Virus record (IMG/VR): IMGVR_UViG_3300029816_000015
Coordinates: 1 to 23,279 of that record
Source of the DNA: a virus
Lineage: Duplodnaviria > Heunggongvirae > Uroviricota > Caudoviricetes
Length of the DNA: 23,279 nt
Reading direction: 5' to 3' (one strand)
The notes beneath the pieces were generated by a model. That model ran no database searches. It worked only from the letters and a program-made list of their open reading frames with translations, and had not been told where the DNA came from. How positions within the stretch are numbered: the first letter of the stretch is position 1; every line of letters starts with the position of its first letter. A program made the translations under genes and the position numbers. This document shows, one piece after another, positions 1 through 23,279 of the stretch.

Positions 1-2383
<2,383 letters not shown>

Positions 2384-2384
<1 letters not shown>

Positions 2385-2623
2385 TACATTTTTCCTGCTC
2401 TTCTAAGTTCGTTGTAAGCAATTTCCTCTTTATACGACCTCTGAATCTCAAGAAATTGTCTCAATGATAATAAATCAGAGAATGTCATAGCAAAGAGTTG
2501 GTCAAGTGTTTCTTTACACCCTTCCATACCATAAATAGCAAGCACAAATTTCATCTCGTCTGCTTCTTCATAGGTTGCCTCTACAGCAGCATCAGTCAGT
2601 GGTGTCTGTAGAGTATTGCCCAT
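2384..2623 (-). CDS. Tail assembly chaperone, T-like extension ORF (probably expressed as G-T fusion by -1 frameshift)
   Basis: 79 aa ORF in the -1 frame relative to the upstream 132 aa ORF; its frame is open at least 17 codons upstream of its own ATG across the end of the upstream ORF (KLRKFFRSKHFQKPNFSVN-MGNTLQ...). Confidence 0.6.
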
Positions 2624-2625
2624 GT

Positions 2626-3024
2626 TTACTGAGAAGTTAGGCTTTTGAAAATGCTTGCTTCGAAAAAACTTCCGAAGTTTGCCTCCAGCGCAAATGCTAA
2701 GTAATCAATAAACTCGCCGTAGTTTGCTTGGAAGTACGTATCAATATTAAGTGGGAAGTCATCAACAGTTGCCCCTTGAAATAACAAGGTAGCCATTTCT
2801 TCAAGGTTAATTTCTTCAATTCTGTCAAAACAAGCTTCAACAAGTTCTTTAAATGGAACCATCGGTGCTTCTTTCTTATCTTTATCAGTCAGACTTGATA
2901 GCATCTGTGCAAATGTTGGAACAACAATTTTACCCAACTTCATAGACATCTTAATACCATCTCTTGCCCCAAGCAGAACGATATTTACTTTCTTACCATT
3001 AATTACTCTAGATTCTGTTTTCAT
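2626..3024 (-). CDS. Tail assembly chaperone, G-like
   Basis: 132 aa acidic ORF between tail tube and tape measure genes; contains slippery heptamer near its 3' end. Confidence 0.65.
   Translation of the reverse strand: MKTESRVINGKKVNIVLLGARDGIKMSMKLGKIVVPTFAQMLSSLTDKDKKEAPMVPFKELVEACFDRIEEINLEEMATLLFQGATVDDFPLNIDTYFQANYGEFIDYLAFALEANFGSFFEASIFKSLTSQ
2662..2668 (-). promoter_or_regulatory. Candidate -1 programmed ribosomal frameshift site (slippery heptamer U UUU UUC)
   Basis: Minus-sense ...GGA AGU UUU UUC GAA...; a -1 slip on UUUUUUC enters the frame of the 79 aa ORF. X XXY YYZ heptamer at the position expected for G/GT chaperones. Confidence 0.55.
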
Positions 3025-3096
3025 TGTGATTCCTTAATACTTTAAAAGAAACAAAAAAGGGGAAGACCTTTTAAAGTCTCCCCCTTATAGGATTTA

Positions 3097-3543
3097 TTAA
3101 ACACTTGACGCTGGAATTGTTGAAGTATAGTCTAGCTTCTCACAACCAAAAATCCAAGTTTTAGAGTTCTGGTCACGACCAAGTTCAATCTGTGGTAATT
3201 CCTGCAACCAAGCATTAATACCAGTTGCCAGAACAGAGCCTGATGGGTCGTAGATTACGAAGTTAGAAGAGATATCTTCTTCAAGTTCCATATTGTCTTG
3301 TTTAGCTTGAATTGCAGAAAGCATCTGATTAGAGAGAGAAGTCTGCATTAGCTCAATCTCAATAGTACCTGTCTTGTCTGCATTTCTTGTCAGAGCAACC
3401 TGACCACCTGCACCTACAACTGGTGTGATAAGTGGTGATGTTCTCTGTAGACGTAAGAATGAGTCTGGAGCAAAGCCTTCAATAGCAATGCCATTCCAGC
3501 TACATACAACGTCTTTAGGGGAATATTGCTGATACATAGCCAT
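3097..3543 (-). CDS. Tail tube protein (putative)
   Basis: 148 aa ORF directly between the 450 aa sheath candidate and the chaperones; call by gene order and size only. Confidence 0.5.
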   Translation of the reverse strand: MAMYQQYSPKDVVCSWNGIAIEGFAPDSFLRLQRTSPLITPVVGAGGQVALTRNADKTGTIEIELMQTSLSNQMLSAIQAKQDNMELEEDISSNFVIYDPSGSVLATGINAWLQELPQIELGRDQNSKTWIFGCEKLDYTSTIPASSV

Positions 3544-3558
3544 TCCAATTTACCTCTA

Positions 3559-4911
3559 TTATTCGTAAGCCACTGTACCTTTCAAGTCAACATCCAAGAT
3601 AGCCCCTGCTAAGATACCTGCGAAGGTAACATCTTTCAGGATACGAGCTTTCTTGTCTGCCAAAGCAACTTGAGAGGCTTTAGGAACATTAACTGTGTAA
3701 GATGACAGGAAGTTTCTGTTGACTGCTCTTTGTAGAGAGGTTTCAATGACTTGACGAATACGGGTAATACCAGTATCATCATAAGTAATCTTACCACCCT
3801 TCTGGTTAATTAGCAAGTCTCTCAGAGAAGTTTTCAGGTCTGATTCCAACCAGTCAACACCACGGACGATATCAATCCATTCCCCACCAGAAGTAATCCC
3901 TCTACGAACCACTGGAACACCACCATCAAGGTCAATAAAGTTACAGTGACGTGCATCTAAAGCTGACTTCTGAATACTTGTCAGAGGTCTCTTATTAGCT
4001 GGCTGTAGAGAAGCAGCTACACCAGTTAGCTGAGCATTACCCCAAGCAATTGAACCTGCATCATATGGAGCACCATAAGCAATATATGCCATCTCTGGAT
4101 AATCTTCTGCCGCTGTGTGATGCCACAAGCAAACTGTGCGAGTATACATACTCTTAGCAAGCTGTGCTGGAACATCATTTGCACTGTTTAATTCTGTACC
4201 TTGTAGTGCTGCTACATCAGAGTTAGCTGTGAAGAAGATTTTCTTACGAGCCTGAATCTCAGAAGCCATTGCCAAAACAAACTGTTGAGTTCTGTCTTCT
4301 GCTGCAATGAAATACCAGTCGGTAGAATAAGCTTCAATAGCTGCCAGAGCAGTTGACGCTGTATCAGCAGTTGTGCTTGCAATAGACACAGTTTGTGCTG
4401 TAGTGGTTACCTTCACGAAATCATTGTCACCAGCTTTGGAGATGACCATTGTGGCAGAACCGTTGCTACCAGTAACATTGACTGAAACTTTATCTTTAAT
4501 TGATTGGTCAGCTTCAATCTGTGTTTTAAACTGTTGTAATACATTCTCGGCAGTGTCTTCACCTTGTGAGGTGTACTGGAATGGTTGTGACATTCCCCCA
4601 CCGACAGCTACAGTAATTGAGTAGTCTGTACTTTCGGTAACAGCATCAGGAATTGATACAGTATACTGCATAGCACGTCTACCAATATAAAGCTGAGTTA
4701 CTTTAGGAGTCTGACTCCAAAGTTGTTTAGCAGCCTTATATGCAGCAGTATTCTCATCGAAATCTTCAGCAACTTCAGTTAAGGAAGTGTAGCCACGAAC
4801 TCTTTCTTCAAAGTTATCTGTTGAAGCTAAGAATAGTGGCAAACCAAAACCTTCTCTTGTAGTTCCTGCGGTGTTCAATGTAATATCTACATTAACAATT
4901 GGATTCCACAT
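3559..4911 (-). CDS. Tail sheath protein (putative)
   Basis: 450 aa ORF immediately upstream of the tube candidate; sheath-tube-chaperone-TMP order is typical of contractile tails. No motif verification possible. Confidence 0.5.
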   Translation of the reverse strand: MWNPIVNVDITLNTAGTTREGFGLPLFLASTDNFEERVRGYTSLTEVAEDFDENTAAYKAAKQLWSQTPKVTQLYIGRRAMQYTVSIPDAVTESTDYSITVAVGGGMSQPFQYTSQGEDTAENVLQQFKTQIEADQSIKDKVSVNVTGSNGSATMVISKAGDNDFVKVTTTAQTVSIASTTADTASTALAAIEAYSTDWYFIAAEDRTQQFVLAMASEIQARKKIFFTANSDVAALQGTELNSANDVPAQLAKSMYTRTVCLWHHTAAEDYPEMAYIAYGAPYDAGSIAWGNAQLTGVAASLQPANKRPLTSIQKSALDARHCNFIDLDGGVPVVRRGITSGGEWIDIVRGVDWLESDLKTSLRDLLINQKGGKITYDDTGITRIRQVIETSLQRAVNRNFLSSYTVNVPKASQVALADKKARILKDVTFAGILAGAILDVDLKGTVAYE

Positions 4912-5511
4912 TTATTTTACCCCTTTGGAGTCTACATCTAGATGGATAGTATATTCTGGTGGCTCTTGCCCTTCTTCATAAACCAACTCACCATCAACAA
5001 TGACACGCTCAATAATACTTCCACGTTCATCTTTCAGGACTGAGTTTTTTACAAGAGTTACAACAAGAGGTGCAGAATTTTCGAAATCTGTATTGAGATA
5101 AGTATAGTCATTCGGGATTGCTCCAGTGTCTAGTACTGTAGCCCCTGTTTCTTCAAGGATTAAATCTCTGACTGAACTCATCTCTAATCGTTGTTTAAGC
5201 TCAAGCATAATACTGTGAGCACCTTTACCATTTACCGTAATTAATACAGGAATCTGAAAAGCAATTCTGTAGCAAACTACATCATCCTCAACAAACTTAT
5301 CAAGAACCCAACCATAAGGTGTTGCAGCATCTTGACAGTATACGGTAATAAATGGCTGGTCAGGTTTTAAACCTTTGTCATTTGAGTTATCAGAAGGGTA
5401 AGCTCTAATTACATTTGGTCTATTATTCTTATCACGAGCTAATCTGTGACCAATAACATCCACTAAGGTTCTAACTAGACCTTTTTCAAGTTCTGCTGTT
5501 TCTAACTGCAT
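4912..5511 (-). CDS. Hypothetical structural protein (tail completion/neck candidate)
   Basis: 199 aa ORF between the capsid and sheath genes; RBS AAGGGA upstream of ATG; tightly packed with neighbours. Confidence 0.4.
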   Translation of the reverse strand: MQLETAELEKGLVRTLVDVIGHRLARDKNNRPNVIRAYPSDNSNDKGLKPDQPFITVYCQDAATPYGWVLDKFVEDDVVCYRIAFQIPVLITVNGKGAHSIMLELKQRLEMSSVRDLILEETGATVLDTGAIPNDYTYLNTDFENSAPLVVTLVKNSVLKDERGSIIERVIVDGELVYEEGQEPPEYTIHLDVDSKGVK

Positions 5512-5887
5512 TCATTTTATCCCTTCTAATAATGATATATTCATAATGGGATGTATGGGCTAATTGCTGTGACCAATCCATAGTCATAAATACTTCATAC
5601 TCATGACCATCAATCATAACAATGTCAGACTCATTCCACTCTACATCGTCTGAAGTTCTAAGTTTATATGTAGTGTACAGGATTCTTGTATCGGTAAGTC
5701 TAATACCTTCCGGTAAAGCAATCTGTGTACCATTCTTTACAGAACCTTTGATATATGGCTGGATATTACCTTTACAGTTAACCTCTACAATATCTTGTGA
5801 AGCTACCCAATCACCATCATCATTATAATAACCGTCTTCAGAGACTTTACGCTTTACTACAAAGCTGTGTCTGTTTAAGAGTCTCAT
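5486..5887 (-). CDS. Hypothetical structural protein (head-tail connector candidate)
   Basis: 133 aa ORF, overlaps downstream gene by 26 nt; position between capsid and tail genes. Confidence 0.4.
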   Translation of the reverse strand: MRLLNRHSFVVKRKVSEDGYYNDDGDWVASQDIVEVNCKGNIQPYIKGSVKNGTQIALPEGIRLTDTRILYTTYKLRTSDDVEWNESDIVMIDGHEYEVFMTMDWSQQLAHTSHYEYIIIRRDKMNAVRNSRT

Positions 5888-6366
5888 TTTTTAATACCCT
5901 TCTTAGTAGAAATTTTATAAGCAAGGTTATCCCTTAAGTCACCTGTCTCAACAAGAGGTGCATTAAAGCCTTTTTTCTTGACTGTGGAAGGTGCGTTAGG
6001 AGGGAGGATAGCAGAATTACCAAAACCTCTTTTAATCGCCTTTTGAGCATTCTTTGCAAATGCTTCTAAGGTATTTGAAGGGTCTGTGTTGAGACTGCTA
6101 AGTTGCTTATATAGATTCTTCTTAGTCTGCTCTAACAAGGTCTGTTTGTTTAGCATCATAGTGATTTCAAACAACCTACGATATACTTTACCAGAAGCTG
6201 AAGGAACCCCAATGACTTCTTGTAAATACATTAAAGCAGGATAAGAAAAACCAGAGCTATGTTGACCTTGTTCTTGAAAATACCCAACTTGAGCATTAGC
6301 CGTTTGCAAGTTCTTCATAGCCCCGACTAATTTTGCTCTAGCGGGGTGAATAACCCTTTTAACCAT
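5884..6366 (-). CDS. Hypothetical structural protein (head-tail connector candidate)
   Basis: 160 aa ORF, 4-nt overlap with downstream ORF; position in morphogenesis module. Confidence 0.4.
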   Translation of the reverse strand: MVKRVIHPARAKLVGAMKNLQTANAQVGYFQEQGQHSSGFSYPALMYLQEVIGVPSASGKVYRRLFEITMMLNKQTLLEQTKKNLYKQLSSLNTDPSNTLEAFAKNAQKAIKRGFGNSAILPPNAPSTVKKKGFNAPLVETGDLRDNLAYKISTKKGIKK

Positions 6367-6815
6367 TATTCATCTCGCTCGATAATAAATACGCCATTAA
6401 CACGGTTGCAGTAATCTCTGCCTTCGTATCTGGCAGCATCACCATATTCTGTGTATTTCTTGACAGAGCAAGGATTCTGACGACGCATATCAATGTCACA
6501 CTGATTAATACCACCTACATAGGGTAGTCCTGAAACAGAGCTTTTAACAAGGTCGTCATAAACAGCTTTCAGAGATTTGAATCTGGAAGAGTTACGTAAA
6601 TAAACACCACCAACCTTCTCATCTCCCATCTTGGCTACTTGAAAGAGTAAATATTTAAGAGCTTTGATGGCTGCTTTCTTTTCATCCTTTCCAGATTCTA
6701 GATAGAACCACTCTAGCACAGACTGCTCAATAAGAATCTCATCATTATTGGTGTCTGTGCAGAGGATTCTTACTCTATCAAGAGGGTTATTGGCTGGGTC
6801 GCCTGTATAACACAT
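6366..6815 (-). CDS. Hypothetical structural protein (head completion candidate)
   Basis: 149 aa ORF immediately downstream of the major capsid gene, 1-nt overlap with next gene. Confidence 0.4.
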   Translation of the reverse strand: MCYTGDPANNPLDRVRILCTDTNNDEILIEQSVLEWFYLESGKDEKKAAIKALKYLLFQVAKMGDEKVGGVYLRNSSRFKSLKAVYDDLVKSSVSGLPYVGGINQCDIDMRRQNPCSVKKYTEYGDAARYEGRDYCNRVNGVFIIERDE

Positions 6816-6836
6816 TCATAACCCTCCTTAAGAATA

Positions 6837-7940
6837 TTAGTCTTTGGCGTCAGCACGAACATCTACCAGCAACTGAGGACGAGTACAGTATGGCAGCATG
6901 TAAGAGTGAGCTTCAAAGTCAATACCTTCGTCACGGTCTTTTTCGTATTCGAATACGTACAGTTCCTGACCAAGTGTGTTTGCATAACCCATCTTAGGAC
7001 ATGGACCATATGCAACTTCGAAGATGTTGTTAGCTTCACCAAGCATAGATACGTTAGGGAAAGCATGACCAACACCAACAGTTGCTGCTGCACCATCAAT
7101 GCTCACCAGAGTGTGAACCTTACCACGCTTGTCTTTGAACTTACCGTTGTACTGGACAAACTTAACACCACCGTAGTAGAAAGTGTTCATATGAGCCTGA
7201 ACGCCGTCAGTACCACCAGTTCTCAGAGAACCAGTAATCTGTTGCCAAGCCAGTGGGGTCTGCTGTGCAAGATAAGCGTCACGAATCTTAGGATGCTTAA
7301 CCAGCTTGCTGAAGAATACACGGTCAACAACTACGTGAATTTCTTCACCGTTGATTACAGTGCCAGTCTTAGCTTCGTCTTCCATGTGCATACGCAGTTC
7401 TTCAATAGAAGCGTCGATGTCAGCATTAGGGTTGTCAAGGTCGAAGTAAACAGTCTTCTTCTCAACGTCGAACTGCTTGTACAGGTCAGCGTACAGCGTA
7501 CCACGAGCATCAACAACTTTACCCTTCAGAGCTTGCATAAACAGGAACTCACGAGTAATATCGAACTTGGTACGAATCTTCATCAGCTTCTTAGCACGTA
7601 CTACAGCTTCAGTAGTCAGTTCGTTTGCAGTGCCTGGCTGACGTACACCCTGAATTTCATCAGGAGTGATGCTTTCAACTTCTTTGAAGTACATCATTGG
7701 GAAGCTGATTTGACGGACACGCTCAGGTGCGCTAGTCTCTGCTTTACGGCTATCACGGTCTACCGCATCAAGCAAGCTAACATCCCAATCAGTCAAGTCC
7801 ATAAGGAAAGTAGTTTGGGTGATTGGTGCTGAACGGAATAGACCTAAGTTGGAAATATACCCATAAGTATTTGGGATAGACTGGACTTCACCAGTCAGGT
7901 CAGCAAGGAAAAATCTGCTTTTTTCAGAATTAGTCAACAT
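6837..7940 (-). CDS. Major capsid protein
   Basis: 367 aa ORF following decoration and protease/scaffold genes (lambda-like C-D-E order); RBS GGAGAA 9 nt upstream of ATG; long antisense ORF 6906..7832 is spurious. Confidence 0.7.
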   Translation of the reverse strand: MLTNSEKSRFFLADLTGEVQSIPNTYGYISNLGLFRSAPITQTTFLMDLTDWDVSLLDAVDRDSRKAETSAPERVRQISFPMMYFKEVESITPDEIQGVRQPGTANELTTEAVVRAKKLMKIRTKFDITREFLFMQALKGKVVDARGTLYADLYKQFDVEKKTVYFDLDNPNADIDASIEELRMHMEDEAKTGTVINGEEIHVVVDRVFFSKLVKHPKIRDAYLAQQTPLAWQQITGSLRTGGTDGVQAHMNTFYYGGVKFVQYNGKFKDKRGKVHTLVSIDGAAATVGVGHAFPNVSMLGEANNIFEVAYGPCPKMGYANTLGQELYVFEYEKDRDEGIDFEAHSYMLPYCTRPQLLVDVRADAKD

Positions 7941-7973
7941 TGTAAAATTCTCCAGAATGTCTTATTATTGTTA

Positions 7974-8351
7974 TTACAGGCCAGTTGGTACGAAATCAAT
8001 ACCTTTAGCAGCCAGAGCTGTCTTGACTGCATCAGCATCAACACCTGATTCAAGAGTAAGCAGGTCTTTTAGTTCTGCGTCACGGTAAATACCAACCACT
8101 TTCAACTGACCGTGGTAAGATAGTTGCAGGTCTGCATAAAAGTTAACGATACATACAGAATCAGCCTGAGCTTCTTCTCCTGCTGCAACTTTAGTACCAT
8201 CTGCTTTCAGGACTTCACCTACACGGTATTCTGTTGAAGCAACTGGGGTGTACTCTTTACGAGAGTGGCCTGTTGGGGTAACCTGTTCCCAAAGAATGAT
8301 ATCATTCAGAGGTTCTCTTTTACCTAGCTTAGTAAAACCTTCATATGCCAT
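7974..8351 (-). CDS. Head decoration protein (putative)
   Basis: 125 aa ORF between the protease/scaffold and major capsid genes; call from position and size. Confidence 0.5.
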   Translation of the reverse strand: MAYEGFTKLGKREPLNDIILWEQVTPTGHSRKEYTPVASTEYRVGEVLKADGTKVAAGEEAQADSVCIVNFYADLQLSYHGQLKVVGIYRDAELKDLLTLESGVDADAVKTALAAKGIDFVPTGL

Positions 8352-8362
8352 TATTGTGTTCC

Positions 8363-9709
8363 TTATTTAATAAGAGATTTTAGAGCATTCTGGAGAGCCA
8401 GTTTGCGTTGTTCAGCGGTGTCTTCGGAAGCATTCTTAGCTGGTTCTTTTTCTTCTTCAACCAAATCAGCTTCGCCGTCATTACCCACTTCTTCCATAGC
8501 GTTGGAATGTTCAAGAACAGCACCAGCAGTTTCTTTCAGCTTGGTAATTTCTGATTCTTTTTCTTCCATTGCAGAAGCATGGGACGCGATAGTTTCATTA
8601 AGTTTCTGGTTAGCACCTTCCATAGCATTCATAAACAGAACACTCAGAGGGTTATCAAGACCAGCACCTAAAATAGTCGTTGCAGCTTCTTTTGCATCAA
8701 ATCCAAAAGCTTCAGCAGAAGCAGAAATCTTATTAGTCAAATCTGACAAAGCAGCTTCCTGTTCTTTAGCTTTCATTTGAGCAACCTGAAGACGCAAAGC
8801 TTCTAGTTCTTGCTTTTCTTGTTCAGTCATTTCTTCACCTGAATTGTTAACGTTTAAACTTACAGGAGCCTCTTCAGAACCTTGTAAGTAATTTAAGAAA
8901 TCATCTTGAGACATGATTGAGTTAATTAAACCAAGTTCAAGAGCTTCCTGAGCAGAATAAACATTCGCCTCAGTATTCTTTACAGCTTCTTCAGAGAGAT
9001 TACGAGATTCAGCTACAAAACCTGTAAAGGTTGCGTAGGTATCATTAATTCTCTTTTGAAGTCTTTCTTTGCTTTCTTCTGAAAGTGCTTGGAATGGTGA
9101 ACCCATACCTTTAAACTCACCAGCTTTGATGACGTTAATTGTTACGCCATTCTTTTCAAATGCCTTAGTTAATTCCTGATGAACCATGATTACACCGATA
9201 GAACCAACATCTGCATCTGGTGATGCAATAATTTCTTCAGCAGAAGATGCAAGAGCATATGCAGCGGAACAAGCGAACTCATCTACATAAGCAATAATTT
9301 TCTTTTGGCCTCTTGAAGCCATAATGTGACGTGCTAATTCAAAGCAACCTGAAGCTTCACCACCACCAGAATCAATATGCAGAACAATAGTCTTAATTGA
9401 CTCATCTGCTAGAGCTTCGTCAAAGCCTCTACGTAAACCCTCATAAGAGCTTAAACCACCAGTACACATTGCATCAATGAATGTCATACGATGAGTTAAA
9501 CCACCCATAATAGGGATAATAGCAATATCATCTTTTACTTTTAAAAGACTTCTTGCTTCACCTTTGGGTTTATCAAAGTTTACTGCTGCTTGGACATCAC
9601 CCAGCAATCTGTTATTCACATAAGTTGCTGCTGAGTGAGCTAATGATTCAGTGGCTAGTAAAGGTTGGTTGAATAATCTATCAGCAAGTCTGAAGATATT
9701 CGAACTCAT
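8363..9709 (-). CDS. Prohead protease (S49/SppA-like) fused to scaffold-like C-terminal region
   Basis: 448 aa; N-terminal half has S49-like motifs (LHIDSGGGEASG..., FACSAAYALASSAEEII with candidate catalytic Ser); C-terminal half is acidic, helical, Glu/Ala/Lys-rich like a scaffold; RBS GGGTGAG upstream. Confidence 0.75.
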   Translation of the reverse strand: MSSNIFRLADRLFNQPLLATESLAHSAATYVNNRLLGDVQAAVNFDKPKGEARSLLKVKDDIAIIPIMGGLTHRMTFIDAMCTGGLSSYEGLRRGFDEALADESIKTIVLHIDSGGGEASGCFELARHIMASRGQKKIIAYVDEFACSAAYALASSAEEIIASPDADVGSIGVIMVHQELTKAFEKNGVTINVIKAGEFKGMGSPFQALSEESKERLQKRINDTYATFTGFVAESRNLSEEAVKNTEANVYSAQEALELGLINSIMSQDDFLNYLQGSEEAPVSLNVNNSGEEMTEQEKQELEALRLQVAQMKAKEQEAALSDLTNKISASAEAFGFDAKEAATTILGAGLDNPLSVLFMNAMEGANQKLNETIASHASAMEEKESEITKLKETAGAVLEHSNAMEEVGNDGEADLVEEEKEPAKNASEDTAEQRKLALQNALKSLIK

Positions 9710-9720
9710 TTTTACTCACC

Positions 9721-10053
9721 CTATTTGTTTAAATCTACAGAGACTGAAGAGATAACATAGATACCTTCTTCAGCGAAGAATTGAGGTTTGCTAAGAGCAC
9801 CAGTTGCCACGCATTTATCGTTAGCATCCCACAAGCTATAGTGTGAGACCGTTGCAGAAGCTGGAACAGTAATGCTAACTGTGTCTTCTGAGGCAATTAA
9901 GCCATTATCCGGTTCAGAAAAATAAATAGCCACTGGCTGAGTAACCTTATTTGCTGTAGGGTCTGCCGTTGGGTCTACATTGTGTAAAATAATAGTCGTT
10001 GGGGTTAGCGTGGCGAGGATTTTATTCTTACCATCAATAGTTAATGTTCCCAT
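9721..10053 (-). CDS. Hypothetical protein (head module)
   Basis: 110 aa ORF between portal and protease genes; no recognisable motif. Confidence 0.45.
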   Translation of the reverse strand: MGTLTIDGKNKILATLTPTTIILHNVDPTADPTANKVTQPVAIYFSEPDNGLIASEDTVSITVPASATVSHYSLWDANDKCVATGALSKPQFFAEEGIYVISSVSVDLNK

Positions 10054-10553
10054 TAATTAAACCTTACTTTTTGTTTAAGGACTGTTGAATGGTTACCAGA
10101 TTCATCTACCACATTTACAATCATATCATATACTTTACCTTTGACAAGTACTTTGTAATCATTTTGTGAAAAAATGTATTCAAGTCTGTTTGTTTCTTTA
10201 TTAACTGTCATTGGAGATTGAAATGCAGTATCGAGGGTAATGAAAGCGGCTTCAATGCTATTAACATTGATACGTTTATTCTCGCAGTTATATAACTTTA
10301 CACCCAAAAGGCATGAACTGTCAAATGGAATTTTAACAATCTCACTACAATTTCCTGAAATAAACGGTTTTCCACTCATTGGTGCATCAAGTAACCTGCA
10401 AATAGTGAAAACGTCAGAGATTCCACCATCACTAACATAACCTGAAAGGCTGACCCTTGAGCCAGCCTCCACAGATAACTTGTCAGTGATGATAAGGACA
10501 CCCCTATACGAATGCACTCGTGTAGCATTTGAAATAGAGATAACTTCAGCCAT
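10053..10553 (-). CDS. Hypothetical protein (head module)
   Basis: 166 aa ORF immediately downstream of portal, 1-nt overlaps with both neighbours. Confidence 0.45.
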   Translation of the reverse strand: MAEVISISNATRVHSYRGVLIITDKLSVEAGSRVSLSGYVSDGGISDVFTICRLLDAPMSGKPFISGNCSEIVKIPFDSSCLLGVKLYNCENKRINVNSIEAAFITLDTAFQSPMTVNKETNRLEYIFSQNDYKVLVKGKVYDMIVNVVDESGNHSTVLKQKVRFN

Positions 10554-12019
10554 TATTTATTTGCCTTATTTGCTGTGCTTGGGTCTTTCGCTGAAGGTGT
10601 CTTTGCAGTACCTTCTCCAGCGGTCTTATAACCATCTCCTGAGCGGCTTTGGCTATTTGGAGAAAGCTTTTCAGATACTGGCTGAGACTCATCAGCAGGA
10701 GGAAGACCAATATGCTCTCTAAGTTTGTTAGATAGCTCTTTGTCAACTTCCAAAGCACCTACTGCAACAGTCTTCTGAATATAAGAACCAATTGCTTCAA
10801 GGTCTGGAGTTTCGATATCATCATATGTGATTTGTACATGTTCTTCATCATCCCACATATTAAGAGCGTAAGTCTGTGCAACTAAATCACGGTTAATTAC
10901 GTTCTTAATTTGCTTCAGCAGAATATCTACTGACATTGCTAATAGGCTTGTCTTAGAATCTGCAAGAGAGAATGAACCATATTTTGACTGACCCATAGCA
11001 AGAACATCTGACATAAATGCCATCATAATTTGCTTGGAATATCTGTCAATGATAGAACCTGTATCGTATGCTTTAGCACCCTGTCTAGAAACTAATGAGA
11101 ACTCAAAGATATCCTCTTTAGTATCTGGGTCGATATATCTAGGCCAGATTAAACCTGCTCTGTCATTAGCAATCATGTCATTAACAACAGTTTTGCAGTA
11201 TTGTACGAAAGCTTTCTTTTCAGGTTCTGCATTTTCATCCAGATAGTCTGGTGGTAAACCAATCTTTGGCATACCTACTAAGTCTCTTGAAACACCAACA
11301 GCTTCATACTCTTCAATCTGTACTTTATATTTCCACGGTACATAAGCATTAAGTAATGGTGAACGACCTTCTGGATTTCCATATTCATCGTCATACTTAA
11401 ATAGCATGAATTTAGCTCGTGGAAGTTTTCTTGTTAGAGGTCTTTCTCCAAGATTGATTGCTCCAGCAATATGTGAAACATTTCTCAGATTCTGTCTAAC
11501 ACCAGTAACTTTTCTAAAGTCTTCGTCAAAATACCACTTATCAAGTGTTGACTGGTTTCTGATTGGTAATTTAGCCCACCCAATTAGACCGTCATCAAAT
11601 TTTGACTGGTACTTTCCTTTTTTACCCTGACGTTTCTTATAAACCTTTTCGTTAACACAGAACCCATAAGTGCAGAATGACATTACAGAGTTAATAAAAT
11701 CTGCCCAATCATGCTCCATGTCATCCATTAAAGAATTAAAGAAGTCTGCTCTTTCAAGCATTTTAGGGTCTTGCTCTTTTCCCTTTGGAGGTACGAATCT
11801 CCAGTTGACTTTTCTGACAAACATCTTAATAATATTTACAGATGCTGCTACAGCAGGGTCACGCATCATTAATTGGAAAGTTTTAATACTTTCAGGGAAC
11901 CTTAGTGCCTGACGAGGTTCTTCATAGATTCTTCCATTCTTAACCTTCAGACCCAAAGAACCTACTTCACCCATTCTAAATGGTGGTAAGCTTTCTTGTG
12001 TTTCTGTAATATCTGCCAT
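10553..12019 (-). CDS. Portal protein
   Basis: About 488 aa ORF directly downstream of large terminase; the ATG at 12017-12019 with RBS AGGTGA is preferred over the GTG at 12028 used in the ORF track; basic/Ser-rich C-terminal tail. Confidence 0.75.
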   Translation of the reverse strand: MADITETQESLPPFRMGEVGSLGLKVKNGRIYEEPRQALRFPESIKTFQLMMRDPAVAASVNIIKMFVRKVNWRFVPPKGKEQDPKMLERADFFNSLMDDMEHDWADFINSVMSFCTYGFCVNEKVYKKRQGKKGKYQSKFDDGLIGWAKLPIRNQSTLDKWYFDEDFRKVTGVRQNLRNVSHIAGAINLGERPLTRKLPRAKFMLFKYDDEYGNPEGRSPLLNAYVPWKYKVQIEEYEAVGVSRDLVGMPKIGLPPDYLDENAEPEKKAFVQYCKTVVNDMIANDRAGLIWPRYIDPDTKEDIFEFSLVSRQGAKAYDTGSIIDRYSKQIMMAFMSDVLAMGQSKYGSFSLADSKTSLLAMSVDILLKQIKNVINRDLVAQTYALNMWDDEEHVQITYDDIETPDLEAIGSYIQKTVAVGALEVDKELSNKLREHIGLPPADESQPVSEKLSPNSQSRSGDGYKTAGEGTAKTPSAKDPSTANKANK

Positions 12020-12035
12020 TCTTCTCACCTAGCTA

Positions 12036-13637
12036 TCAACGTCTAAGCCCCTCATATGGGTTCCCTCTCACTAAGTCTGTGTGAGCGCCCATTGATGGTG
12101 GCTTGAATAATTTAACTTCGTTAAGACTGTTGAAAGCATCACTGGTAGCATCCACTTGGTCATCTTTAGTTTTACCATCACCACAAAAGCCTTCAAGTTC
12201 TTGGAAGTAAGCTTCGTTCCAACTACCTCTCAAGACTTTTACAAGTCCAGCTTCAGAAGCAGCAGAAAACCCCGCAAATCGGGTAACTTTATCTTTATTT
12301 GTTGGTTTAGCTCTTGCTCGATAACCTTTCTCGGCAAGTTTCCTGATGAGGGATGTTGCGTAGGATTTACCAGCAGCGCCTGGGTCTTGAGGGATAAAAA
12401 TACCAGTTCGCTTACCGTCACTTTCAGCAGTCAAATTAATTTGTGTTTCGACTCCAGAGGGTCTATCTCTAAATCTTACTACATCAATGATATAATAGCA
12501 ACCGTCTTTTTTAGATTTACCCATCTTAACACCTGCTGTCCAGTCTGGATTAGGGTTAATCTCAGATGGTAAAGTTGCTGCTAAGTCCCATGCTCTGACA
12601 TCGAATACATCCTCTGGGAGTGAATCAACAATTTCACACCATTGTCTTTGCCAATAGTTTGAACCTTCTGCACGAGCCTTCCAGTTACCGAAACGAAGTC
12701 TTGCAACGTTTACAGGAGTGTTGTTTTCCAACTTACCACGATATTTAGGTTCTAAGAAGTCAAGAATTGGGTTATCATCAATCGTACCAGAGATGAATGT
12801 ATATGTTTGAGGAATCTCAAGAGGAAACATTTCGAGAATCTTGTCTCTCTCCCAATCAGAAACCATAACACCATCATTCATTACATACCAACGAATACGA
12901 CCACATTTTTCAGAGTCTGGGTAACCTTCTTCATCTAAGAATGGTTCTACCCAATCGTAAATAAAGTGGTCTCTGTCTGGGTTCATAGAAATCTTCATGT
13001 ATGAATCACCTTCAGCCCCAGAACGTAAACGAGTCTGTAGGTATGAAATCTGTGAAGCAGAGAAGTGCGTACCTTCGTCAAAGTAAATAGCTGAGTATTC
13101 AATACCCTGATGACCTTCAGCGTGCTTTTCAAGTTCTAGATAGGTAAACTTGATAGTTGCCCCAGAAGGGAATGTGATAGTCATCTTCTGCTCGTGAGGA
13201 ACCCCACCAAACTTACCAAATAGTTTCTTTGCAGCAGGCCACAAACCACCTTGTAACTGTGTTGTATTTCGACGGAAATAGACAGCATTATAGTTAGGGT
13301 CATCAATAAACCTTAAAGAGTCCATTAACAATGCAGCCGTCTTACCAGCACCAGCAGCACCACCATAGAGAACCAAGTCGGCATTAGTATTTAAAAAGAC
13401 CTCTTGAGAACCCGGCTGAGGGGCTACATAGTTCTTATCAGTCATTAATTTGAAGATAAGTCTAACTTGGTCTGGTGTGTATCTTAATAAAGTCAGAATT
13501 TGAGTTGGAAGGAATTTAGAGGGGTCTTTACCGAATGATTTGATAATTTCTTTTACTTCATCAGAAAGCCCCAACTCTCCAGCTAGGACTTTCCTAACAT
13601 CTTCCACTCGCTTCTGCTTAACAGCATTTAAGTCCAT
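12036..13637 (-). CDS. Terminase large subunit
   Basis: Walker A motif (LYGGAAGAGKTAALL) in N-terminal ATPase region; about 533 aa; ATG at 13635-13637 with RBS GGAGGTG preferred over the TTG start at 13652 in the ORF track. Confidence 0.85.
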   Translation of the reverse strand: MDLNAVKQKRVEDVRKVLAGELGLSDEVKEIIKSFGKDPSKFLPTQILTLLRYTPDQVRLIFKLMTDKNYVAPQPGSQEVFLNTNADLVLYGGAAGAGKTAALLMDSLRFIDDPNYNAVYFRRNTTQLQGGLWPAAKKLFGKFGGVPHEQKMTITFPSGATIKFTYLELEKHAEGHQGIEYSAIYFDEGTHFSASQISYLQTRLRSGAEGDSYMKISMNPDRDHFIYDWVEPFLDEEGYPDSEKCGRIRWYVMNDGVMVSDWERDKILEMFPLEIPQTYTFISGTIDDNPILDFLEPKYRGKLENNTPVNVARLRFGNWKARAEGSNYWQRQWCEIVDSLPEDVFDVRAWDLAATLPSEINPNPDWTAGVKMGKSKKDGCYYIIDVVRFRDRPSGVETQINLTAESDGKRTGIFIPQDPGAAGKSYATSLIRKLAEKGYRARAKPTNKDKVTRFAGFSAASEAGLVKVLRGSWNEAYFQELEGFCGDGKTKDDQVDATSDAFNSLNEVKLFKPPSMGAHTDLVRGNPYEGLRR

Positions 13638-13658
13638 TAAGCACCTCCGCAAATAGAA

Positions 13659-13859
13659 TTATTCAGAGTCTGTAGCAGTCTCTTCTGTCTTAACTTCGAA
13701 CTTTGCATCAACAGCATCAAGAAGTGCATCCATAGACGCTTCTTGAATATCAATACCTGTTGCTACAGATAATCTGTCTGCAATTGCCATGATAGTGTTC
13801 TGCATAAATTCTAGCTTCTTGTTAGCTTCGTAAAGTTCTTTATAAACGGTCTCGCTCAT
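13659..13859 (-). CDS. Small hypothetical protein upstream of terminase (small-terminase-like position)
   Basis: 66 aa ORF with RBS GGAGAAAA 6 nt upstream of ATG; acidic and helical; smaller than typical small terminases. Confidence 0.45.
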   Translation of the reverse strand: MSETVYKELYEANKKLEFMQNTIMAIADRLSVATGIDIQEASMDALLDAVDAKFEVKTEETATDSE

Positions 13860-13895
13860 TATGTTTTCTCCAAATAGTTAACCACGTTTCCCCTT

Positions 13896-13919
13896 AAAAA
13901 AGACGGTACAGAGACCGTC
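13896..13919 (-). terminator. Rho-independent terminator (minus sense GACGGU-CUCUGU-ACCGUC followed by UUUUUU)
   Basis: Perfect 6-bp GC-rich stem, 6-nt loop, then six T in minus sense; lies between the tRNA array and the terminase operon. Confidence 0.6.
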
Positions 13920-13984
13920 AAGGAGAAACCACAATGTACGTCAGAGACATACTGTATAAGGCTTCTTATAAAGTATAACTCTGT

Positions 13985-14044
13985 AAAAAAGCCCTGTCTA
14001 AAAATACTCTTCGGTAGCGAAAGGAAGAATACTTATAGCAGGGC
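13985..14044 (-). terminator. Compound stem-loop with T-run downstream of the last tRNA (candidate terminator)
   Basis: Minus sense GCCCUG...(nested hairpin)...CAGGGC followed by UUUUUU; loop is long (about 40 nt) so function is uncertain. Confidence 0.35.
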
Positions 14045-14084
14045 ATTATTATTATTTTAATTGAGAGAGAGTAAAATAACTTGG

Positions 14085-14157
14085 AGAATCCGAAGGGACT
14101 CGAACCCTTATAGACCTGTTTTGCAGACAGGCACATAGCCATTTCTGTCACGGATTC
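14085..14157 (-). tRNA. tRNA-Cys (anticodon GCA)
   Basis: Hand-folded: acceptor CGGATTC pairing, T arm AAGGG-TTCGAGT-CCCTT, anticodon loop CTGCAAA, encoded CCA at 14082-14084, U73. Confidence 0.7.
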
Positions 14158-14164
14158 AAATTGG

Positions 14165-14254
14165 AGGAAGATACCAGACTTGAACTGGTACACCGATTTC
14201 TCAGCTACTGGCAGTTTAGCAAACTGCTCCCTTACCTTTTAGGGTTAATCTTCC
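14165..14254 (-). tRNA. tRNA-Ser (anticodon GCT), long variable arm
   Basis: 90 nt; acceptor GGAAGAT/ATCTTCC, T arm ACCAG-TTCAAGT-CTGGT, anticodon stem GCAGT/ACTGC with loop TTGCTAA, long variable arm; CCA encoded. Confidence 0.7.
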
Positions 14255-14255
14255 A

Positions 14256-14990
14256 TTATTTCTGTAATGCGTTCTTCATTTCTGGTGTTGCAATAGTATC
14301 AATTACACCAGTTTTACAAGCATCATCAAACCAGTCTGGTAAGATACCTGCTAAGAACCCATTGATATTCGTTTTAAGGTACTCTGCAATAAGGGCAGCT
14401 TCTTCTTCAATCATCTGCACAACTTCATCTGCATAAGCTGTAATCTTCGAGATACCTTCATTAATCTTACTAACAGCTTGGTTAGCTAAATCAGAAACAG
14501 TATCAAGACCTTTATCAATAGCATCTTGTAAGTCACTTAATACATCATTAACACCGTCTAGTGCACTGTTAATTGTGTCAATAGCTTTTTGACCATACTC
14601 TGTAGCAACACCCATAATACCACTAAATGGTGTACAACCAACTTGCTCTCCTGCTGCACCCATAACATTGGAGTAGCCTTTTGCTACCTGCATACGTGAG
14701 GAAAACTCATCAATAGACTTTTGACCATAATCTGTCAATGTCTTAGTGGTTGATGTAGTGCTTGTCAGACTCGTTGTAAAGCTATTAAGCAGAGCTGTTG
14801 TAAGTCCAGCAGCAATGAGCTTATCCTTCATTGTAGGGTCTGTTACAGAGCTAATAGAGCTTACAAGTGATGTAGAGGCAGCCACGGTTCCACCTAGAAC
14901 TGCTGCACCAGTAATAAGGGGATTAGAAAACCCTCTACCGGTTTTTAAGAGATTAAAAATCTCCTTACCTTGTTCTGTCATCTCTTTCAT
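14256..14990 (-). CDS. Hypothetical protein embedded in the tRNA array
   Basis: 245 aa from ATG 14988-14990 with RBS AAGGTG 5 nt upstream; the ORF-track 5' extension to 15053 overlaps tRNA-Phe and is rejected. Ala/Thr/Ser-rich, helical C-terminal half. Confidence 0.55.
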   Translation of the reverse strand: MKEMTEQGKEIFNLLKTGRGFSNPLITGAAVLGGTVAASTSLVSSISSVTDPTMKDKLIAAGLTTALLNSFTTSLTSTTSTTKTLTDYGQKSIDEFSSRMQVAKGYSNVMGAAGEQVGCTPFSGIMGVATEYGQKAIDTINSALDGVNDVLSDLQDAIDKGLDTVSDLANQAVSKINEGISKITAYADEVVQMIEEEAALIAEYLKTNINGFLAGILPDWFDDACKTGVIDTIATPEMKNALQK

Positions 14991-15008
14991 TAAGCACCTT
15001 TGAAATTG

Positions 15009-15083
15009 GTAGTCCAGTGGGATTTGAACCCTCTTCTCATGTTTTTCAGACACGCGCTTTAACCATATAAGCTACTTGGACTA
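15009..15083 (-). tRNA. tRNA-Phe (anticodon GAA)
   Basis: Acceptor TAGTCCA/TGGACTA; T loop TTCAAAT; anticodon stem-loop CGTGT-CTGAAAA-ACATG; D stem weak. Confidence 0.55.
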
Positions 15084-15091
15084 TAAATTGG

Positions 15092-15164
15092 GGTGACCTA
15101 CGGGATTTGAACCCGTATAGACCATGTTCACAGCATGGGTCATTACCTTTTATGATAAGGCCAC
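15092..15164 (-). tRNA. tRNA-His (anticodon GTG)
   Basis: Acceptor GTGGCCT/AGGTCAC, D stem TCAT/ATGA, anticodon stem CCATG/CATGG with loop CTGTGAA, T arm ACGGG-TTCAAAT-CCCGT, CCA encoded. Confidence 0.7.
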
Positions 15165-15198
15165 ATTTAAGGACTCTCGTAAGAACCCTTAGAAGTGG

Positions 15199-15271
15199 CA
15201 GCGGCATAAGGATTTGAACCTTAATAAGACAGCTTCAGAGACTGTTGCATTGCCAGTTATGCTATACCGCT
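15199..15271 (-). tRNA. tRNA-Gln (anticodon CTG)
   Basis: Acceptor AGCGGTA/TGCCGCT, D stem GCAT/ATGC, anticodon loop CTCTGAA, T arm TAAGG-TTCAAAT-CCTTA, CCA encoded. Confidence 0.65.
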
Positions 15272-15279
15272 AAATTTGG

Positions 15280-15355
15280 TACTCCATATCGGATTCGAAC
15301 CGATACATAACACAGATTTTAAGTCTGGCCTCTCTGCCAATTGGAGTAATGGAGC
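15280..15355 (-). tRNA. tRNA with Leu anticodon TAA but short variable arm (76 nt)
   Basis: Acceptor GCTCCAT/ATGGAGT, U8, D stem CTC/GAG, anticodon stem CAGA/TCTG with loop CTTAAAA, 7-8 nt variable loop, T arm ATCGG-TTCGAAT-CCGAT, A73, CCA encoded. Confidence 0.5.
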
Positions 15356-15360
15356 ATTGG

Positions 15361-15433
15361 CGGGGGATGTTGGAATTGAACCAACTTCTTCGATTTCAAA
15401 GACCGAGGTTTTAACCTTGTAAACTAATCCCCT
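15361..15433 (-). tRNA. tRNA-Gln (anticodon TTG)
   Basis: Acceptor with A1-C72 mismatch, T arm GTTGG-TTCAATT-CCAAC, anticodon stem TCGGT/ATCGA with loop CTTTGAA, CCA encoded. Confidence 0.6.
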
Positions 15434-15441
15434 TTAAATCT

Positions 15442-15999
15442 TTACTTTCTTAGTGGATGAATAAAGAATGCCAACATAACTCTTTCCCTTGAGAATGCTC
15501 TTTCTTCTGGGACAACACTTTTAAGTTTCCACCCAACATAAATTCTCCAGTAGAATTGCTTACCAAAGACTTTAATTGACGGGATAAAAGCGAATAATCC
15601 CCAAGCATTACTGTTCCACATTAGGAGATAACCTGTCTGATTATCTTCAGGGTTAGAACTTACATTGATATTACCTTTCCACTTAGTAACATCTTTTACA
15701 TCTCTTCCTAACACATGGTAAGAGAAGTTATAAGCTTTGTTTCTCCAGAGCCAACCAACTCTCTGCATATAGACACCAAGCTTACCAATCTTTCTAATCT
15801 TAGCCCATCGTTCGACATGACCTTTATCACCATCAATTGGGTTGTCATATGTCTCCATCCATCTGAATCCAAAAGGGAGATGTCCTTTCTTCTCACTGTA
15901 GAATGGAACTACGAAAGGTGCTAAGATAACTGCTAAGATTGCTGCAAATGGCTCTAACAAAGCTAAGAAAATCCATGAAGCATACTTCAAATATCTCAT
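15442..15999 (-). CDS. Hypothetical membrane protein embedded in tRNA array
   Basis: 185 aa ORF with RBS AAGAGG upstream of ATG; N-terminal hydrophobic helix (WIFLALLEPFAAILAVILAPFVVPF), Trp/Lys-rich remainder; flanked tightly by tRNA genes. Confidence 0.55.
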   Translation of the reverse strand: MRYLKYASWIFLALLEPFAAILAVILAPFVVPFYSEKKGHLPFGFRWMETYDNPIDGDKGHVERWAKIRKIGKLGVYMQRVGWLWRNKAYNFSYHVLGRDVKDVTKWKGNINVSSNPEDNQTGYLLMWNSNAWGLFAFIPSIKVFGKQFYWRIYVGWKLKSVVPEERAFSRERVMLAFFIHPLRK

Positions 16000-16021
16000 C
16001 TAAATAGCCTCTTTAAATTGG

Positions 16022-16094
16022 CGCAGGATAAGGGATTCGAACCCCTATTAACAGCTTCGTAGACTGTTGCTCTATCCATTTGAACTAATCCTGC
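16022..16094 (-). tRNA. tRNA-Arg (anticodon ACG)
   Basis: Acceptor GCAGGAT/ATCCTGC, T arm AGGGG-TTCGAAT-CCCTT, anticodon stem ACAGT/GCTGT with loop CTACGAA, CCA encoded. Confidence 0.65.
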
Positions 16095-16102
16095 AAAACT
16101 GG

Positions 16103-16177
16103 TGTTCCAAGACGGATTCGAACCGTCACTAATACAAGGTTTGAGCTTGCATCCTCTGCCAATTGGGATACTGGAAC
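16103..16177 (-). tRNA. tRNA with Leu anticodon CAA but short variable arm (75 nt)
   Basis: Acceptor GTTCCAG/TTGGAAC, U8, D stem TCC/GGA, anticodon stem GCAAG/CTTGT with loop CTCAAAC, 6-nt variable loop, T arm GACGG-TTCGAAT-CCGTC, A73, CCA encoded; length fixed by adjacent tRNA-Val. Confidence 0.55.
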
Positions 16178-16181
16178 ATGG

Positions 16182-16254
16182 TACTCACTAAAGGACTTGA
16201 ACCTTTTTTCTTCATCTTGTAAGGGTGATGTTTTACCATATAAACTAAGCGAGT
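16182..16254 (-). tRNA. tRNA-Val (anticodon TAC)
   Basis: Acceptor ACTCGCT/AGTGAGT, T arm AAAGG-TTCAAGT-CCTTT, anticodon loop CTTACAA, CCA encoded. Confidence 0.65.
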
Positions 16255-16353
16255 ATGAAAGAGGTCTGAAGTTGTGCCGCTAACTCAACTCCGTGGAATT
16301 TGTTATGGTCTTCAGTTGACTCAAAGCGGTCTTTCACTTGACCTCTAAATTGG

Positions 16354-16425
16354 TGCTCCCACAAGGATTCGAACCCTGATAAGTTGCTTACAAGGCAACC
16401 GTAATAGCCAATTATACGATAGGAG
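16354..16425 (-). tRNA. tRNA-Thr (anticodon TGT)
   Basis: Acceptor GCTCCTA/TGGGAGC, T arm CAGGG-TTCGAAT-CCTTG, perfect anticodon stem GTTGC/GCAAC with loop CTTGTAA, CCA encoded. Confidence 0.65.
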
Positions 16426-16436
16426 CATTAATTTGG

Positions 16437-16508
16437 AGCATCCAGAGGGAATCGAACCCTCAACCTCAGTTTGGAAGACTGTAATTTTCCCGTTTAAACT
16501 ATGGATGC
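16437..16508 (-). tRNA. tRNA-Gly (anticodon TCC)
   Basis: Acceptor GCATCCA/TGGATGC perfect, T arm GAGGG-TTCGATT-CCCTC, anticodon loop CTTCCAA, CCA encoded. Confidence 0.7.
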
Positions 16509-16517
16509 ACTAATTGG

Positions 16518-16590
16518 TGGAGTCACTGAGAATTGAACTCAGTTCCCAAGTTTGCAAAACTCGAATTTTAACCATATAAACTATGACCCC
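16518..16590 (-). tRNA. tRNA-Ala (anticodon TGC)
   Basis: Acceptor GGGGTCA/TGACTCC with G3-U70, T arm CTGAG-TTCAATT-CTCAG, anticodon loop TTTGCAA, CCA encoded. Confidence 0.7.
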
Positions 16591-16599
16591 ATTGCTTGG

Positions 16600-16672
16600 T
16601 ACAGGTGGAGGGAATTGAACCCATCGTCTTACTGATTAAGAGTCAGCCGCATAACCATTTTGCTACACCTGC
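16600..16672 (-). tRNA. tRNA-Lys (anticodon CTT)
   Basis: Acceptor GCAGGTG/CACCTGT, D stem GCA/TGC, anticodon stem CTGA/TCAG with loop CTCTTAA, T loop TTCAATT with only 3 clean T-stem pairs, CCA encoded. Confidence 0.55.
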
Positions 16673-16682
16673 ATTAATTTGG

Positions 16683-16757
16683 TAGGAGACAAGGGATTCG
16701 AACCCTCAAACACCAACTTCTAAGGATGGTAGGTTTACCAATTACCGTCAATCTCCC
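16683..16757 (-). tRNA. tRNA with Leu anticodon TAG but short variable arm (75 nt)
   Basis: Acceptor GGGAGAT/GTCTCCT (two G-U pairs), anticodon stem CCATC/GTTGG with loop CTTAGAA, T arm GAGGG-TTCGAAT-CCCTT, A73, CCA encoded; two extra nt between acceptor and D stem. Confidence 0.45.
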
Positions 16758-17011
16758 ATTAAATCTTTTTAGAGAACTTCTAAGAACCTAAGCAACAAGG
16801 TTCCACAACAAGCTGTAATAACCTTAGAAGCCCTCTAAAAAGACCTAATTTGGTCTTTGCATAGTCTTGTTTAATCCGGTGACTAGAACCTTTGGAGAGC
16901 TTGATATATCTCTTCTCCGTGACACCTACTAGGTGCTTTATCAGTGTACGACAATACACGAGGGATAAACCGAAAATGCGAGCAAGCATGGACGGTGTAA
17001 ATCTTATTAGG

Positions 17012-17099
17012 CGGTAAGTAAAGGAGTCGAACCCTCACCGTATCTCTACAGTGGCAACAGTTTTCAAGACTGTTTGGCTGCCATTAGCCGCTACCTACC
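17012..17099 (-). tRNA. tRNA-Ser (anticodon TGA), long variable arm
   Basis: 88 nt; acceptor GGTAGGT/ACTTACC, 3-bp D stem, perfect anticodon stem ACAGT/ACTGT with loop CTTGAAA, long variable arm, T loop TTCGACT. Confidence 0.6.
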
Positions 17100-17115
17100 C
17101 CTAATAAGATTTTGG

Positions 17116-17195
17116 CATGGGACGGAGGAGTTGAACCCCTTTGAAACGGTTTTGGAGGCCGTTGCTCATGCCTTAGAGTCTTAACATCGTCCCAT
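17116..17195 (-). tRNA. tRNA-Trp (anticodon CCA), enlarged D region
   Basis: 80 nt; acceptor ATGGGAC/GTCCCAT perfect, anticodon stem ACGG/CCGT with loop CTCCAAA, T loop TTCAACT, CCA encoded; D region about 7 nt longer than standard. Confidence 0.5.
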
Positions 17196-17340
17196 ACTGT
17201 AATTCGAAGCTTACCGTATTTTCACAACACTGTAAAGCCCCTTCTCAGATTATTTACATGTTCTGGAAAACATGAGATACAGACCACCTCCTTACACGGA
17301 GACCCGATAAGGTCGTCTAAGCAATCTGCTAACTATTTGG

Positions 17341-17414
17341 CACACCCTACAGGATTCGAACCTGTAACTCAATGATTAGAAGTCATTTGCTCTGTCCAGT
17401 TGAACTAAGGGTGC
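17341..17414 (-). tRNA. tRNA-Arg (anticodon TCT)
   Basis: Acceptor GCACCCT/AGGGTGT, T arm ACAGG-TTCGAAT-CCTGT, perfect anticodon stem AATGA/TCATT with loop CTTCTAA, CCA encoded. Confidence 0.7.
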
Positions 17415-17617
17415 ATTAATCTTTAAAAACTCTCTTAGAAAGCCCTTAAAGATGCCCACCTTATTAATCATACCGTGGGCTAGTACGCCAAATTCTTTGA
17501 TGAGGGATTGGAAGACCTCACTGGTGTTTAGCCTATCAAGCTACTGCCAGAAAAACATTGTCGTTTGCATTTATTTTAAATTTGCAAAATAGACGCTACG
17601 CAACGAAAACTAAGGTT

Positions 17618-17646
17618 ACTATAAAGTGGTCACATCTAAATGTCAA
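17618..17646 (-). promoter_or_regulatory. Sigma70-like promoter inside the tRNA array (minus sense TTGACA-N17-TATAGT)
   Basis: -35 TTGACA at 17646..17641 and -10 TATAGT at 17623..17618 with a 17-bp spacer; predicted start near 17610, about 195 nt upstream of tRNA-Arg(TCT). Confidence 0.5.
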
Positions 17647-17664
17647 CAACTTTATTGAAATTGG

Positions 17665-17737
17665 TACTGGTAGGTGGAATCGAACCACCGATGTTCCCTT
17701 ATCAGGGGAGTGTTATAACCTTCTTAACTATACCAGC
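17665..17737 (-). tRNA. tRNA-Ile (anticodon GAT)
   Basis: Acceptor GCTGGTA/TACCAGT, T arm GGTGG-TTCGATT-CCACC, anticodon loop CTGATAA, CCA encoded. Confidence 0.7.
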
Positions 17738-17741
17738 TTGG

Positions 17742-17815
17742 AGGTTCAGATGGGATTCGAACCCACATTCATAGGGCTTATGAGACCCTTGCATTACCTT
17801 ATCTGCGACTGAACC
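17742..17815 (-). tRNA. tRNA with anticodon CAT (Met elongator or Ile2-type)
   Basis: Acceptor GGTTCAG/CTGAACC perfect, D stem GCA/TGC, anticodon stem AGGGT/GCCCT with loop CTCATAA, T arm GTGGG-TTCGAAT-CCCAT, CCA encoded. Confidence 0.65.
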
Positions 17816-17822
17816 ATATTGG

Positions 17823-17895
17823 TAGAAGTGGAGGGATTCGAACCCATCGCCTGTCAGATTAAAAGTCTGCCGCATCACCATTCTGCTACACTTCC
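17823..17895 (-). tRNA. tRNA-Lys (anticodon TTT)
   Basis: Acceptor GGAAGTG/CACTTCT, anticodon stem CAGA/TCTG with loop CTTTTAA, T loop TTCGAAT with GGG/CCC core as in the other Lys tRNA, CCA encoded. Confidence 0.55.
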
Positions 17896-17901
17896 ATTAA
17901 A

Positions 17902-18040
17902 TTATCTTTGTAGATAAGCTACCCAGACTTGCTTAAGGTCTGTAGCGATGTGCCTTGTTGGGTTTAAATCTAGAATTTACCCTTTCACCCTTTGTGGTCG
18001 CATACTCACAGGTAAGCTTAATAACTTATCTACAAAGATA
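17902..18040 (-). repeat. Long hairpin: 17-bp perfect inverted repeat (TTATCTTTGTAGATAAG / CTTATCTACAAAGATAA) enclosing about 105 nt
   Basis: Arms at 17902-17918 and 18024-18040 are exact reverse complements; interior holds smaller hairpins including CCAGAC-N8-GGTCTG (17922-17943); no tRNA fold found. Confidence 0.5.
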
Positions 18041-18044
18041 ATTA

Positions 18045-18176
18045 CCAGACCGTTGTTTATCATCTTAAGTGCTACCATTACACCAACTCGACATCTGCCG
18101 AGTGAAGGAATCGAACCTTCGCCTTTTCTTTACCGGAGAAATAGATTGTTTAAGTTTTGCTGTAAACGGTCTTCTG
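18045..18176 (-). ncRNA. Candidate Y-RNA-like ncRNA (YrlA-type) with permuted tRNA-like module
   Basis: Closing helix from minus-sense CAGAAGACCGUU (5') and AACGGUCUGG (3'); interior in minus sense has T arm GAAGG-UUCGAUU-CCUUC, then hairpin ACUCGGC-AGAU-GUCGAGU, then D-arm-like UGGUGUAAUGGUAGCAC. No anticodon arm. Confidence 0.4.
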
Positions 18177-18188
18177 TAAATTTGTTGA

Positions 18189-18265
18189 GCCAGACCAAGT
18201 TTTAAATTTTCAAAATTAAATTGGCTTTAAATTTTAAGTAACTTGCTGAATTTGGTCTTCTGCTC
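18189..18265 (-). ncRNA. Bulged-helix hairpin element, same closing helix as 18045..18176, AT-rich interior
   Basis: Arms GCCAGACCAAG (18189-18199) and TTGGTCTTCTGC (18252-18263) pair as AGACC/GGUCU plus a 3-nt bulge plus GG/CC; loop about 50 nt without tRNA-like arms. Confidence 0.3.
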
Positions 18266-18277
18266 CTTTAAAGAATA

Positions 18278-18314
18278 CTCGTAAGAACCCTTTAAGGGAG
18301 GGGCTAAATAGCCC
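18278..18314 (-). promoter_or_regulatory. Conserved spacer motif (minus sense CTTAAAGGGTTCTTACGAG) next to small hairpin GGGCTA-AA-TAGCCC
   Basis: Near-identical to the motif at 15174-15195 (minus sense CTTCTAAGGGTTCTTACGAGAG); weaker copies at 16770-16790 and 17428-17450. Function unknown. Confidence 0.3.
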
Positions 18315-18326
18315 TCTCAAAATTGG

Positions 18327-18400
18327 CGGTTACGATGAGACTTGAACTCACATCATCTCCCGTGACAGGGGAGTATTTTATCCAGTTAAACTACATAACC
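18327..18400 (-). tRNA. tRNA-Asp (anticodon GTC)
   Basis: Acceptor GGTTATG/CGTAACC, T arm GTGAG-TTCAAGT-CTCAT, perfect anticodon stem CTCCC/GGGAG with loop CTGTCAC, CCA encoded. Confidence 0.65.
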
Positions 18401-18409
18401 TTTATTTGG

Positions 18410-18494
18410 TGTGCCGTGTAGGAGTCGAACCTACCGAGTCTCAATGACAAGGGATTTACAGTCCCCACCGCTACCATCTACGGGATAACGACAC
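18410..18494 (-). tRNA. tRNA-Tyr (anticodon GTA), long variable arm
   Basis: 85 nt; acceptor GTGTCGT/ACGGCAC, D stem CCG/CGG, anticodon stem GGGGA/TCCCT with loop CTGTAAA, long variable arm, T arm GTAGG-TTCGACT-CCTAC, CCA encoded. Confidence 0.65.
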
Positions 18495-18506
18495 ATTTAA
18501 ATTTGG

Positions 18507-18580
18507 CGGTTAGTCAGGGATTCGAACCCTGTGCCATTCGCTTAACAGGCGACCGCACATACCTTATGTGCTTCCTAACC
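18507..18580 (-). tRNA. tRNA-Asn (anticodon GTT)
   Basis: D stem GCAC/GTGC perfect, anticodon stem GTCGC/GCGAA with loop CTGTTAA, T arm CAGGG-TTCGAAT-CCCTG, CCA encoded. Confidence 0.65.
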
Positions 18581-18590
18581 TTAATATATT

Positions 18591-18655
18591 GCCAGACCGT
18601 GTTTTTTTTTCTTTTATCCGCAAAAAGTAGTTTATTGCTGCATACGGTCTTCTGC
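18591..18655 (-). ncRNA. Bulged-helix hairpin element (third copy)
   Basis: Arms GCCAGACCGT (18591-18600) and ACGGTCTTCTGC (18644-18655); 7-bp helix plus 3-nt bulge plus G-C pairs; 43-nt loop with a poly-T run on plus. Confidence 0.3.
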
Positions 18656-18663
18656 AAAATTGG

Positions 18664-18737
18664 AGGCGGGTGCAGGAGTCGAACCTGCCGATGCCATGCT
18701 AATGAGACATGTGAGACGCCCTTTCTCTATACCCGCA
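18664..18737 (-). tRNA. tRNA with anticodon CAT (second copy; Met, fMet or Ile2-type)
   Basis: Acceptor TGCGGGT/ACCCGCC with 1:72 mismatch, T arm GCAGG-TTCGACT-CCTGC, anticodon stem CATGT/GCATG with loop CTCATTA (U at position 37), CCA encoded. Confidence 0.5.
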
Positions 18738-18748
18738 ATTCTTAATGA

Positions 18749-18821
18749 CCAGACCAAATCTCTTCTTTGTCCGATTTAGCTTCAGATGAATAAGATTAAG
18801 TTTGCTGTAATTGGTCTTCTG
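18749..18821 (-). ncRNA. Bulged-helix hairpin element (fourth copy)
   Basis: Arms CCAGACCAAA (18749-18758) and TTGGTCTTCTG (18811-18821) enclosing an AT-rich 50-nt loop. Confidence 0.3.
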
Positions 18822-18831
18822 TCAAAACTGG

Positions 18832-18906
18832 CGTTCCAGAAGGGATTTTAACCCTCAAATATCCACTTTGAAAGAGTGGTGACTATACCATTTTGTCTAC
18901 TGGAAC
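18832..18906 (-). tRNA. tRNA-Glu (anticodon TTC)
   Basis: Acceptor GTTCCAG/CTGGAAC perfect, D stem GAC/GTC, perfect anticodon stem CCACT/AGTGG with loop CTTTCAA, unusual T loop TTAAAAT, CCA encoded. Confidence 0.6.
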
Positions 18907-18916
18907 ATTAATTTGG

Positions 18917-18990
18917 TCTCTGTTGGAGGACTTGAACCTCCGGCCTTACCGCCCCAAACGGAACACTCTACCAAGCTGAGCTAAACAGAG
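18917..18990 (-). tRNA. tRNA-Pro (anticodon TGG); first gene of the array in transcription order
   Basis: Acceptor CTCTGTT/AACAGAG perfect, T arm GGAGG-TTCAAGT-CCTCC, anticodon loop TTTGGGG, CCA encoded. Confidence 0.65.
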
Positions 18991-19016
18991 ATAAACTTTT
19001 CAAACTCTATGTAACC

Positions 19017-19046
19017 ACTTTAACATTATTTTTTAGTGATTGTCAA
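19017..19046 (-). promoter_or_regulatory. Sigma70-like promoter for the tRNA array (minus sense TTGACA-N18-TAAAGT)
   Basis: -35 TTGACA at 19046..19041, -10 TAAAGT at 19022..19017; predicted start about 10-20 nt upstream of tRNA-Pro. Confidence 0.45.
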
Positions 19047-19108
19047 GAACTTTTTTAAAATATTTTTCAGTATCTTAGAAAAGCTCTCATTTCGTTTCTA
19101 TGTAGAAC

Positions 19109-19137
19109 ATATTAAAGGGTATCAAACACATTGTCAA
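19109..19137 (-). promoter_or_regulatory. Second sigma70-like promoter (minus sense TTGACA-N17-TAATAT) overlapping a hairpin
   Basis: -35 TTGACA at 19137..19132, -10 TAATAT at 19114..19109, 17-bp spacer; the -35 lies in the loop of hairpin GGGTAT...ATACCC (19117-19142). Confidence 0.45.
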
Positions 19138-19147
19138 TACCCTTTTT
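19115..19147. terminator. Hairpin GGGTAT-N14-ATACCC flanked by T/A runs (candidate terminator for the upstream minus-strand operon)
   Basis: 6-bp stem; on plus followed by TTTTT, in minus sense by UUUAAU; sits 10 nt downstream of the stop of the vWA gene. Confidence 0.35.
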
Positions 19148-19155
19148 AAAACTTT

Positions 19156-19521
19156 TTACCAGATATAACGGTCAACCATTACTGCTTTGAGCATTACGCT
19201 GATTGGGTCAAACTTCTCACCACCAAGCAGAGCTTTTAAAGTGGCTGGAGAGAACCCTGATACCATCGCTACACCATTATCCTTAACAGATACTTCGCAA
19301 GTACCATTACGGTTTGCTAAGTACCAGAATACTAGTTGTGGCATTTCGTATCCAGCTTTTTTGTACTTACTCTGAATTGCTTCAAAGTTTGTACGACCAT
19401 TTGCACCATCAACCTGATTAAACTCCATATCAGAGAAGATAATAAGCTTACTTGGCATATCTTTCTGAGTCAAGTTGTTTCTCTTACCTATCTCAAGAAT
19501 ACGGTCAAAGCTGCTTGTAAG
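19156..19521 (-). CDS. C-terminal part of Ro60/Rsr-like (or DUF2828-like) vWA-domain protein, out of frame with N-terminal part
   Basis: Frame open from just after a TAA at 19522-19524; encodes LTSSFDRILEIGKRNNLTQKDMPSKLIIFSDMEFN... (second half of a vWA fold). ORF track entry 19156..19473 begins at an internal TTG. Confidence 0.55.
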   Translation of the reverse strand, partial: LTSSFDRILEIGKRNNLTQKDMPSKLIIFSDMEFNQVDGANGRTNFEAIQSKYKKAGYEMPQLVFWYLANRNGTCEVSVKDNGVAMVSGFSPATLKALLGGEKFDPISVMLKAVMVDRYIW

Positions 19522-20570
19522 TTAGTTGAACCATATTCAACATGACGCATTACCTGACGATGACGGTTTCGTAAATCACCACTCAGTTCAATGAAATGAG
19601 GGTTTGTTGAATAGACCATTAACTCATCTTTAAAGCAACCTGTATTGCGTTCTGCTACATACAAGGCAAGTGATACACCAATATCAAGGGCAGTGATTGA
19701 ACCAAGATTCACCCAAGACATTGAGCTTGAAACATCAGTCATACACAAGATGTTCTCACCTTCTGCCATCCAGTTTGGTAGTGCTTTCCACTGCTCATTA
19801 GCAACATCTGCATTACCATGCTTGATAGACTTAATCACATCGTATGGGTAGACAGCACCAGCATTAATCTTAGCCTCACCTTTTGATAAGGACTCAATGT
19901 AAGCTTTGTAGCGTTCTCCATCTTTGCGGTTAAAGAGCTTTTGGTAACGTGCAGCAGCAAGAGACGGAATCTTACTGTAATCAATCTTACCAAACTCATT
20001 AGCAGAGATTTTTTGCTCAACCGTATCAGACAGTGCAGATAACAGTGTGCGGTATTCTTTCTCGCTTAAGTTTGCAAACTTACAGAAACGTTTTACAAAC
20101 TGTTTGTGTCGTGGTTTTACTCGTGGTAACCACTTGGCTGCTAAACCTGCTGTCTCAGGGTCTAGTAATGCTGCTTCTAAATGCTTAAAGGCATCTGTCT
20201 CAAAACGAGTACCTACGAAGATTTTGAAGTCATCAAAACGACCAAGTTCTGCAATCTTATCCATAATACGAAGAAACTGTGTAGGCTCTAAAACTTTATC
20301 TTCGATTGCTTGAAGTAAAACAGTTCTGAAGGCTTTACGCTCACCCATACCTTCTCGTACATCTCGCATGTGAAGCAAAATACGAACTGCAACATCAACA
20401 TCCTCACGCAAAGCTTTGTAGAACAAGTCTGGTAAGATTTCTACATTGCTACGGCTTGAACCAGCAGCTTTGTAAAAGTCCACAAGAGCAGACATTGATG
20501 AAGTATGGTTTACAGCACCATTTTCAGTTCGACCTGCATGAAGGTGCGCATGTTTAAATAATTCGCTCAT
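19488..20570 (-). CDS. N-terminal part of Ro60/Rsr-like (or DUF2828-like) protein: helical domain plus start of vWA domain
   Basis: 360 aa; RBS AAGAGAG upstream of ATG; helical N-terminal about 280 aa, then DxSxS motif (CMTDVSSSMSW) typical of a vWA MIDAS; ends at TAG 19488-19490 inside the vWA domain. Confidence 0.6.
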   Translation of the reverse strand: MSELFKHAHLHAGRTENGAVNHTSSMSALVDFYKAAGSSRSNVEILPDLFYKALREDVDVAVRILLHMRDVREGMGERKAFRTVLLQAIEDKVLEPTQFLRIMDKIAELGRFDDFKIFVGTRFETDAFKHLEAALLDPETAGLAAKWLPRVKPRHKQFVKRFCKFANLSEKEYRTLLSALSDTVEQKISANEFGKIDYSKIPSLAAARYQKLFNRKDGERYKAYIESLSKGEAKINAGAVYPYDVIKSIKHGNADVANEQWKALPNWMAEGENILCMTDVSSSMSWVNLGSITALDIGVSLALYVAERNTGCFKDELMVYSTNPHFIELSGDLRNRHRQVMRHVEYGSTNLQAALTVFLR

Positions 20571-20651
20571 ATTTTACTCTCTTCTCTCATTTGTTGTTTG
20601 ATGTGACAGACTTTAGAGCAACTTTGTAGAGTCTGTCAACACCTTTTAAAA

Positions 20652-21023
20652 TTATTTTTTGAGAGTCGCTACAGCAGAGAACGTTGGTTTGTTATCTGTC
20701 TGTGGTTGACCACCATTATCAGGAGTCTTCTTAGTGTCTGCTGCAAGTGCTTTCATCTCACCTGCTGAGTGAGTAAAGATAGTTTTACCGACCTCAATCA
20801 TACTCTTGATGGTTACATCGTCTGTGTTTAACCCGAACTCTGCAAGCTTAGCAGCATCCCTTGTAACAATCGCCTCAAACAGCTTTGCAGCAAACTCAGC
20901 AGAATTATCAATGGTCAGTTGAGCTTTTACGAGTGAGCTTTTGTTACGAGAGCCTTTTGGTCTTCCAGATGGGTTTCCAGATTGGCCTTTTTTAAACTGG
21001 CCTTTGTTTGTTCTGTTTTTCAT
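20652..21023 (-). CDS. Small basic protein with N-terminal GNPSGRPKG motif (putative nucleic-acid-binding)
   Basis: 123 aa ORF, RBS AAGAGG 8 nt upstream; N-terminus KGQFKKGQSGNPSGRPKGSRNK; first gene of the minus-strand operon containing the Ro-like gene. Confidence 0.55.
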   Translation of the reverse strand: MKNRTNKGQFKKGQSGNPSGRPKGSRNKSSLVKAQLTIDNSAEFAAKLFEAIVTRDAAKLAEFGLNTDDVTIKSMIEVGKTIFTHSAGEMKALAADTKKTPDNGGQPQTDNKPTFSAVATLKK

Positions 21024-21070
21024 TGGTATGCCTCTTATAAGACCTCTTAAAAGGCTTTTAAGATAAAAGA

Positions 21071-21090
21071 TAGATATCCAGAAAGATATC
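21071..21090. promoter_or_regulatory. Operator-like inverted repeat AGATATC-N6-GATATCT in divergent intergenic region
   Basis: Perfect 7-bp arms separated by CAGAAA, between the divergently transcribed minus (20652..21023) and plus (21273..) operons. Confidence 0.4.
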
Positions 21091-21151
21091 TGTTTAAATA
21101 GCCTTTTTAGAGGAACCTTTTAAGTTATCTTCTAAGTATTTATAAGCCTAC

Positions 21152-21210
21152 ACCTTGTCAAGTACTTTGTCAACAACTTTTTTAACTTGCAATAGTTCTT
21201 GACTTGTTGT
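21152..21210. promoter_or_regulatory. Cluster of TTGTCAA/TTGAC repeats (candidate operator/promoter elements)
   Basis: CTTGTCAAG palindrome (21152-21160), TTTGTCAACAAC (21165-21176) and inverted CTTGACTTGTTG (21198-21209). Confidence 0.35.
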
Positions 21211-21227
21211 ATGGATTACTGTACCAT
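21199..21227 (+). promoter_or_regulatory. Candidate sigma70-like promoter for the plus-strand operon (TTGACT-N17-TACCAT)
   Basis: -35 TTGACT 21199-21204, -10 TACCAT 21222-21227, about 45 nt upstream of the first plus-strand ATG; -10 is weak. Confidence 0.35.
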
Positions 21228-21272
21228 CTTACTTAAAGCTGTAGGTCTGCCTTGTTCTACAAAGGAGACTTA

Positions 21273-21434
21273 ATGAGAAAATCAAACAACCCGAAGAAAG
21301 GTAAAAATACCAATCACTGTAAGGAATCAAAAAGGGTAGAGTTACTCTACTATTCATCCTCTGAAATTGGTCTGTACCTGTTCTTTCAAAATTACAGAAG
21401 ACAAGAGGATTATCTATGTGTAGTTCCCAATTAG
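21273..21434 (+). CDS. Small basic hypothetical protein
   Basis: 53 aa from ATG 21273 with strong RBS AAAGGAGA 5 nt upstream (ORF track starts at an upstream TTG, 21252). Confidence 0.45.
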   Translation: MRKSNNPKKGKNTNHCKESKRVELLYYSSSEIGLYLFFQNYRRQEDYLCVVPN

Positions 21435-21661
21435 AAATCGCAGATATTATAGATTTATATAAGACTGCAAAGAGTCATGGCTATATAACCTCAATTGGAA
21501 AGAATAGTCACTACGATGCTTTGACTGGAATGTATTTCAGGGCAATGGCTCAATCTAGTGAACAACACTTAATGGTTTCTTCCAGTGAGTTTACTTCGTT
21601 TCTCTATTGCAGCAAAATCATAAATCGCAGGAGAACTGAAAATGTTAACAGTAAGTTTTAA
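21416..21661 (+). CDS. Small hypothetical protein
   Basis: 81 aa ORF with RBS AGAGGA upstream; overlaps both neighbours by about 20 nt. Confidence 0.4.
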   Translation: MCSSQLEIADIIDLYKTAKSHGYITSIGKNSHYDALTGMYFRAMAQSSEQHLMVSSSEFTSFLYCSKIINRRRTENVNSKF

Positions 21662-22232
21662 TTATAATAGTGATGGCTCTGTATCAATTAATTCACCATA
21701 TGCAAATGACCTATTGAAAGCGCTAGTTAATCAGTGTGATAGAGGTCTTCACTATGTCCCAAATTCTTTCAAGCAGAAGACTATTGCCAATAACCTGATG
21801 CGTGTGACGGTTACGACATCAAACCCAAACTATGACATTGATAGTGAAAGTCCTTACTCTTTAGTGGCTCTTGGAGAATGCAGTCAATTTAAACTTGTAT
21901 GCCACGACTCAGAAACATTTCTTAAGGTATTTTCCAACCTTATTCACAATAACAAGTATGGATATGTTGATGGTAGTGTTAACTTCTATCCAGCAAACTA
22001 TACCTGTCTATTGATTGATAATATGAGAAACAGCAAGCAAGAGCCTACAGAAATTTCATTTGATGTGAACTCTAGTCCAGACGCAGAAACAAGTAATAAC
22101 TTCGATATGAGTTACGCGCTATCACTCAGCAAGAAATCCGAGTTCATTGATTATGTCAATGGATTTGGTTTTAAGTTTGACGAGAGCATGAATCTCAAAA
22201 AACTTAAGAACCTACTTAAGACCAAAGCTTAA
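21642..22232 (+). CDS. Hypothetical protein
   Basis: 196 aa ORF with RBS AGGAGA 8 nt upstream of ATG; followed by a terminator hairpin; no motif recognised. Confidence 0.6.
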   Translation: MLTVSFNYNSDGSVSINSPYANDLLKALVNQCDRGLHYVPNSFKQKTIANNLMRVTVTTSNPNYDIDSESPYSLVALGECSQFKLVCHDSETFLKVFSNLIHNNKYGYVDGSVNFYPANYTCLLIDNMRNSKQEPTEISFDVNSSPDAETSNNFDMSYALSLSKKSEFIDYVNGFGFKFDESMNLKKLKNLLKTKA

Positions 22233-22240
22233 GTATAAAC

Positions 22241-22262
22241 AGGGGCTGATGCCCCTTTATCT
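22241..22262 (+). terminator. Rho-independent terminator (AGGGGC-TGAT-GCCCCT followed by T-rich tail)
   Basis: 6-bp GC-rich stem with 4-nt loop then TTTATCTGTTT, immediately after the stop at 22230-22232. Confidence 0.6.
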
Positions 22263-22279
22263 GTTTATAAGGATATTTA

Positions 22280-22651
22280 ATGAAGGCTAAGAGTGCAAAA
22301 GACTTTTATTGCTTCCTACAATCCTATATCCACTCCGTGGAGAATGGTGAAAGATACAATCTTAACGATGTTATTGCATCACCTTTAACATGGAGAATGA
22401 GTAAATGGCCTGAAGAGGATATTACACCAACTGCCGAACAACCCACCTATAACCCAGAAATTAAACTCCCAGATTCAGATAAGTTACTATACCCAATGTT
22501 CCACATTGTCGGGCTTGGTACGTTTATCATGGATATCCAGTATGTAATTGGTAAGGGTTATAAAGTTGAAGGTATTGTTGTTAGTGATGTGTCTCCACAA
22601 CATAAAGGCTATTTTAGATTAAACGCACGTTTAGAGGCTAAAAAGAAATGA
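22280..22651 (+). CDS. Hypothetical protein; paralog of the N-terminal domain of the next gene
   Basis: 123 aa, RBS AAGGA upstream; shares spaced identities with the next ORF (KAK..DF...NG.RY, SxWPEEDI/SYWPEADI, D.LLY, F.MD.QY.I). Confidence 0.6.
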   Translation: MKAKSAKDFYCFLQSYIHSVENGERYNLNDVIASPLTWRMSKWPEEDITPTAEQPTYNPEIKLPDSDKLLYPMFHIVGLGTFIMDIQYVIGKGYKVEGIVVSDVSPQHKGYFRLNARLEAKKK

Positions 22652-23279
22652 TTAAAGCAAAGACTTACCCAGACTTCAAAGAATTTGTAAGGGGTTTCAT
22701 TGCAAATGTAAAGGCTGGTAAGAGATATGATTTTAGAACATATCAAGAAGCTATTTTACCACTTACCTATAGTTCATATTGGCCTGAAGCTGATATCGCA
22801 GAAGTTGAGAAGTTTGACTACAAACCAGACTACAAAGTACCTTTTAGTGATGATTTGCTTTACAGCATCGGTGCTCAAAGGAGAACTTCTGACTTCTTCA
22901 TGGATTTACAATATGCAATTATCAATGGTAAAGACGTTGATACAGTGTATTGTGAATGGTTGGCAAGAGTTAAGCCGTTCTCAATGTTGAATGCTAAGTT
23001 GAAGGATGCCATTAAGCCACCAGTAATTACTCAGCAACCGACAAACCAAACAGTCAATGAAGGTGGAGCACTTACCCTAAGTGTTCTCGCAACTAATGCC
23101 ACTGGGTATCAATGGAAGAAGGATGGCGAGAATATCTCCAGTGCCACATCTGCAACCTATACAAAACAATCTGTAGTACCTTCTGACGCTGGTTCATACA
23201 CTTGTGTTGTGACTGGTGCTGGTGGTTCTGTTACTTCTAACCCTGCAACTATCACGGTAAAGGCTTTGCCAGTTATCAC
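22648..23279 (+). CDS. Hypothetical protein with C-terminal Ig-like domain (partial, continues beyond window)
   Basis: ATG at 22648 overlaps the previous stop (ATGA); frame open to the window end (at least 210 codons); N-terminal about 125 aa paralogous to the previous gene; then PVITQQPTNQTVNEGGALTLSVLATNATGYQWKKDGENISSATSATYTKQSVVPSDAGSYTCVVTGAGGSVTSNPATITV. Absent from the ORF track because it has no stop. Confidence 0.6.
   Translation, partial: MIKAKTYPDFKEFVRGFIANVKAGKRYDFRTYQEAILPLTYSSYWPEADIAEVEKFDYKPDYKVPFSDDLLYSIGAQRRTSDFFMDLQYAIINGKDVDTVYCEWLARVKPFSMLNAKLKDAIKPPVITQQPTNQTVNEGGALTLSVLATNATGYQWKKDGENISSATSATYTKQSVVPSDAGSYTCVVTGAGGSVTSNPATITVKALPVI

What the first reader, a model, noticed from the sequence alone, without database searches (positions are those of the whole stretch)
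14085..18990. Large minus-strand array of 27 tRNA genes covering most amino acids
27 tRNA genes were hand-folded in about 4.9 kb, nearly all with encoded CCA: Cys, Ser x2, Phe, His, Gln x2, Arg x2, Val, Thr, Gly, Ala, Lys x2, Trp, Ile, CAT x2, Asp, Tyr, Asn, Glu, Pro and three Leu-anticodon species. An array of this size implies strong codon-usage or translational-takeover adaptation. Several genes have non-canonical features (1:72 mismatches, weak T stems in both Lys tRNAs, a TTAAAAT T loop in tRNA-Glu).
Basis: seen in the sequence. Interest (0 to 1): 0.4.

Follow-up and report, generated by a model that had tools for sequence, protein, structure and literature searches.

The report
Known phage tRNA array, hidden RNAs
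The window comes from a Felix O1-type phage whose large tRNA gene cluster is real but already well known; the new points are unannotated RNAs between the tRNA genes, above all a widespread piece that looks like the protein-tagging part of tmRNA but lacks its tRNA-like part.

Summary
The 27th, Trp(CCA) at 17113-17195, is missed by the tools, but it is conserved and is homologous to a canonical phage tRNA-Trp. The window is 96-97% identical to Felixounavirus phages, where the array is annotated and has been discussed since 2010, so the finding itself is already known. Codon use fits supply of phage-preferred codons: AGA is about 10x the E. coli frequency, and ACA, UCA, CUA, CCA and GUA are 2-3x. 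Defence evasion was not tested.

- **Tag RNA (17447-17613).** It has its own strong promoter and encodes a tmRNA-type tag, ANDNVFLAVA**. Homologues occur in 625 phage records from several families and in 157 E. coli genomes, and none is annotated. All 48 distinct copies keep the 10-codon frame. A stop-codon hairpin and two pseudoknots covary. No tRNA-like domain was found.
- **Ro60-like gene (19156-20570).** It lies upstream of the array and is frameshifted here.
- **Four stem-bulge RNAs.** They are paralogues, and one carries a permuted tRNA mimic in YrlA order.

The functions of these extra RNAs are inferred, not shown.

The parts
14082..14157 (-). tRNA-Cys(GCA)
   Evidence: ARAGORN; Rfam 54.6 bits
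14162..14254 (-). tRNA-Ser(GCT), with a long variable arm
   Evidence: ARAGORN; Rfam 46.2 bits
14256..14990 (-). ORF inside the array (244 aa), DUF7217 / phrog_2114, function unknown
   Evidence: annotated as a putative membrane protein in phage fjerdesal
15007..15082 (-). tRNA-Phe(GAA)
15089..15164 (-). tRNA-His(GTG); C73 but T at position -1, so no encoded G-1
15196..15271 (-). tRNA-Gln(CTG)
15277..15355 (-). tRNA-Leu(TAA), 79 nt, no long variable arm
15358..15433 (-). tRNA-Gln(TTG), A1.C72 mismatch
15442..15999 (-). ORF inside the array (185 aa), DUF7338 / phrog_2143, function unknown
16019..16094 (-). tRNA-Arg(ACG)
16100..16177 (-). tRNA-Leu(CAA), 78 nt, no long variable arm
16179..16254 (-). 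tRNA-Val(TAC)
16351..16426 (-). tRNA-Thr(TGT)
16434..16508 (-). tRNA-Gly(TCC)
16515..16590 (-). tRNA-Ala(TGC), with G3.U70
16597..16672 (-). tRNA-Lys(CTT), weak T stem
16680..16757 (-). tRNA-Leu(TAG), 78 nt, no long variable arm
17010..17099 (-). tRNA-Ser(TGA); the only gene without a complete encoded CCA
17113..17195 (-). Non-canonical tRNA-Trp(CCA). It has A1-U72, G73, CCA, a T arm and an anticodon arm. An extra linker (GAUGUUAAGA) lies before the D stem.
   Evidence: Not called by ARAGORN; 23 bits to Rfam tRNA-Sec; fold; homology to phiEa21-4 tRNA-Trp; conservation; P778 counterpart with a compensated D stem
17194..17337 (-). Conserved structured spacer: a hairpin closed by CAGAUUGCUU / AAGGAGGUGGUCUG, then a CAUGUU/AACAUG hairpin
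   Evidence: fold; the AAGGAGGTGGTCTGTATCTC block is shared with phiEa21-4
17338..17414 (-). tRNA-Arg(TCT); reads AGA, the codon most over-used relative to E. coli
17447..17613 (-). tmRNA-like 'tag RNA' without a tRNA-like domain. From 5' to 3':
- D-loop analogue UAGUUUUCG, 17612-17604
- resume codon GCA at 17568; tag ANDNVFLAVA, 17568-17539; stops UGA UAG, 17538-17533
- stop-codon hairpin, 17550-17521
- pseudoknot A, 17520-17488
- pseudoknot B, 17487-17454
17618..17646 (-). Sigma-70-type promoter TTGACA-N17-TATAGT (11 of 12). It places the transcript start just 5' of the tag RNA.
   Evidence: equivalent promoters in phiEa21-4, MK54 and CMS-2020a, read by eye
17662..17737 (-). tRNA-Ile(GAT)
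17739..17815 (-). tRNA(CAT) 1; GGG/CCC in the anticodon stem but a paired G1-C72
17820..17895 (-). tRNA-Lys(TTT), weak T stem
17899..18043 (-). Very stable long hairpin RNA with a closing stem of about 24 bp; function unknown
   Evidence: -48.3 kcal/mol, z = -5.95, 0 of 200 shuffles fold as well
18042..18179 (-). Stem-bulge RNA unit 4. The closing stem encloses a permuted tRNA mimic: anticodon-like hairpin, T arm GAAGG-UUCGAUU-CCUUC, closed acceptor hairpin, D arm.
18187..18265 (-). Stem-bulge RNA unit 3
18324..18400 (-). tRNA-Asp(GTC)
18407..18494 (-). tRNA-Tyr(GTA), long variable arm; called a pseudogene in some records
18504..18580 (-). tRNA-Asn(GTT)
18589..18657 (-). Stem-bulge RNA unit 2
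18661..18737 (-). tRNA(CAT) 2; U1.C72 mismatch and U37; below the Rfam threshold
18746..18824 (-). Stem-bulge RNA unit 1
18829..18906 (-). tRNA-Glu(TTC), T loop UUAAAAU
18914..18990 (-). tRNA-Pro(TGG), first gene of the array
19017..19137 (-). Two sigma-70-type promoters (10 of 12 each) upstream of the array
19156..20570 (-). Ro60/TROVE-like gene (DUF2828 + DUF7788, phrog_850). A 1-nt deletion in a T run near 19509 splits it into two ORFs here.

Best explanation
This is the tRNA gene array of a Felixounavirus (Felix O1-like myovirus of E. coli and Salmonella). It holds 26 canonical tRNA genes and one conserved, non-canonical tRNA-Trp, covering all 20 amino acids.

**How it most likely works.**
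- The genes are read as polycistronic transcripts from sigma-70-type promoters upstream (19137-19017) and inside the array (17646-17618). This is inferred from the sequence.
- Host RNase P and 3' exonucleases would cut out the tRNAs. Because 25 of the 26 canonical genes and the Trp-like gene encode CCA, no CCA addition is needed. This step rests on general knowledge of tRNA processing.
- Most anticodons begin with U and read A/U-ending codons. They match the codons that this 39-40% G+C phage over-uses relative to its roughly 51% G+C host. The array therefore most likely sustains translation of phage genes, especially late structural genes, as host tRNA supply becomes limiting or is destroyed. 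This function is inferred.

**What else is in the locus.** The array also carries other structured RNAs:
- A promoter-driven RNA that is homologous to the mRNA-like half of two-piece tmRNA but has no tRNA-like domain.
- Four paralogous stem-bulge RNAs. Together with the adjacent Ro60-like gene, they look like a phage Ro60/Y-RNA module.

The functions of these extra RNAs are inferred, not shown.
For: **Identity.** The array region is 96-97% identical over its full length to Felixounavirus genomes. The same tRNA order is annotated there.

**tRNA calls.**

**Codon match.** It agrees with PMC3185647 and PMC12482277.

**Promoters.**

**Tag RNA.**
- Homologues occur in 625 phage records from several families.
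- All 48 distinct copies keep a 10-codon frame followed by a stop. Variation is concentrated at third positions: codon 10 is GCU, GCG or GCC, and codon 7 is CUG or UUG.
- 93.8% of structure cells are paired, against 29-44% when the partners are slid. Eighteen of 26 pairs show changes on both sides.
- The resume motif AUAAAU-GCA-AAY-GA is shared with bona fide permuted tmRNAs in viral contigs.

**Ro60-like gene.** The AlphaFold model has pLDDT 88. The top 11 PDB matches are all Ro60/Rsr/TROVE proteins, with E 5e-8 to 3e-6 and TM-score up to 0.67.

**Stem-bulge RNAs.**
- The exact motif AGAAGACC occurs four times in the window, all in array spacers.
- The four units share a common fold.
- The stems covary among the four paralogues and three units of Yersinia phage P778: 94.8% paired against 19-43% slid.
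Against: - No expression, processing or charging data exist for this phage. Several tRNAs depart from the canonical form: no encoded G-1 in tRNA-His, short Leu tRNAs, weak T stems, and U37 in one CAT tRNA. These might be poorly active.
- Codon matching cannot separate codon compensation from replacement of a degraded host pool or from defence evasion.
- For the tag RNA, no tRNA-like domain was found. The only known route for translating such a frame is therefore unexplained.
- The Ro60-like gene is frameshifted in this window.
- No Rfam family supports the stem-bulge RNAs, and no binding to the Ro60-like protein has been shown.
Confidence: 0.85

Rival explanations
1. The array is mainly a counter-defence. 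It supplies tRNAs that resist, or replace, host tRNAs cleaved or depleted by anticodon nucleases and other tRNA-targeting immune systems such as PrrC, VapC, retron effectors, PARIS and Schlafen-like nucleases.
For: - There is precedent in T5 and mycobacteriophages (PMC10264068 and PMC11555353).
- The set covers almost every amino acid, including species such as Lys, Tyr, Asn and Gln that are known nuclease targets (own knowledge).
- Many of the tRNAs have odd acceptor, T-arm or anticodon-loop features.
- The adjacent Ro60-like gene belongs to a family tied to RNA quality control and repair.
Against: - This was not tested here.
- The study of the relative Sf14 concluded that nuclease escape is unlikely for that phage.
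- The anticodon set tracks phage codon preference well, which codon supply alone explains.
- The two explanations are not mutually exclusive.
Confidence: 0.3
2. The tag RNA is a decaying relic of a permuted phage tmRNA that lost its tRNA-like domain. It persists only through recent horizontal spread and has no function.
For: - ARAGORN finds no tmRNA in any enterobacterial-phage copy.
- Rfam RF04321 gives only 29-31 bits against a gathering score of 47. The 113-nt part of that model that should hold the tRNA-like domain is deleted.
- The promoter -10 box sits where the 5' acceptor strand lies in intact permuted tmRNAs.
Against: - The element is kept in at least five phage families at 70-80% identity.
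- Every one of 48 distinct copies keeps the frame, the stop and a C-terminal Ala, with synonymous variation.
- Six helices keep pairing through compensatory changes.
- Independent sigma-70 promoters abut the same 5' end in four lineages.
- A relic would have lost the frame and the pairing.
Confidence: 0.15
3. The tag RNA is not a translation template. It acts as a decoy or sponge that mimics the mRNA-like and pseudoknot part of host tmRNA. It could titrate a tmRNA-binding factor such as S1, RNase R or SmpB, or a nuclease that targets tmRNA.
For: - The pseudoknot architecture is like tmRNA, but no acceptor is present.
- A mycobacteriophage that carries only the tRNA-like domain was proposed to inhibit tmRNA by titrating SmpB (PMC4131195).
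Against: A decoy does not need an intact 10-codon frame with synonymous third-position variation and a fixed stop codon.
Confidence: 0.2
4. Many of the 27 genes are pseudo-tRNAs, so the array is largely non-functional.
For: - tRNAscan-SE labelled two Felix O1 tRNAs as pseudogenes.
- One GenBank record marks Tyr as a pseudogene.
- Tyr, the second CAT tRNA and the Trp-like gene fall below the Rfam gathering score.
Against: - 24 genes pass the Rfam gathering score.
- The low scorers are conserved across genera, and the Trp-like gene shows compensatory changes.
- 25 of the 26 canonical genes, and the Trp-like gene too, keep an encoded CCA.
Confidence: 0.05

Closest known systems
tRNA clusters of Felix O1 and other Felixounavirus/Ounavirinae phages (Whichard et al. 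2010, PMC3185647; Felixounavirus comparison, PMC8300805; Sf14, PMC12482277)
   Same: The gene order is the same (Pro-Glu-Met-Asn-Tyr-Asp ... Cys). DNA identity is 96-97% to E. coli phages Shy, E9 and fjerdesal. The codon-usage rationale is the same, and the same small ORFs are interspersed.
   Different: Nothing essential differs. This copy has 26 ARAGORN-callable genes, where published counts range from 17 to 26 depending on the tool. The Trp-like gene, the tag RNA and the stem-bulge RNAs are not annotated in the records examined.
tRNA arrays of T4, T5 and mycobacteriophages used for codon supply or defence evasion (PMC10264068, PMC11555353)
   Same: These are large arrays in lytic phages with lower G+C than their hosts. 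Small stable RNAs are interspersed in T4 and T5 (own knowledge).
   Different: This is a different phage lineage. No homing endonuclease lies inside this copy, although some relatives carry HNH or endonuclease VII insertions. No experimental link to any defence system exists.
Two-piece (circularly permuted) tmRNA: Rfam RF04321, RF01850, RF01849
   Same: - The resume context AUAAAU-GCA-AAY-GA is shared.
- The tag is 10 codons, AND....(A/V)A, followed by a stop.
- The stop codon sits in a hairpin, and pseudoknots follow.
- A D-loop-like UAGUUU(U)CG lies at the 5' side.

   Different: - The acceptor stem, T arm, CCA end and G3.U70 are all missing.
- A promoter replaces the 5' acceptor strand.
- The score is 29 bits, against 117-129 bits for true members.
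- The downstream pseudoknots differ in sequence from those of the permuted tmRNAs examined.
Phage tmRNA genes of mycobacteriophages (Bxz1 group), Bacillus phage G, and the DS6A gene that has only the tRNA-like domain (PMC4131195)
   Same: These are phage-borne genes or gene fragments derived from tmRNA, located near tRNA genes.
   Different: The mycobacteriophage (Bxz1 group) and phage G genes are complete tmRNAs, and DS6A keeps only the tRNA-like domain. The element here is the opposite half alone. It was not found in the 2014 survey, which searched RefSeq viral genomes downloaded in November 2012.
Ro60 (Rsr) with Y RNAs, including bacterial and phage YrlA tRNA mimics (PMC4201824; Thermus phage phiLo Ro60, PMC12135203)
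   Same: - The predicted protein has the TROVE ring plus vWA fold.
- The neighbouring small RNAs have joined 5' and 3' ends and a conserved bulged helix.
- One of them carries the V, T, acceptor-like and D stem-loops in YrlA order.
   Different: - The protein belongs to Pfam DUF2828, not to the TROVE family, and has no sequence-level PDB hit.
- The RNAs have a CAGCAA loop motif rather than the CGAA motif described for Y RNAs.
- The RNAs lie between tRNA genes.
- Binding has not been tested, and the gene is frameshifted in this window.

Membership tests
tRNA (Rfam RF00005), 26 genes | Cloverleaf that scores at or above the Rfam gathering score, or is called by ARAGORN | tested here: met
   26 of 26 by ARAGORN; 24 of 26 by Rfam at the gathering score
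tRNA (Rfam RF00005), 26 genes | An acceptor end ready for charging (encoded or addable CCA) | tested here: met
   25 of 26 encode CCA; Ser(TGA) has CC
tRNA (Rfam RF00005), 26 genes | The genes are expressed, processed and aminoacylated | not testable with these tools
   This needs tRNA sequencing or acid gels from infected cells.
tRNA-Trp (candidate at 17113-17195) | Canonical cloverleaf detectable by the standard tools | tested here: not met
   ARAGORN makes no call. The RF00005 model gives no hit at E<=1 over this stretch; the only hit there is 23 bits to the tRNA-Sec model. The D region has about 8-10 nt before the D stem.
tRNA-Trp (candidate at 17113-17195) | CCA anticodon plus the A1-U72/G73 identity set of E. 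coli tRNA-Trp (own knowledge), and homology to a canonical tRNA-Trp | tested here: met
   Alignment with phiEa21-4 tRNA-Trp; conserved while the flanks vary; compensated D stem in P778
Felixounavirus tRNA array | Synteny and high DNA identity with annotated arrays of the genus | tested here: met
   237 phage records cover at least 80% of the array, and the best are 96-97% identical; same gene order
tmRNA (one-piece or two-piece), tested on the tag RNA | tRNA-like domain: acceptor stem with G3.U70, T arm, 3' CCA | tested here: not met
   ARAGORN finds no tmRNA in the window or in nine enterobacterial-phage loci. The only UCCACCA end on the minus strand belongs to tRNA-Ala. The Rfam alignment deletes the 113-nt block that holds this domain.
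tmRNA (one-piece or two-piece), tested on the tag RNA | Resume codon with no start codon, a short tag frame ending in hydrophobic/Ala residues, and an in-frame stop | tested here: met
   The tag is ANDNVFLAVA**. All 48 distinct copies keep the frame, with codon periodicity. No in-frame ATG, GTG or TTG lies between the upstream in-frame TAG and the GCA codon (read).
tmRNA (one-piece or two-piece), tested on the tag RNA | Stop-codon hairpin and pseudoknots downstream of the tag | tested here: met
   Six helices, including two pseudoknots; 93.8% of cells paired; 18 pairs with changes on both sides
tmRNA (one-piece or two-piece), tested on the tag RNA | Score at or above the curated Rfam thresholds | tested here: not met
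   29 bits on RF04321 (gathering score 47) and 13.9 bits on RF00023. True permuted tmRNAs score 117-129 bits.
tmRNA (one-piece or two-piece), tested on the tag RNA | Alanylation, SmpB binding and tagging activity | not testable with these tools
   This needs biochemistry or proteomics.
Ro60/Rsr (TROVE + vWA) protein | Ring of helical repeats plus a vWA domain | tested here: met
   AlphaFold model with pLDDT 88 and pTM 0.88. The top 11 Foldseek PDB hits are all Ro60/Rsr/TROVE over the full length.
Ro60/Rsr (TROVE + vWA) protein | Sequence membership of Pfam TROVE | tested here: not met
   Pfam gives only DUF2828 and DUF7788; no sequence-level PDB hit
Y RNA / YrlA | Encoded next to Ro60, with 5' and 3' ends paired in a helix that carries a conserved bulge | tested here: met
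   Four units lie within 2.4 kb downstream of the gene. They share a common fold, and the stems covary across seven units in two genera.
Y RNA / YrlA | tRNA-like module in the order V, T, acceptor-like stem, D | tested here: inconclusive
   Unit 4 shows this order in the RNAfold structure, and the Rfam tRNA model partly aligns to it at 22 bits. Units 1-3 lack the module. No Y-RNA family reached E<=10.
Y RNA / YrlA | Bound by the Ro60 protein | not testable with these tools
   This needs EMSA or CLIP.
Anti-defence tRNA set | The tRNAs rescue infection in hosts that carry a tRNA-targeting system | not tested
   Literature precedent only

The most novel reading that the evidence does not exclude
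The 167-nt RNA at 17447-17613, together with its more than 600 unannotated homologues, would be a new class of phage RNA. The homologues occur in Felix O1-like, Vi1-like, N4-like, lambdoid, Klebsiella siphovirus and SSU5-like phages and in E. coli prophages. The RNA would be a tmRNA derivative that keeps a selected, translatable degradation-tag frame and pseudoknots, has lost its own tRNA-like domain, and has its own promoter. If the frame is used, phages would re-programme or hijack ribosome rescue with an altered tag (...LAVA or ...LMAA instead of ...ALAA). They would do so through a partner supplied in trans, which would be a mechanism not known for tmRNA. In Felix O1-like phages it sits in an RNA island with a Ro60-like protein and four Y-RNA-like stem-bulge RNAs.
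Probability: 0.5. Interest if true: 0.8.

Novelty: already known. Interest (0 to 1): 0.45.

Why it matters
The tRNA array itself adds nothing new. It is a textbook feature of Felix O1-like phages and should be scored as ordinary.

What matters is that routine annotation treats the spacers as empty, and they are not.
- **Tag RNA.** A tag-encoding relative of tmRNA, with strong covariation and a coding signature, is present in hundreds of therapeutic and model phages (Felix O1, CBA120/Vi1-like, G7C-like, HK97-like prophages). It is annotated nowhere. If it is functional, it opens a testable link between phage infection and ribosome rescue or ClpXP-directed proteolysis.
- **Ro60-like gene and stem-bulge RNAs.** These would extend Ro60/Y-RNA systems to common enterobacterial phages. 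They would also tie those systems physically to tRNA arrays, which is relevant to tRNA quality control or repair during conflicts over tRNA cleavage.

Tried and rejected
1. **Search for a tRNA-like domain belonging to the tag RNA.**
   - ARAGORN in tmRNA mode on the window and on all 214 loci held at that point found none in any enterobacterial-phage copy.
   - A scan for YYCACCA acceptor ends found only tRNA-Ala.
   - Using tRNA-Ile as a permuted acceptor piece, as the weak Rfam alignment suggests, was rejected. No complementary 5' strand follows it.
2. **Reading the tag as an ordinary small ORF.** There is no in-frame start codon. The overlapping AUG frame (MQTTMFFWQ) is conserved in neither sequence nor length.
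3. **Scan of bacterial species genomes for the resume motif.** It gave 83 hits in unrelated taxa, about the chance expectation by my estimate, so no bacterial source was identified.
4. **Sequence searches of the Ro60-like protein against PDB,** with a single sequence and with a profile. Both found nothing. Only the fold search worked.
5. **Rfam on the stem-bulge units.** Only a partial tRNA hit appeared. A match to Dictyostelium Class I RNA through the UUACAGCAA motif scored 12.8-13.9 bits (E 2.6-8.7), which I treat as chance level.
6. **CAGAAGACC as a -35 promoter element.** Rejected, because no consistent -10 box follows and the sigma-70 scan does not pick these sites.
7. **Overall promoter and terminator counts in the array.** They are not above the shuffled expectation. 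Only the 11-of-12 site, whose position is conserved, is used as evidence.
8. **The AGACC...GGUCU motif in Yersinia phage P778 and Vibrio phage phi-pp2.** It is absent. P778 instead has the same architecture with covarying stems. Nothing comparable was seen in phi-pp2.
9. **A covariance model of the tag RNA.** Not built, because BLAST and pattern searches had already supplied the homologues.

Full report
**1. Observation**

ARAGORN finds 26 tRNA genes in the window, all on the minus strand between 14082 and 18990. Rfam's tRNA model passes its gathering score for 24 of them. Tyr and the second CAT tRNA fall below it.

- Position 1:72 is mismatched in Gln(TTG) and in the second CAT tRNA.
- Both Lys tRNAs have weak T stems.
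- tRNA-Glu has a UUAAAAU T loop.
- The three Leu-anticodon genes are only 78-79 nt, with no long variable arm.

The 27th gene, Trp(CCA), lies at 17113-17195. Neither tool calls it; the best score is 23 bits to the tRNA-Sec model. It still folds into an acceptor stem, anticodon arm and T arm. It aligns, flanks included, with the canonical tRNA-Trp of Erwinia phage phiEa21-4. It is invariant in six Felixounavirus sequences whose flanks vary, and position 1 switches between A-U and G.U. In Yersinia phage P778 it recurs with the same GAUGUUAAGA linker, while the D stem changes from CUC/GAG to ACACA/UGUGU.

I therefore count 26 canonical genes plus one conserved, non-canonical Trp gene.

**2. What it is**

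The array region is 96-97% identical over its whole length to E. coli phages Shy, E9, fjerdesal and many others. In all, 237 phage records cover at least 80% of it. These are Felixounavirus (Ounavirinae), and the same tRNA order is annotated in GenBank.

The Felix O1 genome paper of 2010 described 22 tRNAs in clusters and discussed codon compensation (PMC3185647). A genus comparison reports 17-23 tRNAs (PMC8300805). A 2025 study analysed the 26 tRNAs of the relative Sf14 (PMC12482277). The finding is therefore already known.

Two ORFs of unknown function lie inside the array: DUF7217 at 14256-14990 and DUF7338 at 15442-15999. The large terminase subunit lies downstream at 12036-13652.

**3. 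How it most likely works**

Sigma-70-type promoters lie upstream of the array (19137-19109 and 19046-19017). A near-consensus one lies inside it, at 17646-17618.

In 5,334 codons of the window's long ORFs, the codons cognate to the phage tRNAs are the ones over-used relative to E. coli: AGA 10.6x, ACA 3.3x, AAG 2.9x, UCA 2.8x, CUA 2.5x, CCA 2.2x, GUA 2.0x, GCA 1.75x and UUA 1.7x. The E. coli frequencies are from my memory of the Kazusa table.

This supports supply of phage-preferred codons, as the published work concluded. Replacement of a collapsing host tRNA pool fits the same data. Evasion of tRNA-targeting defences (PMC10264068 and PMC11555353) is a compatible alternative that I could not test.

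**4. A tmRNA-like tag RNA in the spacer between tRNA-Ile and tRNA-Arg**

A distant BLAST of this spacer unexpectedly hit unannotated DNA in unrelated phages. With the element alone as query, 625 phage records match. They include:
- Ounavirinae, including Erwinia phage phiEa21-4
- Ackermannviridae: May and CBA120
- Schitoviridae: St11Ph5 and UTK0001
- Klebsiella siphoviruses
- the lambdoid phage HK633, where the element lies between the PR'/qut site and the holin gene
- SSU5-like phage-plasmids
- an Aeromonas phage

In addition, 157 of 5,426 complete E. coli genomes carry the HK633-type element, and PGAP annotates nothing there.

*The tag frame.* The conserved core contains AUAAAU followed by GCA AAC GAC AAU GUU UUU CUG GCA GUA GCU UGA UAG, which reads ANDNVFLAVA**. 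By comparison, E. coli ssrA encodes ANDENYALAA (own knowledge). Other lineages encode ANEEMYLAVA, ANDNTFLAVA, ANDDVVLMAA, ANDAQFLAVA and ANDSEMRVAA.

In 48 distinct sequences the 10-codon frame and the stop at codon 11 are always intact. Variation is concentrated at third positions: codon 10 is GCU, GCG or GCC, codon 7 is CUG or UUG, and codon 3 is GAC, GAU or GAA. No in-frame start codon lies upstream, and the overlapping AUG frame is not conserved.

*The structure.* Downstream of the resume codon lie a hairpin that holds the stop codon and two H-type pseudoknots. On alignment A2, 93.8% of cells pair, against 29-44% when the 3' partners are slid. Eighteen of 26 pairs show changes on both sides.

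*The promoter.* In the window, in phiEa21-4, in MK54 and in CMS-2020a, a sigma-70 promoter places the transcript start just 5' of a conserved UAGUUUUCG.

*Relation to known tmRNAs.* A scan of IMG/VR with the resume motif returned many contigs in which ARAGORN calls complete permuted (two-piece) tmRNAs. These score 117-129 bits on Rfam RF04321. In them, UAGUUUCGAC is the D-loop analogue that follows the 5' acceptor strand.

The enterobacterial-phage elements lack the acceptor strands, T arm and CCA end:
- ARAGORN finds no tmRNA in any of them.
- Rfam gives 29-31 bits against a gathering score of 47, with the 113-nt part of the model that should hold the tRNA-like domain deleted.
- The only UCCACCA end on the minus strand of the window belongs to tRNA-Ala.

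*Conclusion.* The element is homologous to the coding half of two-piece tmRNA but fails the defining test for tmRNA membership. Its frame is nevertheless under purifying selection. That selection argues against a mere relic and sits awkwardly with a pure decoy. How the frame would be translated without a tRNA-like domain is unexplained.

The 2014 tmRNA survey listed phage ssrA only in mycobacteriophages and Bacillus phage G (PMC4131195). My literature searches found no description of this element.

**5. A Ro60-like gene and stem-bulge RNAs**

*The gene.* The gene just upstream of the array (19156-20570) matches phrog_850 ("RNA-binding protein") and Pfam DUF2828 plus DUF7788. An AlphaFold model of the 97%-identical full-length homologue has pLDDT 88. 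Its top 11 PDB matches are all Ro60/Rsr/TROVE structures, aligned over the full length.

In this window the gene is split by a 1-nt deletion in a T run near 19509.

*The RNAs.* Four array spacers contain a repeated unit. The exact motif AGAAGACC occurs four times in the window, only there. All four units fold the same way:
- an outer helix of 4 bp
- a 5' AGA bulge opposite a single G
- an inner helix of 7 bp, AGACCNN/NNGGUCU
- a loop that starts with NNNNCAGCAA

Among Felixounaviruses the termini are invariant while the interiors drift. Unit 4 is missing in fjerdesal.

Yersinia phage P778 has a Ro60-like gene directly followed by a 24-tRNA array. It has three units of the same architecture with different, compensating stems: UGC-ACA-GGAYUN ... 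UWYAGCAA ... NARUCC-A-GCA. On a termini-only alignment of the seven units, 94.8% of cells pair, against 19-43% when slid. Eight of 11 pairs change on both sides.

Unit 4 (18042-18179) encloses an anticodon-like hairpin, a T arm, a closed acceptor-like hairpin and a D arm. This is the V-T-AS-D order described for YrlA tRNA mimics encoded next to Ro60 (PMC4201824). I read these units as candidate Y-RNA-like partners of the phage Ro60-like protein. Binding has not been tested, and no Rfam family supports the assignment.

**6. Comparison and verdict**

The array is a member of the known Felixounavirus tRNA clusters, and all defining features I could test were met. On its own it is ordinary and already known.

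The tag RNA works like, and descends from, the mRNA-like part of two-piece tmRNA, but it is not a tmRNA by definition. The Ro60-like protein has the Ro60 fold but is not a sequence member of TROVE.

These embedded elements are not annotated in the records examined, and I found no description of them in the literature I could search. They are the reason the interest score is above that of a routine tRNA array.

Noticed in passing
window 17447-17613 (-), promoter 17646-17618: An unannotated tmRNA-like tag RNA. It encodes ANDNVFLAVA**, has a stop-codon hairpin and two covarying pseudoknots, has its own promoter, and has no tRNA-like domain. Homologues occur in 625 phage records and in 157 of 5,426 E. 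coli genomes.
   Followed up: yes
window 19156-20570 (-): The gene next to the array has a predicted Ro60/TROVE + vWA fold (Pfam DUF2828). Here a 1-nt deletion in a T run near 19509 splits it into ORFs of 360 and 105 aa. This is either a sequencing error or a real frameshift.
   Followed up: yes
window 18746-18824, 18589-18657, 18187-18265, 18042-18179 (-): Four paralogous stem-bulge RNAs between tRNA genes. Each has an outer helix, an AGA/G bulge, an AGACC/GGUCU helix and a CAGCAA loop motif. Unit 4 contains a circularly permuted tRNA mimic in YrlA order. Covarying counterparts occur in Yersinia phage P778 (L216 7137-7216, 7336-7412, about 7780-7890).
   Followed up: yes
L216 5001-11100; L215 1-6437: The Ro60-like gene is directly followed by a 24-tRNA array in Yersinia phage vB_YenM_P778. 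In the KVP40-like Vibrio phage phi-pp2 it lies about 3.4 kb from a tRNA cluster. The linkage between Ro60-like genes and tRNA arrays therefore recurs.
   Followed up: partly
window 15277-15355, 16100-16177, 16680-16757 (-): All three Leu-anticodon tRNAs lack the long variable arm that bacterial tRNA-Leu has, but they keep a Leu-type D arm and A73. Short Leu tRNAs also occur in phiEa21-4, P778 and phi-pp2.
   Followed up: partly
window 15089-15164 (-): tRNA-His has C73 but T at position -1. The G-1 that E. coli HisRS normally needs (own knowledge) is therefore not encoded.
   Followed up: no
window ORFs 141-13652, 14256-15999, 19488-21023 (-): No ATA (Ile) codon occurs in 5,334 codons, even though the genome is 39-40% G+C. 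AGA, rare in E. coli, is the main Arg codon. This fits neither CAT tRNA acting as a lysidine tRNA-Ile2.
   Followed up: partly
window 17899-18043 (-): An exceptionally stable long hairpin with a closing stem of about 24 bp (-48.3 kcal/mol, z = -5.95), between unit 4 and tRNA-Lys(TTT). Its function is unknown.
   Followed up: no
window 17194-17337 (-): A structured spacer with an SD-like AAGGAGGUGGUCUGUAUCUC block. The block is conserved in Erwinia phage phiEa21-4 and is followed by a hairpin that covaries (CAUGUU/AACAUG against CCUGAC/GUCAGG).
   Followed up: partly
window 15169-15190 and 18271-18292 (-), with a weaker copy near 17421-17443: A repeated spacer hairpin motif, AAGGGTTCTTACGAGAGTCCTT, lies next to tRNA genes (2 matches against 0 expected). 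It also follows the tag RNA in phiEa21-4.
   Followed up: partly
window 16255-16350 (-): The spacer between tRNA-Thr and tRNA-Val folds into a stable hairpin closed by AGAGGUC/GACCUCU (z = -3.05) and contains a GAAGACC variant.
   Followed up: no
L003 2620-2830, L007 1320-1560 and many IMG/VR loci: In temperate phages and siphoviruses the tag RNA continues into long forms. These have repeated hairpin modules (CACAACAGGUAAGAGCA ... UGCUCUUUCCGUUGUGG) whose variable tips sometimes contain T-arm-like GGUUCGAAUCC. They also have a GCGCA/UGCGC hairpin and a terminal covarying hairpin followed by CACCACA, which can pair with GUUGUGGUG.
   Followed up: partly
L005 2803-2866 and 2868-2990; L004 about 2795-2920; L006 about 1000-1190: Odd tRNA-like genes that ARAGORN does not call lie near the tag RNA in other phages. 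They have an acceptor stem, a T arm and CCA, and either lack an anticodon arm or carry 50-150-nt insertions.
   Followed up: no
L121, L127, L144, L195: In some Felixounaviruses the tRNA-Arg(UCU) downstream of the tag RNA is replaced by a different UCU-anticodon tRNA with a long variable arm. In some of these (L121, L144) an ORF follows instead of the usual spacer. The array is therefore a recombination hot spot.
   Followed up: no
window 18160-18170, 18805-18815 (-): The UUACAGCAA loop motif next to the 5' stem strand resembles the conserved CCUUACAGCAA motif of Dictyostelium Class I RNAs. The Rfam scores are only at chance level (12.8-13.9 bits).
   Followed up: partly
window 16780-16989 (-): A 69-aa ORF lies in the 253-nt gap between tRNA-Leu(TAG) and tRNA-Ser(TGA). 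It has no family match and is not annotated in relatives, so the gap may instead be non-coding RNA.
   Followed up: no

What the first reader, a model, noticed from the sequence alone, without database searches (positions are those of the whole stretch)
14256..15999. Two protein genes embedded in the tRNA array
A 245 aa Ala/Thr/Ser-rich helical protein (14256..14990) and a 185 aa protein with one N-terminal transmembrane helix (15442..15999) sit between tRNA genes with their own RBSs. Such cargo inside phage tRNA clusters is often accessory (superinfection exclusion, host takeover, RNA metabolism), but the function here is unknown.
Basis: inference. Interest (0 to 1): 0.4.

Follow-up and report, generated by a model that had tools for sequence, protein, structure and literature searches.

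The report
Two conserved genes in tRNA array
Two real, strongly conserved protein genes sit among the tRNA genes of a Felix O1-type phage: one is probably a minor virus-particle protein and the other a swappable membrane protein whose database label "holin" has never been tested. Both belong to known gene families whose functions are still open.

Summary
Both ORFs lie on the minus strand, co-oriented with 26 tRNA genes of a Felixounavirus, and each has its own ribosome-binding site. ORF-A (14256..14990) is 244 aa, not 245. ORF-B (15442..15999) is 185 aa. Both are under strong purifying selection (dN/dS about 0.09 and 0.06).

ORF-A is Pfam DUF7217 (Felix O1 gp49, Bas63 gp159). It is not cargo. 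It is fixed at the boundary between the tRNA array and the terminase gene throughout Ounavirinae. It is shared with Ackermannviridae, where a late promoter drives it and two independent proteomes detected it in purified virions. It is predicted with high confidence to be an elongated helical bundle. It is most likely a low-copy virion protein.

ORF-B is Pfam DUF7338 (Felix O1 gp48, Bas63 gp153). It is genuine cargo: a single-pass membrane protein with an alpha/beta domain that matches no solved structure. Its distribution is patchy, and a sister genus carries an unrelated ORF in the same slot. In large virulent phages it almost always lies beside tRNA genes. The "holin" label rests on topology alone. 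T4-like carriers also have a canonical T holin, although some small phages place the gene just upstream of their lysis cassette.

Both genes are already annotated in hundreds of genomes. Their functions remain untested.

The parts
14256..14990 (-). ORF-A: 244-aa DUF7217 protein (Felix O1 ORF49, Bas63 gp159). Acidic, Ala/Thr/Ser-rich, elongated helical bundle.
   Evidence: PF23854, 301 bits; phrog_2114. (AF2 pLDDT 94.3, all helical). (dN/dS 0.093). (orthologs).
14995..14999 (-). Shine-Dalgarno AGGTG, 4 nt upstream of the ORF-A ATG.
   Evidence: Read from the sequence.
15442..15999 (-). ORF-B: 185-aa DUF7338 protein (Felix O1 ORF48, Bas63 gp153). N-terminal transmembrane helix followed by an alpha/beta domain of about 150 aa, pI about 10.
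16008..16012 (-). Shine-Dalgarno AGAGG, 8 nt upstream of the ORF-B ATG.
   Evidence: Read from the sequence.
16019..16094 (-). tRNA-Arg(acg). Its 3' end lies 19 nt upstream of the ORF-B start codon.
15358..15433 (-). tRNA-Gln(ttg). Its 5' end (the RNase P site) lies 8 nt after the ORF-B stop codon. This 8-nt spacer is the same in every Felixounavirus locus examined.
15007..15082 (-). tRNA-Phe(gaa). Its 3' end lies 16 nt upstream of the ORF-A start codon.
14162..14254 (-). tRNA-Ser(gct). Its 5' end lies 1 nt after the ORF-A stop codon. In Yersinia phage P778 the same tRNA follows the ORF-A homolog, and in Erwinia phage M7 it precedes it.
17618..17646 (-). Sigma-70-like promoter TTGACA-17-TATAGT inside the array, identical in sequence and position to Felix O1 'P45'. 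It is the nearest candidate promoter upstream of both ORFs.
   Evidence: 11 of 12 match. PMC3185647.
19017..19137 (-). Two further sigma-70-like promoter matches just upstream of the first tRNA of the array.
   Evidence: 10 of 12 each. Consensus matches only.
13902..13919 (-). First terminator-like hairpin with a T-run downstream of the array, after tRNA-Cys. The scan found no terminator-like site on this strand between the promoters and this point.

Best explanation
Both ORFs are genuine phage genes. They are probably transcribed together with the tRNAs on one minus-strand precursor and released by tRNA processing. RNase P would cut 1 nt (ORF-A) and 8 nt (ORF-B) after their stop codons, and 3' maturation of the upstream tRNA would leave 16-19-nt leaders that carry only the RBS. 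This step is inferred from the spacing and from the established pathway of tRNA maturation.

The two genes are of different kinds.

ORF-A (DUF7217) is a core gene of Ounavirinae, shared with Ackermannviridae. It is most likely a low-copy virion protein. It is a 25.6-kDa acidic, elongated helical bundle that includes an Ala/Gly/Ser/Thr-rich hydrophobic helix. I infer that it is packaged or tail-associated, released at infection, and helps genome delivery, for example by inserting into a membrane.

ORF-B (DUF7338) is exchangeable cargo that travels with tRNA clusters. It is a single-pass inner-membrane protein, probably N-in/C-out. Its alpha/beta domain has no structural match in the PDB and carries invariant polar and aromatic residues (T50, D52, W83, R86, N87, G156, W157) that suggest a specific ligand or partner. 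I think it acts on the cell envelope as an accessory factor, either in superinfection exclusion or envelope modification, or as a modulator of lysis. I do not think it is the phage's canonical holin.
For: Real genes:
- Pfam DUF7217 and DUF7338 score far above their cut-offs.
- dN/dS is 0.09 and 0.06.
- RT-PCR transcripts were reported for Felix O1 ORF48 and ORF49.

Co-transcription:
- The ORFs share the strand of the tRNAs. Spacers are 16-19 nt upstream and 1-8 nt downstream. There is no terminator-like site until 13919..13902. A P45-like promoter lies at 17646..17618.

ORF-A:
- It occupies the same position in Felixounavirus, Mooglevirus, Kolesnikvirus and Yersinia phage P778.
- Full-length homologs at 27-29% identity occur in Ackermannviridae, between the major-capsid region and the gp3 tail-completion gene.
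- A perfect TATAAATA late promoter lies 30 nt upstream of the homolog in phage Se-G.
- LIMEstone1 ORF129 was found in virions (2 peptides, 18% coverage; PMC3296691).
- Sajous1 gp166 was found in CsCl-purified virions with 8 spectra, the same count as the tail-completion protein (PMC10892097).
- There are weak HMM matches to tape-measure proteins.

ORF-B:
- The family has 840 clusters at 50% identity, and nearly all of the 150 listed are 165-200 aa and single-domain.
- Invariant residues were read from 84 divergent members.
- It is replaced by an unrelated ORF in Sf19.
- RB43 carries both DUF7338 and a canonical T holin, and hhalign between the two families gives 0.2% probability.
- In small phages it lies between tail-fibre genes and a separate holin-endolysin pair.
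- In 51 of 52 loci at 55% identity or more, a same-strand tRNA lies within 1.1 kb upstream.
Against: ORF-A:
- No proteome or structure shows it in a Felixounavirus virion. It is missing from the stringent Felix O1 shotgun list.
- The paper's 'gp49' band is 51 kDa, against 25.6 kDa predicted, so it is probably a numbering mix-up.
- It is not among the chains modelled in the Bas63 cryo-EM entries.
- RT-PCR placed ORF49 in the 5-min class, although the major capsid protein fell in the same class.
- A GenBank note says that its C-terminal 150 aa 'complements red mutants of lambda'. That points to DNA metabolism.

ORF-B:
- In 5 of 18 distant lineages it sits directly upstream of the lysis genes. 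In L073 it is immediately followed by the endolysin with no other holin in between.
- The Mushroom genome paper called it a class-III holin.
- Its orientation in the membrane is not established.
- No homology to any known exclusion protein was found.

Processing of the precursor was not measured.
Confidence: 0.5

Rival explanations
1. ORF-B is the phage's holin: a class-III, T4-T-like holin with one transmembrane domain and a large periplasmic domain. It would time lysis by forming holes in the inner membrane for the soluble endolysin.
For: - The topology fits.
- The Center for Phage Technology annotated it this way in phage Mushroom (PMC4392139), and later records copied the label.
- No holin is adjacent to the Felix O1 endolysin.
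- In distant small phages the gene lies just upstream of the endolysin (L066, L073, L093) or of a holin-endolysin pair (L068, L081).
Against: - T4-like carriers keep their own T holin.
- L068 and L081 have a separate phrog_3427 holin.
- It is absent from Kolesnikvirus, the Yersinia relative and Mooglevirus, which must still lyse their hosts.
- It lies in early-gene regions of T4-likes and inside the tRNA transcription unit here. The RT-PCR maximum was at 5 min.
- The strongest conservation is in the soluble domain, not in the transmembrane segment.
- Other holin candidates exist in Felix O1 and Bas63.
Confidence: 0.25
2. ORF-A is not structural. It acts on DNA ends or recombination early in infection, for example by blocking RecBCD, as suggested by the old 'red' label.
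For: - GenBank AF071201 annotates the C-terminal 150 aa as 'red; complements red mutants of bacteriophage Lambda'.
- RT-PCR showed ORF49 maximal at 5 min.
- Injected end-protecting proteins exist elsewhere, such as T4 gp2. This could be reconciled with the detection in virions.
Against: - There is no similarity to Exo, Beta, Gam or T4 gp2 (hhalign 1.1%).
- Ackermannviridae that carry DUF7217 also carry a true gp2.
- The complementation is documented only as a database note, on a truncated clone.
- The protein is acidic (pI 4.4) and has no recognisable DNA-binding motif.
Confidence: 0.12
3. The genes sit in the tRNA array because they work with the tRNAs, for example in tRNA repair or protection, or in countering anticodon nucleases.
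For: - DUF7338 is linked to tRNA genes in Felixounavirus, Otagovirus, several T4-like genera and three unclassified contigs.
- A Ro60-like RNA-binding gene flanks the array.
Against: - ORF-B is a membrane protein with no RNA-related domain.
- About 30 distant homolog loci have no same-strand tRNA within 5 kb (one has a tRNA on the opposite strand), and several of them lie beside tail-fibre or lysis genes.
- ORF-A homologs in Ackermannviridae are not near tRNAs.
- Linkage is explained more simply if tRNA clusters are recombination and insertion hot spots. The same slot holds an unrelated ORF in Sf19, and HNH endonucleases sit in other arrays.
Confidence: 0.05
4. One or both ORFs are chance reading frames between tRNA genes and are not translated.
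For: No proteomic detection of either product is reported for a Felixounavirus.
Against: - dN/dS is below 0.1.
- Homologs extend down to 25% identity in other virus families.
- AF2 models are confident.
- RBSs are well placed.
- DUF7217 peptides were found in two Ackermannviridae proteomes.
Confidence: 0.01

Closest known systems
Pfam DUF7217 (PF23854), phrog_2114: Felix O1 gp49, Bas63 gp159, LIMEstone1 ORF129, Sajous1 gp166
   Same: Full-length HMM match at 301 bits. Same length, same invariant residues (G18, F21, N23-P24-L25, C119, W220, D223, C225) and same predicted helical bundle.
   Different: Nothing distinguishes the window's copy. It is 97-99% identical to hundreds of deposited sequences. 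The family has no assigned function.
Pfam DUF7338 (PF24027), phrog_2143: Felix O1 gp48, RB43 ORF080w, Mushroom 'holin'
   Same: Full-length HMM match at 208 bits. It is 100% identical to the protein of phage vB_EcoM_DE17 and keeps the conserved WLWRN, TxDN..DGD and GWKL motifs.
   Different: Nothing distinguishes the window's copy. The family is uncharacterised, and the 'holin' name in some records is inferred from topology.
T4 holin T (Pfam Phage_holin_T, class-III holins)
   Same: One N-terminal transmembrane helix followed by a globular domain of about 150 aa. The gene is separated from the endolysin gene, as in T4.
   Different: There is no sequence, profile or fold similarity. It coexists with T in T4-like phages, sits in an early-type genomic context, and is dispensable across Ounavirinae genera.
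Phage superinfection-exclusion and envelope proteins encoded as morons (T4 Imm and Sp, T5 Llp, T1/phi80 Cor)
   Same: Small envelope-located accessory proteins with patchy distribution. They are encoded in early regions or next to tail-fibre genes, as DUF7338 is.
   Different: There is no homology to any of them. There is no lipobox; the protein contains no cysteine. The resemblance is functional analogy only and was not tested.
Ejected or membrane-active helical virion proteins (tape-measure C-terminal regions; P22 and T7 ejection proteins)
   Same: ORF-A is helical, rich in Ala/Thr/Ser/Gly, has one moderately hydrophobic helix, gives weak HMM hits to tape-measure families, and its homologs occur in virions at low abundance.
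   Different: It is far shorter than a tape measure. The phage has its own 747-aa tape measure at 141..2384. The matches are compositional (E 1e-4 to 1e-6 to parts of long profiles). No ejection has been shown.
tRNA-punctuated transcripts (mitochondrial punctuation model; E. coli thrU-tyrU-glyT-thrT-tufB operon)
   Same: Protein-coding sequence is flanked within 1-19 nt by tRNAs on the same strand, so tRNA processing would define the mRNA ends.
   Different: This is only inferred here. No transcript ends were mapped.

Membership tests
Pfam DUF7217 (PF23854) | Whole-protein HMM score above the gathering threshold (29 bits), covering the full model | tested here: met
   301.5 bits, E 6.4e-90, residues 8-243 on model positions 2-238 of 238.
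Pfam DUF7338 (PF24027) | Whole-protein HMM score above the gathering threshold (27 bits), covering the full model | tested here: met
   208.5 bits, E 8.1e-62, residues 1-184 on model positions 1-176 of 180.
T4-type (class III) holin, Pfam Phage_holin_T | Sequence or profile similarity to T | tested here: not met
   No PF11031 hit at E<=1. RB43 T scores 188 bits on PF11031, but hhalign against the DUF7338 profile gives 0.2% probability.
T4-type (class III) holin, Pfam Phage_holin_T | Single N-terminal transmembrane domain with a large C-terminal periplasmic domain (N-in, C-out) | tested here: inconclusive
   One strong TM helix at residues 2-33 followed by a 150-aa domain. The orientation is only inferred.
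T4-type (class III) holin, Pfam Phage_holin_T | Soluble domain has the T fold | tested here: not met
Holins in general | It is the lysis-timing membrane protein of its phage: it is genetically required, usually next to the endolysin, and expressed late | tested here: inconclusive
   Against: it is 7-8 kb from the endolysin on the other strand and lies in the tRNA unit. T4-likes, L068 and L081 carry another holin. Three Ounavirinae lineages lack it. For: it lies directly upstream of the endolysin in L073, L066 and L093.
Holins in general | Lethal, triggerable hole formation in the inner membrane | not testable with these tools
   Needs expression and energy-poison triggering assays.
Virion structural protein (ORF-A) | Physically present in purified particles | tested here: inconclusive
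   Homologs were detected in LIMEstone1 (2 peptides) and Sajous1 (8 spectra) virions. There is no clear detection in Felix O1, and the protein is not modelled in Bas63.
Virion structural protein (ORF-A) | Late expression, and genomic association with morphogenesis genes | tested here: met
   It is the last sizeable gene before the terminase in all Ounavirinae examined. In Ackermannviridae it lies between the major capsid protein and gp3, with TATAAATA 30 nt upstream. Timing in Felix O1 is ambiguous.
Tail tape-measure protein | Long protein (length scales with the tail) encoded after the tail chaperones; full-length family match | tested here: not met
   Only partial, weak PHROG hits (E 8e-6 or worse) to segments of 700-1800-position profiles. 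The true 747-aa tape measure is at 141..2384.
T4 gp2 DNA-end protector | Homology to gp2, or replacement of gp2 in genomes that lack it | tested here: not met
   hhalign gives 1.1% probability. Kuttervirus genomes with DUF7217 also encode gp2.
Lambda Red/Gam recombination functions | Homology to Exo, Beta or Gam, or demonstrated complementation | tested here: not met
   No Pfam, NCBIfam or PDB sequence hit. The only support is an unpublished-style GenBank note on a truncated clone. The complementation itself cannot be tested here.
Known anti-phage defence or exclusion proteins (PADLOC, NCBIfam) | HMM match to a described family | tested here: not met
   ORF-B has no hits. ORF-A has only sub-threshold coiled-coil-type matches to ZorA, 16 bits against cut-offs of 100 or more.

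The most novel reading that the evidence does not exclude
Either of two readings would be new.

(a) DUF7217 is an unrecognised virion component shared by two otherwise unrelated myovirus groups. In Felixounavirus it could be the unidentified helix-rich trimeric density that rings the tip of the puncture apparatus in the Bas63 and Sf14 cryo-EM maps. As a membrane-inserting protein it would be delivered first at infection.

(b) DUF7338 is a new kind of envelope-acting phage protein. It has a fold absent from the PDB and has spread among unrelated virulent phages by riding on tRNA clusters. Its mRNA would be cut out of the tRNA precursor.
Probability: 0.2. Interest if true: 0.6.

Novelty: already known. 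Interest (0 to 1): 0.33.

Why it matters
Felix O1-type phages are diagnostic and biocontrol workhorses, and Bas63 is now a structural and genetic model. Even so, two of their best-conserved non-module genes have no function.

If ORF-A is a virion protein, the parts list of two myovirus groups is incomplete, and there is a concrete candidate for an unassigned density at the tail tip.

If the 'holin' label on ORF-B is wrong, it is spreading through annotation pipelines and hiding both the real holin and a widespread membrane-protein family (840 clusters at 50% identity) whose fold is not in the PDB.

DUF7338 is repeatedly wedged against tRNA genes in unrelated phages. This makes it a tidy case for studying how tRNA clusters act as exchange sites for cargo, and how mRNAs are expressed from tRNA precursors.

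Tried and rejected
- T4 gp2 analog for ORF-A. The idea came from its position next to gp3 in Ackermannviridae and from the 'red' note. I rejected it because there is no profile similarity and the same genomes encode gp2.
- Tape measure or ZorA-like for ORF-A. The matches are only compositional, coiled-coil type and sub-threshold.
- ORF-A binds the puncture-apparatus tip. The phyletic profile of Bas63 gp21 does not include Ackermannviridae. The short hydrophobic gp28 and gp29 are also unmodelled rivals. I kept this only as a low-probability lead.
- Felix O1 'Gp49 is structural'. The 51-kDa band conflicts with the predicted 25.6 kDa, and the authors discuss it as the sheath. I treated it as unreliable.
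- VpaE1 proteome. The list is in a figure that is not held, and the supplement is uninformative.
- PhageMaP essentiality of Bas63 gp153 and gp159. They are not in the text and no supplement is held. HIDEN-SEQ and the transposon preprints do not cover this phage.
- The afdb50 fold library was unavailable.
- The PDB sequence search gave nothing for either protein.
- A bacterial-genome scan found only 6 loci, mostly phage-like. An alignment of 84 diverse members was too divergent to seed a scan.
- An Rfam scan of the array for Y-RNA-like or other RNAs found only tRNAs.
- Longer DUF7338 proteins have no extra Pfam domains. P0034, which joins DUF7338 to a tail-fibre C-terminus, looks chimeric.
Full report
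**What the window is**

The 23-kb window comes from a Felix O1-type myovirus (Felixounavirus). The 2.2-kb stretch around the finding is 97-99% identical at the DNA level to more than 200 deposited Escherichia, Salmonella and Shigella phage genomes. On the minus strand the window carries the packaging, head and tail genes (terminase at 12036..13652, tape measure at 141..2384). Upstream of these lies an array of 26 tRNA genes, all on the minus strand.

**Check of the observation**

Both ORFs exist at the stated coordinates, on the minus strand.
- ORF-A runs from the ATG at 14990 to the TAA at 14258..14256. It encodes 244 aa, not 245. Its RBS is AGGTG at 14999..14995.
- ORF-B runs from the ATG at 15999 to the TAA at 15444..15442. 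It encodes 185 aa. Its RBS is AGAGG at 16012..16008.

The genes are wedged between tRNAs:
- tRNA-Phe, 16 nt, ORF-A, 1 nt, tRNA-Ser(gct).
- tRNA-Arg(acg), 19 nt, ORF-B, 8 nt, tRNA-Gln(ttg).

ORF-A is Thr/Ala/Ser-rich with pI 4.4. ORF-B has one strongly hydrophobic N-terminal segment and pI about 10.

They are not chance ORFs:
- They match Pfam DUF7217 (E 6e-90) and DUF7338 (E 8e-62) over their full length, and PHROGs 2114 and 2143.
- Across 23-25 distinct Felixounavirus alleles the median pairwise dN/dS is 0.093 for ORF-A and 0.063 for ORF-B.
- The orthologs are Felix O1 ORF49 and ORF48, Bas63 gp159 and gp153, and VpaE1 ORF47 and ORF46.
- RT-PCR detected both Felix O1 transcripts, maximal at 5 min. 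That assay also put the major capsid gene in the same class, so the timing is not reliable (PMC3185647).

**Transcription context**

- A sigma-70-type promoter match (TTGACA-17-TATAGT, 17646..17618) has the same sequence and position as the 'P45' site described for Felix O1.
- Two further promoter matches precede the first tRNA.
- The first terminator-like hairpin on this strand comes only after the last tRNA, at 13919..13902.

I infer that the ORFs are transcribed as part of the tRNA precursor. RNase P cleavage at the downstream tRNA and 3' maturation of the upstream tRNA would then set their mRNA ends. This follows from the spacing and from the established pathway of tRNA maturation. It was not measured.

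**ORF-A (DUF7217)**

*Distribution and position*
- tblastn finds it in 582 phage records. These include all branches of Ounavirinae examined: Felixounavirus, Mooglevirus Sf19, Kolesnikvirus (Erwinia M7, 45% identity) and Yersinia phage P778 (37%).
- In all of these it is the last sizeable gene before one or two tiny ORFs and the large terminase.
- Full-length homologs at 26-29% identity are present across Ackermannviridae (Kuttervirus, Limestonevirus, and phages of Klebsiella and Serratia). There they are not near tRNAs. They lie between the major-capsid region and the gp3 tail-completion gene.

*Evidence for a virion protein in Ackermannviridae*
- In Salmonella phage Se-G a perfect T4-type late promoter (TATAAATA) sits 30 nt upstream of the start. 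LIMEstone1 is annotated with a late promoter at the same place.
- LIMEstone1 ORF129 was recovered from virions with 2 unique peptides and 18% coverage (PMC3296691).
- Sajous1 gp166 was recovered from CsCl-purified virions with 8 spectra, the same count as the tail-completion protein. I confirmed that it is the homolog (27% identity, E 1e-29) (PMC10892097).

*Evidence in Felixounavirus is weaker*
- The protein is not in the stringent Felix O1 shotgun list.
- The 'gp49' assigned to a 51-kDa gel band conflicts with the predicted 25.6 kDa. It probably refers to the sheath.
- The protein is not among the chains modelled in the Bas63 cryo-EM entries, although the major capsid protein of those entries is found readily in the same search.

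*Structure*
- AlphaFold2 with a 36-sequence alignment gives a confident model (pLDDT 94.3). It is all-helical and elongated, with one helix of 57 residues.
- Invariant positions include an N-terminal G..F.NPL motif, two cysteines (C119, C225) and W220/D223.
- Foldseek against viral models recovers only the family itself.
- That search also surfaced UniProt O80222, 'Red protein' of Felix O1. GenBank AF071201 annotates the C-terminal 150 aa of this gene as complementing lambda red mutants. I found no similarity to Exo, Beta, Gam or T4 gp2. Ackermannviridae also carry a true gp2. This remains an unexplained lead, not a function.

*A lead from the Bas63 cryo-EM paper*
- The paper reports at least 23 virion gene products, of which 22 were modelled. 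One unidentified density remains: helix-rich, threefold, ringing the tip of the puncture apparatus. It is also seen in Sf14 (PMC12609058).
- gp19, gp22 and gp25 are modelled. gp28 (65 aa, hydrophobic) and gp29 are not.
- ORF-A is therefore one candidate for this density.
- Two points weaken the idea. The puncture-apparatus protein is not shared with Ackermannviridae. The reported 'two helices per 120 degrees' would also suit a small protein.

*Reading.* My best reading is a low-copy virion protein released at infection. Membrane insertion is an inference from composition and fold class.

**ORF-B (DUF7338)**

*Family and structure*
- A profile search of 1.84 billion representative proteins finds 840 clusters at E<=1e-3. 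Nearly all of the 150 listed are 165-200 aa with the same single-domain architecture.
- In an alignment of 84 members reaching down to 22% identity, W83, R86, N87 and G156 are invariant. P42, T50, D52, G57, G109, G123 and W157 are nearly so. The transmembrane segment itself is poorly conserved.
- AlphaFold2 (pLDDT 92.5) gives a 32-residue N-terminal helix, several short helices and a five-stranded antiparallel sheet.

*Distribution: this gene is cargo*
- It is present in Felixounavirus.
- It is absent from the arrays of Erwinia M7 and Yersinia P778.
- In Mooglevirus Sf19 an unrelated 75-aa ORF occupies exactly the same slot between tRNA-Arg(acg) and tRNA-Gln(ttg).
- Copies at 55-62% identity occur in several T4-like genera (RB43/RB16, Klebsiella, Cronobacter and Salmonella phages). 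More distant copies occur in jumbo phages and in Pseudomonas Otagovirus.
- It is rare in bacterial genomes: 6 loci, all from Gram-negative or diderm organisms.

*The holin label*
- Against it:
  - There is no sequence, profile or fold relation to T.
  - RB43 has both DUF7338 (ORF080w, in the early pseT-cd-31...vs-30 region) and a canonical T holin after gene 38.
  - The gene is dispensable across Ounavirinae genera.
- For a lysis-related role:
  - In 5 of 18 distant lineages the gene lies at the boundary between tail-fibre genes and the lysis cassette.
  - In L073 it is directly followed by the endolysin.
  - In L066 and L093 a short ORF separates it from the endolysin.
  - In L068 and L081 a separate phrog_3427 holin lies between it and the endolysin.
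- That boundary is also a classic site for exclusion and receptor-masking morons.

I therefore favour an accessory envelope-acting role, either exclusion or envelope modification or modulation of lysis. I give the holin reading about 0.25.

*Linkage to tRNA genes*
- In 51 of 52 loci at 55% identity or more, a same-strand tRNA lies within 1.1 kb upstream. These include T4-likes with only 1-3 tRNA genes in about 170 kb.
- In L034 the gene sits between different tRNAs: Asp, 27 nt, ORF, 8 nt, Ser.
- In Otagovirus phiPsa347 (25% identity) it is again embedded in the array.
- Three unclassified contigs have a tRNA upstream: L064 and L065 have it ending about 16-20 nt before the start, and L071 has it about 250 nt upstream.
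- About 30 distant loci have no same-strand tRNA within 5 kb; one has a tRNA 2.4 kb away on the opposite strand.
- I read this as hitch-hiking on tRNA clusters that act as recombination and insertion hot spots, not as a functional tie to tRNAs. The lineages are not independent enough for a formal test.

**Verdict**

- The finding is real and accurately described.
- Both genes are already annotated in hundreds of genomes and belong to curated, uncharacterised Pfam families, so the feature itself is already known.
- The 'accessory cargo' interpretation fits ORF-B but not ORF-A.
- This analysis adds four things:
  - a documented case that DUF7217 is a minor virion protein shared by two myovirus groups;
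  - evidence that the 'holin' label on DUF7338 is unsupported by homology and by co-occurrence with true holins;
  - the absence of any PDB match for the DUF7338 fold;
  - the recurrent tRNA linkage of DUF7338.
- Functions remain to be tested. The decisive experiments are listed separately.

Noticed in passing
window 19156..20570 (-), frameshift near 19509: The Ro60/TROVE-like 'RNA-binding protein' gene next to the array (Felix O1 ORF42; Bas63 gp130, reported to counter the Ppl defence) is split into two ORFs here (19488..20570 and 19156..19473). The cause is a 1-nt deletion in a T-run relative to EcoM2 (TTTT to TTT). This is either a pseudogene or a sequencing error.
   Followed up: yes
window 16427..16433 and 17415..17661, compared with L010 (Felix O1) and L001 (EcoM2): This phage has no HNH homing-endonuclease ORFs inside its tRNA array. 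Felix O1 has three (ORF44, 45, 47). EcoM2 has a 137-aa ORF of the same size in the same slot as ORF47, between tRNA-Gly and tRNA-Thr, annotated only as hypothetical. In the window those two tRNAs are 7 nt apart.
   Followed up: partly
L103 (Shigella phage Sf19) 3341..3568; several Felixounavirus loci (e.g. L016, L022-L028): The slot between tRNA-Arg(acg) and tRNA-Gln(ttg) is variable. Sf19 holds an unrelated 75-aa ORF instead of ORF-B. A subset of Felixounavirus genomes have an insertion of about 240 nt between tRNA-Arg and ORF-B (spacer 256-257 nt instead of 19).
   Followed up: partly
window 14162..14254 (-): The long-arm tRNA-Ser(gct) directly after ORF-A is annotated as tRNA-Arg (AGA) in the Bas63 record and is missing from the Felix O1 RefSeq feature table. 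ARAGORN and Rfam both call it here.
   Followed up: partly
window 17536..17720 (-): A weak, sub-threshold Rfam match to permuted tmRNA (29 bits against a gathering score of 47, E 0.006) overlaps tRNA-Ile and the gap downstream of it. The Mushroom paper mentions an ARAGORN-predicted tmRNA in Felix O1. ARAGORN found none in this window.
   Followed up: no
window 13659..13859 (-): A conserved 66-aa ORF (Felix O1 ORF51, Bas63 gp1) lies immediately upstream of the large terminase in a phage group with no recognised small terminase. It has no Pfam match.
   Followed up: no
L003 5324..5746, L009 3288..3755 (Ackermannviridae); BFVD A0A0N7CDB8: In Ackermannviridae a small membrane-anchored SLOG/YspA-family protein (annotated 'GTP-binding domain') lies two genes upstream of the DUF7217 gene. 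PHROG 289 and a 475-aa protein of Salmonella phage 38 join the two, which suggests occasional fusion or mis-annotation.
   Followed up: partly
L005 (Bas63) 23128..23325 and 23322..23693: Bas63 gp28 (65 aa, hydrophobic N-terminus) and gp29 (123 aa) lie right after the tail-fibre genes and are absent from the deposited cryo-EM models. They are alternative candidates for the unidentified helix-rich density at the tail tip, or for the holin (their Felix O1 counterpart gp79 was listed as a holin candidate).
   Followed up: partly
protein P0034 (metagenomic): One metagenomic protein joins the N-terminal half of DUF7338 to a Gp53-like tail-fibre C-terminal domain. It is probably an assembly or recombination chimera.
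   Followed up: no
PMC3185647 (Felix O1 genome paper) compared with L010: The paper lists 'Gp49' as a structural protein on the basis of a 51-kDa band and discusses it as a possible sheath. ORF49 in the RefSeq record is the 25.6-kDa DUF7217 protein, and the sheath is gp63 (48.9 kDa). The published structural list probably contains a numbering error.
   Followed up: partly

Follow-up and report, generated by a model that had tools for sequence, protein, structure and literature searches.

A conserved inter-unit RNA hairpin in the tRNA array of a Felix O1-like phage and its candidate role in precursor processing

Phage tRNA arrays are now viewed as counter-defense devices, and the cutting of their precursors has been almost unstudied outside of T4. 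Stem-loops between the units of a long phage transcript have been described in the early regions of T7 and T3 (e.g., R0.3 and R1.1), where the transcript is a product of host RNA polymerase and where RNase III cleavage leaves a hairpin on the 3' end of the upstream RNA, which it stabilizes. The hairpins reported here occupy a similar position. However, T7 sites have about two helical turns and an internal loop, whereas the copies that define the present motif have 10-14 bp and a UACG tetraloop; moreover, the units are mostly tRNAs and small RNAs instead of mRNAs. Stable C(UUCG)G hairpins were reportedly found in T4 intercistronic regions by Tuerk and colleagues in 1988. The present hairpins are likewise short, intergenic, and capped by a tetraloop of the UNCG type, but their closing pair is U-A, so that they need not share the exceptional stability of C(UNCG)G, and their stem sequence is conserved across phage families.

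Three other systems offer partial parallels. In MALAT1/mascRNA and in bacterial tRNA-linked transcripts, a structure lies immediately 5' of a tRNA or tRNA-like RNA; by analogy only, an RNase P cut at such a site would give the upstream RNA a protected, structured 3' end. Unlike MALAT1, there is no triple helix here, and the domain of life is different. The T4-type promoter-early stem-loops (PeSL) also recur where exchangeable modules meet in the genomes of virulent phages; in contrast, no promoter adjoins copies 1 through 4 of the present hairpin, and their stems show RNA-type (G.U) conservation. Finally, REP/BIME elements are repeated intergenic palindromes able to shield upstream RNA from 3' exonucleases, but they are GC-rich and present in hundreds of copies on host chromosomes, whereas the present hairpins are AT-rich, confined to phages, and number approximately 5-6 copies per genome.

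The window analyzed was the 23,279-nucleotide stretch of IMG/VR record IMGVR_UViG_3300029816_000015. A 5.1-kb region around the motif was 96-97% identical to Felix O1-like myoviruses such as Escherichia coli phage vB_EcoM_Shy, and by its sequence the window is a segment of a Felixounavirus (Felix O1-like, with genomes of about 88 kb). ARAGORN identified 26 tRNA genes, all on the minus strand, from 18990 to 14082; all sequences are given in minus-strand orientation, which is the tRNA-sense strand. Consensus scanning placed sigma70-type promoters at 19137 and 19046, upstream of the array, and at 17646 within it. Canonical hairpin and T-run terminators were present after the last tRNA (14044..13985 and 13919..13902), and the consensus scan found none of this type inside the array. 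All tRNAs were preceded by an A/U linker ending in U. Short inter-tRNA spacers consisted of such linkers (e.g., AAUUAAU), and every spacer of at least 25 nt in the cluster, when folded, formed a hairpin with its base adjoining the flanking RNAs. Two stem-loops of the PeSL type, each embedding a promoter, were also observed in the window (19145..19114 and 17655..17621), and homing-endonuclease genes were found inserted in the array region of relatives.

The initial annotation had described near-identical copies of a 20-nt spacer motif at 15174-15195 and 18278-18300. Both were recovered; the 15-mer AAGGGTTCTTACGAG has exactly two perfect matches, at 15190..15176 and 18292..18278, both on the minus strand. 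When as many as 3 mismatches were allowed, 5 matches were obtained compared to 0.56 expected, and none of 100 shuffled sequences reached 5; the remaining three matches look random. Likeness between the two exact copies stretches to 21 of 25 nt (repeat finder families D15 and D20). Two weaker copies that had been proposed were also true relatives. The one at 17428-17450 has 71-72% identity (72% for 17446..17422 by repeat finder), and the one at 16770-16790 falls in an inverted repeat of 27 bp (I1), of which it covers part of the loop and of the 3' arm. The recurrence is far beyond chance, and the observation is real. Two features had been overlooked: every copy is half of a hairpin, and the family has a fifth member.

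Read as tRNA-sense RNA, each copy of the motif supplies the 5' arm and loop of a hairpin, with the complement a few bases downstream, and all copies folded as predicted. At least five paralogous hairpins are present in the cluster; each closes one RNA unit on its 3' side, and the next unit begins 0-6 nt further on. They are listed below together with a small neighboring hairpin.

Copy 1: 15168..15191, minus strand; 5' arm TAAGGGTTCT (15191..15182), loop UACG (15181..15178), 3' arm AGAGTCCTTA (15177..15168).
Copy 2: 18263..18300, minus strand; CTCC-C-TTAAAGGGT-TC-UACG-GA-TATTCTTTAAAG-GGAG, interrupted by a U x U and a C x A mismatch.
Small GC-rich hairpin GAGAGGGCTATTTAGCCCCTC: 18298..18318, minus strand; between tRNA-Asp and copy 2, with a 3-nt overlap with the outer stem of copy 2.
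Copy 3: 17419..17453, minus strand; ATCTTTAAGGGCTTTCT-A-AGAGAGTTTTTAAAGAT, 16 bp including 4 G.U pairs (repeat finder I22).
Copy 4: 16759..16848, minus strand; stem of 25-27 bp, arms 16848..16822 and 16785..16759, interior of about 36 nt (repeat finder I1).
Fifth member: 17900..18043, minus strand; stem of 23 bp, arms 18043..18020 and 17923..17900, interior of about 100 nt (repeat finder I2).

Copy 1 occupies the 31-nt spacer (15195..15165) between tRNA-Gln(CTG) and tRNA-His, starts 4 nt after the CCA of the former, and ends 3 nt before the latter. Copy 2, with about 14 bp, follows tRNA-Asp and the small GC hairpin. Copy 3 is the 3'-terminal stem-loop of a tmRNA-like RNA, 4 nt (UAAU) ahead of tRNA-Arg(TCT), and copy 4 adjoins the 5' end of tRNA-Leu(TAG) at 16757, with 0-1 nt between them. 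The fifth member begins 1 nt past a YrlA-like RNA and ends ...AAAGAUAAUU-UAAU, 4 nt before tRNA-Lys(TTT). The motif had been said to sit 10-20 nt 5' of several tRNA starts; this held for three copies and failed for the copy after tRNA-Asp, which adjoins a short, non-tRNA, Y-like small RNA element starting at 18262. The UACG loop is shared by copies 1 and 2 and by versions from Erwinia phages, T5-like phages, phiEco32-like phages, phage contig L059, and contig L044, and its closing pair is U-A in all copies, not C-G. Copies 3, 4, and 5 have other loops, and these three share the base ATCTTT.../...AAAGAT.

The motif-defining copies scored weakest against shuffled sequence, with z values of -2.97 (copy 1, flanks included) and -1.78 (copy 2 together with the GC hairpin), compared to -4.9 for copies 3 and 4. 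Copies 1 and 2 were moderately stable (-8 and -11.6 kcal/mol) with no sense/antisense asymmetry, and the Erwinia copy folded better on the antisense strand. For copies 3 and 4, the tRNA-sense strand gave folds 10-12 kcal/mol more stable than those of the opposite strand (-14.8 versus -4.7 kcal/mol for copy 3; -38.2 versus -25.8 kcal/mol for copy 4). G.U pairs numbered 4 in copy 3, 7 in copy 4, and 7 in the fifth member. Rfam covariance models gave no match at E <= 1 over any motif hairpin of the window, nor over those of the second Shy locus and of the T5-like and phiEco32-like loci. A degenerate tRNA arm was considered and rejected, as there was neither a match to the tRNA model nor a T-loop. 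The sequences UACGAGAG and CUUACGAG resemble, by eye, the 23S sarcin-ricin loop and the tRNA-Arg(ACG) anticodon loop, respectively. Both likenesses were regarded as coincidence; the bulged-G motif of the former and the 7-nt loop of the latter are unmatched, and the stable fold puts the bases of both in the stem.

A phage-specific promoter had been the leading idea of the initial annotation, which had also noted the lack of a sigma70 consensus. The latter point was borne out, with no -35/-10 pair at the motif copies by consensus scan. A promoter would suit the placement 10-20 nt upstream of three tRNA 5' ends, and the control of transcription timing in Felix O1 is still not understood (PMC3185647). 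However, the motif has no hexamers and is only half of a hairpin, its partner being its own co-evolving 3' arm; at the tRNA-Arg site of Suspvirus the sequence is swapped and a hairpin is retained. Genome-wide enrichment, which had been expected of such an element, was not observed: in the complete genome of phage Shy, matches to the 15-mer with up to 2 mismatches were confined to the two tRNA-cluster sites and did not stand ahead of gene blocks, and those at 3 mismatches look random. In other phages (phiEco32-like and L059) the hairpin lies just past stop codons. Shy also has a copy-3-like hairpin at a non-tRNA locus, the ligase-proximal intergenic region, where it lies approximately 35 nt downstream of a sigma70 promoter and not at the promoter. 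The sigma70-type promoters at 19137, 19046, and 17646 are themselves able to drive the array. We consider a phage-specific promoter extremely unlikely.

Termination is the other transcriptional role to be weighed. The hairpins could be weak or factor-dependent terminators or attenuators that grade expression along the array; the annotation of phage Michonne (TransTerm-type) labels copy 1 a terminator, and copy 2 with the GC hairpin forms a two-hairpin cluster. However, a U-tract is absent at all of the motif hairpins, whose tails are AAAUG, UAAUG, and AGCAGAAG; a scan for terminator-like sequences picked none of them, and the canonical T-run terminators sit at the cluster end. In addition, copies 1, 3, and 4 are followed by genes that lack promoters of their own and that efficient termination would silence. 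tRNA-His, tRNA-Phe, and the following genes are promoterless after copy 1, and therefore transcription must read through it. Termination is very improbable as the role of these hairpins.

Conservation was assessed in the Gln(CTG)-His spacer, which was retrieved from IMG/VR by its flanking tRNA anchors only (n = 31 Ounavirinae, including the window and annotated relatives). A hairpin-anchored conservation profile was discarded for anchor bias and one divergent sequence, and the tRNA-anchored set was used in its place. The 31-nt spacer was near-invariant in all 31 and identical in 19 of them. Only two stem variants of copy 1 occurred, a G->A in the 5' arm (G.U to A-U) and a G->A in the 3' arm (U.G to U-A). 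GenBank held about 370 phage records with this spacer element at 90% identity or higher. Orthologs of copy 2 changed G.U to A-U or G-C and repaired the C x A mismatch. In copy 3, three 5'-arm Gs are opposite UUU, UCU, or CCU depending on the phage, and at the same site Suspvirus has a different, longer hairpin ending 5 nt before the tRNA.

The longer members also retained their pairing. In copy 4, 100% of 225 cells were paired, compared to 37-63% in slid-partner controls; its changes comprised one double change (U-A to G-C) and seven one-sided, wobble-compatible changes. A small ORF over copy 4 (16989..16780, 69 aa) was rejected as coding, the frame being broken by an indel in Sf13. In the fifth member, 99.5% of cells were paired, four pairs had changed on both sides, and a coordinated 1-bp deletion in both arms separated Felixounavirus from Susp-/Mooglevirus. 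When 11 UACG-type versions from across families were aligned in register, 93.6% of cells were paired and four outer pairs were doubly changed; a mixed-paralog MAFFT alignment was out of structural register and was left out of the pair counts. Slid-partner controls across the three alignments paired 34-65% of cells. The stems thus keep pairing across Felixouna-, Susp-, Moogle-, and Kolesnikvirus by compensatory and G.U-compatible changes, along with coordinated 1-bp deletions, with most pair changes mapping to the split between Felixounavirus and Susp-/Mooglevirus and representing few independent events. The hairpin is a conserved structured RNA element with pairs held by compensatory substitution across relatives. 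Because the stems are rich in G.U pairs, one-sided changes run from G.U to G-C or A-U, cells that would be A.C are almost absent, and copies 3 and 4 are more stable on the sense strand, these data favor selection at the RNA level on the tRNA-sense transcript, at the least for copies 3 and 4 and most clearly for the longer members. What separates the units of the Felix O1 array is conserved RNA with structure and not filler.

The neighbor to which the hairpin belongs could be read from exchanges at the copy 3 junction. Phages of Felixounavirus and Mooglevirus share the same ncRNA and copy 3, which are then followed by three different alleles of tRNA-Arg(TCT), and homology between phages breaks directly after copy 3 (...AAAGAU). 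Erwinia phages (Kolesnikvirus) have only tRNA-level nucleotide similarity to the window. Their copy, AAAAGGTTCT-TACG-AGAGTCTTT, has a copy-1-type sequence at the position orthologous to copy 3, where it ends a conserved, promoter-driven ncRNA directly ahead of tRNA-Leu(CAA). The downstream tRNA is swapped while the ncRNA and hairpin are kept, and therefore the hairpin travels with the upstream unit. Its placement shortly past stop codons in phiEco32-like phages and L059 points the same way. The junction after copy 3 is, as judged from these comparisons, a module boundary.

The same junction invites a reading at the DNA level, in which the hairpin would be a small palindrome spread by recombination that marks or mediates module exchange, a role already proposed for T4-type PeSL cassettes, and has little RNA function of its own. 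The break in homology after copy 3 with different tRNA alleles following, the copy-1-type sequence at the copy 3 position in Erwinia phages, the copies in unrelated phage families, and the homing-endonuclease genes inserted in the region of relatives would all be in keeping with this. On the other hand, the many G.U pairs, together with the greater sense-strand stability of copies 3 and 4, suit pairing in RNA and not in DNA, the stems have been held by compensatory changes over genus-level divergence, no early promoter (the PeSL-defining trait) lies beside the motif hairpins, and no target-site duplications were seen. We regard a DNA-level junction as quite improbable. Nor is the hairpin a scar of homing-endonuclease insertion, because the HNH gene of phage Michonne interrupts tRNA-Leu(TAG) 11 nt from its start, with the hairpin undisturbed.

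Copies outside of the Ounavirinae were found by BLAST and an exact-pattern scan. They were as follows.

T5-like Epseptimavirus: GGTAT-C-TTTAAGAGTTCT-TACG-AGAGTTCTTAAA-C-ATACC, in a tRNA region, 14 nt before a ribosome-binding site; stem of 12+5 bp.
phiEco32-like phages: GAAGGATTCT-TACG-AGAGTCCTTT, 16 nt past a stop codon.
54-kb phage contig L059: UACG hairpin, 6 nt past a stop codon and 8 nt before the next ribosome-binding site.
252-kb contig L044: UACG hairpin with an 8-bp stem.

Approximately 35 further exact-pattern matches had only the 5-bp stem imposed by the pattern and were regarded as chance. Pfam domains were not found in the genes beside the T5-like and phiEco32-like copies. The hairpin sequence was absent from 5,426 complete E. 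coli genomes, and the sole match among GTDB species representatives was a mis-binned phiEco32-like phage contig; a host origin was rejected on these two results. The 12-mer core appeared in no phage paper in a literature search, nor is the motif described in the paper on the Felix O1 genome. Occurrence of the same 20-nt stem-loop in at least 3 unrelated groups of virulent enterobacterial phages suggests either that they use a common host factor or that RNA modules are often exchanged among them. Near-identity over 20 nt across unrelated families likewise suggests sequence-specific recognition or recent transfer, beyond a purely structural need.

Recognition of this kind could mean that the apical UUCU-UACG-AGAG is a sequence-specific protein site, read by a host RNA-binding protein or nuclease or by a phage factor such as a Ro60-like protein. 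Five phage lineages have the same loop and the same four closing pairs, with covariation in the outer stem, although invariance of these apical 12 nt is biased, the versions having been discovered by exact pattern or by BLAST with the sequence itself. A gene for a Ro60-like protein and Y-like RNAs are adjacent, and copy 2 directly adjoins one of these RNAs; by analogy, once RNase P had cut, the hairpin and its short remaining 3' tail would look like a Ro60 ligand, which is a helix with a 3' tail. However, paralogs 3, 4, and 5 fill equivalent positions with other loops. A dedicated protein site is, in our estimation, rather improbable.

The explanation that we prefer, and to which we give an even chance, is that the hairpin is a modular RNA stem-loop, 3'-terminal to the units of the array, that serves precursor processing and 3'-end protection. 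It would be transcribed within long precursors of the phage tRNA and small RNA array, and each copy would form the 3'-terminal structure of one unit; such units would be tRNAs, Y-like RNAs, the tmRNA-like RNA, and other spacer RNAs. Between the hairpin and the next unit lies only a short A/U linker, in most cases (U)AAU. The upstream unit would presumably be freed, with the hairpin as its 3' end, by RNase P acting where the following tRNA starts and/or by RNase E acting in the A/U linker. The hairpin could then block 3'-to-5' exonucleases, and it may also insulate the spacer by stopping it from mispairing with neighboring tRNAs. The processing or protein-binding site suggested by the initial annotation is compatible with this explanation and near to it; however, the unit is a 24-150-nt RNA stem-loop rather than a linear 20-mer, and it goes with the upstream RNA rather than the downstream tRNA. 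The element is not annotated, but its kind, a conserved RNA hairpin between units, is conventional. Several findings speak against this explanation. A protective hairpin 4 nt past the CCA of tRNA-Gln(CTG) should hinder 3' maturation, unless RNase E cuts between the two; copies 1 and 2 are of only moderate stability; and strand asymmetry in stability is lacking in copies 1 and 2 and reversed in the Erwinia copy. The near-identity of 20 nt across unrelated families, in part an artifact of searching with the sequence itself, is also more than a structural role calls for. No RNA-end data, expression data, or transcriptome for any Ounavirinae phage was found in the searchable literature. The hairpin family provides concrete, testable landmarks for the processing of tRNA-array precursors.

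RNase III might cut within the hairpins themselves, as at the T7 early-region sites, to yield sub-precursors with short leaders for RNase P. The inter-unit position of the hairpins matches that of the T7 sites, and an RNase III site 5' of the T4 tRNA cluster is on record; both favor this possibility. A typical E. coli RNase III substrate has about two helical turns. To our knowledge, no positive sequence consensus exists for RNase III. A helix of at least about 20 bp was found in copy 4 (25-27 bp) and the fifth member (23 bp), and these two longest members could be long enough to serve as RNase III substrates under the preferred explanation as well. Stems of 12+5 bp and 18 bp occur in the T5-like version and in the HY02 variant of copy 1, respectively, and copy 1, when its flanks are included, can fold into an upper stem of 10 bp and a lower stem of 5 bp separated by a 3x3 internal loop. 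In contrast, copies 1 (10 bp), 2 (about 14 bp), and 3 (16 bp) fall short, so that the motif-defining copies are below about two helical turns, and the lower stem of copy 1 would compete with the acceptor stems of two tRNAs. We consider RNase III cleavage as the main role unlikely but credible.

The motif also led to unannotated neighbors worth a study of their own, and the array looks to be a richer RNA locus than its annotation suggests, arguably more interesting than the hairpin itself. The gene just upstream of the array encodes DUF2828 and DUF7788 domains and is split in the window by a 1-nt deletion in a T-run near 19510. An intact ortholog was modeled with a pLDDT of 85.7, and the best structural matches of the model were Ro60 (2i91, E = 2e-8, full length), the TROVE domain, and Deinococcus Rsr; the predicted product is likely Ro60-like. 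ROT/TROVE proteins in jumbo phages have already been noted (PMC7824862). Four elements have the frame CAGAAGACC-N5-CAGCAA...GGUCUGG in common.

Y-like element: 18821..18749, minus strand; shared frame.
Y-like element: 18654..18592, minus strand; shared frame.
Y-like element: 18262..18190, minus strand; shared frame.
Y-like element: 18176..18045, minus strand; shared frame.

The longest of these folded into a closing stem, a V-like arm, an invariant T-arm, a closed acceptor-like stem-loop, and an invariant D-arm, and its acceptor-like stem has three different sequences among phages that always pair. This order is that of the YrlA architecture of bacterial Y RNAs, as described in a survey restricted to genomes annotated with a TROVE protein (PMC4201824).

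These neighbors allow a bolder reading, in which the hairpin would be the punctuation of an undescribed phage RNA-maintenance locus. UUCU-UACG-AGAG would be a sequence-specific handle, shared with T5-like and phiEco32-like phages by horizontal transfer, that defines RNA 3' ends and is read by a dedicated factor, possibly a host exonuclease together with a Ro60-like/Y-RNA particle. In Felix O1-like phages, a single array under the control of a few sigma70 promoters would encode the Ro60-like protein, one YrlA-like and three short Y-like RNAs, the tmRNA-like RNA, in which no tRNA-like domain is recognizable, and the 26 tRNAs. We offer this as speculation that is probably wrong in full but worth keeping in mind.

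The tmRNA-like RNA ending in copy 3 gave weak matches to the tmRNA family, and its consensus fold has six compensatory pairs. ARAGORN made no tmRNA call for it, and a tRNA-like domain was looked for and not found. Its tag frame reads GCA AAC GAC AAU GUU UUU CUG GCA GUA GCU UGA UAG, corresponding to the peptide ANDNVFLAVA and two stop codons at 17568..17533 on the minus strand. The tag in Erwinia phages is ANDAQFLAVA, likewise with two stops, and the differences are mostly synonymous.

The protein encoded immediately upstream of the tRNA array is predicted from its modelled structure to have a Ro60/Rsr-like fold, and candidates for Y-like RNAs were found within the array. These features are as follows.

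Window 19156-20570, minus strand: gene with the Pfam domains DUF2828 and DUF7788, directly upstream of the tRNA array
Window 18045-18176, minus strand: YrlA-like Y RNA candidate
Window 18749-18821, 18592-18654 and 18190-18262, minus strand: three shorter Y-like elements

The upstream gene is annotated in some relatives as 'RNA-binding protein'. The AF2 model, built from an intact ortholog, had a pLDDT of 85.7, and its best PDB matches were Ro60 (2i91; E = 2e-8, TM 0.65), a TROVE domain and the Rsr protein of D. radiodurans. In this window, the loss of one nucleotide from a T-run near 19510 splits the gene into two ORFs, which may reflect a sequencing error or a pseudogene.

The YrlA-like candidate was called by neither ARAGORN nor Rfam. 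It comprises a closing stem (AGACCGUU/AACGGUCU), a V-like arm, a T-arm (GAAGGUUCGAUUCCUUC), a closed acceptor-like stem-loop, and a D-arm. The T-arm and D-arm are invariant, and the acceptor-like stem occurs in three sequence versions among relatives with its pairing always kept. The element could instead be the remnants of two tandem tRNAs; however, this seems less likely because the two acceptor strands form a stem closed by a 4-nt loop. Besides this YrlA-like candidate, the three shorter elements lie between tRNAs, in tRNA-like positions, and share the frame CAGAAGACC-N5-CAGCAA...GGUCUGG. Their closing stem covaries (CAA/UUG versus CGU/ACG). Possibly they represent short Y-like (YrlB-like) RNAs.

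A further RNA in the array carries a tmRNA-like tag frame, and two promoters were found inside stem-loops.

Window 17454-17610, minus strand: ncRNA with a tmRNA-like tag frame at 17533-17568
Window 19114-19145 and 17621-17655, minus strand: stem-loops, each with a sigma70-type promoter inside

The ncRNA has a promoter at 17646..17618, and its tmRNA-like tag frame encodes ANDNVFLAVA followed by two stop codons. Erwinia phages keep this frame at the protein level (ANDAQFLAVA, also with two stops). Six compensatory pairs were counted in the ncRNA, and the Rfam tmRNA and tmRNA_permuted models matched it weakly. ARAGORN made no tmRNA call on it, and a search for a tRNA-like domain within it found none. 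An unrelated phage contig, L023, contains an ANDERFALAA tag followed by a stop and is likewise without a tmRNA call. The promoter-embedding stem-loops, exemplified by AAAGGGUA-UUGACA...-UACCCUUU followed by UAAUAU, recall the T4-type promoter-early stem-loop cassettes.

Further observations concern tRNAs and a tRNA-like sequence of the array.

Window 15089-15165, minus strand: tRNA-His
Window 17113-17195, minus strand: tRNA-like sequence without a tRNA call

In the phage tRNA-His, base 73 is C and position -1 is U instead of G (AAAU|GUGGCC...); the molecule therefore lacks the encoded G-1 that is normally required by bacterial HisRS. Its conservation is high, despite its listing as a pseudogene in tRNAscan-based annotations (PMC3185647). 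The uncalled sequence has a T-arm, a 9-nt anticodon loop containing CCA, and a possible acceptor stem of 8 bp; its Rfam tRNA-Sec match was weak (23 bits). A normal tRNA-Trp(CCA) is present in Erwinia relatives. The window sequence is probably a tRNA-Trp that is decaying or unusual. tRNA-Ser(TGA) lies between the arms of a perfect 13-nt inverted repeat (AAAUCUUAUUAGG / CCUAAUAAGAUUU), at 16999-17011 and 17100-17112; pairing of these arms would continue the acceptor stem as a long helix.

Other structures were observed in the spacers of the window and at related loci.

Window 16260-16346, minus strand: Thr-Val spacer hairpin
Phage HY02 (L012), 5674-5724: variant Gln-His spacer
Phage Shy, 61166-61594 (L038 16266-16694), minus strand: intergenic region that follows the DNA ligase gene
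Citrobacter phage Michonne (L005), 3153-3620, and also phage mistaenkt (L003): HNH endonuclease gene insertion

A single long hairpin (AGAGGUC...GACCUCU), which is conserved, takes up the 96-nt Thr-Val spacer; it stops 5 nt short of tRNA-Val, and its sequence shows no relation to that of the motif family. A strong Shine-Dalgarno-like UAAGGAGGUGGUC in the Arg(TCT)-Ser(TGA) spacer (17282-17294, minus strand) is also kept in the Erwinia phage spacer, and no conserved ORF follows it. In HY02, ...CCUUAGAA replaces ...CCUUAAAU, and the Gln-His spacer helix (copy 1) grows to 18 bp, incorporating the CCA end of tRNA-Gln together with the initial bases of tRNA-His. The Shy region contains a sigma70 promoter, a hairpin like that at the 3' end of the tmRNA-like RNA (copy 3), and approximately 250 nt of irregular GGU-rich repeats; an Rfam search of the region gave no match, and it may be another unannotated ncRNA. 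In the Michonne and mistaenkt entries, the HNH gene interrupts tRNA-Leu(TAG) 11 nt in and is followed by a replacement tRNA, and the hairpin upstream of the interrupted tRNA is intact.

Follow-up and report, generated by a model that had tools for sequence, protein, structure and literature searches.

The region under study lies in a stretch of 23,279 nucleotides (the window, meaning the whole of the DNA analyzed) that belongs to a Felixounavirus, a Felix O1-like coliphage with E. coli or Salmonella as its host. It holds a tRNA array in which almost all of the 26 genes carry an encoded CCA, and three of these genes have Leu anticodons. The features at the locus are as follows.

14082..18990, minus strand: tRNA array of 26 genes, including three for Leu (ARAGORN, Rfam)
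14162-14254, minus strand: tRNA-Ser(gct), 93 nt, long variable arm (ARAGORN)
14256-15053: conserved DUF7217 ORF within the array
15277..15355, minus strand: tRNA-Leu(UAA), type I, 76 nt plus CCA (ARAGORN; Rfam, 47.5 bits)
15442-15999: conserved DUF7338 ORF within the array
16100..16177, minus strand: tRNA-Leu(CAA), type I, 75 nt plus CCA (ARAGORN; Rfam, 44.0 bits)
16680..16757, minus strand: tRNA-Leu(UAG), type I, 75 nt plus CCA (ARAGORN; Rfam, 40.0 bits)
17010-17099, minus strand: tRNA-Ser(tga), 90 nt, long variable arm (ARAGORN)
17618-17646: second sigma-70-like match inside the array, TTGACA-17 nt-TATAGT, 11/12
18407-18494, minus strand: tRNA-Tyr(gta), 88 nt, long variable arm (ARAGORN)
19017..19046, minus strand: sigma-70-like promoter match, TTGACA-18 nt-TAAAGT with TG, a short distance upstream of the array's first gene (Pro)

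Both promoter matches are resemblances to the consensus only, with no enrichment over shuffled sequence. Additionally, the tRNA operon contains element E4, a tRNA-like RNA that is clearly no decoder. For the neighboring Ro-like protein, Pfam and NCBIfam gave no match to a TROVE domain, a sequence search of the PDB gave no match, and the single-sequence AlphaFold model has a pLDDT of 49. Sub-threshold Rfam matches to Plastid-ycf2, microRNA families, and tmRNA were rejected as antisense or chance matches on tRNA genes.

The original prediction of three Leu-anticodon tRNAs with short variable arms is borne out by both ARAGORN and Rfam (gathering score of the tRNA model, 29 bits), with all three genes on the minus strand. 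ARAGORN reports 79, 78, and 78 nt including the CCA, which corresponds to 76, 75, and 75 nt without it and agrees with the coordinates and the 75-76 nt first proposed. The variable loops had been put at 6-8 nt; this holds for Leu(UAA) and Leu(CAA), with 7 and 6 nt, but is slightly high for Leu(UAG), with 5 nt, and none of the three loops forms a helix. No software-predicted boundary yields a long arm. The anticodon loops are ordinary 7-nt loops with U33 (CUUAAAA for UAA, CUCAAAC for CAA, and CUUAGAA for UAG). Two of the genes had been said to leave no room for a long arm, and the ARAGORN gaps to their flanking tRNAs are indeed only 1-5 nt: Leu(UAA) is separated from the Gln genes on either side by 2 nt and 5 nt, and Leu(CAA) from its Val and Arg neighbors by 1 nt and 5 nt. 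As had been noted, Ser and Tyr tRNAs are long-armed, at 93, 90, and 88 nt. Moreover, the claim that there is no further Leu tRNA holds in the window and in the complete genome of vB_EcoM_Shy, a 96.8% identical relative. There, ARAGORN finds 26 tRNAs, all within the corresponding array, and only the same three short-arm genes for Leu. Nearly every other amino acid is also covered by the tRNA set of the phage.

The three tRNAs differ in detail. Leu(UAA) has a 7-nt variable loop (GUUAUGU), a G1.U72 pair, A73, U8, and A9, and its D arm consists of a 3-bp stem (CUC/GAG) and the D loop CAAUUGGCAGA. It is 100% identical to the sequence in Felix O1 (AF320576) and reaches at least 99% identity in 216 of the 264 matching phage records. 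Leu(CAA) has a 6-nt variable loop (AUUAGU), G1-C72, and A73, and its D arm, UA-UCC-CAAUUGGCAGA-GGA, is of the same type as that of Leu(UAA). Identity is at least 95% in 249 of the 292 matching phage records, and the orthologue in Erwinia phage Roscha1 is also short-armed. Leu(UAG) combines a class II-like D arm (U8 G9 ... GG-AAUUGGUAA) with G1.U72 and a 5-nt variable loop (UGUUU), which ARAGORN scores as 4 nt because it adds a sixth pair to the anticodon stem. Its A73 depends on the ARAGORN register, the Rfam register being off by one base and giving U73 followed by ACCA, unlike all other genes of the array. Leu(UAG) is atypical in having 3 nt between the acceptor and D stems, an imperfect D stem, and one U.U mismatch in the anticodon stem; the extra base before the D stem, the mismatch, and an Rfam score below those of the other two are points against a functional reading of this gene. 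A C72 variant of Leu(UAG) restores G1-C72, and the anticodon-stem alleles within Felixounavirus (CCAUC/GUUGG, UCUCG/CGAGA, and CCUCG/CGAGG) include fully compensated ones. The homologue of Leu(UAG) is tRNAL1 of BF23 and Salmonella phage 5.

As reviewed, the Leu determinants in E. coli are A73, U8-A14, A15-U48, G18G19, A20a, and T-loop nucleotides, and E. coli LeuRS can do without both the long arm and the anticodon, with arm-deleted E. coli tRNALeu variants remaining active (PMC9976931). A check of LeuRS identity elements, suggested in the original prediction, found this set in all three phage tRNAs. Each forms a cloverleaf with a 7-nt anticodon loop, ends in A73 followed by the encoded CCA, and carries U8/A14, A15 with U48, G18G19, and A20a at homologous positions. 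The T loop is UUCGAAU (U54, U55, C56, and A58) in all three, and the nucleotides for U54-A58 and G19-C56 are present; judging from the sequence, these tertiary pairs probably form. The variable loops, 5-7 nt long, ending in U48 and too short for a helix, are those of type I tRNAs, in which at least 5 nt including nt 48 are retained. The long variable arm of class II tRNALeu is absent from all three.

The D arm also points to a Leu-type body. It comprises a 3-bp stem and an 11-nt loop in Leu(UAA) and Leu(CAA), and 3 bp and 9 nt with an extra base before the stem in Leu(UAG). In a viral sample picked irrespective of Leu, most Leu tRNAs paired a 3-bp D stem with a D loop of 10 nt or more (76% of the long-armed and 81% of the short-armed ones), whereas other short-loop tRNAs did so in only 9% of cases. 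The nearest D-arm neighbors of Leu(UAG) are Leu tRNAs in 12 of 15 cases. When Leu(UAA) and Leu(CAA) were compared by the D arm only, Leu was the top class, with generic class I arms close behind. Furthermore, the D-arm motif of the phage UAA and CAA tRNAs is CCAAUUGGCAGAG, and among the 124 viral tRNAs that combine this D arm with a short loop, 121 carry one of the six Leu anticodons, from both codon boxes. Positions 3-70 are U-A, U-A, and G-C in the three tRNAs. The absence of G3.U70, the 7-nt anticodon loops, and the Leu-type D arm led us to reject an isotype-switched body bearing a Leu anticodon. G1.U72 was rejected as a mark of the short-arm class: among viral tRNAs, it occurs in 40% of short-arm Leu, 39% of long-arm Leu, and 12.5% of other isotypes, and it is likewise present in the tRNALeu(UAA) of E. 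coli itself (mentioned for PDB 4AQ7 in PMC6614811).

The sequences of the three Leu tRNAs are near-invariant across Felixounavirus, in hundreds of phages, and the subfamily's Erwinia member likewise carries three short Leu tRNAs. Across 170 unique viral sequences, 97.7% of the stem cells hold canonical pairs, and nearly every position shows several pair types. U48 is found in 98% and A73 in 94% of the viral short-arm Leu tRNAs (n=169). A pseudo-tRNA or decaying gene was rejected on the basis of the near-identity in hundreds of genomes and the compensatory stem changes. In the records of relatives, the Leu genes are normal tRNAs according to tRNAscan-SE, while other genes there are flagged as pseudo.

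The short-arm Leu feature is common in viral arrays, is present in other coliphage lineages, and is not peculiar to the present phage. About 30% of the Leu tRNAs in the viral-contig sample are short-armed, compared with 0/32 Ser and 0/10 Tyr tRNAs in viral arrays. BF23, Salmonella phage 5, and Bas32 (on E. coli K-12) carry 74-nt Leu tRNAs in independent coliphage lineages, and BF23-like relatives of T5 have short-armed Leu tRNAs. Similarly, type I tRNALeu occurs in unrelated phages (Demerecviridae, Herelleviridae), in a different gene context. In bacteria, a solo chromosomal short-arm tRNALeu(UAA) is found in many Actinomycetota, where the same CCAAUUGGCAGAG D-arm motif recurs, and the short-arm Leu form in sampled bacteria is mostly one single isoacceptor. 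A BLAST search with Leu(UAA) against 5,426 E. coli genomes gave no match even at E = 10, a result that excludes near-identical host or prophage copies and does not bear on distant similarity.

In the textbook view, bacterial leucine tRNAs bear a long extra arm. According to a review, tRNALeu is long-armed everywhere except in animal mitochondria (PMC9976931), and the studied bacterial exception was presented as rare and as requiring an adapted LeuRS (PMC6614811). The original prediction took the long-arm type as normal for bacteria; the short arm does have precedent in S. coelicolor (PMC6614811) and in Actinomycetota. The type I kind itself is already known, from Streptomyces coelicolor and animal mitochondria, whereas its spread among phages seems to be unreported. 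In the open-access literature, we found no description of short-arm tRNALeu in phages; older Russian or Japanese work on T5 and BF23 could contain a remark.

Among the closest known systems is the type I tRNALeu(CAA) of S. coelicolor (Fan, Huang, Ji and Wang 2019, NAR 47:6369; PMC6614811), which shares with the phage tRNAs a short variable loop (5 nt in Streptomyces), A73, and U8-A14. It was shown to be leucylated, and a minimum of 5 nt in the loop, nt 48 among them, was needed (PMC6614811). In contrast, Streptomyces has type I beside type II tRNALeu and an adapted LeuRS domain, whereas in the phage the type I forms are the sole Leu tRNAs and the LeuRS is enterobacterial. At position 48, the phage tRNAs carry U and the Streptomyces tRNA carries C; the phage loops measure 5-7 nt. 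Animal mitochondrial tRNALeu (e.g., human mt-tRNALeu(UUR)) also has a short variable loop, with A73 and A14 as identity elements in the absence of the arm (PMC9976931); however, its core is degenerate and floppy and it is served by a dedicated mitochondrial LeuRS, while in the phage tRNAs the tertiary nucleotides of the D and T loops are canonical and the LeuRS is bacterial. The canonical class II tRNAs of E. coli and T5 (tRNAL1, 85 nt with CCA) share with the phage tRNAs the Leu anticodons, A73, A15-U48, and a D arm made of a 3-bp stem and an 11-nt loop (A14 A15 N N G18 G19 N A20a). They differ in having the long variable stem-loop, and in G9, G12-C23, and G13, where the phage UAA and CAA tRNAs have A9, C12-G23, and C13. 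Moreover, "minimalist" arm-deleted E. coli tRNALeu is leucylated by EcLeuRS if A73 and the D/T contacts are intact (Larkin 2002; Asahara 1993, 1998; via PMC9976931); these are laboratory constructs, whereas the phage genes retain A73 and the D/T contacts naturally. Finally, a tRNALeu(UAG) of mycobacterial tRNA clusters resembles the phage tRNAs in its short variable loop, its location in a mobile array, and its difference from the long-arm isoacceptor of the host (Behra et al. 2019, PMC6582537). It was described there in a single sentence that covers neither a phage link nor identity elements (PMC6582537).

The favored Leu codon of E. coli is CUG. In the ORFs of the window, CUG accounts for 13.4% of the Leu codons, UUA for 27.7%, CUU for 28.3%, and CUA for 12.4%, and the anticodons of the three Leu tRNAs match codons that the phage over-uses. 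The reading as phage Leu decoders is favored by conservation, compensatory changes, the CCA, A73, the identity elements, and the codon match, whereas the options that the original prediction had left open, different charging or decoys, find no support in the evidence. Collectively, the results indicate that the three tRNAs are probably functional type I Leu decoders charged by host LeuRS; their expression, their leucylation by the E. coli or Salmonella enzyme, and their use on the ribosome are what we infer from these features. We propose that each is a tRNALeu body whose long variable arm has been lost. They would be transcribed from the phage tRNA operon, processed by host RNase P and host modification enzymes, and charged with leucine by host LeuRS. 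The enzyme would read A73 together with the D/T elbow and core shape (U8-A14, A15-U48, G18G19, and A20a), and neither the anticodon nor the arm. The phage tRNAs would then top up the three minor Leu isoacceptors of the host (UAA, CAA, and UAG) for A/T-rich Leu codons. Arm loss would be possible in tRNALeu only, since the arm is used by SerRS and bacterial TyrRS; this would account for the long arms kept in the Ser and Tyr tRNAs.

The S. coelicolor type I tRNALeu(CAA) is reported to be one that E. coli LeuRS "could not leucylate"; the E. coli enzyme was described as type II-only, and the leucine-specific domain of the Streptomyces LeuRS was required for type I charging (PMC6614811). It is the only published case in which EcLeuRS was tried on a naturally occurring type I tRNALeu. 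However, the Streptomyces tRNA carries C48 instead of U48 (PMC6614811), and the negative result may not transfer to the phage tRNAs. That several coliphage lineages have kept type I tRNALeu argues that its charging by enterobacterial LeuRS works. Additionally, E. coli TrmL methylates an arm-deleted tRNALeu(CAA) normally (PMC4615657). The negative cross-test could also mean that host LeuRS is insufficient alone and that a phage factor, such as an array-embedded DUF protein or the Ro-like protein, enables charging, and two conserved ORFs of unassigned function (DUF7338 and DUF7217) do lie inside the array. We consider this highly improbable: neither ORF shows likeness to a synthetase or a tRNA-binding protein, the DUF7338 product looks like a membrane protein, and the type I tRNALeu genes of Demerecviridae and Herelleviridae stand in a different gene context. 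The same inactivity of EcLeuRS, together with the missing class-defining arm and the presence of a tRNA-like non-decoder in the operon (element E4), would suit uncharged tRNA mimics that serve as decoys or sponges for anticodon nucleases or tRNA-binding defense proteins and have no role in translation. Such a role is improbable, in that a decoy for an anticodon nuclease needs no A73, CCA, 7-bp acceptor stem, or LeuRS identity set, and these are conserved over at least 170 viral sequences. Moreover, the anticodons follow the Leu codons preferred by the phage, which has no other Leu tRNA although it supplies tRNAs for nearly every other amino acid. Charging with a non-Leu amino acid, that is, recoding of sense codons as with the yeast mitochondrial tRNAThr(UAG) or the A. 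gossypii tRNAAla(UAG), has in its favor that mitochondrial reassignments use short-loop tRNAs with Leu anticodons (PMC7609411). It is hardly credible here: G3.U70 is absent, the anticodon loop is not of 8 nt, the D arm is of the Leu type and not of another isotype, and the other A73-accepting synthetases of E. coli read anticodon bases that are missing in these tRNAs (PMC9976931). Furthermore, the structural genes of the phage are ordinary homologues of standard-code proteins.

A further explanation concerns why the arm was lost rather than what the tRNAs do. Arm loss may itself be adaptive and allow the tRNAs to escape host factors that select class II tRNAs, such as nucleotidyltransferase toxins of the MenT/AbiEii type or arm-dependent nucleases, whereby the phage would retain a private Leu-decoding pool during abortive infection. 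LeuRS would be the sole synthetase of a class II tRNA that ignores the arm, so toxin-invisible Leu tRNAs would still be charged, and shedding of the arm would amount to counter-defense. MenT3 acts on tRNASer only if the long variable loop is present, and a class I tRNA onto which this loop is grafted becomes a target (PMC11541572). Similarly, a class II preference of the AbiEii toxin of AbiE was inferred from the size of the modified tRNA in a 2026 preprint (10.64898/2026.01.19.700257). The distribution is also consistent with adaptation: viral arrays often contain the short-arm form, which is mostly a single isoacceptor in sampled bacteria, and arm loss is confined to one class II isotype with a tolerant synthetase. 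We nevertheless regard adaptive arm loss, and with it counter-defense, as a tentative and unlikely explanation. No enterobacterial toxin is known to target tRNALeu via the arm, and the long-arm Ser and Tyr tRNAs of the phage would remain exposed. T5 copes with long-arm tRNALeu, as does T4. Moreover, MenT3 favors tRNASer over tRNALeu (PMC11541572), and the data would fit equally well if the arm had been lost neutrally or the genes had come down from an old type I lineage.

The armless Leu form is routine in phage tRNA arrays, and Felix O1 and BF23 rely on type I tRNALeu in hosts with a LeuRS regarded as type II-only. This raises the question of whether E. coli LeuRS charges natural type I tRNALeu, and through which nucleotides. 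It bears on tRNA identity rules and on annotation, in which isotype models expect the arm, as well as on efforts to design compact or orthogonal tRNAs for Leu and on the debated matter of whether phage tRNAs serve codon supply or defense evasion. If counter-defense were true, the frequency of type I in viral arrays would be an arms-race outcome, and EcLeuRS would have to accept type I with A15-U48 and A73, against the type II-only view.

The long-arm and short-arm forms also meet at one locus in T5-like phages. The T5 Leu gene occupies the position of the 74-nt gene of BF23 and phage 5, between the Ala and Ser2 genes. Conversion of one form into the other by simple deletion was rejected, as the two sequences are too different; the change is an allele replacement.

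ARAGORN identified 26 tRNA genes on the minus strand of the window (14082-18990), 24 of which were confirmed at the gathering score of the Rfam tRNA model. Three carry Leu anticodons.

15277-15355, minus strand, tRNA-Leu(UAA), variable region GUUAUGU
16100-16177, minus strand, tRNA-Leu(CAA), variable region AUUAGU
16680-16757, minus strand, tRNA-Leu(UAG), variable region UGUUU

Each is 75-76 nt long before an encoded CCA, which likewise follows nearly all array genes; ARAGORN and Rfam agree on the short variable arms that the original prediction had described. The predicted loops of 6-8 nt hold for UAA (7 nt) and CAA (6 nt), and the UAG loop falls outside that range at 5 nt. Ser(GCU), Ser(UGA), and Tyr(GUA) of the same array have ordinary long arms (88-93 nt), in agreement with the original prediction. 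Leu(UAA) and Leu(CAA) are wedged between neighbors at gaps of 1-5 nt in the ARAGORN calls; therefore, no alternative boundary could add an arm, in line with the claim that two of the genes leave no room for one. Leu(UAG) is less regular: its acceptor and D stems are separated by three bases (UGA), the D stem pairs imperfectly, the anticodon stem contains one U.U mismatch, and the ARAGORN and Rfam registers are offset by one base.

Additionally, a sub-threshold tRNA-like sequence (17119-17193, minus strand; Rfam 23 bits, E = 0.37) has a CCA triplet at the anticodon position and may be a decayed tRNA-Trp, an isotype otherwise missing from the array. Two conserved protein genes without an assigned function are embedded among the tRNAs.

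15442-15999, minus strand, DUF7338 gene, 185 aa, hydrophobic N-terminus
14256-15053, minus strand, DUF7217 gene, 265 aa, weak similarity to tape-measure and coiled-coil proteins

Leucine identity in E. coli is read by LeuRS from A73, the Levitt pair A15-U48, the D-loop residues G18G19 and A20a, and the D/T-loop contacts G18-U55, G19-C56, and U54-A58; neither the anticodon nor the long arm serves as a determinant, and armless E. coli tRNALeu variants are still active (Giegé and Eriani, PMC9976931). In all three phage tRNAs, A73, U8, A14, and A15 are present, the variable loop ends in U48, N20-A20a comes directly after G18G19, and the T loop reads UUCGAAU; they also keep the unusual Leu-type D arm of a 3-bp stem and a large loop. 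Because a sample of viral contigs was drawn with a generic class I D-arm word, it is blind to Leu; in it, this D-arm architecture occurs in 76% of long-arm Leu, 81% of short-arm Leu, and 9% of other short-loop tRNAs. The D arm of Leu(UAG) has Leu tRNAs as 12 of its 15 nearest neighbors, 9 of them long-armed. The D arm of UAA and CAA is a distinct subtype, U8 A9 N-Y-C C-AAUUGGCAGA-G-R-N; of 124 viral-contig tRNAs that combine this motif with a short loop, 121 have a Leu anticodon, and all six Leu anticodons and both codon boxes are represented. Since the body goes with both NAA and NAG anticodons, it is a Leu body. The core is class I-like in UAA and CAA (A9, C12-G23, C13) and class II-like in UAG (G9, G12-C23, G13), so that two structural subtypes of armless tRNALeu are present in one phage. 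As a separate observation, a G1.U72 wobble closes the acceptor stem in approximately 40% of viral Leu tRNAs, short- and long-armed, and in 12.5% of other viral isotypes (viral loci L005-L124); it is present in two of the three window Leu tRNAs and in E. coli tRNALeu(UAA).

Positions 15000-19000 share 96-97% identity with many genomes of Felixounavirus, whose members are Felix O1-like myoviruses infecting Escherichia, Salmonella, and Shigella. Felix O1 itself has a 100% identical Leu(UAA), and 216 of 264 matching records have this gene at 99% identity or more; for Leu(CAA), 249 of 292 records reach at least 95%. Leu(UAG) is more variable (at least 99% identity in 71 records, with several further alleles). 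In the complete genome of vB_EcoM_Shy, all 26 tRNAs lie within this array and the Leu tRNAs are these three only, which extends the original finding of no other Leu-anticodon tRNA. Moreover, Erwinia phage Roscha1 (Kolesnikvirus, same subfamily) has three Leu tRNAs (CAA, AAG, UAA) of 77-78 nt alongside long-armed Ser and Tyr tRNAs. A hybrid gene in Salmonella phage FG1m (L002, 5999-6076) joins the 5' part of Leu(CAA) to the 3' end of Leu(UAA), and its acceptor stem pairing is lost; it probably arose by deletion between two identical T arms, removing Arg(ACG), the DUF7338 ORF, and Gln(UUG).

Decay or a chance origin of the Leu genes was dismissed on three observations. Across the Felixounavirus alleles of Leu(UAG), the anticodon and the remaining molecule are fixed, and anticodon stem replacements are fully compensated (CCAUC/GUUGG with one U.U in the window, UCUCG/CGAGA in Meda, CCUCG/CGAGG in FM4b); the other alleles have a repaired stem and retain the odd D arm. 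Viral contigs also yielded 170 unique Leu tRNAs with a short arm, which we aligned without structural guidance. Their consensus fold is a cloverleaf, with canonical pairs in 97.7% of stem cells and three to six pair types at almost every stem position. Furthermore, the GenBank records of two relatives give these genes as ordinary tRNA-Leu; one cites tRNAscan-SE, and the other marks the His and Cys genes of the array as pseudo and the Leu genes not.

Short-arm tRNALeu has bacterial precedents. The 'type I' tRNALeu(CAA) of Streptomyces coelicolor, with a 5-nt loop, is charged by its own LeuRS, which relies on an adapted leucine-specific domain to do so (Fan et al. 2019, PMC6614811), the MenT3 paper implies that two of five M. 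tuberculosis tRNALeu lack the long loop (PMC11541572), and the short loop of Leu(UAG) in a mycobacterial tRNA array has been remarked on (PMC6582537). A scan of the short-arm pattern against one prokaryotic genome per species returned at least 120 loci. Among the matches listed, 94 of 120 contain one tRNA each, in most cases a 74-nt, G+C-rich tRNALeu(UAA) from Actinomycetota; large tRNA arrays are found among the others, and some hits lie in cyanobacterial and planctomycete genomes. Collectively, the Streptomyces and mycobacterial cases and the scan indicate that short-arm tRNALeu is a known kind. The solo chromosomal form, with a 5-nt variable loop and a CCAAUUGGCAGAG D arm, occurs among the matches listed (L245-L364) in Mycobacterium, Nocardia, Gordonia, Rhodococcus, Arthrobacter, and relatives (e.g., L286, L297, L249); at nine of these loci, a tRNATrp(CCA) has an almost identical D arm.

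No published statement that phages carry type I tRNALeu was found in the open-access literature, including a search for the exact phrase. Nevertheless, it is frequent in phages. Of the 50 unique Leu tRNAs in the Leu-blind sample, 16 show a variable region of at most 8 nt (13-14 without two 8-nt mini-arms and one doubtful call), as does 1 of 34 Ser tRNAs; in arrays of five or more tRNAs of that sample, the short form occurs in 0 of 32 Ser and 0 of 10 Tyr. Aeromonas phage AhP_Mru1 (Demerecviridae) has three 77-nt Leu genes, and Lactobacillus phage LpeD (Herelleviridae) also has short-arm Leu tRNA, in a stretch whose record annotates zero tRNA genes. In the T5 relatives BF23, Salmonella phage 5, and Bas32, a 74-nt Leu(UAG) lies exactly at the locus of the 82-nt long-arm gene of T5, between tRNA-Ala and tRNA-Ser2.

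T5 (L004), 11625-11709, long-arm tRNALeu(UAG)
Salmonella phage 5 (L365), 3997-4073, short-arm tRNALeu(UAG), identical to BF23
Bas32 (L366), 8997-9073, short-arm tRNALeu(UAG)

The sequences are too different for simple arm deletion from the T5 gene, and the difference is an allele replacement. The AhP_Mru1 array also contains tRNAs with CUA and UCA anticodons (L001, 1900-1974 and 2796-2869), annotated as suppressor tRNAs, which would be amber and opal suppressors. In LpeD (L003), ARAGORN calls a four-base anticodon, tttg, and so an enlarged loop at 5574-5645, and a 92-nt tRNA-Ile(tat) at 4296-4387.

Codon use fits a role in decoding. Among 5,784 codons in window ORFs (sequence 39.8% G+C), Leu is encoded by UUA (27.7%), CUU (28.3%), CUG (13.4%), CUA (12.4%), UUG (12.0%), and CUC (6.1%). 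In E. coli, CUG makes up about half of Leu codons, and UUA and CUA are rare; the phage trio matches the three minor Leu isoacceptors of the host. The identical trio is present in AhP_Mru1 and LpeD, and these anticodons dominate the short-arm Leu tRNAs collected from viral contigs (UAA 59, CAA 40, UAG 49 of 169). The UAA anticodon loop has A36-A37-A38, the signature that MiaA uses. Deleting the arm of tRNALeu(CAA) leaves its methylation by E. coli TrmL at the wild-type level (PMC4615657).

We consider it likely that all three are working Leu tRNAs: the host LeuRS would charge them through A73, the elbow, and the core, and the charged tRNAs would supplement decoding of UUA, UUG, and CUN codons. 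Their presumed role as phage Leu decoders is backed, with good confidence, by identity elements, the Leu-type D arm, conservation, and codon use. Fan et al. found the Streptomyces type I tRNA to be one that E. coli LeuRS 'could not leucylate', and they treated the enzyme as type II-only (PMC6614811); its leucine-specific domain favors large variable loops (same group, PMC3643597); in contrast, arm-deleted E. coli tRNALeu constructs were reported active (PMC9976931). Judging from sequence, two or more unrelated coliphage lineages with E. coli and Salmonella as hosts likewise maintain type I tRNALeu, and purifying selection on it is strong. Position 48 is C in the Streptomyces tRNA (PMC6614811) but U in the phage tRNAs and in 98% of the short-arm Leu tRNAs collected from viral contigs; with A15, U48 would make up the A15-U48 determinant known from E. 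coli. The UAA and CAA loops are enlarged to 7 and 6 nt, whereas 72% of the collected tRNAs have 5 nt. These differences may explain a proposed acceptance by E. coli LeuRS.

Marks of another identity were looked for in the three tRNAs, and no G3.U70, 8-nt anticodon loop, or G73 was found. Under established identity rules, all other A73-accepting E. coli synthetases require anticodon bases missing here. Readings as decoys, as recoding tRNAs, or as dependent on a helper factor are each highly improbable beside host charging. As to why the arm is absent, armlessness may be inherited from an old armless lineage moving between phages and Actinomycetota; Leu alone tolerates the loss, since SerRS and bacterial TyrRS depend on the arm. 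Selection for arm loss, hiding the tRNA from defense toxins whose choice of class II tRNAs relies on the arm, is rather unlikely; MenT3 does pick tRNASer by its long arm (PMC11541572), and AbiEii is suspected of picking class II tRNAs in this way (10.64898/2026.01.19.700257).

The tRNA operon also contains four paralogous small elements.

E1, 18823-18746, minus strand
E2, 18656-18589, minus strand
E3, 18264-18187, minus strand
E4, 18178-18042, minus strand

They share a 5' 19-nt word, AGAAGACC-N5-CAGCAA (4 matches, none expected by chance), a 3' YGGUCUGG, and a closing helix showing covariation from copy to copy; no Rfam family matched them. Within E4 lies a tRNA-like module in permuted order (T arm, acceptor 3' strand, loop, acceptor 5' strand, D arm), whose 7-bp acceptor-like hairpin shows compensatory changes across 27 Ounavirinae loci. 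Directly upstream of the array lies a phrog_850 'RNA-binding protein' gene (19156-20570, minus strand; Pfam DUF2828 and DUF7788) with 710 phage homologs, those of mycobacteriophages being annotated 'Ro-like RNA binding protein'. A frameshift near 19490, either a sequencing error or a sign of a pseudogene, splits it into 360-aa and 105-aa ORFs, where relatives have one 471-aa ORF. Distant homologs likewise lie among tRNA genes.

Klebsiella phage phi1_175008 (L401), 4432-5130, 47% identity
Campylobacter phage F374 (L402), 2421-3037, 36% identity

Small elements that have a closing helix and a conserved A/UCAGCAA motif flank both genes, some copies having the same permuted module, which suggests a widespread protein-RNA pair in phages. 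With Ro-likeness taken from homolog annotation, E1-E4 and the phrog_850 protein resemble bacterial Ro60/Y-RNA (YrlA) systems (PMC4201824); although their motif differs from the published one, the elements look like putative Y-RNA/YrlA-type partner RNAs.

What the first reader, a model, noticed from the sequence alone, without database searches (positions are those of the whole stretch)
17902..18040. Perfect 17-bp inverted repeat enclosing a structured 105-nt segment
TTATCTTTGTAGATAAG at 17902-17918 is the exact reverse complement of 18024-18040. The interior holds further hairpins (CCAGAC-N8-GGTCTG; GGGT-N15-ACCC) but no tRNA fold and no convincing ORF. It lies between tRNA-Lys(TTT) and the Y-RNA-like element and could be a processed stable RNA, an RNase III substrate or a small mobile insertion.
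Basis: seen in the sequence. Interest (0 to 1): 0.4.

Follow-up and report, generated by a model that had tools for sequence, protein, structure and literature searches.

The report
Structured RNA gene upstream of tRNA-Lys
The inverted repeat is the long closing stem of a conserved, intricately folded, previously undescribed small RNA of about 144 nt in the tRNA operon of Felix O1-like phages; it lies next to a phage Ro60-like anti-defence gene, and its function is still unknown.

Summary
The inverted repeat is real. The window is a Felixounavirus tRNA array, with all tRNAs on the minus strand. Read on that strand, the repeat is a 24-bp helix (P1) closing a 144-nt RNA that ends 4 nt before tRNA-Lys(UUU).

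About 250 Felixouna-, Moogle- and Suspvirus genomes carry the unit at this site. It comes in two interior versions, with more divergent versions in Pectobacterium, Yersinia and metagenomic relatives. P1 is always long (about 20-28 bp) but differs in sequence. Compensatory changes and G·U pairs support four pairings, all on the minus strand:
- P1
- a 3' hairpin with the conserved loop CYUNAGCAA
- a pseudoknot between that loop and the junction after P1
- a second helix, P2

It is not a tRNA, an Rfam family, a conserved ORF or a mobile element.

It lies 1.1 kb downstream of a Ro60-like gene (Bas63 gp130 homologue, a counter to the Ppl defence system) and beside a YrlA-like permuted tRNA mimic. 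Published Bas63 insertion data show that disrupting it costs nothing on laboratory or Ppl hosts.

The most likely reading is an accessory stable RNA processed out of the tRNA precursor. A link to the Ro60-like protein is possible but unproven.

The parts
17900..18043 (-). The whole unit: a 144-nt structured non-coding RNA module, read 18043->17900
   Evidence: Covariance model R1 scores 147.9 bits on the minus strand against 49.6 on the plus strand, with a single copy in the window. The minus-strand fold is -48.3 kcal/mol, z = -5.5. The unit is conserved in about 250 phage records.
18020..18043 (-). P1, 5' strand (AAUUAUCUUUGUAGAUAAGUUAUU)
   Evidence: Pairs with 17900-17923. On alignment A3, 24 pairs are 97.6% paired and 9 of them carry changes on both sides.
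17900..17923 (-). P1, 3' strand (GGUAGCUUAUCUACAAAGAUAAUU)
   Evidence: The three innermost non-Watson-Crick pairs are G·U on the minus strand only.
17924..17942 (-). H4 hairpin: CAGAC / loop CUUAAGCAA / GUCUG, directly 5' of the P1 3' strand
   Evidence: The loop C[CU]UNAGCAA is conserved. The stems covary across lineages: cagac/gtctg, cagacc/ggtctg, caaacc/ggtttg, ccgtc/gatgg, cagtc/gactg, ctgttc/gaacgg, aaagtc/gacttt.
18013..18017 (-). PK1 5' element (GCUUA), 2 nt after the P1 5' strand
   Evidence: Pairs with UAAGC in the H4 loop. It covaries: GCUUA/UAAGC in 10 unique units, GCUAA/UUAGC in 13, UUACUA/UAGUAA in L127.
17931..17935 (-). PK1 3' element (UAAGC, inside the H4 loop)
17994..18009 (-). 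H1 hairpin (GUG / AGUAUGCGAC / CAC); its loop carries the P2 5' strand GCGA (18001-17998)
   Evidence: H1 stems differ between versions: GUG/CAC in type A and GGGG/CCCC in L042, with UCGUC/GAUGA in type B weakly supported. P2 has three all-Watson-Crick variants.
17943..17948 (-). P2 3' strand (UCGC plus UA)
   Evidence: GCGA/UCGC in 12 unique units, GAGU/ACUC in 13, GCGG/CCGC in 2; all are 4/4 paired.
17960..17982 (-). Central hairpin (GGGU AAAUU CUA GAUUU AA ACCC) with an invariant UCUAGA apex
   Evidence: ATTCTAGATT is invariant in alignment A1. A-to-G changes in L034 give G·U pairs. In type B the lower stem covaries: AUUUCCU/AGGAAAU, GUCUCUU/AAGAGAU and others.
17820..17899 (-). Context: a 4-nt spacer (UAAU) and then tRNA-Lys(UUU). 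RNase P cleavage at the tRNA 5' end would define the unit's 3' end.
   Evidence: ARAGORN. The unit lies 0-11 nt upstream of tRNA-Lys(UUU) in every lineage examined. The processing step is inferred.
18045..18177 (-). Context: YrlA-like permuted tRNA mimic. A closing stem AGACCGU/ACGGUCU encloses a V-like arm, a T arm, a closed acceptor hairpin and a D arm.
   Evidence: Partial Rfam tRNA match, 22 bits, at 18103-18153. The RNAalifold consensus shows compensatory changes in the acceptor-like hairpin.
19156..20570 (-). Context: Ro60-like (DUF2828 + DUF7788/vWA) gene, frameshifted in this window
   Evidence: Pfam. AlphaFold model with pLDDT 88.8. The top 11 Foldseek PDB hits are all Ro60/Rsr/TROVE. 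The frame switches between 19494 and 19521.

Best explanation
The inverted repeat is helix P1 of a dedicated non-coding RNA gene of about 144 nt, encoded on the minus strand inside the phage's polycistronic tRNA operon. The RNA folds into a long closing helix of 24 bp here and about 20-28 bp in relatives. That helix caps a compact core made of a junction-to-loop pseudoknot (PK1), a second helix (P2) formed with the loop of hairpin H1, a central hairpin with a UCUAGA apex, and the conserved H4 hairpin. Inferred steps: it is co-transcribed with the tRNAs from promoters upstream of tRNA-Pro. Its 3' end is set by RNase P cleavage at tRNA-Lys(UUU), 4 nt downstream. The long perfect P1 is either cut by host RNase III, which would release the unit and split the precursor, or serves as a nuclease-resistant clamp. 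The released RNA then acts as an accessory stable RNA. It may be one of the RNA partners of the Ro60-like protein encoded 1.1 kb upstream, alongside the neighbouring YrlA-like modules. Shown: existence, strand, conservation, architecture and dispensability in laboratory hosts. Inferred: transcription, processing, stability and partner.
For: - Significance: the repeat is far beyond chance.
- Transcription context: all 26 tRNAs are on the minus strand. Promoter-like sites lie at 19137 and 19046 on the minus strand, and there is no minus-strand terminator before the unit.
- Distribution: type A occurs in 196 phage records and type B in 60, always between the Y-like modules and tRNA-Lys.
- P1 and H4: 98% of cells are paired, 11 pairs carry changes on both sides, and the covariation score is 0.309 against 0.153 in shuffles (0/500 reach it) and at most 0.064 when partners are slid.
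- Strand: G·U pairs and covariance-model scores (147.9 vs 49.6 bits) identify the minus strand.
- PK1 and P2: both covary.
- Distant lineages: L042/L125, L043, L126, L127, L128, L129, L044 (Yersinia phage P778), Arno162 and Wc4 keep a long P1 of unrelated sequence, the H4 hairpin, and a position just upstream of tRNA-Lys(UUU).
- Retention: phage ESCO50 has lost the flanking tRNAs and Y-like modules but keeps the unit intact.
- Neighbourhood: a Ro60-like gene lies on the same strand 1.1 kb upstream, and its Bas63 homologue gp130 is an experimentally shown counter to Ppl.
Against: - No transcript, end-mapping or stability data exist for this RNA.
- Barcode insertions in Bas63 'g138', a spurious antisense ORF lying wholly inside the unit, give positive fitness scores on S17, MG1655, TerY-P, AVAST-4 and Ppl hosts, whereas g130 scores -2.9 to -3.7 on Ppl. 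The unit is therefore dispensable there and is not an obligatory cofactor for gp130's anti-Ppl activity. Caveats: probably a single insertion site, and possible redundancy with the other modules.
- SP116 lacks the unit and is viable.
- The unit has no CGAA/GNCGAAG Ro-binding motif and no conserved stem-bulge-stem.
- It was not found next to the 75 more distant DUF2828 genes examined.
Confidence: 0.6

Rival explanations
1. It is a true Y RNA: the unit binds the phage Ro60-like protein (the gp130 homologue) and gates it or tethers it to host nucleases such as PNPase, as Y RNAs do with Rsr.
For: It is encoded 1.1 kb downstream of, and on the same strand as, a Ro60 structural homologue, which meets the locus criterion of Chen et al. 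2014. It has a long stem formed by its 5' and 3' ends and a large structured interior. It sits beside a YrlA-like tRNA mimic. Species usually carry 2-4 Y RNAs. The PhageMaP authors proposed that some 'tRNAs' downstream of gp130 are Y RNAs. The H4 hairpin shares the motif CAGA..CC-UUNAGCAA-..GGUCUG with the two upstream stem-bulge-stem modules.
Against: There is no GNCGAAN0-1G/CGAA motif. P1 has no conserved bulge and its sequence is not conserved. Insertions in the unit are neutral on the Ppl host, where gp130 is needed. The unit is absent near the other 75 DUF2828 loci. Phage L042 keeps the unit without the YrlA-like module, and ESCO50 keeps only the unit.
Confidence: 0.25
2. It is purely a cis-acting processing signal: P1 is an RNase III site that splits the long tRNA precursor, as the stems flanking rRNAs or the phage T7 R sites do, and the interior has no function of its own.
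For: P1 is about 20-28 bp in every lineage, far longer than a structural closing stem needs to be. It is A/U-rich and perfect in types A and B, and it carries 2x2 or 3x2 internal loops, like T7 sites, in L043 and L044. It sits at the border between the Y-like block and the Lys-Met-Ile tRNA block.
Against: The interior is conserved and covaries (PK1, P2, H4 loop, central hairpin apex), which a simple cleavage site would not require. ESCO50 retains the unit although the neighbours it would separate are deleted.
Confidence: 0.15
3. It is a ribozyme or ligand-sensing RNA that acts on the adjacent tRNA-Lys(UUU) transcript.
For: It has a compact double-pseudoknot architecture, conserved loop nucleotides, and a fixed position 0-11 nt upstream of tRNA-Lys(UUU) in all lineages. 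tRNA-Lys(UUU) is a known target of phage-defence nucleases (my own knowledge: PrrC, PARIS).
Against: No Rfam ribozyme or riboswitch match at E <= 10 or E <= 1 on types A, B or C. RNase P already accounts for the tRNA 5' end. The interior is exchanged wholesale between types A and B.
Confidence: 0.05
4. It is a DNA-level element: a cruciform, a protein-binding palindrome pair, an origin, or a miniature mobile insertion.
For: A perfect 19-bp DNA inverted repeat. Each type A arm is itself a palindrome, TTATCT-N4-AGATAA.
Against: Type B and more distant versions lose the arm palindromes. Many P1 pairs are G·U on one strand only. The covariance-model score is strongly strand-asymmetric. It is single-copy and at a fixed site, has no target-site duplication or empty site, and has no match in E. 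coli genomes.
Confidence: 0.03
5. It encodes a small protein (annotated as wV8 gp48 on the plus strand, and as bas63_0138 in Bas63).
For: ORFs of 85 aa (17948-18205, plus strand) and 28-33 aa exist and are annotated in some records.
Against: Annotations disagree between genomes. Type A variants differ by 1-3-nt indels inside the ORF (unit lengths 139-143). Type B replaces the interior altogether. The ORFs are antisense to the tRNA operon and run across the tRNA-like module.
Confidence: 0.01

Closest known systems
Bacterial and phage Y RNAs (YrlA/YrlB, Yrn1/2; phiLo Yrl1/2) that partner Ro60/Rsr
   Same: Encoded close to, and on the same strand as, a Ro60-type protein. About 100-150 nt. The 5' and 3' ends form a long stem enclosing a large structured interior. 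Several distinct RNAs per locus. In Deinococcus they are co-transcribed with a tRNA.
   Different: The unit has no CGAA/GNCGAAN0-1G motif, no conserved stem-bulge-stem and no tRNA-like domain (the neighbouring module has one). It has two covarying long-range pairings not described for Y RNAs. Binding to the Ro-like protein is untested, and disrupting the unit does not reproduce the loss of gp130 on Ppl hosts.
Phage T4 RNAC and RNAD (species 1 and 2 stable RNAs of the T4 tRNA region)
   Same: Small stable phage RNAs of still unknown function (PMC9697503). From my own knowledge, they are encoded with the phage tRNA cluster and matured by the tRNA-processing machinery.
   Different: No sequence or structural relationship was established here. 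T4 has no Ro60-like neighbour. Expression of the Felix O1-type unit has not been shown.
RNase III processing stems (rRNA operon stems, T7 early R1-R5 sites)
   Same: A helix of at least about 20 bp formed by distant complementary segments within a polycistronic precursor, enclosing an RNA that would be released by a staggered double cut. This is established RNase III biology, from my own knowledge.
   Different: Here the enclosed RNA is a conserved pseudoknotted domain of unknown function rather than an rRNA or an mRNA boundary, and cleavage has not been demonstrated.
Ornate phage-associated RNAs found next to tRNAs (GOLLD, ROOL)
   Same: Complex, pseudoknotted non-coding RNAs of unknown function, typically located beside tRNA genes in phage genomes (my own knowledge).
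   Different: Those are 4-6 times larger and are Rfam families. The unit matches no Rfam model.

Membership tests
Y RNA (Ro60-associated ncRNA) | Encoded within about 4 kb of a Ro60 orthologue, on the same strand | tested here: met
   The Ro60-like gene is at 19156-20570 (minus) and the unit at 17900-18043 (minus). Pfam DUF2828/DUF7788. Foldseek top hits are Ro60/Rsr. The criterion is from PMC4201824.
Y RNA (Ro60-associated ncRNA) | Long stem formed by the 5' and 3' ends, enclosing a large internal loop or domain; size about 80-130 nt | tested here: met
   A 24-bp P1 encloses 96 nt. The total of 144 nt is slightly above the usual range.
Y RNA (Ro60-associated ncRNA) | Conserved Ro-binding motif (GNCGAAN0-1G / CGAA) in a stem-bulge-stem | tested here: not met
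   No CGAA occurs in type A or type B units (sequences). P1 is uninterrupted in types A and B, and its sequence is not conserved between lineages.
Y RNA (Ro60-associated ncRNA) | Physical association with, or stabilisation by, the Ro60 protein | not testable with these tools
   Needs immunoprecipitation or EMSA. Indirect evidence: insertions in Bas63 g138 (inside the unit) are neutral on the Ppl host, where g130 is required.
YrlA subtype | tRNA-like domain (T arm, closed acceptor stem, D arm) | tested here: not met
   ARAGORN and the Rfam tRNA model find nothing inside 17900-18043. The adjacent module at 18045-18177 does have this layout.
RNase III substrate | Double-stranded helix of about two turns (at least about 20 bp) | tested here: met
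   P1 has 24 bp here, 23 in type B, and 20-28 (some with small internal loops) in L042, L043, L126, L127, L128, L129, L044 and Arno162.
RNase III substrate | Cleavage by RNase III in vivo or in vitro | not testable with these tools
   Needs rnc mutants or purified enzyme.
Miniature mobile element (MITE-like) | Several copies, or presence/absence at otherwise intact sites; conserved terminal repeat sequence | tested here: not met
   One copy per genome. No hit in 5,426 E. coli genomes. The only absence is a T-arm by T-arm deletion that also removes tRNA-Lys. It is the pairing of the arms that is conserved, not their sequence.
Any curated Rfam family (ribozymes, riboswitches, sRNAs, tRNA) | Covariance-model match | tested here: not met
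   No match on either strand at E <= 10 for the window unit or at E <= 1 for type B and type C loci.
Stable RNAs of phage tRNA clusters (T4 RNAC/RNAD type) | Discrete stable transcript matured from the tRNA cluster precursor | not testable with these tools
   Location within the tRNA operon is met. Expression and stability need RNA data.

The most novel reading that the evidence does not exclude
The unit founds a new class of double-pseudoknotted phage RNA that always lies just upstream of tRNA-Lys(UUU). In this reading it works in phage-host conflict in one of two ways. Either it is an unconventional RNA partner of the phage Ro60-like anti-defence protein, lacking the CGAA motif and recognised through the H4 stem plus the CYUNAGCAA loop it shares with the two upstream modules. 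Or it is a decoy or guard tied to tRNA-Lys(UUU), which is a favoured target of anticodon nucleases. Its two exchangeable interior cassettes (types A and B) would then reflect diversifying selection.
Probability: 0.2. Interest if true: 0.8.

Novelty: new variant of a known kind. Interest (0 to 1): 0.55.

Why it matters
Felix O1-like phages are widely used for typing and therapy, and their tRNA region is annotated only as tRNAs plus inconsistent 'hypothetical proteins'. This work shows that the 430-nt Asp-Lys 'gap' is filled with conserved structured RNAs.

The unit studied here is an unrecognised RNA family with a long closing helix and two covarying long-range pairings. It lies directly downstream of a Ro60-like gene that a recent screen identified as a counter to the Ppl defence system; that study guessed that Y RNAs hide among the neighbouring tRNAs. 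The present analysis provides exact coordinates, a structure model and natural variants (types A and B; deletion phages SP116 and ESCO50). That makes the question of which RNAs the phage Ro60-like protein uses, and for what, directly testable.

It also corrects spurious ORF calls (wV8 gp48, bas63_0137 and bas63_0138).

Tried and rejected
- **Rfam:** gathering and E-value scans of the window unit and of type B and C loci returned only tRNAs and a sub-threshold partial tRNA hit in the neighbouring module.
- **tRNA:** ARAGORN finds none inside the unit.
- **Protein-binding palindrome:** a search for TTATCT-N4-AGATAA found only the two arms as exact matches, and related versions lack the palindrome.
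- **Mobile element:** no second copy and no E. coli genome match.
- **Coding:** the ORFs are not conserved.
- **H4 as a copy of the tRNA-Lys anticodon arm:** in type A the stems share CAGA/UCUG, but this does not hold in other lineages, so the idea was dropped.
- **Alternative extension of H4 (CUAC/GUAG) competing with the top of P1:** not conserved in L042, so rejected in favour of P1.
- **H4 motif and covariance-model search next to 75 distant DUF2828 genes:** nothing convincing.
- **Kolesnikvirus (Erwinia phage Panisse):** no unit, and no Ro-like gene annotated at the syntenic site. This is only weak co-occurrence evidence.
- **Literature:** searches for Felix O1 / Felixounavirus non-coding RNA or transcriptomes found nothing on this element.
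- **PK1 with the count of structure pairs:** not possible, because MAFFT placed the H4 loop in different registers in types A and B. The pairs were counted by script instead.

Full report
**Observation.** The 17-nt arm at 17902-17918 is as described. The perfect repeat actually spans 19 bp (17900-17918 / 18025-18043) and reaches 22 nt with one mismatch. It is the longest inverted repeat in the window. In 200 dinucleotide-preserving shuffles the longest repeat with arms no more than 200 nt apart never exceeded 16 bp. Of the interior hairpins, GGGT-N15-ACCC (17960-17982) is correct. 'CCAGAC-N8-GGTCTG' is mis-registered; the real hairpin is CAGAC-N9-GTCTG (17924-17942).

**Context and strand.** The window is a Felixounavirus (Felix O1 / wV8-like) genome segment. 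It carries 26 tRNA genes, all on the minus strand. Promoter-like sites lie upstream of tRNA-Pro on that strand, and there is no minus-strand terminator before the unit. The unit fills the last 144 nt of the 428-nt gap between tRNA-Asp and tRNA-Lys(UUU) and ends 4 nt before the tRNA-Lys 5' end.

Both strands fold well because of the repeat: -48.3 kcal/mol (z = -5.5) for the minus strand and -44.8 (z = -5.1) for the plus strand. Comparative data decide for the minus strand. Many P1 pairs in relatives are G·U on the minus strand, which would be A·C on the plus strand. A covariance model built from the family scores the window at 147.9 bits on the minus strand and 49.6 on the plus strand.

**Conservation.** The 821-nt neighbourhood is found in 287 phage records. 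The unit as it appears in the window ('type A') matches 196 records, 190 of them full-length. A second version ('type B') is present in 60 records from Felixounavirus, Mooglevirus and Suspvirus. Type B shares the outer P1, the UCUAGA centre and the 3' hairpin but has a different interior. IMG/VR added further variants, giving 27 unique units in all.

Both types occur within the genus Felixounavirus in otherwise near-identical flanks, so the interior behaves like an exchangeable cassette. Two natural rearrangements are informative:
- SP116 lost the unit, together with most of tRNA-Lys and half of the neighbouring tRNA mimic, by recombination between two T-arm sequences.
- ESCO50 lost tRNA-Asp, both upstream modules and tRNA-Lys/Met/Ile, yet kept the unit intact with about 20 nt on each side.

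No empty site and no second copy were found, and nothing similar exists in 5,426 complete E. coli genomes.

**Structure.** On an 18-sequence alignment (A3), the 24 pairs of P1 are 97.6% paired. Nine pairs show changes on both sides and six more vary on one side only, mostly to G·U. The 5-bp H4 stem adds two compensatory pairs. The covariation score is 0.309 against 0.153 ± 0.011 in shuffles (0 of 500 reach it) and at most 0.064 when partners are slid by 1-3 columns.

Reading the sequences directly and counting by script gives two further long-range pairings.
- **PK1.** The five nucleotides that follow P1 (GCUUA, 18017-18013) pair with the H4 loop (UAAGC, 17935-17931). The pairing is GCUUA/UAAGC in 10 unique units, GCUAA/UUAGC in 13, and UUACUA/UAGUAA in the distant L127. 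Two independent positions therefore covary.
- **P2.** The helix is GCGA/UCGC (12 units), GAGU/ACUC (13) or GCGG/CCGC (2), always fully paired. Its 5' strand lies in the loop of a small hairpin, H1, whose stem also differs between versions. This gives an H-type pseudoknot topology, although an alternation between H1 and P2 cannot be excluded.

The central hairpin keeps an invariant UCUAGA apex (ACUAGU in L042), while its lower stem covaries within type B.

**Wider family.** I followed the neighbouring Ro60-like gene into metagenomic contigs and more distant Ounavirinae-like phages. These were L042/L125, L043, L126, L127, L128, L129, Yersinia phage P778 (L044) and Pectobacterium phages Arno162 and Wc4. 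Each has, immediately upstream of tRNA-Lys(UUU), a unit of 144-185 nt with the following features:
- a long closing helix of about 20-28 bp, sometimes with 2x2 or 3x2 internal loops, and of unrelated sequence;
- a final hairpin, in most of them, whose loop is C[CU]UNAG[CU]AA and whose stem differs in every lineage;
- a junction segment complementary to that loop in 10 of the 12 representative units tabulated (window types A and B included).

The covariance model recovers L127 at E = 8.5e-5, and L043, Wc4 and Arno162 weakly but at exactly these sites. The motif and the model find nothing next to 75 more distant DUF2828 genes. The family therefore appears confined to this phage lineage.

**What it is not.** It is none of the following:
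- a tRNA;
- an Rfam family, for types A, B and C alike;
- a conserved ORF. Annotated ORFs disagree between genomes, are antisense to the operon and are broken by 1-3-nt indels;
- a mobile element;
- a DNA palindrome site, because the arm-internal palindrome TTATCT-N4-AGATAA is specific to type A.

**Neighbourhood.** The rest of the Asp-Lys gap is also conserved structured RNA:
- two hairpins;
- a stem-bulge-stem module ('module 1', about 18188-18263);
- a permuted tRNA mimic ('module 2', about 18045-18177). Its order is closing stem, V-like arm, T arm, closed acceptor hairpin, D arm. This is the YrlA layout described for bacterial Y RNAs.

Modules 1 and 2 and H4 share the pattern CAGA(AGA)CC - UUNAGCAA ... 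GGUCUG.

About 1.1 kb upstream on the same strand lies a DUF2828 + DUF7788 gene. The AlphaFold model of its full-length homologue (pLDDT 88.8) has Ro60/Rsr/TROVE structures as its 11 best PDB matches, followed by vWA domains. Relatives occur in 710 phage records, including mycobacteriophage 'Ro-like RNA binding proteins'. In this window the gene is split by a 1-nt frameshift.

The PhageMaP preprint (10.1101/2024.10.10.617714) independently noted that Bas63 gp130, the same protein, resembles Ro60. It showed that gp130 counters the Ppl defence system and speculated that some downstream 'tRNAs' are Y RNAs.

**Published genetics bearing on the unit.** In Bas63 the annotated 'gene' bas63_0138 (82912-83022) lies entirely inside the unit, and bas63_0137 covers the YrlA-like module. 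The table gives PhageMaP fitness scores (three replicates each).

| Gene (feature) | Host or defence system | Scores |
|---|---|---|
| g138 (inside the unit) | S17 | +1.02 / +1.03 / +0.31 |
| g138 | MG1655 | +0.56 / +0.62 / +1.07 |
| g138 | TerY-P | +0.49 / +0.63 / +0.24 |
| g138 | AVAST-4 | +0.86 / +0.69 / +0.03 |
| g138 | Ppl | +0.87 / +0.39 / +0.18 |
| g130 (Ro60-like) | Ppl | -2.87 / -3.35 / -3.65 |

Disrupting the unit is therefore harmless under these conditions, and the unit is not required for gp130's anti-Ppl effect. Two caveats apply: probably a single insertion site was tested, and the three modules may be redundant.

**Mechanism.** Shown: a conserved, strand-specific RNA architecture that includes pseudoknots, lies within a tRNA operon and is dispensable in laboratory hosts.

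Inferred: the unit is co-transcribed with the tRNAs and its 3' end is set by RNase P at tRNA-Lys. The unusually long P1, whose length is conserved while its sequence is not, is either an RNase III entry site that releases the unit and splits the precursor, or a clamp against exonucleases. The released RNA acts as an accessory factor.

I put about 0.9 on 'functional minus-strand structured RNA' and about 0.6 on the full processed stable RNA model. I put about 0.25 on a true partnership with the Ro60-like protein and about 0.15 on a purely cis-acting RNase III site. A ribozyme or ligand sensor, a DNA-level or mobile element, and a small protein take the remainder (0.05, 0.03 and 0.01; all scored independently, so they need not sum to one).

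**Comparison with known systems.**
- It works most like a Y RNA or a T4 RNAC/RNAD-type stable RNA embedded in a tRNA cluster.
- Tested against the features that define Y RNAs, it meets the locus and overall shape criteria. It fails the CGAA/stem-bulge-stem criterion and lacks a tRNA-like domain. Binding to Ro60 cannot be tested here, so I do not file it as a Y RNA.
- It meets the length criterion for an RNase III substrate.
- It resembles GOLLD and ROOL only in being an ornate RNA of unknown function next to phage tRNAs.

**Novelty and verdict.** This is an undescribed RNA family: there is no Rfam model, and the literature searches found no description of it. Its architecture is unusual and it sits in an interesting locus, but it belongs to a known general kind, namely phage tRNA-cluster and Ro60-locus non-coding RNAs. 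I rate it a new variant of a known kind, with interest 0.55.

Noticed in passing
window 19156-20570 (-): The Ro60-like gene (DUF2828 + DUF7788/vWA; homologue of Bas63 gp130 and wV8 gp47, 471 aa) is split in this window into ORFs of 360 and 105 aa. The cause is a 1-nt frameshift near 19494-19521, apparently GG to G in '...ttcttgagatagg...'. It could be a sequencing error, a pseudogene or a programmed shift.
   Followed up: partly
window about 18045-18177 (-): A permuted tRNA mimic with the YrlA layout: closing stem AGACCGU/ACGGUCU, a V-like hairpin, a T arm GAAGG-UUCGAUU-CCUUC, a closed acceptor hairpin ACUCG...CGAGU, and a D arm GUGU-AAUGGUA-GCAC. There are compensatory changes in the acceptor-like hairpin across genera. 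Rfam gives only a 22-bit partial tRNA hit.
   Followed up: partly
window about 18188-18320 (-): Three more conserved structured elements fill the rest of the Asp-Lys gap: hairpin GAGAGGGCU...AGCCCCUC, hairpin CCUUAAAGGG...CUUUAAAGG, and a stem-bulge-stem 'module 1' (AGC-AGA-AGACCAA ... UUGGUCU-G-GCU). Module 1 shares the motif CAGAAGACC + UUNAGCAA with module 2 and with H4. A similar stem + UUUCAGCAA motif appears in the more distant contig L050 (about 9800-9860).
   Followed up: partly
L013 (Salmonella phage SP116) 502-737; L041 (Escherichia phage ESCO50) 1500-1720: Natural deletion variants. SP116 fuses the T arm of the YrlA-like module to the T arm of tRNA-Lys, removing the unit. ESCO50 has lost tRNA-Asp, modules 1-2 and tRNA-Lys/Met/Ile but keeps the unit intact.
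   Followed up: yes
window 16999-17011 / 17100-17112: A 13-bp perfect inverted repeat brackets tRNA-Ser(UGA) (17010-17099). It is the second-longest inverted repeat with separate arms in the window and could be an extended precursor stem.
   Followed up: no
L014 (Pectobacterium phage Arno162) about 735-860 (-); L127/L128/L129 about 6091-6181: Odd tRNA-like elements: an acceptor stem GCCUGU/ACAGGC with a T arm but an interior of about 90 nt in Arno162, and ARAGORN 'tRNA-???' calls with 2- or 4-nt anticodons directly downstream of the Ro60-like gene in three metagenomic relatives. These may be further Y-like RNAs.
   Followed up: no
L002 (wV8) 1849-2106; L134 (Bas63) 1749-2023: Annotated 'hypothetical proteins' (wV8 gp48, bas63_0137, bas63_0138) are antisense ORFs lying over the structured RNAs. 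They are inconsistent between genomes and are probably spurious.
   Followed up: yes
PhageMaP supplement, ppl sheet: Bas63 gene 129 (DUF5681, directly upstream of the Ro60-like gene; the window homologue is 20652-21023) also scores about -2.4 to -2.5 on the Ppl host, and tRNA-Ala (gene 148) scores -1.4 to -2.8. I did not check whether these effects are specific to Ppl or general.
   Followed up: no

What the first reader, a model, noticed from the sequence alone, without database searches (positions are those of the whole stretch)
18045..20570. Ro60/Rsr-like TROVE+vWA gene next to Y-RNA-like elements inside the tRNA array
The gene at 19156..20570 has the architecture of Ro60/Rsr (N-terminal helical domain about 280 aa, then a vWA domain with a DxSxS motif). 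About 1 kb downstream in the same orientation, the tRNA array holds four elements closed by one shared bulged helix. One of them (18045..18176) encloses a tRNA-like module without an anticodon arm. Bacterial Ro60 orthologs are known to bind Y RNAs, and one class of bacterial/phage Y RNAs carries a tRNA-like module on a Ro-binding stem. The co-occurrence here suggests a phage-encoded Ro-like ribonucleoprotein system that I do not know to be described for this kind of phage.
Basis: partly seen in the sequence, partly recalled or inferred. Interest (0 to 1): 0.85.

Follow-up and report, generated by a model that had tools for sequence, protein, structure and literature searches.

The report
Phage Ro60-like protein with partner RNAs
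A FelixO1-type phage encodes a ring-shaped Ro60-like protein next to four small RNAs that share one conserved closing stem, and the same gene-plus-RNA pairing recurs in well over a hundred other phage and bacterial loci, pointing to an undescribed Ro/Y-RNA-like particle.

Summary

The four minus-strand elements are real. Each has a 7-bp helix (5'-AGACCNN / NNGGUCU-G-3') followed by NNN-CAGCAA. E4 encloses a permuted tRNA-like module: T arm, closed acceptor stem, D arm, the same order as bacterial YrlA.

This 'handle' defines a large RNA family. In 160 loci chosen only for a DUF2828 homologue (33-47% identity outside Felixounavirus), it occurs about 280 times on the gene strand and 17 times opposite. 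Most copies lie within 600 nt of the gene, including in tRNA-free loci. Six of seven helix pairs covary.

A 2024 preprint already noted that Bas63 gp130 (this gene) resembles Ro60 and counters the Ppl defence. It only guessed that some annotated tRNAs were Y RNAs. I found no prior description of the RNAs themselves. Protein-RNA binding is inferred, not shown.

The handle also matches every hallmark of Dictyostelium Class I RNAs, which are reported as unique to dictyostelids. That link is untested.

The parts
19156..20570 (-). Gene for a Ro60-fold protein (N-terminal helical-repeat ring, DUF2828; C-terminal vWA/MIDAS domain, DUF7788). It is 471 aa in relatives. Here it is split by a 1-nt deletion in a T run at 19507-19509.
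18747..18823 (-). E1, a short handle RNA. Outer stem GAC/GUC, AGA/G internal loop, 7-bp helix AGACCAA/UUGGUCU followed by G, then UUA-CAGCAA, with an AU-rich interior.
18590..18656 (-). E2, a short handle RNA. Helix AGACCGU/ACGGUCU followed by G, then AUG-CAGCAA.
   Evidence: Rfam Dicty_Class_I_RNA sub-threshold hit at 18593-18649, 22 bits.
18187..18265 (-). E3, a short handle RNA. Outer stem GAGC/GCUC, helix AGACCAA/UUGGUCU followed by G, then AUU-CAGCAA.
18042..18179 (-). E4, a long handle RNA. Outer stem UUAC/GUAA, helix AGACCGU/ACGGUCU followed by G, then UUA-CAGCAA, enclosing a tRNA-like cargo.
18069..18141 (-). tRNA-like module of E4. It has an extra 5-bp hairpin (18125-18141), a T arm GAAGG-UUCGAUU-CCUUC (18104-18120), a closed acceptor-like hairpin (18086-18103) and a D arm GUGU-AAUGGUA-GCAC (18069-18083). 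The order is the same as in YrlA.
   Evidence: Rfam tRNA partial hit, 22 bits. YrlA consensus layout. RNAalifold on 20 loci: 21 of 23 pairs have compensatory changes.
19017..19137 (-). Two sigma-70-like promoter matches (TTGACA-17-TAATAT at 19137-19109; TTGACA-18-TAAAGT at 19046-19017) between the gene and the tRNA/handle-RNA array. They would co-transcribe E1-E4 with the tRNAs.
   Evidence: These are consensus matches only, and the regional count does not exceed shuffles.

Best explanation
The gene encodes a divergent Ro60-type protein: a ring of helical repeats closed by a vWA/MIDAS domain, in Pfam families DUF2828+DUF7788. E1-E4 are its cognate small RNAs, functionally equivalent to Y RNAs.

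Each RNA has a constant 'handle'. This is a terminal 7-8-bp helix that begins 5'-(A)AG and ends CU-G-3', followed immediately on the 5' strand by single-stranded N-U-W-CAGCAA. Each RNA also has a variable 'cargo': an AU-rich loop in E1-E3 and a permuted tRNA mimic in E4.

Shown here:
- The protein has the Ro60 fold.
- The RNAs exist as conserved, covarying structures.
- RNA and gene are linked in position and strand across very diverse phages and prophage-like loci.
- Cargo modules are often tRNA-like.

Inferred:
- The RNAs are cut out of the tRNA-array transcript.
- The protein binds the handle, as Ro60 binds the conserved Y-RNA stem.
- The cargo tethers or decoys tRNA-recognising host factors, such as processing, repair or anticodon-nuclease-type defence enzymes. 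That would fit the published anti-defence phenotype of the orthologue Bas63 gp130.

For: RNA family in 84 loci (1.39 Mb):
- A strict scan finds 146 elements on the gene strand, 9 on the opposite strand and 5.8 in shuffles.
- 64 of 80 IMG/VR loci carry an element. 74 of 130 hits lie within 600 nt of the gene, including loci with no tRNA.
- A sequence-only motif gives 174 matches on the gene strand and 21 opposite. 128 of the 174 have a 7-bp partner, against 1 of 21. 124 of the 128 are followed by G.
- Six of seven pairs show double changes. The covariation score is 0.965, against 0.219 for shuffles and at most 0.19 for slid controls.

Independent set. In 80 bacterial or archaeal genome loci there are 134 hits on the gene strand and 8 opposite. 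62 of 80 loci are positive, with arrays of 1-6 elements abutting the gene.

Control set. In 1.04 Mb of viral DNA not chosen for DUF2828, the strict scan gave 18 hits over both strands, close to the opposite-strand and shuffle rates. The five that look real sit in three loci, and two of those loci carry DUF2828.

Cargo. An RNAalifold consensus of 20 long elements gives handle, T arm, closed acceptor stem and D arm. Rfam YrlA hits these elements at 26-42 bits, E 7e-6 to 0.16.

Function. Deleting Bas63 gp130 impairs growth on a host carrying the Ppl defence system (PMC11482910).
Against: - No physical evidence shows that the protein binds these RNAs.
- gp130 expressed alone, from a plasmid or from the T7 genome without the phage RNAs, restores T7 plaquing on Ppl. 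At least that activity does not need the cognate RNAs.
- There is no TROVE sequence signature.
- There is no Rfam Y_RNA or YrlA hit on the window.
- The handle does not resemble the canonical Ro60-binding Y-RNA helix.
- 16 of 80 viral and 18 of 80 genomic loci have no strict hit.
- The gene is frameshifted in this particular sequence.
- No transcriptome data were available to show discrete RNAs.
Confidence: 0.7

Rival explanations
1. The elements are punctuation or processing signals of phage tRNA-array transcripts, such as RNase entry sites or spacers. They sit near DUF2828 only because that gene also tends to lie beside tRNA arrays.
For: In the window they lie between tRNAs and are probably co-transcribed. 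About 35 of 60 scanned DUF2828 loci have co-oriented tRNAs within 10 kb. In tandem arrays, neighbouring elements abut within 1-10 nt, like tRNAs do.
Against: Many loci with no tRNA at all (L011, L013, L018, L022, L024, L025 and others) still have the element 25-35 nt after the DUF2828 stop codon. In bacterial loci the arrays lie directly upstream of the gene. The tRNA arrays of the window from 14000 to 17900 contain none.
Confidence: 0.1
2. The elements are cis-regulatory leaders or trailers of the DUF2828 mRNA, for example autoregulatory protein-binding sites, rather than free small RNAs.
For: Elements lie immediately upstream (Firmicutes and many IMG/VR loci) or immediately downstream of the gene, on the same strand.
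Against: There are up to six tandem copies with different cargo, including tRNA mimics and, in L039, a complete tRNA-Thr. In Felixounavirus they are separated from the gene by promoter-like sites and six tRNAs. The position can be 5' or 3' of the gene.
Confidence: 0.08
3. The protein is a stand-alone anti-defence inhibitor that acts through its vWA/MIDAS protein-interaction surface. The Ro60-like ring is a scaffold, and the RNAs, if bound at all, are irrelevant to its function.
For: gp130 alone rescues T7 on Ppl and even improves plating beyond the no-defence control. vWA/MIDAS domains are classical protein-binding modules.
Against: This does not explain why a covarying RNA family tracks the gene across phyla. 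In the plasmid or T7 setting the protein could use host RNAs.
Confidence: 0.15
4. E4 is a decayed or circularly permuted tRNA gene, and E1-E3 are degenerate copies of it. They would be relics of tRNA-array turnover with no function of their own.
For: The tRNA model gives a partial hit of 22 bits on E4. A degenerate tRNA-like sequence exists nearby at about 17103-17193.
Against: The handle and the T, acceptor and D helices are kept by compensatory changes in 20 loci whose proteins are only 33-47% identical to this one outside Felixounavirus. The handle is invariant across the five Felixounavirus IMG/VR loci and three GenBank records examined, while interiors drift.
Confidence: 0.04

Closest known systems
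Ro60 (Rsr) - Y RNA / YrlA ribonucleoprotein of bacteria and some phages (Chen et al. 2014, PMC4201824; Thermus phage phiLo phiRo60-Yrl1/2, PMC12135203)
   Same: The protein has the same fold: a helical-repeat ring plus vWA/MIDAS. The RNA genes are adjacent and co-oriented, often in several copies. The RNAs are modular, with a terminal stem plus a variable module. One RNA per locus often carries a permuted tRNA mimic with the T arm, closed acceptor stem and D arm in the same order as YrlA.
   Different: The protein belongs to Pfam DUF2828/DUF7788, not TROVE (11-15% identity to solved Ro60s). The RNA handle (AG-helix-CU-G plus CAGCAA) is unrelated in sequence to the Ro60-binding helix. YrlA model scores are far below the gathering cut-off. 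No binding or effector data exist.
Bas63 (Escherichia phage JohannRWettstein) gp130, PhageMaP preprint PMC11482910
   Same: It is the orthologous gene (bas63_0130, directly upstream of the tRNA array). It is already described as structurally similar to Ro60 and as a counter of the Ppl defence system.
   Different: The preprint only speculates that 'some tRNA genes are possibly Y RNAs'. The actual candidates are four unannotated elements between the tRNAs, and the family-wide handle motif was not reported.
Dictyostelid Class I RNAs (Rfam RF01414; Kjellin et al. 2021, PMC7919456)
   Same: Both are short RNAs (roughly 45-75 nt for most of the phage short class). The 5' and 3' ends form a 6-7-bp stem whose sequence varies with compensatory changes. 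Both start (A)AG and end CUG(U). A conserved single-stranded motif ending UUACAGCAA lies directly after the 5' strand, and the interior is variable. All seven RF01414 hits in my searches fall on handle elements.
   Different: Scores of 13-31 bits are below the cut-off of 41.5. The spacing between stem and CAGCAA is 1 nt shorter. Class I RNAs are eukaryotic, have a DUSE promoter and have a known RRM binder (Rnp1A). I could not check whether dictyostelids have a DUF2828 protein.

Membership tests
Ro60 / TROVE (Pfam PF05731) | TROVE-domain sequence signature | tested here: not met
   There is no TROVE hit at E<=10 for the protein, nor at E<=1 for any of 35 homologues. There are no Ro60 hits in PDB sequence or profile searches.
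Ro60 / TROVE (Pfam PF05731) | Ring of alpha-helical repeats closed by a C-terminal vWA domain | tested here: met
Ro60 / TROVE (Pfam PF05731) | MIDAS motif (DxSxS ... T ... D) in the vWA domain | tested here: met
   D279, S281, S283, T349 and D381 are invariant in 35 homologues.
Ro60 / TROVE (Pfam PF05731) | Binds Y RNA stem and misfolded RNA ends | not testable with these tools
   Needs RIP, EMSA or a structure.
DUF2828 + DUF7788 (PF11443, PF25043; PHROG 850) | Scores above Pfam gathering cut-offs for both domains | tested here: met
   DUF2828 scores 104.6 bits (cut-off 29) and DUF7788 146.3 bits (cut-off 27.1). PHROG 850 E=8e-183.
YrlA (Rfam RF02553) | Covariance-model score at or above 69 bits | tested here: not met
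   There is no hit on E4, even in a 181-nt search at E<=10. Related long elements score 26.5-41.6 bits.
YrlA (Rfam RF02553) | Permuted tRNA-like domain: T arm, closed acceptor stem, D arm inside a terminal stem | tested here: met
   Direct reading and MFE fold of E4. The layout is identical to the YrlA consensus. The RNAalifold consensus has 21 of 23 covarying pairs.
YrlA (Rfam RF02553) | Conserved Ro60-binding helix of Y RNAs | tested here: not met
   The handle sequence AGNNNNN/NNNNNCU-G plus CAGCAA differs from the YrlA consensus stems shown.
YrlA (Rfam RF02553) | Encoded next to a Ro60 orthologue | tested here: inconclusive
   The elements lie next to a Ro60-fold protein that is not a TROVE-family orthologue.
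Dictyostelid Class I RNA (Rfam RF01414) | Covariance-model score at or above 41.5 bits | tested here: not met
   E2 scores 22 bits and E4 12.8 bits. Relatives score 24.3-30.8 bits.
Dictyostelid Class I RNA (Rfam RF01414) | Short terminal stem with compensatory changes, conserved AAG start and CUGU end, and a CCUUACAGCAA motif after the 5' strand | tested here: met
   The phage consensus is (A)AG-N5 ... N5-CU-G with N-U-W-CAGCAA, and UUACAGCAA is the commonest form. Compare PMC7919456 text and its supplementary file 19. The spacer is 1 nt shorter.
Dictyostelid Class I RNA (Rfam RF01414) | DUSE promoter about 60 nt upstream; restricted to Dictyostelia | tested here: not met
   These are phage and bacterial loci with sigma-70-like promoters. 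The paper reports none outside Dictyostelia.
Canonical tRNA | Cloverleaf recognised by ARAGORN or by Rfam tRNA at 29 bits or more | tested here: not met
   ARAGORN calls none at 18042-18179. The Rfam tRNA hit is 22 bits, covering model positions 7-64 only.

The most novel reading that the evidence does not exclude
DUF2828 proteins and 'handle' RNAs form an ancient ribonucleoprotein, parallel to Ro60-Y RNA, that is shared by phages, giant viruses of protists and eukaryotes. On this reading, the Class I RNAs of Dictyostelium are its eukaryotic members. Those RNAs are abundant, developmentally important, of unknown mechanism and currently thought to be unique to dictyostelids. Their missing core partner would be a DUF2828 protein, possibly the uncharacterised pull-down protein DDB_G0281243.

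Support:
- The handle architecture is the same: AAG start, 6-7-bp covarying stem, UUACAGCAA, CUG end.
- All seven RF01414 hits in my searches coincide with handle elements.
- DUF2828-fold proteins occur in Pithovirus, Marseillevirus, CroV, Mimiviridae and Bodo saltans virus and in plants.

Not tested: whether any dictyostelid has a DUF2828 gene.
Probability: 0.35. Interest if true: 0.92.

Novelty: new variant of a known kind. Interest (0 to 1): 0.8.

Why it matters
Ro60-Y RNA particles are a classic but still poorly understood RNA-surveillance system. Known bacterial and phage examples were found only by searching next to TROVE-domain genes.

Here a second, sequence-unrelated branch of the same fold turns out to carry its own large RNA family. 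That family has a simple and easily testable recognition element. It has swappable cargo that includes tRNA mimics, and it is present in hundreds of phages, among them FelixO1-type phages of E. coli and Salmonella.

One member already has a genetic phenotype as a counter to the Ppl defence system. The question 'what do Y-like RNAs do during infection?' therefore becomes directly testable in E. coli.

If the resemblance to Dictyostelium Class I RNAs is real, it would also give those RNAs a candidate protein partner and an origin outside dictyostelids.

Tried and rejected
- Rfam at gathering threshold on the window found only tRNAs.
- Rfam at permissive thresholds gave no Y_RNA or YrlA hit on the elements. 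The single YrlA 'hit' at 15021-15143 is two adjacent true tRNAs.
- Sequence and profile searches of PDB and NCBIfam gave nothing meaningful for the protein.
- A mini covariance model built from handle-only constructs (R1) failed. The real interiors are too long for the model window, so I used explicit pattern scans with strand and shuffle controls instead.
- A collection scan with a wrongly spaced pattern (5 N instead of 4) returned 120 chance matches, mostly coding sequence. I kept it as a negative control.
- A k-turn reading of the AGA/G loop was rejected because there are no tandem G-A pairs.
- The freshwater-1 RNA next to a DUF2828 gene in L118 is a separate motif, not the handle.
- The AlphaFold-database fold libraries were unavailable.
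- I could not retrieve any eukaryotic DUF2828 sequence or DDB_G0281243. The Dictyostelium link therefore rests on RNA features only.


Full report
**What the window is.**
The 2.8-kb region is 95-97% identical to Felixounavirus genomes such as Ro111lw, UAB_Phi87 and Bas63/JohannRWettstein. 247 of 289 matching phage records cover at least 80% of it. ARAGORN finds 26 minus-strand tRNAs between 14082 and 18990. Rfam at gathering threshold finds nothing but tRNAs.

**The gene.**
ORFs 19488..20570 and 19156..19473 are one gene interrupted by a single-base deletion. The window has T3 at 19507-19509 where relatives have T4. Relatives encode 471 aa.

- Pfam assigns DUF2828 (N-terminal helical part) and DUF7788 (C-terminal vWA) well above cut-off.
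- PHROGs places it in phrog_850, 'RNA-binding protein'. RefSeq records carry the same product name.
- No TROVE signature is detectable by Pfam, NCBIfam, or PDB sequence or profile searches. Four of 35 homologues weakly touch Pfam vWA_Ro60 (best E 4.7e-4).
- An AlphaFold2 model built on 35 homologues (pLDDT 86.5, pTM 0.86) matches Ro60 over its whole length. All of the top 12 Foldseek PDB hits are Ro60/TROVE (E 6e-9 to 6e-7).
- The MIDAS residues are invariant.

So the protein is Ro60-like by architecture, but it belongs to a different sequence family.

**What is already known about the gene.**
It is bas63_0130. The PhageMaP preprint (PMC11482910) reports three things about Bas63 gp130. [quoted passage not shown] Deleting it cripples growth on a host carrying the Ppl defence. 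Expressing it alone, from a plasmid or from T7, rescues T7 on Ppl. [quoted passage not shown]

Bona fide TROVE Ro60 with Y-like RNAs is known in mycobacteriophages, CcrColossus, Bacillus phage G and Thermus phage phiLo. Those searches started from TROVE genes.

**The four elements.**
AGAAGACC occurs four times in the window, all on the minus strand between 18168 and 18820 (0 of 100 shuffles reach that). Each copy is paired with a downstream GGTCTGG.

Read on the minus strand, each element has this layout:
- an outer stem that varies but stays complementary;
- the loop AGA on the 5' side and G on the 3' side;
- a 7-bp helix AGACC(AA/GU) with (UU/AC)GGUCU;
- three further nucleotides, then CAGCAA.

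E1-E3 are 67-79 nt with AU-rich interiors. E4 (18042..18179) encloses a T arm, a closed acceptor-like hairpin and a D arm. That is exactly the order in the Rfam YrlA consensus. The YrlA model does not score E4.

**The elements define a widespread family tied to the gene.**
I fetched 80 IMG/VR loci chosen only because they encode a DUF2828 homologue. 75 of them are just 38-47% identical to the query. I scanned for a 7-bp helix, three nucleotides, CAGCAA, then a partner strand followed by G.

- Together with the window and three GenBank loci, this gave 146 strict hits on the gene strand, 9 on the opposite strand and 5.8 in shuffles.
- 64 of the 80 IMG/VR loci are positive.
- 74 of 130 hits lie within 600 nt of the gene, either just downstream or just upstream.
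- This includes loci that have no tRNA at all.

To avoid circularity I also selected on sequence alone, using [A/U]G[A/G]N4-N3-CAGCAA:
- 174 matches on the gene strand and 21 opposite;
- 128 of 174 have a complementary partner, against 1 of 21;
- 124 of the 128 are followed by an unselected G.

On 105 distinct handles, six of seven pairs show double changes. The covariation score is 0.965, against 0.219 for shuffles and at most 0.19 for slid registers. The 100% pairing in that table is by selection; the variety of pair types is not.

A second, independent set came from 80 loci in bacterial and archaeal genome assemblies: Oscillospiraceae, Chloroflexota, Proteobacteria, a Pacearchaeota MAG and others. 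It gives 134 hits on the gene strand and 8 opposite, with 62 of 80 loci positive. Arrays of up to six elements end just before the start codon.

An accidental negative control came from 120 viral loci seeded by a mis-spaced pattern. It shows the background rate. The only real-looking elements are in three loci, two of which contain DUF2828.

**Cargo.**
Interiors are modular.
- 43 of 265 distinct elements contain a strict T arm.
- Many have the permuted YrlA-like layout. An RNAalifold consensus of 20 such elements, E4 included, recovers the handle, T arm, closed acceptor stem and D arm, with compensatory changes in 21 of 23 pairs.
- Rfam YrlA hits several of them at 26-42 bits (E 7e-6 to 0.16), below the cut-off of 69.
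- In Oscillospiraceae the handle instead replaces the acceptor stem of an unpermuted tRNA-like body.
- In L039 the handle encloses a complete tRNA-Thr.
- Other handles carry conserved non-tRNA domains of 100-250 nt.

**Most likely mechanism.**
By analogy with Ro60-Y RNA, I propose that the DUF2828 ring binds the handle and the cargo brings in, or decoys, tRNA-recognising factors during infection. The fold, the RNA structures and the genomic coupling are shown here. Binding, processing and effector recruitment are inferred.

The strongest counter-evidence is that gp130 alone suffices against Ppl. The RNAs may therefore modulate or retarget the protein rather than be required for that activity.

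**An unexpected resemblance.**
The only non-tRNA-related Rfam family that hits the short elements is Dicty_Class_I_RNA. It hits E2 (22 bits), E4 (12.8 bits) and five relatives (24-31 bits), and every one of those seven hits falls on a handle element.

Kjellin et al. (PMC7919456) define Class I RNAs by four features: a 6-bp terminal stem with compensatory changes, a conserved AAG start and CUGU end, the motif CCUUACAGCAA after the 5' strand, and a variable interior. They conclude that the class is unique to Dictyostelia. The phage handle has all of these features, with a spacer 1 nt shorter.

DUF2828-fold proteins occur in giant viruses of protists and in plants. One of the four proteins pulled down with Class I RNA DdR-21, DDB_G0281243, is of unknown function. 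I could not check whether it, or any dictyostelid protein, is a DUF2828 member. This remains a hypothesis.

**Verdict.**
- The protein's Ro60 likeness is already in the literature.
- The RNA partners, their handle motif, their breadth and their tRNA-mimic cargo appear to be new. Four literature searches found no prior description, although subscription journals are not covered.
- I rate this a new variant of a known kind, of high interest.

Noticed in passing
window 17897-18044 (-): A 148-nt sequence directly 3' of E4 folds into a 24-bp closing stem with a multi-branched interior (MFE -48.3 kcal/mol, z = -6.4, 0 of 200 shuffles as stable). It has no Rfam match and no handle motif.
   Followed up: partly
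window ~17103-17193 (-): A degenerate tRNA-like sequence that ARAGORN does not call. It has an acceptor stem AUGGGACG/CGUCCCAU followed by GCCA and a T arm GGGGUUCAACUCCUC. It gives a weak tRNA-Sec model hit of 23 bits.
   Followed up: partly
window 17415-17530 (-): A strongly structured spacer between tRNA-Arg and tRNA-Ile (z = -4.3). Weak tmRNA-model hits overlap it.
   Followed up: no
window 19114-19145 (-): A sigma-70-like promoter match (TTGACA-17-TAATAT) is embedded in a 12-bp hairpin immediately after the gene's stop codon. It could act as terminator and promoter in one structure.
   Followed up: no
window 19507-19509: The Ro60-like gene is frameshifted by loss of one T in a T4 run. This may be a sequencing error or a real pseudogene. 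The two relatives aligned at this site have T4, and annotated relatives encode an intact 471-aa protein.
   Followed up: yes
L039 9734-9834: A complete tRNA-Thr(UGU) called by ARAGORN sits inside a handle helix with the CAGCAA motif.
   Followed up: partly
L127, L130, L131, L137-L139, L144, L154 (about 3630-3745 in each): In Oscillospiraceae genomes the handle (AAGGCACC...GGUGCCUU-G) replaces the acceptor stem of an unpermuted tRNA-like body whose anticodon-like loop reads CAU in most copies. It lies within arrays of 4-6 handle RNAs upstream of the DUF2828 gene.
   Followed up: partly
L118 796-1068: A freshwater-1 RNA (RF02979, 82.7 bits, above its cut-off) lies between handle RNAs and a DUF2828 gene. 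A neighbouring tRNA carries a 51-nt insert in the anticodon region that contains CAGCAA.
   Followed up: partly
L023, L028, L033, L035, L040, L055, L057: Phage tmRNA genes lie within a few kb of the DUF2828 gene, on the same strand. Handle RNAs often sit between them and nearby tRNA-Met genes.
   Followed up: no
L046 9652-9898, L059 9653-9900, L066 1891-2142, L067 9435-9674: Handles enclose a conserved cargo of about 240-250 nt (shared stretch ...GGCUUGCGGAACUGAACCGAUAUACUGGGGAA...GGCAAGCAGAAAAUAAAAUAC) of unknown identity.
   Followed up: no
window 14256-15053 and 15442-15999 (-): Two protein genes of unknown function (DUF7217 and DUF7338) are interspersed in the tRNA array. DUF5681 (20652-21023) lies immediately upstream of the Ro60-like gene.
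   Followed up: partly

What the first reader, a model, noticed from the sequence alone, without database searches (positions are those of the whole stretch)
18045..18176. Permuted tRNA-like module: T arm, acceptor-like hairpin, then D arm, closed by a long-range helix
In minus sense the order is closing-helix 5' strand, canonical T arm (GAAGG-UUCGAUU-CCUUC), a 7-bp hairpin whose strands look like an acceptor stem (ACUCGGC / GUCGAGU, 4-nt loop), a D-arm-like segment (UGGUGUAAUGGUAGCAC), then the closing-helix 3' strand. This is a tRNA circularly permuted at the anticodon stem with the acceptor end closed by a loop. It cannot be an ordinary tRNA gene, since no anticodon arm or matching halves lie within reach. 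It is the topology expected for a tRNA-mimicking Y RNA.
Basis: seen in the sequence. Interest (0 to 1): 0.75.

Follow-up and report, generated by a model that had tools for sequence, protein, structure and literature searches.

The report
Phage tRNA-mimic Y RNA beside Ro60-like gene
The odd "scrambled tRNA" in this Felix O1-type phage is a real, conserved small RNA of the Y-RNA type (a tRNA look-alike on a long stem), encoded just downstream of the phage's Ro60-like protein gene; it is the likely RNA partner that earlier work on this phage group only guessed at.

Summary
On the minus strand at 18177-18043 lie a closing helix, a T arm, a 7-bp closed "acceptor" hairpin and a D arm. Stability alone is not significant (z = -1.85), but comparison with relatives is decisive. 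A covariance model built only from Felix O1-like phages finds full-length relatives in unrelated phages. On that alignment 93% of cells pair (58% in shuffles) and 31 of 32 pairs show compensatory changes.

About 1 kb upstream on the same strand is a DUF2828/DUF7788 gene. Its predicted structure matches only Ro60/TROVE proteins. Its Felixounavirus (Bas63) counterpart, gp130, is reported as Ro60-like and as a counter to the Ppl defence system.

The module is one of four hairpin RNAs in the tRNA array that share a scaffold (7-bp stem plus UUACAGCAA). That scaffold is tightly linked to Ro-like genes across phages.

It fails strict YrlA membership: no GNCGAA motif and no Rfam hit. I therefore call it a YrlA-like variant. 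Ro-like protein binding and function are inferred, not shown. An unexpected lead: the scaffold closely resembles Dictyostelium Class I RNAs.

The parts
18043..18177 (-). Whole tRNA-like Y RNA unit ('Y4'), 135 nt
   Evidence: Covariance model R1 match at 150 bits; sequence
18165..18172 (-). Closing helix P1, 5' strand AGACCGUU
   Evidence: Pairs with 18047-18054. All 7 modelled pairs covary across phages, 99.4% paired
18047..18054 (-). Closing helix P1, 3' strand AACGGUCU, followed by GG
18157..18165 (-). Conserved UUACAGCAA motif directly after the P1 5' strand; inferred docking site for the Ro-like protein
   Evidence: Invariant in Ounavirinae. Present in mycobacteriophage, Yersinia phage and IMG/VR relatives
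18143..18146 (-). Inner helix P2, 5' strand AUCU (position of the anticodon stem)
   Evidence: Pairs with AGAU at 18062-18065. Moogle has AUUUA/UAAAU, a compensatory change. 75% paired across phages
18062..18065 (-). Inner helix P2, 3' strand AGAU
18125..18141 (-). V hairpin UUUCU-CCGGUAA-AGAAA (variable-arm position; looks like an anticodon arm)
   Evidence: Rfam tRNA partial alignment. The loop varies between phages: CCGGUAA, CUGGUAA, CUGAUAA, CUAUAAA
18121..18124 (-). AGGC linker (resembles a class I variable loop)
18104..18120 (-). T arm GAAGG-UUCGAUU-CCUUC
   Evidence: 99% paired and 4 of 5 pairs covary across phages
18086..18103 (-). Closed acceptor-like stem (AS) ACUCGGC-AGAU-GUCGAGU, 7 bp
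   Evidence: Three pairs covary within Ounavirinae; all 7 covary across phages
18069..18085 (-). UG linker (positions 8-9) plus D arm GUGU-AAUGGUA-GCAC
18188..18263 (-). Y3: paralogous scaffold hairpin (GCAGAAGACCAAAUUCAGCAA...AACUUGGUCUGG)
18590..18655 (-). Y2: scaffold hairpin in the Met-Asn spacer; interior UUUGCGGAUAAAAGAAAA
   Evidence: (34.5 bits). The interior block is shared with mycobacteriophage Wilder
18747..18822 (-). Y1: scaffold hairpin in the Glu-Met spacer
   Evidence: (33.5 bits)
19156..20570 (-). Ro60-like gene (DUF2828 + DUF7788/vWA). Here it is split into 360 + 105 aa by a 1-nt deletion near 19509
   Evidence: Pfam; intact 471-aa orthologs; AlphaFold2 model and Foldseek hits to Ro60; frameshift located
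19017..19137 (-). Two sigma-70-like promoters (TTGACA-17/18-TAATAT/TAAAGT) upstream of the first tRNA; likely drive the tRNA/Y-RNA array
   Evidence: These are consensus matches only; the count is not above shuffles

Best explanation
This is a phage-encoded Y RNA of the tRNA-mimic (YrlA-like) type. It is one of four small hairpin RNAs (Y1-Y4) embedded in the 26-tRNA array and probably co-transcribed with it, immediately downstream of the phage's Ro60-like gene. Each of the four has the same terminal module: a 7-8 bp stem that starts G-C, then UUACAGCAA on the 5' side and UG(G) after the 3' strand. I infer that this module docks the Ro60-like ring protein, as the terminal stem of other Y RNAs does. 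Only Y4 carries the second module, a nearly complete tRNA cloverleaf. In it the acceptor stem is closed by a loop and the chain is opened on the anticodon side, so it can present a tRNA elbow and acceptor/T minihelix. By analogy with YrlA and with the Ro60/Y RNA/PNPase complexes, this domain would recruit or occupy a tRNA-recognising factor (RNase P, CCA-adding enzyme, modification enzymes, a nuclease or a defence protein). That would bring the factor to the Ro-like protein, or gate that protein. Because the closed stem is 7 bp, RNase P may cut in its loop, as shown for M. smegmatis YrlA. The resulting particle would act in RNA metabolism or counter-defence; the Bas63 counterpart of the protein is reported to counter the Ppl system. 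Shown here: the structure, its conservation and covariation, the Ro60 fold of the neighbouring gene, and the genomic linkage across phages. Inferred: transcription and processing, protein binding, the tethering role, and the link to Ppl.
For: Structure and covariation. tRNA tertiary-contact nucleotides are present (U8, A14, G18 G19, A21, U54 U55 C56, A58, G53-C61), read from the sequence. A model built only from Ounavirinae finds full-length relatives in mycobacteriophage Wilder (53 bits, E = 6.5e-9) and IMG/VR phages (up to 66 bits), and all 65 hits with E <= 1 lie on the Ro-like gene's strand. Neighbouring gene: confident model (pLDDT 88, pTM 0.88) whose top nine PDB matches are all Ro60/TROVE over the full length (TM 0.55-0.64 except 0.41 for Rsr 2NVO; E from 4e-9). 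It has an invariant DxSxS MIDAS motif (D279, S281, S283). It is homologous at 30-34% identity to mycobacteriophage 'Ro-like RNA binding proteins'. Scaffold linkage: 112 strict scaffold hairpins on the gene's strand versus 19 on the other strand and about 10 per strand in shuffles; 59 of 84 loci have one; 66 of 112 lie within 0.5 kb of the gene. This includes a locus with no detectable tRNA (L011). Rfam YrlA aligns the T-AS-D core of family members at 25-39 bits. Literature: YrlA architecture and RNase P/CCA processing (PMC4201824); conserved core with variable arms (bioRxiv 10.1101/312249); Bas63 gp130 is Ro60-like, sits upstream of the tRNAs and counters Ppl (PMC11482910); a phage Ro60 binds phage Y-like RNAs and host PNPase (PMC12135203). 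RNA and protein co-occur in about 250 Ounavirinae genomes.
Against: There is no expression, end-mapping or binding data for this RNA. Rfam's YrlA model does not score it, even at E <= 10. The YrlA Ro60-binding motif GNCGAAN0-1G is absent from the stem; its one occurrence at 18123 lies in the variable linker/T stem and is not conserved. The Levitt pair is non-canonical here (A15/C48). In this particular genome the Ro-like gene is frameshifted, so the partner may be defective here or the sequence may carry an error. The cross-phage alignment was fitted to the model, which inflates pair counts somewhat. I inferred, but did not verify, that Bas63 gp130 is the ortholog of this gene.
Confidence: 0.75

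Rival explanations
1. The hairpins, including the tRNA-like one, are processing or punctuation signals for the long tRNA precursor (sites for RNase P, RNase Z, RNase E or RNase III). They would work without the Ro-like protein.
For: All four lie in spacers of the tRNA array. A 7-bp acceptor-like stem stacked on a T arm is a good RNase P substrate. N-CCA at the start of the closed-stem loop in four lineages suggests cleavage there.
Against: The same scaffold sits beside Ro-like genes where no tRNA array is detected (mycobacteriophage Wilder: 0 tRNAs found in 10 kb). It tracks the gene's strand and position across 59 of 84 loci. Most tRNA junctions in this array need no such element, having spacers of 1-9 nt. 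The two ideas are not mutually exclusive.
Confidence: 0.1
2. It is a free-standing tRNA decoy that soaks up a host tRNA-targeting defence enzyme (for example an anticodon nuclease) or another tRNA-binding factor. The Ro-like protein would play no part.
For: The tRNA core is almost complete, and the V hairpin looks like an anticodon arm (5 bp, 7-nt loop ending in AA) with a loop that varies rapidly between phages. Phage tRNA arrays are known to counter tRNA-directed defences (my own knowledge).
Against: This does not explain the shared scaffold with three non-tRNA-like paralogs, or the tight linkage to Ro-like genes. The V hairpin is weak or absent in several members (Moogle, L081:6996, L052:6524).
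Confidence: 0.08
3. It is a decaying remnant of two adjacent tRNA genes (the 3' two-thirds of one plus the 5' third of the next) with no present function.
For: The closed-stem junction in Moogle reads discriminator-CCA-4-nt spacer, exactly like real tRNA-tRNA junctions in this array. Chen et al. warn that tandem tRNAs mimic YrlA. One of my hits (L014:1695) is such a false positive.
Against: A remnant would not keep complementarity between the 3' acceptor strand of one gene and the 5' strand of the next through compensatory changes. It would not keep invariant T and D arms over three genera and in distant phages. It also carries the scaffold motif that tandem tRNAs lack. Descent from a tRNA junction is a plausible origin, not a description of its present state.
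Confidence: 0.03
4. It is a genuine permuted or intron-containing tRNA gene (for example tRNA-Thr GGU, as annotated in phage REP6) that is processed into a decoding tRNA.
For: REP6 annotates a 131-nt 'tRNA-Thr GGT' here. The V loop CUGGUAA in some relatives is a canonical anticodon loop. Some relatives encode N-CCA.
Against: ARAGORN finds nothing and Rfam's tRNA model scores below threshold. The 'anticodon' is not conserved: GGU, GAU, AUA, or none. The window has C at position 33. Bacteria have no known pathway for rejoining a tRNA opened between the D and anticodon arms.
Confidence: 0.02
5. The region encodes a small protein: the 85-aa ORF on the plus strand (17948-18205), annotated as 'hypothetical protein' in several relatives.
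For: The ORF exists in the window, and similar ORFs are annotated in some records.
Against: The ORF shrinks to 34-49 aa in Mooglevirus and Suspvirus. Indels of 2, 4, 6 and 9 nt occur between relatives. The substitutions are compensatory for RNA pairing.
Confidence: 0.01

Closest known systems
YrlA (Y RNA-like A; Rfam RF02553), the tRNA-mimicking Y RNA bound by bacterial Ro60/Rsr, also reported in mycobacteriophages (Chen et al. 2014; Wang et al. 2018)
   Same: Long 5'/3' stem carrying V, T, closed AS and D stem-loops in the same order. T and D arms are conserved while AS, V and the anticodon-side stem vary. It is encoded within a few kb of a Ro60-type gene on the same strand. The 7-bp AS resembles M. 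smegmatis YrlA, which RNase P cleaves. Relatives of this RNA get full-length but sub-threshold RF02553 hits over the T-AS-D core.
   Different: There is no GNCGAAN0-1G motif; the stem instead carries UUACAGCAA next to a G-C-initiated helix. RF02553 gives no hit on this sequence. The partner protein is the DUF2828/DUF7788 type, which shows no Pfam TROVE match. The RNA sits inside a phage tRNA array alongside three non-tRNA-like paralogs. The V hairpin looks like an anticodon arm followed by a class I variable loop.
Thermus phage phiLo phiRo60 with its Y-like RNAs Yrl1 and Yrl2 (NAR 2025; PDB 9KOP, 9L5Y)
   Same: A phage-encoded Ro60-fold protein (9KOP is a top fold match) with several Y-like RNAs encoded next to it. 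Each RNA has a terminal stem and an internal loop bearing a short conserved motif.
   Different: The phiLo RNAs were identified by a CGAA motif and are not described as tRNA-like. They lie upstream of the gene and are not in a tRNA array. Binding to the protein and to host PNPase was shown there; nothing has been shown here.
Bas63 (Felixounavirus) gp130, a Ro60-like counter-defence protein against Ppl (PhageMaP preprint 2024)
   Same: Same phage genus and same gene position, directly upstream of the tRNA genes. The authors proposed that Y RNAs hide among the annotated tRNAs.
   Different: They named no RNA. The candidates found here are not the annotated tRNAs but unannotated hairpins in the spacers, one of which is tRNA-like. 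I inferred orthology from position and genus and did not check it on the Bas63 sequence.
Dictyostelid Class I RNAs (Rfam RF01414)
   Same: A terminal ~6-bp stem that covaries, begins with G and ends with C. A conserved motif (CC)UUACAGCAA directly after the 5' strand. An A-rich/AAG start and a CUG(U) end. A variable interior. The simple phage hairpins are 45-65 nt. RF01414 gives full-length hits of 24-30 bits on several phage scaffolds.
   Different: These are eukaryotic nuclear genes with their own promoter element, reported as unique to Dictyostelia. The known partner is an RRM protein (Rnp1A). All phage hits fall below the gathering score (41.5), and the window's Y4 scores only 12.8 bits. 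No protein link has been tested. The resemblance may be convergent or coincidental.
Circularly permuted tRNA genes (Cyanidioschyzon merolae) and two-piece (permuted) tmRNA
   Same: The 3' acceptor/T portion lies upstream of the 5' acceptor/D portion, with a short intervening sequence.
   Different: Those are matured into functional tRNA or tmRNA with conserved anticodons or tag frames. Here the 'anticodon' loop is not conserved, ARAGORN finds no tmRNA, and there is no tag reading frame.

Membership tests
YrlA (Rfam RF02553 / Chen et al. 2014) | tRNA-like domain with (V)-T-AS-D stem-loops closed by a stem formed from the 5' and 3' ends | tested here: met
   Sequence; MFE fold; pair counts; RNAalifold
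YrlA (Rfam RF02553 / Chen et al. 2014) | Conserved tRNA tertiary-contact nucleotides in the T and D loops and the AS-D linker; T and D stems conserved while AS, AC and V vary | tested here: met
   UUCGAUU T loop, AAUGGUA D loop and U8 are present. T and D arms are invariant while AS, V and P2 vary
YrlA (Rfam RF02553 / Chen et al. 2014) | Levitt-type pair between position 15 and the last variable-loop base | tested here: inconclusive
   The window has A15 with C48. REP6 has U48 (canonical A-U). Felix O1, Moogle and ESh22 have A48
YrlA (Rfam RF02553 / Chen et al. 2014) | GNCGAAN0-1G motif near the 5' end (putative Ro60 contact) | tested here: not met
   The only match in the gap is GGCGAAGG at 18123, in the variable linker/T stem, and it is not conserved in Moogle, HP1, ESh22 or Felix O1. 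The stem carries UUACAGCAA instead
YrlA (Rfam RF02553 / Chen et al. 2014) | Encoded within 4 kb of a Ro60 ortholog on the same strand | tested here: met
   The Ro60-fold gene at 19156-20570 (minus strand) ends 979 nt upstream of the RNA
YrlA (Rfam RF02553 / Chen et al. 2014) | Reaches the curated covariance-model score (69 bits) | tested here: not met
   No RF02553 hit at E <= 10 on the module. Relatives reach 21-39 bits
YrlA (Rfam RF02553 / Chen et al. 2014) | Bound by Ro60/Rsr in vivo; modified by TruB and DusA | not testable with these tools
   Requires RIP or EMSA experiments and modification mapping
Ro60/TROVE protein (for the neighbouring gene) | HEAT-repeat ring followed by a vWA domain with a MIDAS motif | tested here: met
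   AlphaFold2 model with pLDDT 88. The top nine Foldseek PDB hits are all Ro60/TROVE over the full length. D279, S281 and S283 are invariant
Ro60/TROVE protein (for the neighbouring gene) | Sequence-level match to TROVE (Pfam) or to solved Ro60 chains | tested here: not met
   Pfam gives only DUF2828 and DUF7788. phmmer and hmmsearch against PDB sequences find nothing
Canonical tRNA gene | Contiguous cloverleaf with free acceptor ends, detected by tRNA finders | tested here: not met
   ARAGORN reports nothing here. Rfam tRNA scores 22-22.6 bits against a gathering score of 29, and the match is partial
Canonical or permuted decoding tRNA | Conserved anticodon and anticodon loop (U33) | tested here: not met
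   Loops are CCGGUAA, CUGGUAA, CUGAUAA, CUAUAAA and AUUUUCA across relatives
tmRNA (one-piece or permuted) | tRNA-like domain plus a tag reading frame | tested here: not met
   ARAGORN reports no tmRNA in the window. Rfam gives no tmRNA hit
Dictyostelid Class I RNA (RF01414) | Terminal 6-bp stem plus an 11-nt motif adjacent to its 5' strand, with AAG/CUGU termini | tested here: met
   The window has AGACCGU-UUACAGCAA...ACGGUCU-GG. Logo of 114 phage scaffolds: helix position 1 is G in 66%, its partner C in 64%, and +2 is G in 67%. Family definition from PMC7919456
Dictyostelid Class I RNA (RF01414) | Curated model score (41.5 bits), length 42-65 nt, DUSE promoter, dictyostelid genome | tested here: not met
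   The window's Y4 scores 12.8 bits and is 135 nt. The best phage hairpins score 28-30 bits. The promoter and taxon criteria do not apply

The most novel reading that the evidence does not exclude
The terminal module shared by these phage RNAs is a G-C-initiated ~6-7 bp stem, then UUACAGCAA, with an A-rich start and a CUG(U) end. This is the same RNA design as the Class I RNAs of dictyostelid social amoebae. Those RNAs are abundant, 600-million-year-old, reported as unique to Dictyostelia, and have no known biochemical mechanism. If the likeness reflects homology or a shared protein partner, Class I RNAs would be Y-like RNAs for a DUF2828-type Ro-like protein (DUF2828 also occurs in eukaryotes). 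Alternatively they were acquired from phages of the bacteria the amoebae eat. Either way, the phage RNAs, including this tRNA-like one, would define a cross-kingdom RNP class. A narrower novel reading is also open: members with a 7-bp closed stem and an N-CCA loop may be cut by RNase P into two-piece, CCA-ended and possibly chargeable tRNA-like particles.
Probability: 0.2. Interest if true: 0.85.

Novelty: new variant of a known kind. Interest (0 to 1): 0.6.

Why it matters
Felix O1-type phages are widely used in typing, biocontrol and therapy, and their Ro60-like protein (Bas63 gp130) has a measurable phenotype: it counters the Ppl defence system. What RNA that protein works with was only guessed at. 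This analysis names four concrete, unannotated candidates with exact coordinates, one of them a near-complete tRNA mimic, so binding, deletion and processing experiments can be designed directly.

It also shows that curated tools (Rfam YrlA, tRNA finders) miss a large phage family. That family can be recognised by a simple scaffold (stem plus UUACAGCAA) next to DUF2828-type Ro-like genes in many phage groups, including Listeria, Vibrio, Yersinia, Aeromonas and mycobacteriophages.

It further explains recurrent mis-annotations at this locus ('tRNA-Thr', 'tRNA-OTHER', small hypothetical ORFs). Finally, the scaffold's likeness to Dictyostelium Class I RNAs offers a testable lead on an RNA class whose mechanism is still unknown.

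Tried and rejected
- ARAGORN and Rfam at gathering thresholds report nothing at the locus.
- Rfam YrlA scored directly on the module gives no hit at E <= 10.
- Thermodynamic stability alone is not significant.
- Sequence-level searches of the neighbouring protein against PDB chains, with a single sequence and with a profile, found nothing. Only the fold comparison worked.
- A literature search for DUF2828 found nothing relevant to phages.
- The supplementary phage list of Chen et al. 2014 is not held, and the Sim et al. 2020 review is not held. I therefore could not check which phages were already listed as having YrlA.
- My first, loose scaffold scan had too much background and was replaced by stricter criteria.
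- A guessed Bas63 accession turned out to be another phage, and the Bas63 cryo-EM paper gives no accession. Orthology of gp130 is therefore inferred.
- A megablast search of E. coli genomes for prophage or host copies found no match.
- The AlphaFold DB fold search, meant to ask whether Dictyostelium has this protein, was unavailable.
- Literature searches for the Class I RNA pull-down proteins and for Dictyostelium Ro60 found nothing usable.
- Readings rejected: an ordinary or intron-containing tRNA-Thr, a tmRNA, a plus-strand ORF, and a dead tandem-tRNA remnant. Reasons are given under the rival explanations.
Full report
**Context.** The window comes from a Felix O1-like phage (Ounavirinae). 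It carries structural genes (terminase, portal, capsid, tape measure) and 26 tRNA genes on the minus strand at 14082-18990, covering every amino acid except Trp. All these tRNAs encode CCA and most are separated by 1-9 nt. The finding lies in a 428-nt gap between tRNA-Asp (18400-18324) and tRNA-Lys (17895-17820). That gap is conserved in 252 phage records.

**Observation.** Read in minus sense, the region contains:
- closing helix P1: AGACCGUU (18172-18165) / AACGGUCU (18054-18047)
- conserved motif UUACAGCAA (18165-18157)
- short helix P2: AUCU (18146-18143) / AGAU (18065-18062)
- V hairpin: UUUCU-CCGGUAA-AGAAA (18141-18125)
- linker AGGC
- T arm: GAAGG-UUCGAUU-CCUUC (18120-18104)
- 7-bp closed stem (AS): ACUCGGC-AGAU-GUCGAGU (18103-18086)
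- UG linker
- D arm: GUGU-AAUGGUA-GCAC (18083-18069)

ARAGORN and Rfam at curated thresholds call nothing here. The minimum-energy fold reproduces the multi-branch structure, but its stability is unremarkable (z = -1.85). The case therefore rests on comparison with relatives.

**Covariation within the subfamily.** Eight to ten homologs from Felixounavirus, Suspvirus and Mooglevirus were aligned.
- The T and D arms are invariant apart from one G-U change and D-loop position 20.
- The closed stem has three different sequences, all paired: ACUCGGC/GUCGAGU, ACCCUUC/GAAGGGU and ACACG(U)/(G)CGUGU. Three pairs change on both sides.
- The P2 helix becomes AUUUA/UAAAU in Moogle, which is compensatory.
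- The V loop is not conserved (CCGGUAA, CUGGUAA, CUGAUAA, CUAUAAA, AUUUUCA). This rules out a decoding anticodon and therefore the 'tRNA-Thr GGT' annotated over this region in phage REP6.
- The 85-aa plus-strand ORF is not conserved (34-49 aa in the other genera).

**The neighbouring gene.** Directly upstream of the tRNA array, on the same strand, lies a gene at 19156-20570 with Pfam DUF2828 + DUF7788. It is an intact 471-aa ORF in Felix O1 and other relatives, annotated as PHROG 850 'RNA-binding protein'. In this window it is split by loss of one T from a TTTT run near 19509. Sequence searches against PDB chains find nothing. An AlphaFold2 model of the 97%-identical P0001 is confident (pLDDT 88, pTM 0.88). 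Its nine best Foldseek matches in the PDB are all Ro60/TROVE proteins aligned over the full length: Xenopus Ro60 with Y RNA or misfolded RNA, human Ro60, Thermus phage phiRo60 (9KOP) and D. radiodurans Rsr (E from 4e-9; TM 0.55-0.64, except 0.41 for Rsr). The DxSxS MIDAS motif is invariant in the family. By tblastn the protein is homologous over its full length (30-34% identity, E down to about 1e-76) to the mycobacteriophage 'Ro-like RNA binding proteins'. It also has relatives in Listeria, Vibrio, Aeromonas, Campylobacter, Bacillus, Enterococcus and Staphylococcus phages, 710 records in all.

**A repeated scaffold.** The stem base of the module is not unique. The pattern (R)CAGAAGACC-N4-NNCAGCAA...N4-GGUCUGG occurs four times in the array, all on the minus strand:
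- Y1 at 18822-18747
- Y2 at 18655-18590
- Y3 at 18263-18188
- Y4, the finding itself

Each has a different interior and all four are conserved across the subfamily. Yersinia phage P778 (Ro-like protein 53% identical) has the same gene-then-tRNA-array layout. Its spacers hold hairpins with compensatory stems, for example CAGGACUGU-UUACAGCAA...ACAGUCCAG. Mycobacteriophage Wilder has three tandem RNAs of this design right after its Ro-like gene. The middle one carries T-AS-D, and the first shares the interior block UUUGCGGAUAA-N-AAGAAAA with the window's Y2.

I then scanned 84 loci encoding Ro-like proteins (75 of them IMG/VR contigs at 38-47% identity). The strict scan required a 7-bp helix, 2-3 nt, then [AU][AUC]CAGCAA. 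It finds 112 hairpins on the gene's strand, 19 on the other strand and about 10 per strand in shuffles. 59 loci have at least one, 66 hairpins lie within 0.5 kb of the gene, and only 3 lie inside it. The scaffold therefore follows the Ro-like gene rather than tRNA arrays: Wilder has no detectable tRNA in 10 kb.

**The tRNA-like module is a family.** A covariance model built only from the ten Ounavirinae sequences (R1) finds full-length matches near Ro-like genes in unrelated phages. Scores are L036 65.8 bits, L081 62.9, Wilder 53.4 (E = 6.5e-9), L030 51.4, L052 45.8 and L037 44.1, among others. All 65 hits with E <= 1 are on the gene's strand.

On the model-based alignment of the 23 best hits:

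| Measure | Observed | 3' partners shuffled | Partners slid |
|---|---|---|---|
| Cells paired | 93.2% | 57.9% | about 42% |
| Covariation score | 0.62 | 0.16 | at most 0.11 |

31 of 32 pairs change on both sides. That alignment is fitted to the model, which favours the structure. However, RNAalifold independently predicts P1, T, AS and D, with 22 of 23 pairs compensated. One hit (L014:1695) is a real tandem-tRNA junction without the CAGCAA motif, which is the false-positive class Chen et al. warned about.

**Relation to YrlA.** The published architecture (stem, V, T, AS, D) matches. So does the conservation pattern of invariant T and D arms with variable AS, AC and V. Rfam holds YrlA (RF02553, gathering score 69). 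It does not score the window's module at E <= 10. It does give full-length or core matches at the coordinates of my model's hits: L081 9497-9612 (38.9 bits), L081 6816-6928 (28.7), L081 7015-7110 (25.2), L025 334-443 (24.7), L035 4865-4927 (39.2) and Wilder 6054-6107 (21.4). In those alignments the T-AS-D core matches well, while the outer stems carrying the GNCGAA motif do not. The only GNCGAA match in the window's gap is a non-conserved one inside the variable linker/T stem. My reading is the same tRNA-mimic core on a different protein-binding scaffold, paired with a DUF2828-type rather than a TROVE-type Ro protein. Because two formal YrlA criteria fail, I file it as a YrlA-like variant and not as a member of RF02553.

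**Which helix is the 'anticodon stem'?** Going round the five-way junction, the order AS, D, P2, V, T maps onto a class II tRNA with P2 as the anticodon stem and V as the variable arm. This is how Chen and Wang interpret YrlA. Yet V itself looks like an anticodon arm followed by a class I variable loop: it has 5 bp, a 7-nt loop ending in AA, and is followed by RGGY. Together with AS junctions that read discriminator-CCA-spacer, this suggests descent from the 3' two-thirds of one tRNA gene fused to the 5' third of the next. This is inference.

**Possible cleavage.** The closed stem is 7 bp in most members, as in M. smegmatis YrlA, which RNase P cuts and which receives CCA. In four independent lineages the AS loop begins with N-CCA: Moogle/HP1 G-CCA-AACA, L081:6790 A-CCA-ACUAU, L052:6524 G-CCA-AUU and L081:9479 C-CCA-AU. 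That is 4 of 12 eligible loops, binomial P about 3-6e-5. The window's loop is AGAU, so any CCA would have to be added after cleavage. This is suggestive only.

**Function.** Published work supplies the framework.
- Y RNAs dock on Ro60 through their terminal stem and use the other end to tether or gate partners such as PNPase.
- A Thermus phage Ro60 binds two phage Y-like RNAs and host PNPase.
- In Bas63, a Felixounavirus, gp130 lies directly upstream of the tRNA genes, is structurally Ro60-like and counters the Ppl defence system. The authors guessed that some annotated tRNAs are Y RNAs.
- A Listeria phage study made a similar guess for abundant RNAs near its Rsr-like gene.

My results place the candidate RNAs in the spacers rather than among the annotated tRNAs, and identify Y4 as the tRNA mimic. 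Two promoter-like sites precede the array, so co-transcription with the tRNAs is likely but not shown. No homolog exists in 5,426 complete E. coli genomes.

**An unexpected resemblance.** Rfam's Dictyostelium Class I RNA model (RF01414, gathering score 41.5) repeatedly gives weak, full-length hits exactly on the phage scaffolds: L013 three times at 28-30 bits, L023 28.9, L081 24.3, Wilder 18.9 and the window 12.8. Class I RNAs are defined by a covarying 6-bp terminal stem, an 11-nt motif adjacent to its 5' strand, AAG and CUGU termini and a variable interior. They are reported as unique to Dictyostelia. The Rfam consensus shows the motif as CCUUACAGCAA. A logo of 114 distinct phage scaffolds shows features my scan did not impose: the helix starts with G (66%) after A-rich sequence, and ends with C (64%) followed by U and then G (67%). 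This remains an open lead.

**Verdict.** The element is a YrlA-like, tRNA-mimicking Y RNA. It is one of four scaffold RNAs genetically coupled to a Ro60-fold protein in Felix O1-type phages, and it belongs to a wide, largely unannotated phage RNA family. Binding, processing and biological role are inferred and need experiments.

Noticed in passing
window 18747-18822, 18590-18655, 18188-18263 (minus strand): Three more hairpin RNAs (Y1-Y3) share the finding's stem base, (R)CAGAAGACC-N6-CAGCAA...GGUCUGG, but have different, non-tRNA-like interiors. They lie in spacers of the tRNA array and are conserved across Ounavirinae.
   Followed up: yes
window ~19509 (gene 19156-20570, minus strand): The Ro60-like gene is split into 360 + 105 aa by loss of one T from a TTTT run. 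It is an intact 471-aa ORF in Felix O1 and in a cluster of about 1,500 sequences. This is either a homopolymer sequencing error or a recent inactivation.
   Followed up: partly
window 17896-18042 (minus strand): Immediately 3' of the module is another ~145-nt structured element closed by a 19-24 bp helix (AAUUAUCUUUGUAGAUAAG...CUUAUCUACAAAGAUAAUU). The helix shows compensatory changes in other genera (AAUCCUCUUUGCAGUGAC...GUUACUGCAAAGAUGAUU). It has no Rfam match and lacks the CAGCAA scaffold. Function unknown.
   Followed up: partly
window 18266-18296 and 15165-15195 (minus strand); also L012 ~8726-8760: A repeated hairpin with the core GGGUUCUUACGAG (CUUAAAGGGUUCUUACGAGUAUUCUUUAAAG) follows tRNA-Asp and also fills the 31-nt Gln-His spacer. 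A similar sequence follows tRNA-Asp in Yersinia phage P778. It may be a processing or termination signal.
   Followed up: no
window 18590-18655 versus L011 5948-5997: The interior of Y2 (UUUGCGGAUAAAAGAAAA) is nearly identical to that of the first Y-like RNA of mycobacteriophage Wilder (UUUGCGGAUAACAAGAAAA), despite hosts from different phyla. This points to a second conserved Y-RNA class.
   Followed up: partly
phage scaffolds generally, e.g. L013 1525-1577, 5140-5193, 5598-5660; L023 6410-6470; window 18046-18171: The scaffold (a G-C-initiated ~6-bp terminal stem, UUACAGCAA, an A-rich start and a CUG(U) end) matches the defining features of Dictyostelium Class I RNAs. It draws repeated sub-threshold hits from Rfam RF01414. 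Homology, convergence or chance has not been resolved.
   Followed up: partly
L002/L003 (Moogle, HP1) module; L081 6790-6921 and 9479-9610; L052 6524-6639: In four lineages the loop of the closed acceptor-like stem starts with N-CCA (4 of 12 eligible loops, P about 3-6e-5). This looks like a built-in CCA end that RNase P cleavage could expose.
   Followed up: partly
L021 3134-3231, L025 149-280, L027 1266-1372, L036 4734-4828: Another recurring interior module sits inside the same scaffold: ...GAACCUUUCUGGAGGGGAAAGCAAAAACUCGCCAA. This suggests a further conserved class of Ro-like-associated phage RNA.
   Followed up: no
L012 (Yersinia phage P778) ~9010-9145 and ~9236-9390: Two tRNA-like sequences have matching acceptor strands and a T arm but carry inserts of about 75-120 nt. 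They may be intron-containing tRNAs or other tRNA-like RNAs. ARAGORN does not call them.
   Followed up: no
L030 190-657; L037 1293-1616; L035 10696-10922: Other notable RNAs lie near Ro-like genes in uncultivated phages: a GOLLD-like RNA (117 bits, E = 3e-30, below the gathering score of 150), a permuted tmRNA (71.7 bits) and a group I intron (71.5 bits).
   Followed up: no
L001 365-495 (REP6); L003, L004, L009, L010: Public records annotate this locus inconsistently: a 131-nt 'tRNA-Thr GGT', 'tRNA-OTHER'/pseudo-tRNA nearby, or small hypothetical ORFs on either strand. The 'tRNA-Asn' annotated just after the Ro-like gene of mycobacteriophage Wilder (L011 6010-6080) is not confirmed by ARAGORN or Rfam and overlaps the Y-like RNA.
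   Followed up: partly
window 14082-18990: The 26-tRNA set covers 19 amino acids plus initiator/elongator Met. It has no tRNA-Trp.
   Followed up: no
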